The translations under genes and the position numbers were made by a program. A DNA stretch of 32,000 bases. Origin: Wallemia ichthyophaga EXF-994. Taxonomy: Eukaryota; Fungi; Basidiomycota. This document shows positions 1 to 32,000 of this stretch, piece after piece (within the stretch, counting starts at the first letter, position 1; each line of letters opens with the position of its first letter). A model generated the notes under the pieces. The model did not search any database and was not told the origin of the DNA. It saw only the letters and a program-made list of their open reading frames with translations. Location: the NCBI RefSeq assembly GCF_000400465.1, contig NW_008806283.1:60001-92000 (forward strand), written 5' to 3'.

Positions 1-452
1 ATCATTGATGCACACTTGCGGGGCCAAGTTGAACCAACCAAGCGTAATGATTGTCTATTATTTGAACTCTAAGACAAAACAATTGATACTGATCCTGAAA
101 ATTCAATTAACCTCTACACTAAGCGTGACGGTGGATCTCTTCAAGATCTGTCTGTAGCTGATCAAAATATACTTGAGACATTCGGTTCTCTGAACCGAGA
201 TACTGCTGTCGGAAAGCTCCTCAACTATTTTGCTGCTAAATATACCAAGCGTGGAGATTGTCAACTGCTCGGTATTCAAAATAAAGCTATTCAACTCAAG
301 ATTCAGAAGTTAATCGATATCTACACGAATGGTAATGAGAATCATCCAAGTATGGCAATCACGAGGATAATATAATTGTTGTTGGAGCTCACGTTAACGA
401 CATTCTCAAAAAGCGCGAAGACACTGTTGCGGAAAGACAAGCTGGTCTCTGA
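1..452 (+). pseudogene. Lys-Arg-repeat (Kex2-processed-type) secreted peptide precursor, paralog A; 5' end lies outside the window; disrupted
   Basis: Frame 1 reads ...PTKRNDCLLFEL*DKTIDTD...YTKRDGG...YTKRGDCQLLGIQNKAIQLKIQKLIDIYTNGN, with an in-frame TAA at 70-72 where the paralog has CAA (LQDK). A 1-nt shift near 337-339 continues as ESSKYGNHEDNIIVVGAHVNDILKKREDTVAERQAGL* (stop 450-452). Confidence 0.7.
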
Positions 453-1297
453 ATTTTTCTCAGGGCTACGGGAAGCGCCTAAGAGCTTTCAAATTTCTAC
501 TTAATTGTTATTGTTATCTTCCCACCTTTCACGTTGTACACATTTGTTAATTGAGTGAGTTTTAAATGAAAGCGCAATTGCGTCATCTTCGTTACAATCT
601 TAATGTCTCGCTTTTATGGGGATGGTGACAGTTGATCGAGCTAAATTACGGAAAAATAATTCTTAAATGTTTCGAGGAACAGACGATTAGCAATGTATGC
701 AAGGAAACCCACACTTACCAAGTCATTGAACAAACATTACATTACAGGCTAACCAAAGTTGTCTCTTTAGTGGATGCTCAGGTATTCATTAATACGGTAG
801 CTTACAGAGCAATCGAAGAGCTTCACCACTTATAGGAGACACACGAAGGCAAATTACTTCATCAGCCCCATATCATGACAAATATTCGCTGATAGCGGCG
901 TGCTAAGCGACATTACTTACTCGCACACAATATTTCGCAAAAATTTGAAGCAAGTGAAATTCATATGAGACATAGCTGTTACCATATGGTACCCATCTGA
1001 GAACCAAGCGTACCTGAACCACAATTTCATGCCGAGCAATTGCAGTCTAAAATTGGAAACCTTCTGCAATATGTATTGTTTCGAAACATCTTTAAGACAC
1101 TGTTGTTTTGCTTACTGGGACTAAGACGGGGTTAGTTAAGCATACAGGGTCAAGTATCTTACGTAAATAACGTCACTATTACATTGAACGATTGAAAGCT
1201 TGGCCGGGTTGGATAACCCATACTCTAACTTTAAGACTCTCTATTTTTAAAATAGCCACCAATACAATCTTTTTACTAGAATAACAAGGTAAGTACA

Positions 1298-1713
1298 ATG
1301 AGATTGTCTTTACTTGTCGTCTCATCAGTCATCTGCGCTGCTGCTTCTGTAGTGCTGTTTGCTGTAAGTTGAATAATACTTTGTCACTGCTAAAGTGAAT
1401 GCAGAATTACCTTCCAAATGATATAGCTCCCACCAAGCGTGGTGACGAGCAGCTGATCAGCCTTCAAGATGAAGCTATCGATCCTGATATCAAGCTTTTG
1501 GTCAAAATTATCTTCAACGGAACTGATTCATCCTCAACCAGCAAGCGCGATGACAAGCAGTTGATAGGCCTACAAGATAAATCGTTTGATCTTGACATCA
1601 AGGGTTTATCAAAATTATCAAAAACGGAACTGAAGAATCATCTAAGCGTGAGGTTGCCGCTCCCAAAATTCAAGCTGGCCTTTGAGCTGGCGTCTTCTGA
1701 TTTGCCTTTTTAA
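1298..1713 (+). CDS. Lys-Arg-repeat secreted peptide precursor, paralog B; C-terminus frameshifted (ancestral stop probably 1683-1685)
   Basis: Exon 1 (1298-1363) encodes a signal peptide, MRLSLLVVSSVICAAASVVLFA. Intron 1364-1404 (gtaagt...gctaa...cag) is phase 0. Exon 2 has the repeats KR-GDEQLISLQDEAIDPDIKLLVKIIFNGT and KR-DDKQLIGLQDKSFDLDIKGL. Confidence 0.75.
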
Positions 1714-2129
1714 GTGATGTTATCGCAGCTGCGGCATGTAGCTAAGCGTTTTCTTTTGTATATAACACGTACTCTAAACTTTTTATTACAAATTAGTGTG
1801 TTAATTAGTGCCGCATTGTAATGTCTAAAAATAAAGCTGACTTGTCAATTGGCTGTGATGAGCCAAATTACTTTAAACTAGCTCTTCATAGCACTTCAAT
1901 GACTAAAAACTTGAGCAGAGCAATTTTGCTATAAGTCCGTAGCGAATAGGTTTGTGAAGAGCTAGAACGTGTTCATATCCTTGCTGGAGTTGTGTAGCGC
2001 TCTGCAATAATAAAACTAGTTTTAGTATGTTTCAGGGAGAGAAATTGGAATATGAAAATAACCGTTCTTACTAACTTGGCCTCTACGACTCTAATGCAAA
2101 TTGATTACCCTTACACCCCCATGATCTAA

Positions 2130-2556
2130 ATTTCAAAAGGCTGTGATCGCAAGCCAGACCCCGATTTCAGTGTTCTGCTGATCCATACTTTTCTATGCTT
2201 TTATGTATACGACCAAGTATGATGTGAGTCGAAGCGACAGTAGTTCTTCCTGGTACCAGGATTATAGCGATGAACGCCATGTTTCGTAAAACGTATACGC
2301 GTTCATAAAGCGGAATATTTGAAATATTGAGTGCTTGCGGTTTATATCAATCGAAATGCTGTATTCTCATCGATGTCATCGATGAAACGAGGAGGATATT
2401 CCATATACATCATATAGCGTGCTCTAGAGTGATTTTGGATCATTGCTTCCTTCAGAGCGCAGGACGCCATTTCGAGCGCCGGGCATATAAATCTGGCAAC
2501 GTCATATTTCTTACTATCACAGCTACCAATTTTATTTGGAGATCATCAAAAGTCAT
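2130..2556 (-). pseudogene. Possible decayed F-box-like gene fragment
   Basis: ATG at 2556 gives MTFDDLQIKLVAVIVRNMTLPDLYARRSKW, resembling the F-box L-P-x-E-h-h-x-x-I pattern. Several in-frame stops follow. The downstream boundary is approximate. Confidence 0.25.
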
Positions 2557-3524
2557 AATCAGCATTTGAGATGAGACAGGTGGTAGTGGAAAAACTCAAT
2601 TTGGTGGATATTGAGCGAAGTGCTGATAAGAATATGTTTGGAATGCTGAATTTATCATGAAATTGATTGTCTTGCTATATTGTTCAAATTGTCAATATAT
2701 GCCATTCTTGCGTTCGTCTTCTCACTTACTTGGTCATTTGCAGAGTACCTTGAGCAGCTTTAGCTCGTTAGAATATGTATTACTGTACCAAACTTTTTCA
2801 GTGCTCAAATTTTTGTCAAAGTGCCCTTTCATCACATAAGCACATCCTAAAGTCGTTGGAGATCCAAGACGAGTCAAGATTGAGCGTTTCTGAGATGTGA
2901 GGAAGGAGTTGAATTGTGTAATATTCAAAAGCACTCATAAATCCACTAAATTTGTTTATTGATGATCTCGAGATGCGTGGTTATATTGTGCAATGTTTGT
3001 AGCATCTTTGAGAGCATGAGCGCTCTTATGTAGCTGGAACGTAATAATTTTTATAATCAAGGCTTTCAATTCATTCGATTAACCCTCCCAAGTGGTCAAT
3101 TTGCACCCATTCGGCTGTTTGAGGACAGCTTCGAGGGTGTTTGGCGAATCATGCAGCTGTATCATTAAAGCAATTCTACAGTGTTTCAATGCGCCCATGT
3201 TTACATTAATGTTTAGATTCAAACATCGACTCTAGCGCGTCATCAGCTGCGCGTGGATGGCCAGCAACGTTCGGCCCACTCGGAACATCAAGGCTGTGCT
3301 CAAACCGGCCAGATAAATTCGCAGAAGTCTCTTTCATTTCAAAAAGAGCTACTTCTGTTGTCTGCAAGGTCTGCAAGCAATAAAGAAATCATTACTTGTA
3401 GAAAATCCCTTGTCACGCGTTCAGGGACACACTCTAGATGGATCCATTTTTTTCGCTTTTCTTCGCTGAGCTTGCGTAAAATTTCTTTCAGCACAACATT
3501 CAAAGGTTCCACTCTTTCGTAGCA

Positions 3525-3793
3525 ATGAAATTCATGATCTTCGCCTCTGTAGCCGCTATTCTTGGCTCAACCATCGCTACACCAGTTACAGTAAGTGTCT
3601 GGCATTTTCAAAGCATGTGACTAACGCAAAGCTATAGCGCGATGGGCAAGCTGTCCCAGACCTTCTCGCTGCACTCGGGCTCACTCAAGACCAGAAGGCT
3701 GCAGTACCAGGGTTACTCAAAAATCTTGGCCTTGCACCAACTGAAAATGTTGAAGCTGCATTTACTGTACCTGAGGCTCCAGCTGGATTCTAA
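3525..3793 (+). CDS. Small secreted cysteine-free protein (73 aa) with two amphipathic repeats
   Basis: Exon 1 (3525-3590) encodes MKFMIFASVAAILGSTIATPVT. Intron 3591-3637 (gtaagt...ctaac...tag). Exon 2 (3638-3793) encodes RDGQAVPDLLAALGLTQDQKAAVPGLLKNLGLAPTENVEAAFTVPEAPAGF*. Not in the ORF track. Confidence 0.8.
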
Positions 3794-4571
3794 ACAGCCA
3801 AATGATATCTGTAACGTCAGTAACATCGACTCAGCACAAGTGTTGGACACACTTGCGCTGCTTGTACGATTTTTCTCATTTGTCACACTCATGATACATA
3901 TCTTAAATTTGCAATACTATTGCAAGTTTTCAACGAAAATGACTCCGTAGCATTTTATCTTTACTATTGCCTTGCCAATCCCAATCACTTTTATGTAGAT
4001 GGTAATTTTGCGTTAGCAACCAGTACACCTTTCTAATGAAGCTGCATTTTAATGCTCTTTTATCTTTAGGTACTTCGCGTGAATTAGCTGTATTCTGTGT
4101 GTATCTATTTCGTGTTTGCGCTAACATCTGGTAGAAACGCGCTTGTGTTTGGCGTTTTGTATCGACACAAAGAAAAAGAGTGGTCAGCTTCTATTGAAAT
4201 GATAGCACTTGAACTGCACAATACACAAAAATATTTCAAATCGGAGTCCTTGTGGAAATACCGTTGAGCTCAGTCTTATCGCATTCTTGATCGTATGCCT
4301 GTAGATCCTCGATCGCCTTCACGTCATAGCTTTTTATGATTAGTGCGAGTGATACGCGAGATCGCTTATTCGCACGGCGAGGGTGATCATTTTTATATCT
4401 GTGACGATGCCATCTAAAACTTTGCTGTCTTAAGGAAGATATTTTTGATCTATGCAGCCAATTTAGGATTAATTGTACTGAATATTTTCACGTTAAGGAA
4501 CAGCACATTAGACATCATCGCGAAATTAAGACATCTTAAAACAATTATCAGGTCTATACACTCTTTTAGCA

Positions 4572-4890
4572 ATGAAAATTGGAATTGTCGCCGCTATTGC
4601 CACCATTGTTAGCATGACAGTTGCTGCGCCAGTGACTGTTAGTACACAGTAATTCGTCAGGTCATATCTAACCATAAGTCAGACTGAAGATGGATATTTT
4701 GGATGATACCGGAATCCTTGTAGGAAATATTTCCGGGACTATTGTCGGGAGTTCTTCTGGAGGTCCTTTCGGGGGTCCTTTCAGGGGTGATGAAGGGGCT
4801 TCCGTGAGGAGTGTTGTCGGGATTGTTGGGGACGATGTCTGGGATGTACTATCAGACACTGCAGATTTAATAGAAGTGATCAGTGGATGA
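4572..4890 (+). CDS. Small secreted Gly/Asp-rich cysteine-free protein, paralog of the 3525 gene; splice acceptor ambiguous
   Basis: Exon 1 (4572-4637) encodes MKIGIVAAIATIVSMTVAAPVT. Donor gttagt at 4638, branch-like ctaac at 4668. The AAG acceptor at 4689 joins in frame to ORF 4690-4890; the CAG acceptor at 4682 gives a stop after 7 codons. Confidence 0.6.
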
Positions 4891-5023
4891 AATCCTGATC
4901 TTTAAACTTGGCACATTGTTCAAACGTATCTGAAAGGAAAAAGGTATTCGATTGAGCAAGTCTATTATTACAATACAAGTCAAATTATATATGGTAACTA
5001 AATTAAGATCGATTAATCATGTG

Positions 5024-8000
5024 CTAGATAGTGATCGCTTCGAATGCCTCGAGGATCCCATCATTGCCTCCAAACTGTTTGAGAAGTTCGTGTGTGATAC
5101 TTTCGGTATCAACGCCATCACCATCCACTACCTCTGTCTTAACTTTAGCCTTCTTGAGTGCGCGATCGAAATCGACGAGCATATCACTGCCCACAACGAT
5201 CTCAAAGTTCAATTTGCGCATTTGTGATCTGAATACGATAGCCAATGTGACGACGAGATCTCCTTCTATCGACACATTAAAGCTGAGTTTGTATACCTGG
5301 GCGAGACGCTTGAACTGAGCGTGCACATTCTTCACGTTCATCCATATGGTCGATATGCGCTGCAAGGTATAGCTGAGCTGAGTGTCCTGTGATATGCCCT
5401 CCTCTGTCAACTGACCACGGAGACAGTCGAGGAGGTATTCCAGCAGAGGGCGCAGCTCGCCTTTCTTTGGGGGAAGCAAGTCCATTTCCACCCCCTGCTG
5501 TGAGATGCTCAGCGCCAACTCATTCGCGTAGTTGAACTTATGCGTCGATTGCGACAGGTGCACAATTTGCCAGCTGTGCAGAATCTGCAGCGATTCATAT
5601 TCGCCTGTGTCGACATGTCAGCAGTGCTACTCTCGCACAAATACCACACTCACGTTTCCGCTTCATGGCTTCCGCTTTCGTAAGGCAGCGCACCATATCC
5701 CACTCTTTTCGATTACTGTCAATGGTGTGTGTGTTTTGAGCCAGAGTCTCTTGCTTCGCCTCGAGGCGTGCTCTGAGACGCGCAAGCTCCTCGTTGTTGG
5801 ATGCTATTTCGGCTTTGTACAGCTCCAGTGGCTGCGCCTGCTCCGCTATAGCCTCGCGCAGACCCTCGACTTCCTCCTTGTCGCAGCTGGCGATATCGCG
5901 CACAATGTCTCTTTCTCTGCGCAGCTCCGTCTCCAGTTTGTCCTTGAGGGCGTGTAGCTGCGGGAGATTCTCACCAAGTGCGCCTCTAGTCTCCTGTAGT
6001 ACCCTGGCATCCTTCTCGAGACCATTGAAGGACTCGTTGAGAGACTCCGCATGACCGCTCACTAGCTCCTTCCTCCAGCCGTACCACACTCGCTTAGCGT
6101 TCAGGCGCGAGTTATTTTTCACGATCTTGAGCTGCGCTTCAATACGCACGCGCATATCCTCACTAGCTAGCAGATAATCAACTATCACTGGCGGATTCTC
6201 GTTATCTACTTCACGTTCGTAGCTGTTGAGTGCCTCTATCCCCTCGCTGATGTAGCGCTTCAGCTCGTGGCAGCACCAATACATCATCTCCAATTTGGGG
6301 CCGGTGACCGCATGTGCGCGCAGATATTCGAGCGAGGATGGCTCGTGCATCGGTGCATTTTCCCCACTTAGACCACCCGGACCCACTGTGGAGCGACGCT
6401 TGATGGTTGAAATCCCATCGAGGAATTTCATGTCGGTGAGTTCGAGGAAATCGTTGAGACTGATTTGCACCGGTGCTTCGACGCTGCTTTCGCCATTGTC
6501 CTCCTGTTCTTCCTCTTGCATTAAACCTTCTATCATCCGCTCTGTTTCGGGGCCTGCTGCAAATTCGTTGCGGATTGGTGGAGCCGGCAGTGGTGAGGGT
6601 GCAGCTTCCGGTTGTGGTGAGGGCTCATGTGTATTCGCAAAGGCCTCCTTCTGTGGCGTCGTCACACTCGACGCTAGCCTTAGTGATTGACGTTTAGGAG
6701 TGCTCATCGGCGAGCCTGGGTTTGAGGCACTGATCGATCTGCGCAGTTTAGATGGTGTCATTTGCTGTGCATGTAGCGAGCGTCTGCGAGTTGGTGTGCC
6801 GCTTTGCTCTTGTTCTGGCGCCGTCTTATCCATGTCCATCGCATCACTTTCGGTTGTAGTATTGCGTCCTTGCTGCGTCACGTTAGTATTCTCCTTCACT
6901 AGTATACAAAACCCACCTCAGCTTCTCTCCTCCTTTGCTCCTCCTTCACGCGCTCCTCTTCAGCTTCGCGCTCGTACTCCCTCTCCCTGTCATTCTTACT
7001 CTGCTCCTCCTGCTCCTTTTCAGTTGCGAGTGTGTCAGGTGTAGCTTCGAGCGCTTGTGTGGAGAGTGCTAGTGAAGATCTTCGTCTTGGTTTGTGTGTG
7101 AGTTTTTCTTTCTCGCCACCTTTCTCAGCTGCAACATCGAGTTTAAGTGGGGAAGGACGAAGTGGCGAGGCGAGCTGAAGACGCTGTACGAGTGGGGACA
7201 TGAGCTTTTCCGTGTTAATTTGGTGTTCCTGTTGCTGTTTATGCTCATAATTTCGTTCCCACTCCAGATCATTGTCTTGCTCTTTCTTCTCTTCTTCGCC
7301 ATCATCCTGTCTCACCTCACCAGCAAAAGACGCTCTCTTCTTGTTAGGACTTTTAGCTGCGTTCTTGAGGGCACTTCTTAGCGGCGAGCTCGTCCCAGCG
7401 CCACCCAAGGCACCTCCGAGACTATGTCTGACGCTTTTCGTTTCTTTTTTCATGAGACTCGATTGAGTGGGCGCTGCGAAGCTGCTGCGTTTCCCTCCTT
7501 TACTTTCAGCATCTGGTGATGAGATGGAGATGGAGGCCTTTTTAGGCGAAGGAGCAGGAGCAGGAGCAGGAGTGAATGATGTGCTACTTTTGAGGGCGCT
7601 CTTGAGTGATGGTCGTGGACCGGCGCCTGCCTTGAGGGGTGACGCTTTAACAGATGGTGCGAAACTGACACGACTGACACGCGGTCCGAGACTTTTCCGC
7701 AGACGACGCGTCTCGTCGTTAACTAGGATACCCTTACCGATTGGCTTGGTTATTTCCATAGTCATCGTCGCGTCTGCGTTGTCGTCAGAGTCACTTGAGT
7801 CACTCGAGTCACTCTCTTCTGGAATGGTGGGGACGTTCATAGGTCCACCGACAGCCTGAGTCATCTCCATTGTCATCGACTCATTCTGCGCAGGGTTGCT
7901 AATTAAGGACATGTCGGCAGTTGATTTTCCGTCATTTGCTGACTCTTGATCGTGCTCTTCCGCTGCCTCGTCACTGCTATCGTTCGTTGCCCCCTTCTCG

Positions 8001-9768
8001 GCTTCCATCAAACCACCGACGGCGCCAGTCATCTCCATGGCCATTGACTCGTTTTCTTGATCATCCTCACTAATACCACTGTCGCTCTCGTTGATATGGT
8101 TCTTTGTCTCATTGACACTCTTCTCGGCCTCCATCAAGCCACCGACGGCGCCGGTCATCTCCATGGCCATAGATTCGTTGTTATGGGTAGTATTACTAGC
8201 TAGTGACATATCAGCAACTGAGTTATTGTCGTGATGGTGGTTATTAGCTTTTTCTCCGTTTTCCTCATGGTCATCTTCCTCTCTCCTCTCTCCACCCAAC
8301 ATACCTCCAACAGCCTGGGTCATTTCCATCGTCATAGACCCGTCGGCTATCTTATGTGCGGTGGAGTCATTGCGATCAATGTGGGTTATAGCAGCTTTGG
8401 TGAGATCCATGTCGTCGTTGCTGTTACTCTTACTGGTATTGCTATCGCTATCATTATCGCTATCACTGCCGTTACCTAAGTGGTGCTGCATTGGTGCAGG
8501 TTCTGGAGGTGGGGGTTGCATTAGCATGTGCTGGTCAGCCTCTTCATCATCACTGCTACTGCTACTGCTGTTATCAACACGTCCGCTGACACTCCTACTA
8601 CCCTCTGGCGAGCCCGAGTTCTGCTTAATGACGCTGCTGCGTCGATCTAGGCTCGATCTTCGTCTGCCTGTTTCGAAGTGAGGTAATTTGGGCACACCGG
8701 CTTGGGACATGGACACGGTGAAGTCCATAGTGGTGTCTGCTTCATCTTCACTGGAGGAGGAGGAGGAGTTCTTCTCGTTATCCTCGTTGTTGTCCACATT
8801 GGTGTTGCCGTCGTTGTCGTTCTTCTCGGATGCTGTGGGTGAGAGAGTGAATTGTGGGAGTTGCATGGGTGGTTGGGGTGGTAATGCAACAGGTTCTGCT
8901 GCTGTGAGTGGAATTGGAGATGATTTATTGCTCTGTGATGATAATCTGGGTGATTTACGCGTAGGCGAATGGGATATAACCTTTTTTGGTAAATTTTGGG
9001 GTGATTTCGGAGACTTGGGTGACTTCTTGGGTGACTTCTTGGGTGACTTCTTGGGTGAGTTTTTTGGCGACTTGTTGTCATCACTCTTACTAAACACGTG
9101 ACCAACAGCCTCAGTAAGATCCATTTGCATAGTATTGTCCTCTGCGTCGTTCGCGTCTTGTGTTGGACCATCATCAGACTCAGTATCAGAGCCATCAAGC
9201 GGTCTTTTTCTCTCAAAAGCTTTCTTAAACGCGTGAGTGACGTCTTGAGTAGCTATGGACATGTCAGAGGTGTCTGAATCTTGGTTTTCTTGTGGGTGAT
9301 GATCCTGTGGATGATGTTGGGATTTTTTAGGGGATGGAGACCTGCGTGGGCTAGAAGAGGCCTGTTTATTGCCCTCTTCATCTTCAAACAAACGTATGAA
9401 GCAATGGCTTGCGAATGAGACTCTGCGACTCGCTTCAGATTTCCTAGGTGCTGCGTGCTTGACAGGATTCTGCGGGAGTTCCTCCTCCTCGTCTGAATCT
9501 GGTGGTGGCTGTGGTTTGAGAATTGAGCGGCGTGGTTTCTAGCGTGTGTGAGTGGTGGTGGTAGATATCAAAGCAAACCACGCACAGCCTTCCTCCTTGC
9601 TAATTTCGTGGGTGTAAGTTCAGCGTCTGAATCTGATTCTTGGTGGTCATCTCCGCTGCCATCTCCGTGGTTACCACCGCTACCACCCAGACTCTTGGAA
9701 CGCAGCTTCCTATTCTCCTTATTTTCCTTGTTGTTTAGATACGTCGTCGACTTTCTACGCGAGTCCAT
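5024..9768 (-). CDS. SPC105: Kinetochore protein Spc7/Spc105 (KNL1), about 1534 aa, 4 exons
   Basis: Introns 9539-9585, 6873-6916 and 5605-5653 join ORFs 9568-9768, 6899-9391, 5595-6899 and 5024-5563 in frame. N-terminal SILK (RRSILK) and RVSF PP1-docking motifs, multiple MELT-like motifs (MDLT, MDFT, MEMT, MEIT), and a C-terminal coiled coil plus globular region. Confidence 0.93.
7994..8179 (-). repeat. Internal 60-nt duplication (period 126 nt) in Spc7 encoding NESMAMEMTGAVGGLMEAEK twice
   Basis: Copies at 7994-8053 and 8120-8179 are identical in protein and differ at a few synonymous sites. Confidence 0.9.
9015..9059 (-). repeat. 12-nt coding tandem repeat (ttgggtgacttc, about 3.7 copies) encoding KSPK/SPKK repeats
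   Basis: Directly visible. S-P-x-K matches the CDK consensus site. Confidence 0.9.
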
Positions 9769-9782
9769 CTCTCTTCGCCTTC

Positions 9783-9793
9783 ACGCGTCGCGT
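9783..9793. promoter_or_regulatory. Overlapping MCB-like elements (ACGCGTCGCGT) just upstream of the Spc7 start
   Basis: ACGCGT plus an overlapping CGCGT 15 nt upstream of the ATG, within the 104-bp gap after the upstream gene's stop codon. Confidence 0.3.
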
Positions 9794-9872
9794 AACGTCG
9801 TCGTTATCGCACAAGGAAAACCGAAATGGAAATTAAAGTAAAAATAATAAAAATAAATACAATTTACTAAAA

Positions 9873-11018
9873 TTAAGACAACGGATCATTAAAAATTTCA
9901 TTCAGTTCATTCATTTGCGGTAGATCATTCGGCATGTTAAAGTCTAAGAATGAGTCGTGGTGTTCTGAAGGTGGTGGTGGTTGAGTGGGTGGATTAGGAG
10001 GGTTACTTGAAGGTGCTGGTGTGTTTCCTGTATTTCCTGTATTTCCTGTATTTCCTGCGTTACCGCTGCTACCAGAATTCCCTATACCTCCTACACCACC
10101 TACACCACTCGCACTCGGCTGCTCCGCGCTGCTTGGAGTGCTGTTATGTTGCTGGTTATCGATATTCGCCAATATCTCACTTGGTGTGATGGCAGGCGAC
10201 TGATTCTCCTGCGATGGCGTCGCTCCTCCGTCGTCGTTATTGAACGATTCATCATCATCCTCCCTGGACCTCCTCTTCTTATTAATCCGCTTGTTCTGTC
10301 TGGTTACGCGCTGCTTGGGCGATTCGTCCGCTGGCGAGTATCCGTTAATTTGTGGCTGGTAGTGTGATGTGTGTTGGGCGTGTTGGGCTTGCTGTTGCTG
10401 TTGCTGAGCTTGTGCCTGCGCTTGTGCCTGTGCATGCGCTTGCACTTGTGCCTGCACTTGTGCATGCTGCAAATGGGGTGATGGTTGTGGATGGTGGCCT
10501 GGCATCGGTGGGGGCGGCATAGACGGCATTCCCATACCCATACCCATCCCCAAATTCACATTCATTCCAGGTCTCATCATTGGCGTGTTGTTTGGGTTCG
10601 GTGTATGCTGGGCATTGTTGTGTGCATTCGGCGTTCCATTTACTCCTCCTGGTCCCCCTGCTCCTCCTGCTCCACTCGCTCCTCCTACGCCCCCGGCATT
10701 TGGATGCCCCGGATATGGCCGTGGCTGTACCCTCTGCTTCATCATGTACTTCTTCTGTGAAATATCATACCGCTGTTGGAGATTATAGTTTATTTCATAG
10801 TAATTCGGTGATCTAAATTGATTTTGATACTGCAGCTCAAGATTTATCATAAACCATTCAAATAGATATGATTTCGGTGTATCTATCTTAACCGTAGGCT
10901 CTGGCAGCGCATTTTGTATCGGCTTCGATTGAGTTTCCGCGAGGAACTGCTGGGCTGTTTTGACTAAATTATTTTTATACAGATAGTCATATATGTAGCC
11001 ATTTAGTTCTTGATTCAT
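9873..11018 (-). CDS. LisH/LUFS-domain transcriptional regulator (Flo8/Mss11/Som1/SSDP-like) with Q/P/G-rich low-complexity tail
   Basis: ELNGYIYDYLYKNNLVKTAQQFLAE (LisH) followed by IDTPKSYLFEWF. First in-frame ATG is at 11018; the ORF track start at 11069 is a TTG. An upstream exon cannot be excluded. Confidence 0.75.
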   Translation of the reverse strand: MNQELNGYIYDYLYKNNLVKTAQQFLAETQSKPIQNALPEPTVKIDTPKSYLFEWFMINLELQYQNQFRSPNYYEINYNLQQRYDISQKKYMMKQRVQPRPYPGHPNAGGVGGASGAGGAGGPGGVNGTPNAHNNAQHTPNPNNTPMMRPGMNVNLGMGMGMGMPSMPPPPMPGHHPQPSPHLQHAQVQAQVQAHAQAQAQAQAQQQQQQAQHAQHTSHYQPQINGYSPADESPKQRVTRQNKRINKKRRSREDDDESFNNDDGGATPSQENQSPAITPSEILANIDNQQHNSTPSSAEQPSASGVGGVGGIGNSGSSGNAGNTGNTGNTGNTPAPSSNPPNPPTQPPPPSEHHDSFLDFNMPNDLPQMNELNEIFNDPLS

Positions 11019-11692
11019 TGAGGCAATCTGGGTGTAGGTGGGTGATCGCTCTTGATGGTTCTTGGTCAAGTGTACAAATAATTGTTTGGGGGCTGAATTT
11101 CGAGGCTATGGGTAGCTAGTAAGGCTTGCAGTAATCGCAAACTTCTAAAATCCTTACATCTCCACTTTCTCACCCGATTCGGCGCCGTTTTCAACTGCTC
11201 GGAGGTCGGACGAGCATGACGAAATCGTACTGAATATAGACACATAAACAAACACACAAATATACAAAATACTTATACAGACTTGCAAACTCTATGCCGT
11301 TTTCATACTTCGGTAGCACTTGCTGATATCGTTCGGATTTGTGGAGGTGTTCGAGTGGAGTACGTTGAGTCGTTGGATCTTGTTTAGTCGACTGCACGGG
11401 AGGCTGGAGAGTGAAATTAATGCACACACACATACACAGCACGCAGCATACAGTACAAGAAAAGTGTAGCAAAAAAATCATGTATACGAGTAAGTTTAGG
11501 TTTAAGTGCAACTTTCAGTGCAAGTCTGTCCCTCCTCCTGAAGAACTGAGCTTGCAAATGCCAAACAGAGTTGAGTGAGAGAGAAAATGGCAGCGTCCGA
11601 GATTTGTACAGATGAAAACGAGGCGATGAGCTGATGAACTGCTGAGAAGAGCAGAGAGAATGAAAAGAATCTAATAAAATCACAACACCACT

Positions 11693-12931
11693 CTACTGCG
11701 TTGGATTGTAATACGCCATTGTAGCGTTCCCCGCGTTAGGATCGGTTGGGTTAGAATTGGCGACGATATCGTCCGTGGCGAGCGCGAGCAGGCGAGACTG
11801 AAGACTCCCTGCATCCATATCGCCTTCGTTGCTAATAAGGGTAGCGAGCAACCCGCTCACGATAGGTGCCGACATGCTACTACCGCTGAGGTAGAGGGTA
11901 GCCTGATCGTCTGCGTTACCCGCCGACAGAATATCGACACCAGGAGCGTAAAGACCGACGCAATCCCCATAGCTCGAGAACGGAGCACGAGTGTCGTCGA
12001 TATTGGACGCTGCCACCGTGATAGCGGAGCTGACTCTGGCTGGCGACGAAGCGCAAGCGTCTTCATTATAATTACCAGAAGCAACTACGAAATGAACTCC
12101 GGCGGCAGTAGCGCTGCTTACGATGCTATCCATAGCATTGCTCGCAGGGCCTCCAAGACTGAGAGAAGCAATGCTAGGTCTGTCAGAGTTCTTAGCAGCA
12201 TTTGCCGCCCAATTAACACCAGCGAGTACATCACTCGCCTTGCCTTGCCCATCAGCGTTGAGAACCTTGACGCTGATCAGCGACGCTTCTTTCGCCGTCC
12301 CGTAGGTGGCACCGCCGATGAGGGCGGCGACGTGCGTACCGTGGTGCACCTGGTCCGTGCCATCGCCTGATGTGCCGTTGTAGCCATAAGATGCGCGGCC
12401 GCCGAATTCGGTGTGCGATGTACGGATGCCTGTGTCGATCACATACACATCCACTCCAGCTCCCGCGCCAGTCCAGCTGTATGTGTAGTCTTGCGCATGG
12501 GGCGACGCATCCGCTGGCAGTGCATTGCGCTGGTTTACCCGCTGCAGATTCCACGTCGCATCGCTCTGCGTCGCGTACGCTTCAACTGGCACATCCTCCT
12601 CCATGTCGGCTATGTCTGCGAGGAGGGTGTCGAATAGGTTGCCGAGCAGCTGCAAAGGTGTGTTAGAATTTTTCTGTAGTGCGCAGCAATTTCAACTCAC
12701 CCCACTTCCCATAGACAGGGCGTAGCCGTTGAAAAAACCATCGTACTTGTGGTTGATGGTGCTGTGCTCTCCGAGTAGCCCCTCGAGCATGCTATAGTGG
12801 GCATTTTGGTCGGTGTCTTCTTTGAAACTCATTATGTAGTTCCCTTCACTCACTCCTCCGCCAAGGCTCAGGCTGTCGAGAAGACTGGCACTGGCAGCGG
12901 CTGCGAGTGTGAGGATGAATGGAATGCGCAT
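11693..12931 (-). CDS. Secreted subtilisin-like serine protease (S8A, proteinase K type) with I9 propeptide, about 395 aa
   Basis: Signal peptide MRIPFILTLAAAASA. Phase-0 intron 12650-12700. Catalytic motifs VYVIDTG, HHGTHVA and SGSSMSAP, plus oxyanion Asn in ASGN. Confidence 0.95.
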
Positions 12932-13195
12932 CGGTTGTTTCTGATGTTTTGAAGGGAGTAATGGAAGCAATGGGAGCAATACGAGCAATATCAGTAATTC
13001 AATTAAACCGCAGTGCAATTTAACCGAACCAGCCGTCACGTCACGTATTAATTTTATCCTTATTGGGAAAGTGATATGCATAATAAATAAGGCGTGAGCA
13101 GCGCTAGATGTTTCCAAGCGTGATTTGGAGGTATCCTATATGGTGCTGCGGAAACAGGAAAAACTTCACTACAATGCTTGCAAAGACAACAATTC

Positions 13196-13572
13196 TCACA
13201 CAGTCGAACCGAGACCCACGATTCCCATTGGTACCGCAAACCCCTTGGCTTGGCCACTGCCCTGGATTTGTCTCTTCTGACGGTATTGATCATGTTGTGC
13301 GCCAGGAGCATCCATCCAGCTATGAGGGACGGGCGCACCATTAGTTCCGGATGCTCCCGATACCTCCGACTTTCCAAACAACTTCTTCAATTTGAGTATA
13401 AATTTGCTCGGTTTCTTCCAAGTAGTCGTTGGTGGATCGACGTTGTCTTAATATTTCCCTCAAGTCAGAAACGAAACATCAACACAAAAACACACCTACA
13501 ATTAACGTAATAGTATCGATTAGTAGTGTAGTCAAATAATTTATTCCATCCAGCGGGCAGTGAAGGTGACAT
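13196..13572 (-). CDS. Small single-WW-domain protein (107 aa)
   Basis: Exon 1 is 13572-13500, intron 13447-13499 (gtaggt...ctgac...taag), exon 2 is 13446-13196. The splice reconstitutes LPAGWNKLFDYTTNRYYYVNYNVDPPTTTWKKP, a complete W...YYxN...TTWxxP WW domain. Not recovered as one ORF by the track. Confidence 0.75.
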
Positions 13573-13585
13573 TAGCGGTGTTGAA

Positions 13586-15325
13586 TTATACGAGAGAAGA
13601 TGAACGTTCGGTGATGACGAAAGGTTCTGGTGAGATGGGCGAGTTGACGCCTGAGGTGTAATCGAAGAAGGTGGTGTTGGTGTTATTATGACCGCTGAGA
13701 TCCAGTCTCGGTGGGACATGCACACCTCTCCTGACTTCCTCCGCCAGCAGCAGAGTCTCTTCCGTAGAATCAGGCTGCTTGTTGTAACGCGGTGGGCCTT
13801 CCTCATCCTCCACCTGCGTCCCTTCGTCCGTGTACAGCTGGCTATATGCGGGCAACTGTGAGGGTGGAAGGAGACCTTTGCTTTTGAGTAGAGCCAAGCG
13901 CTGCGCTTGCACTTCGAGCATGCTATCGTTCGAGCGTCTGCTGAACCACACCGGTATGGTAATGTCAATGCTCTCCCCCCGCCATTCACCGTCTCCGGGA
14001 ATCTTGCGCACAATATTGAGTATAAGCCGCAGCGCGTGTCTTATTTTTACATACGGCGTCTCGCAGTCAGGGTAAGGGGATGAGGTGGCAGCGTGTGAGT
14101 GTGAATGTGGGTGCTTGTCCGAGTCAGTTTCAGTGTTGTTGTGTAGCTCCTGACCCTTTGTCTGACCTCCCTCACGCTCCCCCTTGGTGGGCATGGGCAA
14201 GGTGAGGGCGATGCGTGCGGTGAGCTTCCCCCCAATATCTACGCCCTCCTCACCGAACGTATGCGTCGCAAAAGCCGCTGTGGCAGGCGGGGGACCTACG
14301 CCACGTGCGACTAGGCGTGAGCGCGTGTAGGATGTGGGGACACTGCTTATCCCAAGCGTGTTAGCTATATCGCTCAGCGCGTGTTCCTGGTATGCGTGAG
14401 CAAACGGGATGAGTGGGTATTGCGGTGGTTGGCATTGTGGGAGCGGGTATGTGGCTAGATAGCGTTGACGTGGTTCTGAAGTGTAGTGTATCTCCTCGAT
14501 GCAGCCAAGTTGGAGACTTTCGAGACGCGCCTGTGTCGCGTGACCATTTCCATTTCCATTTCCACCTGCATTGCGCCTGCTCCCATTATCACCGCTTTCA
14601 CAATTATCGCCCTCCTCATCACTCACAAGCCCCGTAAATATATCCAACTTGAGCTCGTCGTCGTCGGTGAAATACCACATGGGCGTCTTGATCCCAATAC
14701 GCACGGGTTTGAAGTCGCGTGTGTCGTGTGTGGGGCATTGCGACTTTATGTTGTGCACGCGTGAGCGGAGGTGCTGATTGCGGTGGCGGCTGATGAATAT
14801 CTCACACTCAGGCGCGAGCACAGTGTGTTTCTTGATGGAGTTGTTGAGAGGCCAGAGGAGCGAGTTGCGTTTGTTCTCAGCAGCTTCAACGGTGGACTCC
14901 ATCTTTGCGAATAAGGAGTAAGAGGTACGTGAGGATGGCAGGGACATACTTGGTGGCAGCCAGCCATTCAAACGTAGATCAAAGACGACAGAAACGTTGA
15001 TTGGGTGTTCTGAGTCATTCTCGAAAGTGGAAGGCTCGCTGCCCCGCTTAATGATCTGGTCAGAATTGTGAGCTAGGCGGTGAGAACTGAGTCTGCCTTC
15101 AGCATCGCTGTACTGGGAGCAGCCTTGGAAGGTGACAGAGAGCGAGTGTATCCGGAGCTTCTTGCGCTGTAGAGGAGGGATAGAAATGATTATATTGCCA
15201 GAAAGGCTGTACTGCGAGCACGTTCTGGTGGTTCCATGCATGCTGATATGATTCGAATCAGGGATGAGGCTGATATTCATGTTGGGTGGATTGCTTGGGT
15301 TGTTATAATACGAGAACTCATACAT
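13586..15325 (-). CDS. Arrestin-related (alpha-arrestin-like) adaptor with PY motifs
   Basis: N-terminal beta-rich segment (YSLSGNIII...LRIHSLSVTFQG, VVFDLRLNGWLPPS, SYSLFA), PYVKIRHALRL, and motifs PPQY, LPAY and PPRY. The start could be 15325 or the second Met at 15280. Confidence 0.65.
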   Translation of the reverse strand: MYEFSYYNNPSNPPNMNISLIPDSNHISMHGTTRTCSQYSLSGNIIISIPPLQRKKLRIHSLSVTFQGCSQYSDAEGRLSSHRLAHNSDQIIKRGSEPSTFENDSEHPINVSVVFDLRLNGWLPPSMSLPSSRTSYSLFAKMESTVEAAENKRNSLLWPLNNSIKKHTVLAPECEIFISRHRNQHLRSRVHNIKSQCPTHDTRDFKPVRIGIKTPMWYFTDDDELKLDIFTGLVSDEEGDNCESGDNGSRRNAGGNGNGNGHATQARLESLQLGCIEEIHYTSEPRQRYLATYPLPQCQPPQYPLIPFAHAYQEHALSDIANTLGISSVPTSYTRSRLVARGVGPPPATAAFATHTFGEEGVDIGGKLTARIALTLPMPTKGEREGGQTKGQELHNNTETDSDKHPHSHSHAATSSPYPDCETPYVKIRHALRLILNIVRKIPGDGEWRGESIDITIPVWFSRRSNDSMLEVQAQRLALLKSKGLLPPSQLPAYSQLYTDEGTQVEDEEGPPRYNKQPDSTEETLLLAEEVRRGVHVPPRLDLSGHNNTNTTFFDYTSGVNSPISPEPFVITERSSSLV

Positions 15326-15556
15326 AAGATAAATAAATCAGCCAAGCGCGTGCTGACAGCTATGCACGCGTCGACAGCCCATACGTACGTCAACCAATCT
15401 CCGCGTTGACAGCGAGATTGGAATTTAAAATAACAGTGTACAATACACATACGATTTATTTGAGTGAAATAATTTTCATTTTCAGAGCCACAGCCATGGC
15501 CCTATTAGCGTGTCTCTCACCCACTCAGCCAACACAAAAAAACTCAAACAAACGCA

Positions 15557-16291
<735 letters not shown>

Positions 16292-16413
16292 GTTAAATAC
16301 ACTTTATACCCTCTTTTCTTTCCATTCTCACAAATTTTCACAATATTCAATCTTTTAATCTTTTTTTGTTAAATGATTACATTCTAATATTCTTATTTAA
16401 CACATTATAAAGC

Positions 16414-16707
16414 CTACACGGCTCTTTCTTTCGCTGACATGGCCTGGATTACATGTTAGCTGGTCATAGCTACCGTAAGACAACCCACCTCCATCTTCTC
16501 TCTCTCCTTTCTATTGTGATCCACTTTCCTCTTAAGATCTGGCGACAGCTTGTTGTACAGCTCCTCGTCGCTCGGCGTGAGTCCAACCATCAATCCATAT
16601 CCACTTCCCATGACTTTTGGCAATAAGCAACAAACACACAGCACACAGCTTACCCACTCACTCACGCTACTCCAGAATGCCCAACGTCCCCAAGCTATTT
16701 TAACCAT
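16414..16707 (-). CDS. CBP4: Cytochrome bc1 assembly factor Cbp4-like, about 66 aa, 3 exons
   Basis: Spliced product MVKIAWGRWAFWSSVIMGSGYGLMVGLTPSDEELYNKLSPDLKRKVDHNRKEREKMEAMSAKERAV has one TM segment followed by the TPxxEELxxxxxPDL motif. Confidence 0.7.
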
Positions 16708-16752
16708 TTGAGCGTATCAGATGAGGGTAATTTGTACACGCTATCAAATCAT

Positions 16753-17577
16753 TTATCTTGTTTGTACCTTTGCAAGCTCAACGATTGCAGCTCTAGCGAC
16801 AATATGGTCAAGTAAGCCACTTGGGAGGCCAGAGATGGATACTGCCCCAATTGGTCCAGCCACTCCCTTGATATTGATGGGAAATGAACCACCATCTGCG
16901 CTGAAAGACGGGAACTTATTCTCTGTAAATGCATTCATTGTATTCGTCGCCTTCACTTTCATCTTCTCCTGCGACTCCTTAATACGCAAATTGCGCATGA
17001 CAACACGCCCAGTTGGCCCATCTTCAAACACCACCGATGGGAAAACCGCAGAAATGAGATCTTGCAGCTCCTTCCTCGTCATGACTTTAACGCCTGTAAA
17101 ATTCATAAACTGCTGGTACGCCTCGACAAATTCAGTGAGGGGTACTGCGCTGTCACCGTTGAGATCCTCGCACAGAAGCGCATTGAGATACTCAGTGCTA
17201 CGTGCTGGTTCCGAGTTTATCCCTCTTATCACTCCAATTTCCCCATCGGGAAGTGTGTACCTTCCAACGGCGTGGTGCTTCGCTATCAGCGCTTGTCCGT
17301 AGAGATAAGACGACTGGTGGTATTTCTTGCTGATTGCAAGCTTGCCATTCAGCCAATCGTAGTTGGCTGGCGTCACCTCACCGAGAACCCCAGAAGCCAA
17401 CTCTATCCCGTTGAACAAACGCACCGCAAACACTATCCCACTCCCCTCAAAGTTGAAACTGCGGATCGTGTCGGCGATGAACCACGCATCGACACTGTCG
17501 AATTTGTTCAGCGCTATCTTGTCATCTGCTTTCAGTTGCGCGAGTGTTGGGTTGTATTGCTGCTGCTTTACATTCAT
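16753..17577 (-). CDS. GlcG/HbpS-fold (DUF967/YBR137W-like) protein with an inserted RFX-like winged-helix region; intronless
   Basis: N-half FDSVDAW...NYDWLNGK...SSYLYG and C-half GGSFPINIKGVAGPIGAVSISGLPSGLLDH flank an insert of about 110 aa. Confidence 0.75.
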   Translation of the reverse strand: MNVKQQQYNPTLAQLKADDKIALNKFDSVDAWFIADTIRSFNFEGSGIVFAVRLFNGIELASGVLGEVTPANYDWLNGKLAISKKYHQSSYLYGQALIAKHHAVGRYTLPDGEIGVIRGINSEPARSTEYLNALLCEDLNGDSAVPLTEFVEAYQQFMNFTGVKVMTRKELQDLISAVFPSVVFEDGPTGRVVMRNLRIKESQEKMKVKATNTMNAFTENKFPSFSADGGSFPINIKGVAGPIGAVSISGLPSGLLDHIVARAAIVELAKVQTR

Positions 17578-17672
17578 TGCTGTGGAAAGTGAGTGTGTGG
17601 AGTGATGCGTCTTCTGAGTTTGTGTGTGAGTGTGCGTTATGAACAGGTGATGTGGGCACGTCCACCACTACT

Positions 17673-17683
17673 GATAAGCTATC
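17673..17683. promoter_or_regulatory. Inverted GATA pair (GATA-agc-TATC) about 95 nt upstream of the DUF967 gene
   Basis: Sequence ctGATAAGCTATCg contains TGATAA on one strand and CGATAG on the other. Confidence 0.3.
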
Positions 17684-17756
17684 GTTACCCGAGCAACCCG
17701 ACGAGTGAACCCAACTTAGAAAAAATAAATGAATATCAATTGGCTAACAAAAGTCC

Positions 17757-20700
17757 TTAGTTGTAAACTTGTAATGGATGTAAATGATCGGCATTAAAGA
17801 GGAAATTACCAGACATGTCCTCGGCTATTTGTAATCTCGTTAGCACACATATAATATCTTTATTATCCACTCACTCTCTAAAAACTTGGTAGGGTACACC
17901 ACCAAATTCCCCTTGAGCCGATTAAGCAGCTTCTCCATTGCGTCGATTTCACTCCTCGTATACCCTCCAGATTCAGCCGTCATACTTCCATTACGCATAT
18001 TTCTCCGGCTTCTCTGTGGCTTTTGCGCATGTGTATCGTCTTCCCCATTACTCCCACTACCCGCACTCGTCATCCCATTCAAATACTTAGAAGACGTCCC
18101 GCTGTTTGACCTCTCCATACTCTCCTCCACGATCGGCTTCTTGTGTTTCTCAGCCATCATGCTGAAGTTCTTGAACTGCCTCCAAGTAGTCACCGTATCA
18201 TCTGGCGTGCAATGGAACACTTTGCGATAGATTTCCGTGTTATATATCGCTGAAGCTATCCAAATGTCCTCAAAGAATTCCTCCGAACACGGATCCACAA
18301 AACTATCCTTATCGAAATCTGGTCCTAGGAATGGCATAGAATAGGTATTGCCTCTTGTCAGTGCCTGCGTCGATCTCCTACTGCGGCGCTCGTTCGTTAT
18401 CGCCGAACTAGTAGTACTGAATCCTCTCGACCGAGTCCGCCTCTCAAGGTTACTGCCACCGCTCTTGTCAGCCGCAGATACAGCCTCCCCATTCTCACGT
18501 TTATCCGCTTGGTCCTGCTCCACCTTTTTCGCTATACTCCCATCTTCCGCCATCTCCCCCTTGATTTCGTGATAAGACTTTTTTAGCGCACTCTGCAACC
18601 TGTCTATTGGATCAGTTATTTGCAGATCCTCTGCTGCTACATTAGTAGGGTGTCTGTCGTCCTTTGTATGCACGTGGTCGTGCTCAGGCGCCCAGTAATT
18701 AGTTCCTTCAGTATTTGCGATCCCTGGCGTGTTAGGATCGGTTGGTCCAGCTGGGGGTGCTGAATTTGTTGATTCAGCTGCTGCTGCTTCTGCTGCTCTC
18801 CCCTTAGCCATCTGCTCATTCATATGAAGGTCGTCGACATCAATACCGAGATGCTCTCTCATCAATCTTATTCTCAAAGTGTGATTAAATCTCCCAACTT
18901 TGTACGGTCTGCCAGCCATCTCTGAATCTATCATATCAGTGTCGCGGATAATGGAAGCTAACTCCGAATCTCTGTCACCGCGCTGACTGCGCTCGTTGAT
19001 ATTTGCACTTCCTATTATTGTCAATCGATCATCGACAGTCATCGTCTTGGCGTGAATGTAAAGAATCTCCGAAGTGAGGTTACCTGATTTGAATTTACCC
19101 CAGTTGCGCAAACTGAAGAAGGTTATGTAGTCGTCAGGATCAATACCCTCCTTGCGAAGTCTAGCAAAGATCGATTGTGCACCGCGACAGATGGATCTGT
19201 TCTGACAGTCAACGATCAGTCTTACAGATGAAGCTGCAGGGTTGTCTACCGACTGGGAATAGCCTGGCATGAGAGGAATAATGATACAGGCCCTCCACGT
19301 TGTGTTCTCGCGATGTGCGCGAATGATGCGGTTCACTAAAGCATCCCCAATCTGATTCTCAATCACTGTAGTATCCACAATGGTGGATGTAACAAAGAAT
19401 TGATTTTCGATATAGACAAAGTGTTCACTTTTCTGTATCGCCTTGACGTAGGCATTTTGAATCGAGTGCTCGATCTTATCAGGTGTTCCAATCGACCATG
19501 GTCCACAAGAGCGACATATTTGCATCTCGAGTGTACCATTCATCTTTTGCATTTCGAGATCACGGTTGCTGAGGTCGTTTGGTGGTAACAGGAAGGGAAG
19601 CTCGCGACTGTGGTGCTTTGTTCGCAAAAGATAGTTCCAGCGCTGAATGAAGTGGCGCGAAAGATCACGCGCTGGTTGACCAATAAGCTGCAAGCCCACA
19701 TCATGCCATGGCATGCGAGGCGTAGTGCTTCTATCGAACATATCCTCGTATGGCTTGTTGAGGTCGCGGAAATCAGATACACCTGGTATTGAAATAAGTT
19801 TGACATCAACACCATTTACTTTTCAACTTACGTGCATTCGAGTAGTCTTTTCCTGGCCAGATATATTCATCTCCGTTTTCACCTCCCTCATCGACACAAA
19901 TGTGCTGTGGAGTGTCCCATCTACCGAAACAAAGATCTAAGCCACCCATAAATACCATTGTCTGATCAACTACACATAGCTTTTCGTGGTGCGAGAAGTA
20001 CAATACACCTGTGGTGATATGTGAAGGAGATCTCTGAACCATGATGTTCTCATTCAACGAACGCAGTTTTTGTTTCGTGTAGTTTGAGTCGATAGGCGTA
20101 AACTCATTTGAGACTTCTCTATACACAATAACGTAAATTTTGACGCCTTCTGCTGCTTTCCTTTGAAGGAGATTTGTAAGGGTCCATTTAGGATGACCTG
20201 GCCTGCGCAGCTGCAGCTCAGGCGATAACCACCAATCGTGAATATATATACTTTCCCGGGCTAATGAAACTGCACGAGACAGCTGCCAGAAGTAGTCGCG
20301 TCCATCAATAAGCCATTGTGCACTGACGTTGAGACGAACTGGTGCGAATGAGTCAAATCTGTGAATCTTTGACCATAGTGTGTTATTTTTCATCATCATC
20401 ATGCTCTGGATAAACTGTTCCATTTGTCTTTCGTTTTTTGCTACGAGCTTCATCCTTCTTTCTGCATTGCGGATATAGAATGTGTGTGTTGAGGTATCTT
20501 TAGTCTTGCTCTTTTTCACTTCATTTGAGACGGCGAATTGAGGGTCAGAATCAACGGCATGCTCATTTATATTCTGCTGCTGCTGCTGCTCCAATCTAGC
20601 TTCCTCAACACTATCGTCACGATCATGTTCTTGTGAGCTTGATGGACGTGTTTCAGTGCTCTTCATCGTATCTAACCTGGAATCCTTAGGTTGAGAAACT

Positions 20701-22227
20701 TGGCGTGAGTGAGAGTGACTGTGCAAGTGAGGATGATGGTGCTGAAGGAATGCCTCACCCTCGATAAATGGCGCTCTAATTGCATTAGCTGTTTGTCTGT
20801 AGTATCTTTTTGGCCTTTCGATGGAAAAGTCACTATCAATCAAGAAGACGTCATAAACACTTATTGAATGGGCATCCTCGACGCATACCAAGTAGTCGTC
20901 TCTGACAATCCACCACTTTGGTTCACGCAACTTCTTAATGCTTATCGCCGAAACAATCGATGGTTGTGCAGAGAGTCTACCGCAGTTATTTGACATGATG
21001 CGCAGGTAACCGGCTTTACCTTGACTACCGCCATTCTGGATCAAGCAGACTGTAAGTGCTGAGAACTCAAAGAATCTACAAATGCGGTTGGCGGAGGATG
21101 AGAACATTGTGGCACGGATAAGGTCAATGAGGTAGTTTTGTAATGAATCTCTTTGCATTCTAGCGAAATCCGACTTGGAGAGTTCTTTACCTTTGAGTCT
21201 GCCCTCCCTTTTGAGTAAGTTAAAGTAGGGTAAGCTTGTTTTTGGGAATTCTGGTAAGCCATCCATCGCTCTTCTGACTGAGGCGACGCGGAAGTGGGTA
21301 TGTAGACTAACAAAGTCACGTAGTTCGCGATAAATGGTCCATCTTAGGTTGGAATCACCGTACTGACACTGATAAAGGATGTGAGATGTGTAAATAGGGT
21401 AATTCTTCAAATTAGCGCACCTCAATTCTAAACATAGCGTGAGTGTTGGAGAGTGGATGAACACTATCGCTGACTCTAATTTTTAAGTGATGGAGAAATA
21501 CAGGTATACGTGGAGAGTGATGCTCATCGCGATCGAGAGCCATTTTGAGCATCACAGCGGGTAACATACCATACATGCACTCAGTGACCAAGTCAACTTC
21601 AGCGCCAGTACGTGGTTGTATAGATTTATGACCAATGATCTTTGATTTGATAGCAGCCCAACGGTGCTTACCAGATTTATCATTCTTGTCGTTGTAAGAA
21701 GACCTCCTTGATATCTGGGTGGTAGCATTCTGAAGGCGTGGATAATCTGAGCTGTTTTCCTTCTTTTTCTGGACAGTGTCATCCTGAGACATTGACCTAA
21801 CTTGTGCTTTGTTTTTTTTCTTTTTTGCGGGTTTTGGGGAGGGATCTTCATCCTCCCACTCGCTGGAAGACTCTAAACCGATAGAGGAAGAGCGTGACTG
21901 CTGTGCTGAGTAAACGCCTTTCATTTCATTCTGATTTGGAGCGAACTTTTTAGCGAAAGGGTCGTCTTCTTTACCCGCGAGAGAAGTGGGAGTATCAGGC
22001 ATATTAAGCAAAAGTCTAGCGCGTGGGTTTGGATGCTGCGAGGTGCCTGCGTATGAGCTCATTGAGAGCGTAGGCGAGGGACGTGAGGAGGAAGGACGCG
22101 AGTGTTTTGTAGATTTCATCGGATCCTTTGTATCTAGTGGGGGAAGCGGGGGTGACAGCTTTCCAGAGGACAGCTTCTCTGGCTCTTCGTGTCTGTGGAG
22201 TGTGAGCCCGTCATCGTGCAAATCCAC
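17757..22227 (-). CDS. SPO14: Phospholipase D1 (Spo14/Pld1 type), PX-PH-2xHKD, about 1400 aa; start codon uncertain
   Basis: Introns 21369-21420, 19783-19831 and 17825-17874. Motifs HHEKLCVVD and HAKTMTVD, PRMPWHD, IGSANINERS, and C-terminus NFLFNADHLHPLQVYN. The frame opens at GTG 22227; the first in-frame ATG is 22119. Confidence 0.95.
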
Positions 22228-22390
22228 GAGAGCTCAACCCACAACGGCAATTGTGTGAGAGTGTTGTCTCTATCATCAATCTGCGTCTTCTGAAGCTCCA
22301 GCGTTAAGTCCGCAAGCTTGGTCATCGCCGTGAGTGATCAAGACGCAACCCGCTCTGGGACGCACCACCACGCGCCACCAAGCCATTTGA

Positions 22391-23310
22391 ATGAGAAAAT
22401 TACTTAAATACGATGAAATACCCGCGTGGATAAAGGACAATCAGTTTATTACGCACGGATATCGCCCTGTCTCCCATTCCATCCGCAATTCACTCTCATC
22501 GATATTCGATAGCATTCACAACGAATCTGGTGGGAATAATTACATGGCAATTACTCCATCTAACTCCTACGGCTAGTGAACATACACTCACACCTTTGGG
22601 GTGCTGCTTTCTTCGTGTTTTGCTTGTTTGCCTTGTCAACCGATACGAAACACCAAAACTATTCGTGGAAAGACTACGTGGGGTTCTCCACTTTCATCTT
22701 ATCCGCAATCACCTGCCTCTCTTTCTCCTTTCTCTACCACACTTTCTCTAACCACTCAAAAACACTCGCAAACACTTGGCACGCTTTAGATTACGCTGGT
22801 ATATGCATCCTCATAGCCGGCAGCTTCATCCCTTCCATCTATTACGGCTTCTATTGCTCCCCTACATCCCAGCTCCTCTACATGGCTGCTATGCTCATCG
22901 CTTCCTCTGTCGCTCTCTACATTGTTCTCCACCCCCATTACCGCAGACCTTCTTTCAGGAAGGCGCGCACTAGTGTTTTTATAGCTCTTGGCCTATCCTC
23001 TATCCTCCCTATTGTCCATGCCCTTTACATGGACGGCCTCGACGTCCTCCGTCGAACTATAGCCCTTGACTACGTCCTCGCTTCTGGCAGCATGTACATC
23101 ATCGGCGCTCTCATCTACGCTGCTCGCTTTCCAGAGGCTTATTTCACTCATCGCAACTTCTCTTACTACGGCGCTTCTCATCAGATCTTCCACCTCTTTG
23201 TCGTCGCTGCGGCTGTGTGCCACTACTTTTCCATCCTTTCCTCGCAGTCCTTTTACAGCGACCCCGAGTTCGATTACTGTTCCAGGTATGTACACAACTG
23301 GCAAATGTAA
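22391..23310 (+). CDS. PAQR/hemolysin-III family membrane protein (IZH/adiponectin-receptor-like), 290 aa
   Basis: Intron 22530-22576 yields PAWIKDNQFITHGYRP...HNESVNIHSH, SxxYHTF...DYAGI and SHQIFH (zinc-binding His motifs), with about 7 hydrophobic segments. Confidence 0.93.
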
Positions 23311-23402
23311 TTCATACACCTACGCATGAAATGTGGATTATTTACAAAACAAAAAGAAAAAAAAAGAAAAAAAGGAATTCATTTTATGTACAAGGTATCA
23401 TT

Positions 23403-26400
23403 TCATTCGTCCTCATTCCTATAACCGGCTCTACGCATAGCACCTAGAGTTCTCCTTGCGGACGAAAGGTCCTTCTCGAGCTTGAGTATCTCGACCTGCT
23501 GCTCCATCTCCCTGACTTTGAACTCATGCGTGGGTACACTAGCCCAATCGACGTGACCATCTGCGTCTTGTGCTTGCTTGGCTGAAATAGCCTTGACTTG
23601 GCGCACGAGAGCTTTGCACGCCTCAGTGACAGCCTTAGCGGCAATTTCGAGTCGTTCCTGCGTCTTGGACATGAAGTTCGCCTTGACGCGCGACGCAGCG
23701 ACGAGCTGTGCGGTAGCTGCTGCCACTTCATTTGACGCTACGATAAGCTGCTCGAGTGAGTGAGACCCATTCAACACTCCGTCTGCGGCTTCGATGAGAA
23801 GATTCGTCGCAAACGCTACAGCCTTGGCAGCTGAAATCAATCCCTCTGTCCATCTGTTGTTGCGTTTGTAGAATTGCTGCGCTGACATGGTAGATCCACG
23901 TCCTTGGGCTACTATTTCCTTCTGAGACTCTGTAGCAGCCTGGATGAGACGAGCAATCGCATTCGTTATCGCTAGCGACGCTTCGAGTATTGCATCGTGC
24001 ACATTCTTGTCTAGACCGGAGTACCTCGTCGTGGTTTCCGCATGCATCATCGATTGTATCCTCTCGGTCGCCGCTTGGATTGCGTTTGCTGCTGCTAACA
24101 TCTCTCGCTCAACTATATCTCCAATTTCACCACTAGCTTTGGATAACTCTGTGCGGCCTTTAGGAATGGCCATGTCGAGGATATCTGTGAGCTCGTTTAG
24201 CGCCTCGCGCGAATCTGAGTTTTTGCGCGCGACAACGAGCGCACGTTGTTCAGAAGGCACCAGAGCAAGACGGAATGACTGCACATCAAGGAAAGCCCTT
24301 GCGGCAACATCACCAACTTTCCTAGCACCCTTGATTAGTGCATCGGATGCTTCGTCATCCTTAGTCAGCCTAGTTACTCCCTTGGCATTGAGCAGTATCT
24401 CGCAAATAGTTTGAGACAGCTCATTGGCAATCTTGATTACGTCAACGTGCCCAGCTGTCTGCTTGGGTGCTATGAAAGATGTGAAAGTCACTGCAAATTC
24501 CGAAGCATCCGCTTGCGCTTTTTCAATCATTGATAGTGTATACTCTGGAGATGCATTCTGGTTTCCAGTCTGGATTGACGACTCAAGCTCGTAATTGACA
24601 TCATCAATTTTATGCACGCATGCTTGGAAGATACTGTCAATAATCTGCTTTAACTTCTTATCGTGATCAACAATAAGCAAATCAATTTGTGCATTCAGTG
24701 CTTGGTCTGATTCTCCCTGTGTTAATTGCATTTCACCGAGTTTGCCGATAGTGGAATCCATTCCTTCTTGAATGATGGCAATCTCCGCATCTTTCTCTTC
24801 GCGCACACGCTCCGCTTCACCATTCGCCACGTCAATCTTATGAAGGAGCTCATCGATTTGTATTTGCTTTGAGTGGAGACTATCTTCCAACTCGTTCAAT
24901 TGTCGATTATATCTGCTGATCATGGAGGAGGTTTCAGTGGAGCGGTGGCGCGTTGCATCCTCTGCTCTCTCATTTGCAAAGTCAAGATCACGACGTAAAC
25001 GACTATGCTCATCTTTCTGACTTGATTTAAGTCTGTCAAGATCAAAGCGAGCTCTGTCGCGTTCACGTATCATGTCTGCTAGCTCGAGATTCTTTGCTTT
25101 GACATCACGTTCCATGCGTTCGTACTGTTTAGTGTTAGCGTGGTGCTTTGTATTGATAAGCGATGACAAACTCACCTTAGTGATTGCCTCCTGAGCAGAA
25201 TTAGCTTTGAGTTGCATTTGCTTAAATTTCCCAAGCATATCCAGGTGTTCAGTGCGTAGTTGAGAATACAATTTTGCCAGTGCCTCATACTTGTTTCTCC
25301 ACATGGTAATTTGATCCTGTAAACTCTTAATGAGCTCATCTTTGCCTATCATCTGTGCTCCAACATTGGCATTGATTGCAGCCAACTCCATTTCAAGGGC
25401 CTTGACACGCGAGTCATATTGCTGAAGCATCATCTGGTCCCTCTCAAACTGACCTCTCATCTCTAGTAGTTGACGCTCCATATCTGCAGCTGCACCCATG
25501 TGCTGCTGTGCCGCTTGCTGTTGTAAAAGCTGTTGTTTTGCCATTTCTTGTTGTTGTTGTTGGAGGAGTTGCTGTTCTTCAAACTCACGCTGCTGATTTT
25601 GCATCTGAAGTTGACGTTGAGCTTCCTGCGAGTCACGCTCAGATTGAAGCTTGGCCTGTTGATCTTCATACTCCTTGAGCATACGTGCTTGTTCAGCAAT
25701 ATCAACTGATGGGGTGTCTGGAGCAGTGGGTGGGGGAGCAGGTGACTTTTGCAAAGCTTTCCGCTCAGCCATCTCAGCATGACCTTCCGGATCCTGCCAT
25801 AAGTTTGGAGGCTCCTGGGGGAGTTGTTAGGTTGGGAAGGGTAAGACAGAGAAAGACGACCCACCTGACCAAGTTTAGGAACGTTGATTAAAGAGGTGAG
25901 GTATTTGAGGTTGGAGCATTCGTAGTAAAATTTACGCAATTGATGGTGTTGACCGTTGAAGCGCTGTACGAGAGGTTGAAGGATCTCATCAGCGTTTTCG
26001 ACACCTGTTGGAATGTGATTGAGTGGGAAGTTAACAGGTTGTTAATTAAAACTAACGTCTGTGCATTGCTCTAAGCATGGAAGTGATGAATCTGTAAATA
26101 CCATAACTCTCCTTAACGAGAGGAACAAGGGAAGAGATTCTGCACTCATTGTTTGAGATGCCACGGAGGTGCATAAAAACCAGACGCTGGAAAGAATCGA
26201 TACCGTCTTGAAGATTCATAAGATCGGCAACTGTCTCATATCTAAGTGGGTGAATGAGTGGGGTAAAGCGGGGTAAGAGAACGAAACAAACCCCTCATTA
26301 GGATCATCAACGCCTTTGAGAGTGATATACTCAGCGTATTCAAACAAACCATTGAATTCAGGGTGGTTTCTGTGAAAACGCAATTTGGACATGATGAATT

Positions 26401-26903
26401 GAACGTAAGCTTGAATTAGTGGAGCGTAACCAAGACCAAAGTTGCCAACAGTGCGTGAGCAAGTGTCTAGCCAGCCGATGTGCTGTTGAATTTCGCGTAA
26501 AGTCTGAGATGACGTCAGACGTGTGTACTGGGAAGGTATAACGAGAGTCCACACGCACAATTGGATGGCCTTCCTGTACGATTTTGTGCACAACGATAAG
26601 AGCTTTGTAAGTTTGAACTTCATCGCTCATAATCGGCTGTACACGTAAACCAGACCAAATGGATTGTGAGGAGTGATAATCCCAAGTGTAAACAATACAT
26701 TCTGCGATAAGAATGATGAGCTCATGATTGTAATCTAAATAATAAAACTAACTTCTAACGTGCTTCTGCTTTGGTGCAGTCTCATCAGTATTCGTTGCTT
26801 TCTTAATATTGAGAGCGAGTTCAGTTTCAGCTTTATCGCGATCAACGGGTCTTGATGGCTGGTGGAAGCTGTCGTGAAATCCCTGCTGCCTTAATCTCGA
26901 CAT
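23403..26903 (-). CDS. SLA2: Endocytic adaptor Sla2/End4 (HIP1R), ANTH - coiled coil - I/LWEQ, about 1063 aa, 7 exons
   Basis: Introns 26702-26752, 26504-26558, 26242-26291, 26005-26056, 25815-25864 and 25125-25175. Motifs KKATNTDETAPKQKHVR and RWTEGLISAAKAVA...LEQLIVASNEVAAATAQLVAASRVKA. Confidence 0.96.
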
Positions 26904-26934
26904 GGTGATGGTGGTTGGTGTCAGCCTAACAACC

Positions 26935-28278
26935 ATGAGTGATTTGGAAATTTCAAGACAAGAAAAGCTGGCGAGGGCCAGAAACCATTTGAAGAAGGCT
27001 CAGTCGAAGAAAAAGCACTCGAGTAGCGCTTCAAGAGACGTTTCTTCGTTATTCACTACAACTCCAACTGATCAGCCAAATTCTCCTTTATTCTCTCCTA
27101 CGCTTGATGAATCTGATAAGACGAGCGATTGGGATGCTTTGCAATCCTCGCTTCAGATTCAATCTGATAAGCAGCTTGACGTGGATCAGGCTGCGGATGA
27201 TTTTGATAAAGGTGATCAAGAGGGTGGATATGATGAGGCGAATGCGGTGGATGGAGTCGATGTAGTGAATTCGAGAGATGCAGGGGATGTGGTTGATACA
27301 GGTAATACAGCCGATACATTCGATACACTCGATAAAGCTGAGGAACCGCACGAGAAACGGGAGAATGCACAAGAATCACCCGAAATGCAACGGCAACAAC
27401 CGCCACTCACAGAAATTTCCTTAGAAGAGCTCAAACAGCAATTAAATGAAGCACACATTGATCATAGCGCGCAAATGAGCGAAAAGAAGAACACAATTGA
27501 TGCACTTGAAAAGACAATCATTGAACTGAAAAGCAACTCTGGAAATAGCGATGAAGTTAATAATTTAGAGAGGAAATTAGATTCAATACAGGCCCAATTA
27601 ATGTCGAACAAGCAATCACACCAAGAAACAAATTCAGCATTGCAACATAGTGAAAATGAGCGTAATCAGCAACGAGAGAATATTGATGCAATTGAGCAAA
27701 AGCTAAGTCATGCTTCGGAGCAGTTGTTGAGGAGTAAATTGGATAACAAGAGTGTTAGAGATGAGGTGGAGAGGGGTAATTCTGAGATTAAATCTTTGAA
27801 GGAGCAACTTAGCGAGCAGCTATCAACAATAAGTAATCTGCAAGAGATGGAAAAGGAGAAAGAGAGGCTATCCACCCTTTCTAGCAATTTGCAAGAGTCA
27901 AACGAATCTCTATCTCACCGTCTTTCACAGTTAGAGGAGGAGAATGCATCTCTAAAGCAAACTATAGAAAAGGACGCAGATAGAAAGAGTATCGAGAGTC
28001 TCGATAAGGGGGCATCAACAATACCATTGAATACTAATGGACACTTTGTCTCAGCAGCTGCACGCTCACTTATACCAAGCAGCGTGATGCATAAGCGTCG
28101 AGAATCGTTGCAGATGCTCAAGATACGTATGGATAGTCACATACAGCCAACACAAATGGACGCCGTCAATGAAGAGAGCCTGCCGCGCAACCAATTTATG
28201 ACCAACGACGACCCACTCTTCTTCTGTGCAGCTTGTGAGAATGAGAATGACGAGGGAGAAGGGTTGATTGTGTTGTAA
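26935..28278 (+). CDS. Golgin-like coiled-coil protein with GM130-like N- and C-terminal signatures, 447 aa
   Basis: Start at MSDLEISRQEKLARARNHLKK in good Kozak context (accATG). Central heptad-rich region. C-terminus PLFFCAACENENDEGEGLIVL. Confidence 0.7.
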   Translation: MSDLEISRQEKLARARNHLKKAQSKKKHSSSASRDVSSLFTTTPTDQPNSPLFSPTLDESDKTSDWDALQSSLQIQSDKQLDVDQAADDFDKGDQEGGYDEANAVDGVDVVNSRDAGDVVDTGNTADTFDTLDKAEEPHEKRENAQESPEMQRQQPPLTEISLEELKQQLNEAHIDHSAQMSEKKNTIDALEKTIIELKSNSGNSDEVNNLERKLDSIQAQLMSNKQSHQETNSALQHSENERNQQRENIDAIEQKLSHASEQLLRSKLDNKSVRDEVERGNSEIKSLKEQLSEQLSTISNLQEMEKEKERLSTLSSNLQESNESLSHRLSQLEEENASLKQTIEKDADRKSIESLDKGASTIPLNTNGHFVSAAARSLIPSSVMHKRRESLQMLKIRMDSHIQPTQMDAVNEESLPRNQFMTNDDPLFFCAACENENDEGEGLIVL

Positions 28279-28526
28279 TGAGAATGAATTTGTTTGATAA
28301 GTGAGAATTAACAAGTGAGAATATGAGACATTAGATAGTGCCAGACATTATGGTAACAGACACATCAAACATACCAAACACTCTTGACATATAAATGGTT
28401 ATAGATTGTTTAATAGTATGACTGAAATGATCTCAGATACGATCGATATAAGAAGAGAGATAAGACAATTTAGATTTAATTATAAAGAATTCGTTTATCG
28501 GTTATAGATTTGAGTCATGGAAAATT

Positions 28527-29360
28527 TTAGGCTTGTTCACCTTGAGCTGGTTCATCTTCTTGCTTAACATCAGATTTCTCTTCTGGCTTTGAATCAGATT
28601 CTTGCATGTCCGAAGTCCATAAAGTGAGGTTATCACGTAAGAGTTGCATAATCAATGTGCTGTCTTTGTAGCTTTCCTCGGAGAGAGTGTCTAATTCAGC
28701 GATAGCGTCATCGAAGGCTTGCTTAGCGAGGTGACAAGCGCGGTCAGGAGAGTTAAGAATTTCATAGTAAAAGACTGAGAAGTTAAGAGCCAAGCCAAGT
28801 CTGATAGGGTGAGTTGGAGGAAGTTCAGTGACAGCGACGTCGGAAGCAGACTTGTAAGCCTCCAAAGAAGCTTCAGCTGATCCCTTTCTACGATCACCGG
28901 TAGCGAATTCAGCGAGGTAACGGTGGTAGTCACCCTTCATCTTGTGGTAGAAGACCTTTGATTCACCGGACGCAGCAGAAGGAATGAGGTGGCCATCGAG
29001 AACGTCGAGAATGTCTTCACATATCTTAGCCAATTCAAGCTCAATCTTCTCTCTGTAAGACTTAATCATGTGAACTTGAGAATCGTTGCCCTTAGACTCC
29101 TCCTTTTGCTCAATAGAGGATACGATTCTCCAAGAAGCTCTACGAGCACCGATGACGTTCTTGTAAGCGACAGAGAGCAAGTTACGTTCTTCAACGGTGA
29201 GTTCTTGATCAGAGGAGGCCACCTTCTTCATAGATTCGACCATTTCTGGGTGGATTGTGAGCTGAGAGTGAGACACGTGAAGCACCCACACACCTTCATA
29301 ACGCTCAGCTTGCTCAGCGAGTTTAGCGAGGTAAACGTGGTCTTCACGGGTTTCAGTCAT
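28527..29360 (-). CDS. BMH1: 14-3-3 protein, 261 aa after removal of an in-frame 48-nt intron
   Basis: [12 protein letters not shown]|EMVESMK after splicing 29246-29293. Motifs [48 protein letters not shown] and [14 protein letters not shown]. The symbol is a family name; one-to-one orthology was not tested. Confidence 0.97.
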
Positions 29361-29996
29361 TTCTACGGGTATTGTTAGGATTTTTGTATTTTTAGTGCGA
29401 GTGCGTGTGCGTTGGGTGCAAGTGAGGTGAAGGAAATTCCAGACTTTGACGTTTCATAAAGGAGAAATTTTTAAAGAAATTCAAGAGAGTGGCAGTGGGA
29501 GCGTGGTGGCTGTGTGTTGCAGGCAGCCCAGTATCACCACCAAGCTCCCCCACTCCCGCTCACCCACTCTTAAGCCACGTCACCGAAAAACCGCAGTGAC
29601 GCGTGGATGTATGAATACACCACGCAGCCACCCAATCTCGCACTCCCGCCAACGCCCACGCTTCGCCTCACCCACCTTGTTGTCTGTGTTAGATGGTATT
29701 CTGCGTAGGCTTCGAATAATCGATCCATTTCATCAAAGCGTAAAAAAAATTACAAAGTAAAAATCCTATTGTAGGTTATTGTGAGATGTGGAGGGGTCTG
29801 GGAGGCATGTTAGCCACTCTGCGCTTGTTACACATTTATACACGTTATCAGTGGTGCTAGCGGGTGGCCACGGCGTAAAGGGGTGTGCAGAGCGGGGAGT
29901 GTAATAAATGAATAAATATACTTGTAAAAATGGATTGTATATCAAAATAATTATATCTGCCAAATTGAGCGGCTTAAACAGCGTATATCAGCGTAT

Positions 29997-30943
29997 ATGA
30001 CACGAACCAGGAAAATAGACGGCGTTCGTAGTCTGCTGAGCCATCCAGCTTTGCAGTGTGCACCGAAGTCTAGACCTGTTTATCAGCTTAACCAGCTTAA
30101 TCGGGTCAACAACCCCTACTGTTAGTAGTGTTCTAATTCAAAAACCACGCTAAAAACACTCCAGTATCGATGCTAGCTACACCACTGCGCTGGTGTGCTG
30201 TATCCAAGTACAAATACCCCAGTGCGCTACTCCTGCGCTTCAGAGTGGTCCAAGGTGTGCTACAGCTGCGAGACAAGGCGTCCACCAACAATTCAAACTC
30301 ACTCGGTAAAGGAATGAGTGTGCTTTGTCGGCGCAGTGCACTCGAGTGTATGCTAAATGACAAGCTCTGGATGAGGTTATCGCGAAATGCGAGTGTACCT
30401 AGCCATTTCGTACACGCAGTACAATCGCAGCTGGTGGATGGAGTGGTGGCTGAGTTAGATGGCATTCTGCGTAAGCTGCGCAGTAATTGTGTTGAGCCGG
30501 ATCAATCGTTTCAATCGGATCACCCAGCGTGGTTAATGCAGCGTCAGACAATCGCTACAACAAACACAACTTTATTCGTCGGTTTCTATATCACTCTGGC
30601 ATCAACACCAACACACACAGTCCCATTCAGCCGCCTCACTCAAGGAACATACAGCTCACCGATCTACACGTTCAGCGACAAATACGCAGACAAATACCAG
30701 CTAAACGCGATTCGTTATCGTCTGAGCAAATTAGAAGAGCAGCTGCGACGCCGGGGATGCAACACTGGCCAAAACACCTCCGACACGTTTGCATTTGGGT
30801 TCGGCAGAGTGAGTGATGCACACCTGTCCATCGATCTCACCCCTCTCGCCGTGGCGCTGTGGAGATGTAGAATGTGGCATGAGGATGAGCTGGTTTTAGA
30901 GGGTTTTGGGTTGAATAGTGGGGATATTAGGGTGATACGGTAG
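29997..30943 (+). CDS. Conserved fungal protein, tentatively RRG8-like mitochondrial protein, about 300 aa
   Basis: Exon 1 (29997-30120) plus intron 30121-30164 (gttagt...gctaa...cag) joins ORF 30170-30943, creating NPYLSMLATPLRWCAVSKYKYPSALLLRF. C-terminal LAVALWRCRMW. The family call is from recollection of this motif. Confidence 0.55.
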
Positions 30944-31039
30944 ATTATCAATCAGCATATCAATCAGCACTATCATCATATCATCATCATATCATCAATA
31001 ATACAGTGAGCAGTGAGTGAATCTTCACAACTGTCTCGT

Positions 31040-31797
31040 TTAACTATACGAACTGTACGGCGGTGGATTCTCTTGTCCCTGCTGCCTCTCCTCGTTAGCG
31101 TCCGCATCAGCACCTCTAGCGGCCATAGCAGCGTGCACGCTATCGTCGTGTACCTGATACGAGTAATCTGGGGTAGGATTGCTGCTGTGATTAGACTCGC
31201 TTTCGTATTTAGGCAGGGGTTCATTCTGGGGTGCGTTTGAGTAAGCACCCAGACGCTCTCTGGCTTCTTCAACCCCCTGGTAGAATTCGAAGGTGGATCC
31301 CTGGCTGAACCAGACTTTGAGGTCAGCGCCCTGGTTGAAGCCGTTGGAGTAGGTGTGTTGGTTGTAGTCGTTGTCGTTGTTGTCGTTGTCATTCTCACCA
31401 CCCCGATCACCCCGATCACCCCGATCGTCAATACCGCTGCCACTCCCACCAGGCAGAATAGTAGCCTCCCAACGATTCGCGCCGAGGAGTGGCTGGGCGA
31501 GGTAGCCATCAGCGACGTACTGGAGGAGCACACTGAGGCTGCGAATGGATTCGTGGGCGGGTGAGAGAAATACTATACGCTTGTTGGTAAGGAAGATGCT
31601 GCCGTGTGCATCATAAACGCGTCCAGGAGCACTGAGGCTGATGCGCAACTGGACGTCGTCGTAGCTGAGTATTATCTTCTCCTCTGTGTGCAGAGTGAGA
31701 TTGTGACAGTGAGCCAGAATCGAACACCCAACCTACCGGGGAATTCAACGGGTCTTGTGCCGTCTTGATTGGTCATTGAGTTGTTGATTGCAGCCAT
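31040..31797 (-). CDS. WBP2-like PH/GRAM-domain protein with PY motifs, 234 aa
   Basis: Exon 1 is 31797-31737, intron 31684-31736. Motifs GSIFLTNKRIVF, QPLLGANRW, LPKY and PPPY. Confidence 0.8.
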
Positions 31798-31830
31798 TGT
31801 TGTGGTGGTGGTTAGGGAGTAAGGGGATTA

Positions 31831-31857
31831 ATCAATAATATCAATAATATCAATAAT
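31831..31857. repeat. 9-nt tandem repeat (atcaataat x3) in a 130-bp divergent promoter
   Basis: Directly visible. Confidence 0.85.
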
Positions 31858-31927
31858 AAAATATAAATGGCTATCCTTGTGTGCATATTCACTCATTCTC
31901 ACTTCCTGCTTCCCACTCCCACCACCC

Positions 31928-32000
31928 ATGTCCAGATTCATCAGAGGCTCTCTCAGTGGTTTCGCTGTTGCTGCCGCAGCCAGCTACAGCTTTAGTAGTG
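31928..32000 (+). CDS. 5' fragment of a gene running off the window; N-terminus resembles small mitochondrial membrane proteins such as Mic12
   Basis: MSRFIRGSLSGFAVAAAASYSFSS follows a pyrimidine-rich leader. Too short for a firm assignment. Confidence 0.35.
   Translation, partial: MSRFIRGSLSGFAVAAAASYSFSS

Follow-up and report, generated by a model that had tools for sequence, protein, structure and literature searches.

A paralogous pair of Lys-Arg-repeat loci in Wallemia ichthyophaga, one a pseudogene and the other frameshifted in its majority allele, probably in decay

Two related loci lie at the start of the DNA that we analysed, a 32,000-nucleotide stretch of the Wallemia ichthyophaga EXF-994 genome (hereafter the window), both on the forward strand: paralog A (positions 1-452), an unannotated pseudogene with three degenerate units that is cut by the window start, and locus B (1298-1713), the annotated hypothetical gene J056_000458. 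The window is letter-for-letter identical to scaffold KE007233.1 (GCA_000400465.1), with base 1 at record position 60001 and a span of 60001-92000, and its open reading frames (ORFs) are of the kind found in a compact fungal genome, among them KNL1/Spc7 with MELT repeats, a Sla2-type I/LWEQ protein, a PX-PLD protein, a Cdc42-like GTPase, a 14-3-3 protein and an S8 subtilase. [quoted passage not shown] It is an obligately halophilic basidiomycete with a genome of 9.6 Mb (PMC6738226). The neighbours of A and B are CLASP and KNL1/Spc7, and the interval between these two genes, 5.6 kb long with 39% GC and few genes, is AT-rich, gene-poor and divergent to an unusual degree. Neither a tRNA nor an Rfam family was found in window positions 1-6000.

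Locus B is a gene of two exons. Exon 1 (1298-1363) encodes MRLSLLVVSSVICAAASVVLFA, a signal peptide according to its hydrophobicity, and ends in phase 0 before a GTAAGT donor; a 41-nt intron (1364-1404, GTAAGT...GCAG) separates it from exon 2, which in EXF-994 is annotated as 1405-1713 with a TAA stop at 1711-1713. The spliced product matches the annotated protein exactly (EOR00648.1/XP_009268361.1, 'hypothetical protein J056_000458 [Wallemia ichthyophaga EXF-994]'), and the same exon-intron model is found independently in the NCBI annotations and in the original 2013 annotation, where the gene is GME2692_g. The two numbering schemes differ, GME458_g being another gene and J056_000458 corresponding to GME2692_g by protein sequence. 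The signal peptide noticed in the preliminary description is borne out by a hydrophobicity heuristic, which places a typical core of 18-20 hydrophobic residues after M-R, with Ala at -1, and predicts no transmembrane domain beyond it. Reading on in frame, exon 2 encodes a 10-aa pro-piece (NYLPNDIAPT) followed by a Lys-Arg (KR) site at 1435-1440, unit 1 of 34 aa with an NGT sequon (GDEQLISLQDEAIDPDIKLLVKIIFNGTDSSSTS, 1441-1542), a second KR at 1543-1548 and then the first half of unit 2 (DDKQLIGLQDKSFDLDIKG), which remains in frame up to a deletion at 1608.

This 1-nt deletion, in which GGGTTTAATC has become GGGTTTATC by the loss of one A, frameshifts unit 2. The annotated EXF-994 protein (124 aa) reads on past it as LSKLSKTELKNHLSVRLPLPKFKLAFELASSDLPF before the stop, ending in ...GLSKLSKTELKNHLSVRLPLPKFKLAFELASSDLPF with the stop codon closing at 1713. 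The former frame, out of frame here, runs over 1609-1685 through the remainder of unit 2 (IKIIKNGTEESS), a third KR (1644-1649) and the tail EVAAPKIQAGL to a TGA at 1683-1685 (...IKIIKNGTEESSKREVAAPKIQAGL and stop), and in P0002, P0003 and P0010, which are intact alleles, it is the frame translated. The intact protein, which came from a single cluster returned by a word-index search of 5.8e9 proteins, has 115 aa (MRLSLLVVSSAICAAASVVLFANHLPNDIAPTKRGEEQ...GLIKIIKNGTEESSKREVAAPKIQAGL) and is represented by TIA90743.1 and three more accessions from other W. ichthyophaga strains. The frameshifted 124-aa form is present in EXF-994 and at least 13 other assembly contigs, the intact form in five NCBI and three Logan assemblies. 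Since the frameshift occurs in many independent assemblies it is a true polymorphism and no sequencing error; the 1608 deletion is the derived and majority allele, and the intact allele is the minority. As the window allele is the frameshifted one, only one of its units is flanked by KR at both ends. Unit 1 with both of its KR sites is kept in all B alleles, as is the phase-0 intron.

The mature protein of the intact allele has no Cys, 16 acidic and 14 basic residues, and three Arg, every one of which sits in a KR (shuffle P ~0.001), although the recurrence of the internal sites is not independent evidence because two of the KR sites are copies of each other. Site 1 (APTKR), with Pro at P4, matches the extended form of the Kex2 motif (PMC8528282); sites 2 and 3 (STSKR and ESSKR) have the minimal dibasic core only, with Thr or Ser at P4. 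The peptides predicted from this allele are of 34 aa (net charge -5) and 32 aa (net charge -2), plus an 11-aa tail. The first two have mean Kyte-Doolittle hydropathies of -0.1 and -0.6, and their strongest amphipathicity is of beta-strand periodicity (180-degree moment 0.92-0.96), over IDPDIKLLVKI and FDLDIKGLIKI. An NGT sequon adjoins the end of the hydrophobic stretch in each unit. AlphaFold2 gave no confident structure for the intact allele (pLDDT 39.5, pTM 0.18).

Locus A is disabled. The exon with its ATG begins 76 nt before base 1 of the window, in a frame other than that of the body of the gene, where KR sites can be read at 40-45 (AAG CGT), 121-126 and 247-252, followed by a tail, KKR-EDTVAERQAGL, whose KKR lies at 408-416 and which closes with a TGA at 450-452. 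Unit 1 is interrupted by an in-frame TAA (70-72) at the conserved Gln of QLxxLQ; this codon is CAA in haplotype 2 and in L015/L016. The frame breaks again between unit 3 and the tail (332-387) in both haplotypes, and this break is a candidate either for a 56-nt intron (GTAATG...TTGGAG, joining ...IDIYTN to AHVNDILKKRE...) or for an old frameshift. When 14 sources of A, comprising nine distinct sequences, were aligned, haplotype 1 (EXF-994, L010-L013, L015-L017) had a 12-nt deletion and a +1 insertion at its 5' side with no ATG in frame, the TAA at 70 being carried in addition by EXF-994 and L010-L013; haplotype 2 (L003-L007, L014) had the ATG in frame, the first two KR sites turned into KC (TGT in the first) by the polymorphisms at 43 and 124, and a +1 A inserted ahead of unit 3, at 237. 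Thus A is a pseudogene in 14 of the 14 sequences examined, with lesions that differ between the haplotypes, and neither the EXF-994 annotation nor those of the population genomes inspected include it. The KR at its unit boundaries is kept in haplotype 1.

These gene structures change the picture given in the preliminary description, which had read two precursors directly from the letters. Neither locus is a continuous frame, B requiring its 41-nt intron and A containing the TAA at 70-72. The idea that KR precursors would release peptides of about 30 aa agrees with the layout of the intact B allele (34 and 32 aa) but not with A, a pseudogene, nor with the frameshifted B of the window. Likewise conservation of the KR sites, which had been put forward as a check, holds for all B alleles and fails in A haplotype 2, where two sites have become KC.

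Judged from their sequences, A and B are real paralogs whose units resemble each other well above chance, as had been proposed. Units 1 and 2 of B share 20 of 31 residues (65%, E=3e-12), BLASTP of B against A gives E=6e-9 with ~37% amino-acid identity, and the DNA at 244-290 is 74% identical to that at 1432-1478. The repeat consensus derived earlier fits both B units and the third unit of A, fits the first unit of A in part and the second poorly. Its companion claim, that both loci end in KRE...QAGL before a stop, is right as to the string, which is found at both, but the string is out of frame in the B allele of the window and lies past the frame break in A. A profile of the unit (HMM), run on the window and on two flanking loci from other strains, all translated in six frames, detected no copies beyond A and B. 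Since both copies still have the layout of units, KR at the unit boundaries and the QAGL tail despite an old A-B duplication, the ancestral gene was probably under selection for some time.

Present-day constraint is harder to see. The two haplotypes diverge by 6.2% in A and by 5.0% in the A-B spacer, and this similarity implies that A evolves like non-coding DNA and looks neutral. The B exons differ by ~1.1-1.5% compared with 1.6-2.1% in the downstream non-coding DNA (1685-5023), values close enough to point only weakly to constraint on B. The in-frame part of B contains six nonsynonymous changes (R2I, V11A, V19M, Y24H, D35E and T61I, the last of which abolishes an NGT sequon) against three synonymous ones, a 6:3 ratio that is close to the neutral expectation and in which purifying selection is not clear; one intact allele also carries K110T in the tail peptide. 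The strongly divergent haplotypes, together with a Spo14-like PLD in the window, had suggested linkage to the MAT locus. We rejected this possibility because the published MAT genes (STE3, SXI1, HMG, BAP31) were not seen in the ORF/Pfam survey of the window, and because the allele distribution is unlike the published split, in which four strains have an inverted MAT locus.

Outside W. ichthyophaga we found no relatives of these loci. A full HMMER scan of 1.84e9 representative proteins with the A/B profile, made without a word index, returned the two B alleles, one fragment of an A ORF and P0006, and nothing else, and word-index searches of 5.8e9 proteins returned W. ichthyophaga sequences only. 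P0006 (602 aa, eight stretches, E=1.9e-13) was discarded as spurious because it stems from translation of a tandem repeat and scores against nine unrelated Pfam families as well, with E down to 5e-20. These were searches of protein databases, which the other Wallemia species enter only through the gene or ORF calls present there. Neither A nor B matched anything in Pfam (E up to 10) or in PDB sequence searches. Exact-protein look-ups with mechanical ORFs also gave no match, owing to strain differences and the frameshift. A resemblance to PIR repeats (Q-x-x-x-x-Q) was dropped, there being no DGQ core and no Pfam PIR match. In a related genome (Logan SRR25399871), with nucleotide identities of 77% over KNL1 and 72.5% over CLASP, the adjacency of these two genes is kept and a DUF1365 gene sits between them; no A/B-like unit is present in that interval, and no remnant of the DUF1365 gene was detected in the W. 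ichthyophaga window. As far as can be seen from these comparisons, the A/B family is specific to W. ichthyophaga, in agreement with the lineage-specific family suggested previously.

Expression of B could be taken from a published experiment, since GME2692_g in Table S6 of Zajc et al. 2013 (375 nt, 124 aa) is exactly the B protein (PMC3849046). Its RPKM was 1.50 at 10% NaCl (11 reads) and 5.45 at 30% NaCl (41 reads), a 3.6-fold increase (log2 ratio 1.86, FDR 5e-5), and the ribosomal-protein genes of the same experiment reached 5,000-20,000 (PMC3849046). A transcript, the presence of which the preliminary description had made a test of its proposal, is therefore there, but transcription is very low (RPKM 1.5-5.4), with a modest rise at high salt (PMC3849046). 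As these values come from liquid culture at two salinities, B could be induced elsewhere, for example during aerial growth or sporulation. The 3.6-fold rise with salt, together with the retention of unit 1 and both its KR sites in all alleles, leaves room for a retained function.

We compared B with the known classes of fungal proteins cut at KR. Like the KEPs (KEX2-processed repeat proteins), it has a predicted signal peptide and similar units with KR between them, and these units take up over half of its length. The definition of Le Marquer et al. (2019) asks for at least four KR/RR fragments, at least three similar repeats separated by KR, RR or KK, and repeats covering at least 15% of the protein (PMC6339444). 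The repeats of the intact B allele occupy 66 of its 115 aa, above that proportion, but there are two similar units, and the window allele has three fragments with one complete and one truncated unit. Having fewer than three repeats, B would not have been called a KEP in that survey, in which W. ichthyophaga was among the KEP-rich species with six KEPs (PMC6339444); our HMMER scan found no homologs of A or B among the database proteins, which would include those KEPs. Rep1 of Ustilago maydis, too, is a secreted basidiomycete pre-pro-protein, from which cleavage at KR yields amphipathic peptides poor in Cys, and B is like it in layout. The resemblance is limited to the lack of Cys and to peptide length, the 32-34 aa of B falling at the low end of the 34-53 aa of Rep1 (PMC3133707). 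Whereas the 652 aa of Rep1 hold 12 repeats and its gene is highly expressed and filament-specific, B has two units in 115 aa, far from the ~10 or more KR-separated peptides of a Rep1-type precursor, and very low expression; its units, unlike those of Rep1, are acidic and glycosylatable. No similarity to Rep1 emerged when the A/B profile was run against the 1.84e9 representatives.

The other classes are further away. Directly behind the B signal peptide comes a short and probably disordered pro-piece whose closing KR has an accepted residue at P4 (APTKR). This recalls the K2PP (Kex2-processed pro-domain) proteins (Outram et al. 2021, PMC8528282), but these release a single folded effector domain, while for B no fold is predicted, more KR sites lie inside it and its host is not a pathogen. 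Ece1 of Candida albicans likewise has a signal peptide and KR-delimited peptides of ~30 aa; candidalysin, however, is a cationic membrane-inserting helix, the opposite of the acidic and moderately hydrophobic B peptides, and HMMER, Pfam and PDB searches detected no Ece1 homology for A or B. Fungal RiPPs of the ustiloxin/dikaritin type combine KR-flanked cores with nearby tailoring genes, and A and B are without such neighbours, no DUF3328/UstYa, tyrosinase or other tailoring domain being found in the window. Basidiomycete pheromone precursors have a C-terminal CAAX and MAT linkage, whereas B ends in QAGL; the pheromone candidates and MAT genes published for W. ichthyophaga differ from A and B and were not seen in the ORF/Pfam survey of the window.

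What these loci do, or did, can be read in several ways. The preliminary description favoured an active repellent or KEP-like system in which amphipathic peptides released at KR would form Rep1-like surface amyloid or act as surface-active agents. The length of the B peptides (32-34 aa against 34-53 aa in Rep1; PMC3133707), the absence of Cys from the mature protein, the strong beta-type hydrophobic moment (0.92-0.96), the KR sites kept in all B alleles and the modest rise in expression at 30% NaCl are all in keeping with it. We nevertheless consider such a system quite improbable, with A dead, two units only in B and the majority allele of B frameshifted. An RPKM of 1.5-5.4 is, in the conditions measured, far below what a structural surface protein needs, the searches turned up no protein that resembles B, Rep1 included, its peptides are strongly acidic with an N-glycosylation sequon next to the hydrophobic stretch, AlphaFold found no confident structure for B (pLDDT 39.5), and the hydrophobin family of W. 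ichthyophaga is already expanded (PMC3849046). The toxic peptides that had been raised alongside it, as a candidalysin-like cytolysin or another toxin precursor, have almost nothing in their favour beyond the generic layout of signal peptide and KR sites: the B peptides, with net charges of -5 and -2 and low mean hydrophobicity, are neither cationic nor lytic in character, homology was not found, B is expressed at a very low level, and the species is a free-living obligate halophile. We give this idea next to no credence.

Two further explanations dispense with released peptides. B may be a small secreted glycoprotein of tandem repeats that stays uncut between its units, its internal KR being incidental and the pro-piece alone being removed, as in the K2PP proteins, or nothing at all. 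Of the three sites, APTKR (site 1) alone agrees with the extended motif of Kex2, the internal KR sites are mutual copies whose recurrence is not independent, and one sequon per unit suggests a glycoprotein; yet KR is a canonical kexin site, exposed here in a protein without a predicted fold, three of the three Arg of mature B lie in KR, and KR was also kept at the unit boundaries of A in haplotype 1, so that we regard an uncut protein as unlikely. Alternatively neither locus was ever functional, and B is an orphan ORF (a proto-gene or pseudogene) whose few reads are transcriptional noise. Restriction of A and B to one species, the RPKM of 1.5-5.4, the near-neutral 6:3 ratio of nonsynonymous to synonymous changes, the frameshift in the majority allele of B, the decay of A and the gene-poor interval of 39% GC all speak for this. 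It accords poorly with a clean signal peptide on an exon of its own and a spliced phase-0 intron in all B alleles, and with an A-B duplication that is old (~37% identity) and has still kept the architecture, the KR boundaries and the QAGL tail in both copies, and we hold it to be rather improbable.

We favour the explanation that A and B are a young, dispensable and decaying tandem-duplicate pair, found only in W. ichthyophaga, and not an active repellent or toxin system, and we put its probability at roughly 60%. The reasons are that B is barely transcribed and shows little constraint and that A is dead, while the somewhat lower divergence of the B exons compared with the upstream spacer speaks against decay of the pair. 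In this decaying pair B would be a small secretory pre-pro-protein in which the signal peptide is followed by a 10-aa pro-piece, then by two units of ~34 aa that arose through internal duplication, each with a sequon and a closing KR, and last by an 11-aa tail. The product of the intact allele would enter the ER and be N-glycosylated, then most likely be cut by a Golgi kexin after each of the three KR and trimmed by Kex1, yielding two acidic peptides (34 and 32 aa) and the tail. From the allele of the window, the pro-piece and peptide 1 alone would come free in the normal way, as the deletion destroys unit 2 along with the third KR and the tail. The organism, the gene models, the paralogy, the lesions, the distribution of the alleles, the restriction to one species and the low expression are shown; that B is secreted, that a kexin cleaves it and that its peptides are active in any way is inferred, and Kex2 processing appears plausible only for the minority intact allele. 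With A dead and B frameshifted, a peptide-releasing system in EXF-994 would be at best a remnant.

A more active role for the minority allele is conceivable, in which intact J056_000458 would be a salt-induced, species-specific mini-KEP whose kexin-released, acidic and beta-amphipathic peptides of ~34 aa have a part in the thick cell wall or the aggregation of cells. We attach little probability to this, but if it were true the natural frameshift and the intact alleles would form a ready-made allelic series. In the decaying pair that we favour, B adds at most one predicted small secreted pro-protein, restricted to one species and carrying a natural loss-of-function polymorphism, to the many fungal proteins with Kex2 sites. 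The two loci also call for caution, because frames stitched together by eye made a pseudogene and a frameshifted allele look like an intact 'system'. For the biology of W. ichthyophaga, A and B would represent, on a small scale, the decay of an orphan gene within a very compact genome, that of an extreme halophile.

Comparison of window 1-1500 with the W. ichthyophaga haplotype 2 sequences (L003-L007 and L014) shows that the locus holding the pseudogene A (1-452) and its paralogue B (J056_000458, 1298-1713) exists as two old haplotypes. Across A and the A-B spacer the haplotypes diverge by 5-6%, and beyond these the divergence is ~1-2%, reaching at least position 25326 of the window; the strain-to-strain SNP density genome-wide is 0.13-0.40% (PMC6738226). 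KNL1/Spc7 (5024-9391, reverse strand), a gene with an array of MELT-motif repeats and a low-complexity tract of the KSPKKSP type, also differs between the two haplotypes, by one in-frame indel size of 6 nt and one of 24 nt. Two further sequences, L015 and L016, look like recombinants of both haplotypes.

In a related genome (Logan SRR25399871; L008 4547-6125 versus window 1700-5000) a DUF1365 gene lies inside the KNL1-CLASP interval, and no trace of it was found in the corresponding interval of W. ichthyophaga, which spans 5.6 kb, is AT-rich and largely gene-free, and holds A and B instead. The 70-aa gene annotated in EXF-994 at 3534-3793 (forward strand) is probably a dubious call: its model varies by strain (50, 59, 70 or 73 aa), and a Pfam match was not found nearby. 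Further along, a Spo14-like PX-domain phospholipase D (17840-22227, reverse strand) occupies three long ORFs, presumably split by introns; we briefly considered whether this gene, as in Cryptococcus, was a sign of linkage to the MAT locus, a reading that was then set aside.

ORF calls on contigs such as that of Logan SRR25394065 require checking. Its B protein (P0001, L003 1986-2333) bears a spurious 20-aa tail (WAGVFWFAFLSDVIAAAACS) because the gene caller took TGA as Trp.

As for an abundant salt-induced small protein, a far better candidate than the A/B locus is GME4675_g, a 282-nt gene outside the window and without annotation, which is the top-expressed W. ichthyophaga gene at 30% NaCl (RPKM 59,657), 23-fold higher than at 10% NaCl (PMC3849046 Table S4).

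Follow-up and report, generated by a model that had tools for sequence, protein, structure and literature searches.

Relatives that share the GlcG/HbpS fold form oligomers and bind or sense small ligands, a precedent for signalling to a partner. The UPF0303/Ybr137w family is common in fungi and bacteria, and we know of no biochemical function assigned to it. Its yeast member Ybr137w is a decamer and binds the TPR domain of Sgt2 through an acidic C-terminal tail, SLEEDLNLD (PMC5641545). In the DNA-bound RFX winged helix, the wing W1 contacts the major groove and helix H3 the minor groove (PMC2533330), and for the RFX-like folds of the SWI/SNF subunits ARID2, of human, and Rsc9, its counterpart in yeast, DNA binding has been proposed but is conjectural (bioRxiv 10.1101/2022.05.20.492795; PMC6959994). 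The novelty of the locus described here lies in its architecture, with a complete RFX-like winged helix placed inside a GlcG/UPF0303 domain, both folds being already known. A description of a UPF0303 domain with an RFX-like insert was not found in the literature searched.

The gene and its divided UPF0303 domain

The window, that is, the whole 32,000-nucleotide stretch of DNA that was analysed, is fungal nuclear DNA. Besides the 274-aa open reading frame it carries genes for an Spc7/KNL1 protein with MELT repeats, a LisH protein, a subtilase, a PX-domain phospholipase D (PLD), CBP4, a Cdc42-type GTPase, an I/LWEQ (Sla2-type) protein and a 14-3-3 protein. The neighbouring genes in the window are ordinary housekeeping genes, none of which suggests a functional link to the 274-aa protein. 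The PLD that adjoins the reading frame is EOR00657.1 of Wallemia ichthyophaga EXF-994, and the exact 274-aa product is present in NCBI/UniRef as a stand-alone protein. All four peptide stretches quoted in the first-pass annotation of this locus were found in the translation of the reading frame, whose features are collected in Table 1.

Table 1 Features of the gene and of the protein it encodes, with positions given in the window and secondary structure as predicted by AlphaFold2 (AF2; H, helix; E, strand)
Feature	Window position	Strand	Residues	Basis or remark
Whole CDS	16753..17577	(-)	274 codons + stop	ATG to stop uninterrupted, intron-less
N-terminal part of UPF0303/Ybr137w (GlcG/HbpS-like) domain	17251..17577	(-)	1-109	Pfam and NCBIfam first stretch; AF2 elements H12-18, H28-39, E48-54, E59-65, H70-86, H90-101
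Insert	16912..17250	(-)	110-222	Gap in all no-insert relatives
RFX-type winged-helix core (predicted)	16978..17211	(-)	123-200	Foldseek and hhalign; exact residues inferred from topology and hhalign register
C-terminal part of UPF0303 domain	16753..16911	(-)	223-274 + stop	Pfam best stretch 209-265; AF2 elements E231-236, E242-249, H254-273; conserved motifs 'GGSFPI' and 'SGLPxxxxDH'
Lead-in helix			111-118	AF2
Helix H1			123-134	AF2
Strand			135-137	AF2
Strand			144-146	AF2
Helix H2			147-160	AF2
Helix H3			168-178	AF2
Strand			183-186	AF2; wing next, before 192-195
Strand			192-195	AF2
Strand			197-199	AF2
Return linker			201-222	Conserved motif 'EKxKxxxTxxMxxxTENKFP'
Helix			202-205	AF2
Helix			210-217	AF2

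Profile searches recognised the UPF0303 domain in two pieces. The match to Pfam PF03928 (HbpS-like; E 1.4e-11, 45 bits where the cut-off is 25) fell into two separate stretches, as did those to the NCBIfam PRK02487/UPF0303 models (E 6.5e-18 and weaker); the PRK02487 scores of the window protein lie under the bacterial equivalog cut-offs, as do those of the no-insert fungal member P0005. An exhaustive phmmer search over 1.84 billion representatives matched 48 proteins, four of them with the extra segment, two of them spurious repeat proteins and the remainder UPF0303 proteins. The two repeat proteins, P0012 (1392 aa; aBig_2/LRR/SLH repeats) and P0027 (1112 aa; low-complexity repeats), were rejected because their seeming matches to the insert reflected repeat-inflated scores. 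The no-insert UPF0303 matches are roughly 120-230 aa long, mostly about 160-190 aa, and the nearest of them come from the basidiomycetes Acaromyces, Parajaminaea, Auricularia, Cryptotrichosporon and Naganishia. When 40 UPF0303 relatives were aligned, the window protein and four relatives carried about 105-113 extra residues (about 110-222 in the window protein), placed after the helix that ends near residue 101 and before the conserved 'HGGxFPI' strand. The window protein thus departs from the contiguous domain of about 160-190 residues by an interruption of about 113. Every one of the conserved family residues, defined as columns that are either invariant or at least 90% conserved in an alignment of 45-49 sequences, is present in it (A31, W75, K79, S89, S90, G229, G230, P233, G244, G250, D257 and H258). 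Residues 1-109 and 223-274 together are a complete UPF0303/Ybr137w domain.

The claim made earlier for this locus that yeast Ybr137w lacks such an insert was borne out, since the family profile matched Ybr137w (4CLC) in one contiguous stretch at E 1.7e-29. A phmmer search of PDB sequences with the window protein alone did not reach 4CLC, and the two proteins are linked by way of the family profile and by their fold.

Six insert-bearing copies were found in four Wallemia-type genomes, with one copy each in W. ichthyophaga and W. hederae and two tandem copies each in a 40%-GC genome (L003/L004) and a 28%-GC genome (L002). The W. hederae-type orthologue, on metagenome contig L001, corresponds to the full-length, stand-alone, 275-aa protein TIA88116.1. 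All copies share one locus order, consisting of PLD, one or two insert-bearing copies, CBP4 and a convergent Cdc42 gene, and the Cdc42 proteins at these loci are 94-97% identical to one another. The exhaustive phmmer search and a word-indexed homologue search with a five-sequence profile found no insert-bearing protein outside this syntenic Wallemia-type locus, the second search adding no further members. The best explanation is that the insert arose in the Wallemia lineage, within the surface loop that links the third helix of the core to the 'HGGxFPI' strand.

Overall identity between the window protein and its W. hederae-type orthologue is 69%, and within the insert it is 62%. Between them synonymous sites are saturated (pS about 0.76-0.77), and pN is about 0.23 in the insert as against 0.16-0.23 in the flanks. 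The ratio pN/pS is therefore alike in the insert and in the flanks, indicating that purifying selection on the insert equals that on the core. Judged from these substitution patterns, the insert is real coding sequence under purifying selection.

Predicted fold of the insert and its probable relation to RFX

An AF2 model was built from a 49-sequence alignment in which about nine sequences cover the insert, and it reached a pLDDT of 94.3 and a pTM of 0.87, with four of the five models at or above 94 and values of 88-96 across the insert. A single-sequence AF2 model (pLDDT 32) was unusable except for its H-H-H-E-E pattern, which was the same as in the full model. In the full model the insert is made up of the lead-in helix, a winged helix and the return linker, and residues 123-199 follow the winged-helix order. 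Two folds, the core and the winged helix, are predicted to be present.

A Foldseek search of the PDB with this model returned the five 4CLC chains of Ybr137w at ranks 1 to 5 (E 2.4e-6 to 2.6e-5, TM for the target 0.71-0.75), in an alignment that spans the insert, followed at ranks 6 to 8 by HbpS of the same superfamily (E about 1e-3, TM 0.54-0.62). The RFX1 DNA-binding domain on its X-box (1dp7_P) stood at rank 9 with E 6.9e-3, TM 0.85, a Foldseek probability of 1.00 and an rmsd of 1.6 Å over 76 of 76 columns, and RFX5 (8zjr_M) at rank 10 with E 7.7e-3, TM 0.78 and an rmsd of 1.8 Å. Among the 50 Foldseek matches listed, the winged helices that came after RFX1 and RFX5 had E-values at least ten-fold worse (viral PrimPol, 0.067; manganese uptake regulator, 0.15; MukBEF chains; Cdc6/Orc1, 0.19), and there were no Rsc9 chains. 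The first-pass annotation had read the flanks as a GlcG/DUF967-type fold and the insert as an RFX-like winged helix. The model agrees with it on both counts, in that its flanks adopt the GlcG fold and match 4CLC (E 2e-6, TM 0.71-0.75), and its insert is a winged helix whose RFX1 and then RFX5 matches are the best in the PDB apart from those of the core.

The sequence link to RFX is weaker. With E-values up to 10 allowed, PF02257 still matched neither the whole protein nor any of five isolated inserts, and a Pfam search with the five inserts gave nothing significant, a Cdc6_C winged helix (E 0.065) and EF-hand_7 (E 0.008) both falling below the cut-off. No significant match was obtained with the insert profile against PDB sequences; its top match, the PadR-type regulator 1xma (E 0.34), was rejected because the beta hairpin of the insert was aligned to helices of that protein. 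Profile-profile comparison by hhalign matched the insert alignment to RFX1/RFX5/ARID2 with P 1.7e-4 (probability 49%) and to an 18-sequence RFX family with P 1.2e-3 (probability 19%). These matches are weak, covering 43-48 columns and aligning residues 137-186 with RFX positions 11-58, and their register fits the secondary structure, with P146 on P18, Y154 on Y26 and F179 on F51. None of 90 column shuffles per target reached the hhalign score (23-24 observed, against 10 +/- 2 and a maximum of 18 in the shuffles). Manual extension of the alignment matched 'NLRIK' of the insert with 'GLRIK' of RFX1, and this 'N-h-R-h-K' pattern on the last strand is conserved in all insert-bearing copies. Taken together, the alignments and the model suggest that the insert is probably derived from an RFX-family domain, a common origin being likely; given that the sequence link is weak (19-49%, with PF02257 silent), convergence on the fold is possible too.

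The residues with which RFX domains contact DNA were compared in the same alignments. Canonical RFX domains (RFX1, RFX5 and 15 others) carry near-invariant 'FGKxIR' in helix 3 and 'RRLGxRGxSKYHYYG' in the wing, in place of which the insert has 'LQDLIS' and 'VVFEDGPTGRVVMRN', respectively. In the hhalign alignment, D173 and S176 of the window protein stand at the positions of RFX helix-3 residues K45 and R48, and V183, E185 and D186 at those of R55, R57 and R58; the wing is also three residues shorter than that of RFX. The winged helix of the window protein has a net charge of -4 and a pI of 4.66, compared to net charges of +3 to +12 in the 17 canonical RFX domains, and it is net negative in five of the six Wallemia copies, the sixth being a paralogue (L003 copy B) with a basic winged helix (net +4) and the wing 'GKRK'. 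Inspection of the 274-aa sequence by eye gave no obvious nuclear localisation signal. Judging from its residues, the window protein probably does not bind DNA in the manner of RFX. The RFX DNA-contact signature has been lost from the window protein, and an Sgt2-binding tail is absent from it.

Possible roles of the insert

Our leading interpretation, which we hold tentatively, is that the degenerate RFX-like winged helix is a partner-docking module presented by a UPF0303 core. A module of about 113 residues would have been inserted into a surface loop of the core, leaving the core undisturbed; the centre of this module would be an RFX-type winged helix that later lost the basic residues of its wing and helix 3 and turned acidic. 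The core, in which all family-conserved residues are retained, would for that reason be expected to keep its ancestral ligand-binding or oligomerising role. The grafted winged helix would serve as a docking surface for a putative partner macromolecule, most likely a protein, and so would take the place of the acidic Sgt2-binding tail of Ybr137w, which the Wallemia protein does not have.

The insert might instead be purely a structural or oligomerisation element that alters the UPF0303 assembly or stabilises it, for example at low water activity, and that has neither an external partner nor a nucleic acid to bind. The pTM of 0.87 suggests that the winged helix is packed against the core in a fixed orientation, the lead-in helix and the return linker are conserved to the same degree as the core, the decameric state of Ybr137w (PMC5641545) implies that surface loops can affect assembly, and the architecture was confined to Wallemia in our searches. 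For a mere strap, however, a whole domain of about 78 residues that folds on its own and is under purifying selection would be a great deal, and the paralogues, which are 25-26% identical within the insert, diverge strongly at winged-helix surface residues, a pattern that resembles shifting specificity rather than fixed packing. We regard a purely structural role as possible but unlikely.

The first-pass annotation had proposed a one-component DNA- or chromatin-binding regulator, in which a GlcG-type core senses heme or another small ligand, the winged helix binds DNA or chromatin, and ligand state is thereby coupled to gene regulation. The top structural matches of the insert are indeed two bona fide DNA-bound RFX domains, the last strand repeats the RFX1 motif ('NLRIK' for 'GLRIK'), L003 copy B, one of the paralogues, combines a basic wing with a net charge of +4, and the GlcG-fold relatives HbpS and EfgA, both among the Foldseek matches, are sensors. 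The residues of the insert do not support this proposal, as PF02257 is undetected, the wing and 'FGKxIR' signatures are missing and partly charge-reversed, with neutral or acidic residues at the basic wing and helix-3 positions, and five of the six copies have an acidic domain (net charge -4 in the window protein); the sequence also has no obvious nuclear localisation signal. A ligand-sensing regulator of this kind seems to us improbable.

Winged helices may bind DNA through surfaces other than the one used by RFX1. Some nucleic-acid binding is possible within the group on account of the basic wing of L003 copy B and the conserved 'N-h-R-h-K' pattern. That the winged helix still binds nucleic acid, whether by a surface other than the canonical one or in the paralogue with the basic wing, with allosteric coupling between it and the ligand occupancy of the core, is a proposal we consider decidedly improbable. 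If true, a nucleic-acid-binding winged helix coupled to the core would represent a eukaryotic ligand sensor and DNA or chromatin binder in a single polypeptide, made by domain insertion, and would be a Wallemia invention and the first functional handle on the Ybr137w family.

That the protein is an artefact of the gene model, being the C-terminal part of the upstream PLD or owing its insert to an unspliced in-frame intron, is scarcely credible, even though several W. ichthyophaga strain annotations contain a 1766-aa 'phospholipase D1' in which PLD, the 274-aa reading frame and the downstream CBP4 reading frame are run together, and the 262-bp spacer contains GT...AG sites. The fusion was rejected as an annotation artefact because a stop codon at 17840 terminates the PLD reading frame, the fused model takes in CBP4 of an unrelated family, stand-alone records exist for the 274-aa protein in public databases and for the W. 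hederae orthologue, annotated at 275 aa, and the initiator Met and the N-terminus are kept in all copies. A retained intron was rejected on the conservation of the insert at the protein level with saturated synonymous sites, alongside its confident predicted fold, and is further countered by the true introns of the orthologues, which lie elsewhere than the insert. No intron occurs at the insert in any insert-bearing copy. The orthologue on L001 has a real intron after 'GPIG', and an intron at the same place is likely in both L003 copies, since their gene calls end just past 'GPIG' while a 276-aa cluster member (P0062) reads on beyond it; the upstream copy of L002 has two further introns, which flank the exon for the linker after the winged helix.

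On the partner-docking interpretation, the Wallemia protein, with its interaction module, offers a handle on the Ybr137w family, as a binder of the winged helix would point to the pathway of the core. It would also be a clean natural case of domain insertion, in which a complete RFX-type winged helix was placed in a loop of another fold and its DNA-binding signature was then lost, and, like ARID2 and Rsc9, it bears on the re-use of transcription-factor domains as protein modules. Few fungi are as xerophilic and halophilic as Wallemia. The Wallemia-only distribution of the insert invites a link to life at low water activity, which would be speculative.

Comparison with known systems

With yeast Ybr137w (4CLC), the joined flanks share fold and family, and the conserved W, K, SS, GG-x-x-P, G, G and DH are kept. 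Both proteins are small, fungal and probably cytosolic. Ybr137w is a contiguous domain of 179 aa, whereas the Wallemia protein has an insert of 113 residues, and the two also differ at the C-terminus, where the Wallemia protein ends in ...IVELAKVQTR, without an Sgt2-type tail, and Ybr137w in SLEEDLNLD, a tail that is a trait of the yeast protein and not of the whole UPF0303 family. The bacterial GlcG/HbpS-like sensors (HbpS, the PduO C-terminal domain and EfgA) have the same superfamily fold, as seen in the Foldseek matches 4bmw, 3fpv, 5cx7 and 6bws and in PF03928, but they are only 10-15% identical to the window protein and consist of single contiguous domains.

For the insert, the predicted structure matches the RFX1 domain along all 76 of its residues (1.6 Å, TM 0.85), and a weak sequence signal runs in register with RFX, comprising the Pro before H2, Y-x-x-Y in H2, h-x-x-x-I-x-x-x-F-P after H3 and h-R-h-K on the last strand. 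It differs in its setting, as the insert is embedded in another domain and the RFX domain belongs to a transcription factor with dimerisation domains. ARID2 shares with the window protein the 'VFP' turn after H3 and a similar start of the wing ('VKRVED...' in ARID2, 'VVFED...' in the window protein), and its RFX-like domain is nearly neutral (+1) and scores marginally against RFX1 (E 0.24). The helix-3 K and R, which are replaced in the insert, are still present in ARID2, and in both ARID2 and Rsc9 the domain lies within large armadillo-repeat scaffold subunits of chromatin remodellers. The degenerate RFX-like domain of ARID2 is the nearest analogue of the Wallemia insert.

Gene models at the PLD–UPF0303–CBP4 locus

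In several other W. ichthyophaga strain annotations, positions 16456-21464 of the window (minus strand) are covered by one gene model named "phospholipase D1" (our handle P0072), exemplified by the 1766-aa TIA70455.1. This model joins, via predicted introns, the phospholipase D gene (PLD), the UPF0303 gene that bears the winged-helix insert and the CBP4 ORF downstream of it. Only 262 bp separate PLD from the window UPF0303 gene, and the three-gene fusion is probably an over-merging artefact in a very gene-dense genome. The N-terminus of the small CBP4 ORF (MVKIAWGRW...) is also kept in L002, the locus from a 28%-GC genome. Given this counterpart and the P0072 model, the window CBP4 gene probably has introns that a plain ORF call leaves unresolved. 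The two long ORFs on the opposite strand of the UPF0303 gene were taken to be chance ORFs.

Features of the window and of orthologous loci
Feature	Location	Strand	Remarks
Spc7/KNL1 kinetochore gene	window 5595-9391	-	MELT repeats
CBP4 ORF	window 16456-16707	-	PF07960, E 2.3e-7; directly downstream of UPF0303 gene
Antisense ORF, 193 aa	window 16721-17302	+	overlaps UPF0303 gene
Antisense ORF, 176 aa	window 17062-17592	+	overlaps UPF0303 gene
Short intron	L001:764-820		after "GPIG"
Two introns	L002:135-295		upstream copy; either side of small post-winged-helix linker exon

Other features of the window

In the stretch at approximately 5000-11000, which includes the Spc7/KNL1 gene, GC content is raised (0.46-0.53) and the plus strand's AT skew is strongly negative (-0.16 to -0.35). 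No Pfam match at E <= 1e-5 was obtained for three long ORFs, at 13586-15325 (minus strand, 579 aa), 26902-28278 (plus strand, 458 aa) and 30170-30943 (plus strand, 257 aa).

Introns and tandem paralogues of the insert-bearing gene

Introns are present in some orthologues and absent from others, with none in the window gene. They cut short P0001, P0002 and P0004, which are automatic gene calls. In L003, the locus from a 40%-GC genome, the gene calls of both copies end right at the "GPIG" point (~4740 and ~6100), from which we infer that they share the intron of L001, a metagenome contig with a W. hederae-type orthologue.

An exhaustive phmmer search also matched the insert region to P0012 (1392 aa) and P0027 (1112 aa) at E values of about 1e-5 to 1e-7. 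These were rejected as relatives of the insert, since both proteins are very repetitive and their scores are summed repeat matches alone, a warning for readers of that match list.

At the syntenic locus, W. ichthyophaga has a single insert-bearing copy, whereas the L003 and L002 genomes, both Wallemia-type, each have two in tandem (L003:4001-6103 and L002:2-1619). The winged helix is strongly diverged between these tandem paralogues, and the wing of L003 copy B is basic ("GKRK", net +4), differing from that of all other copies.
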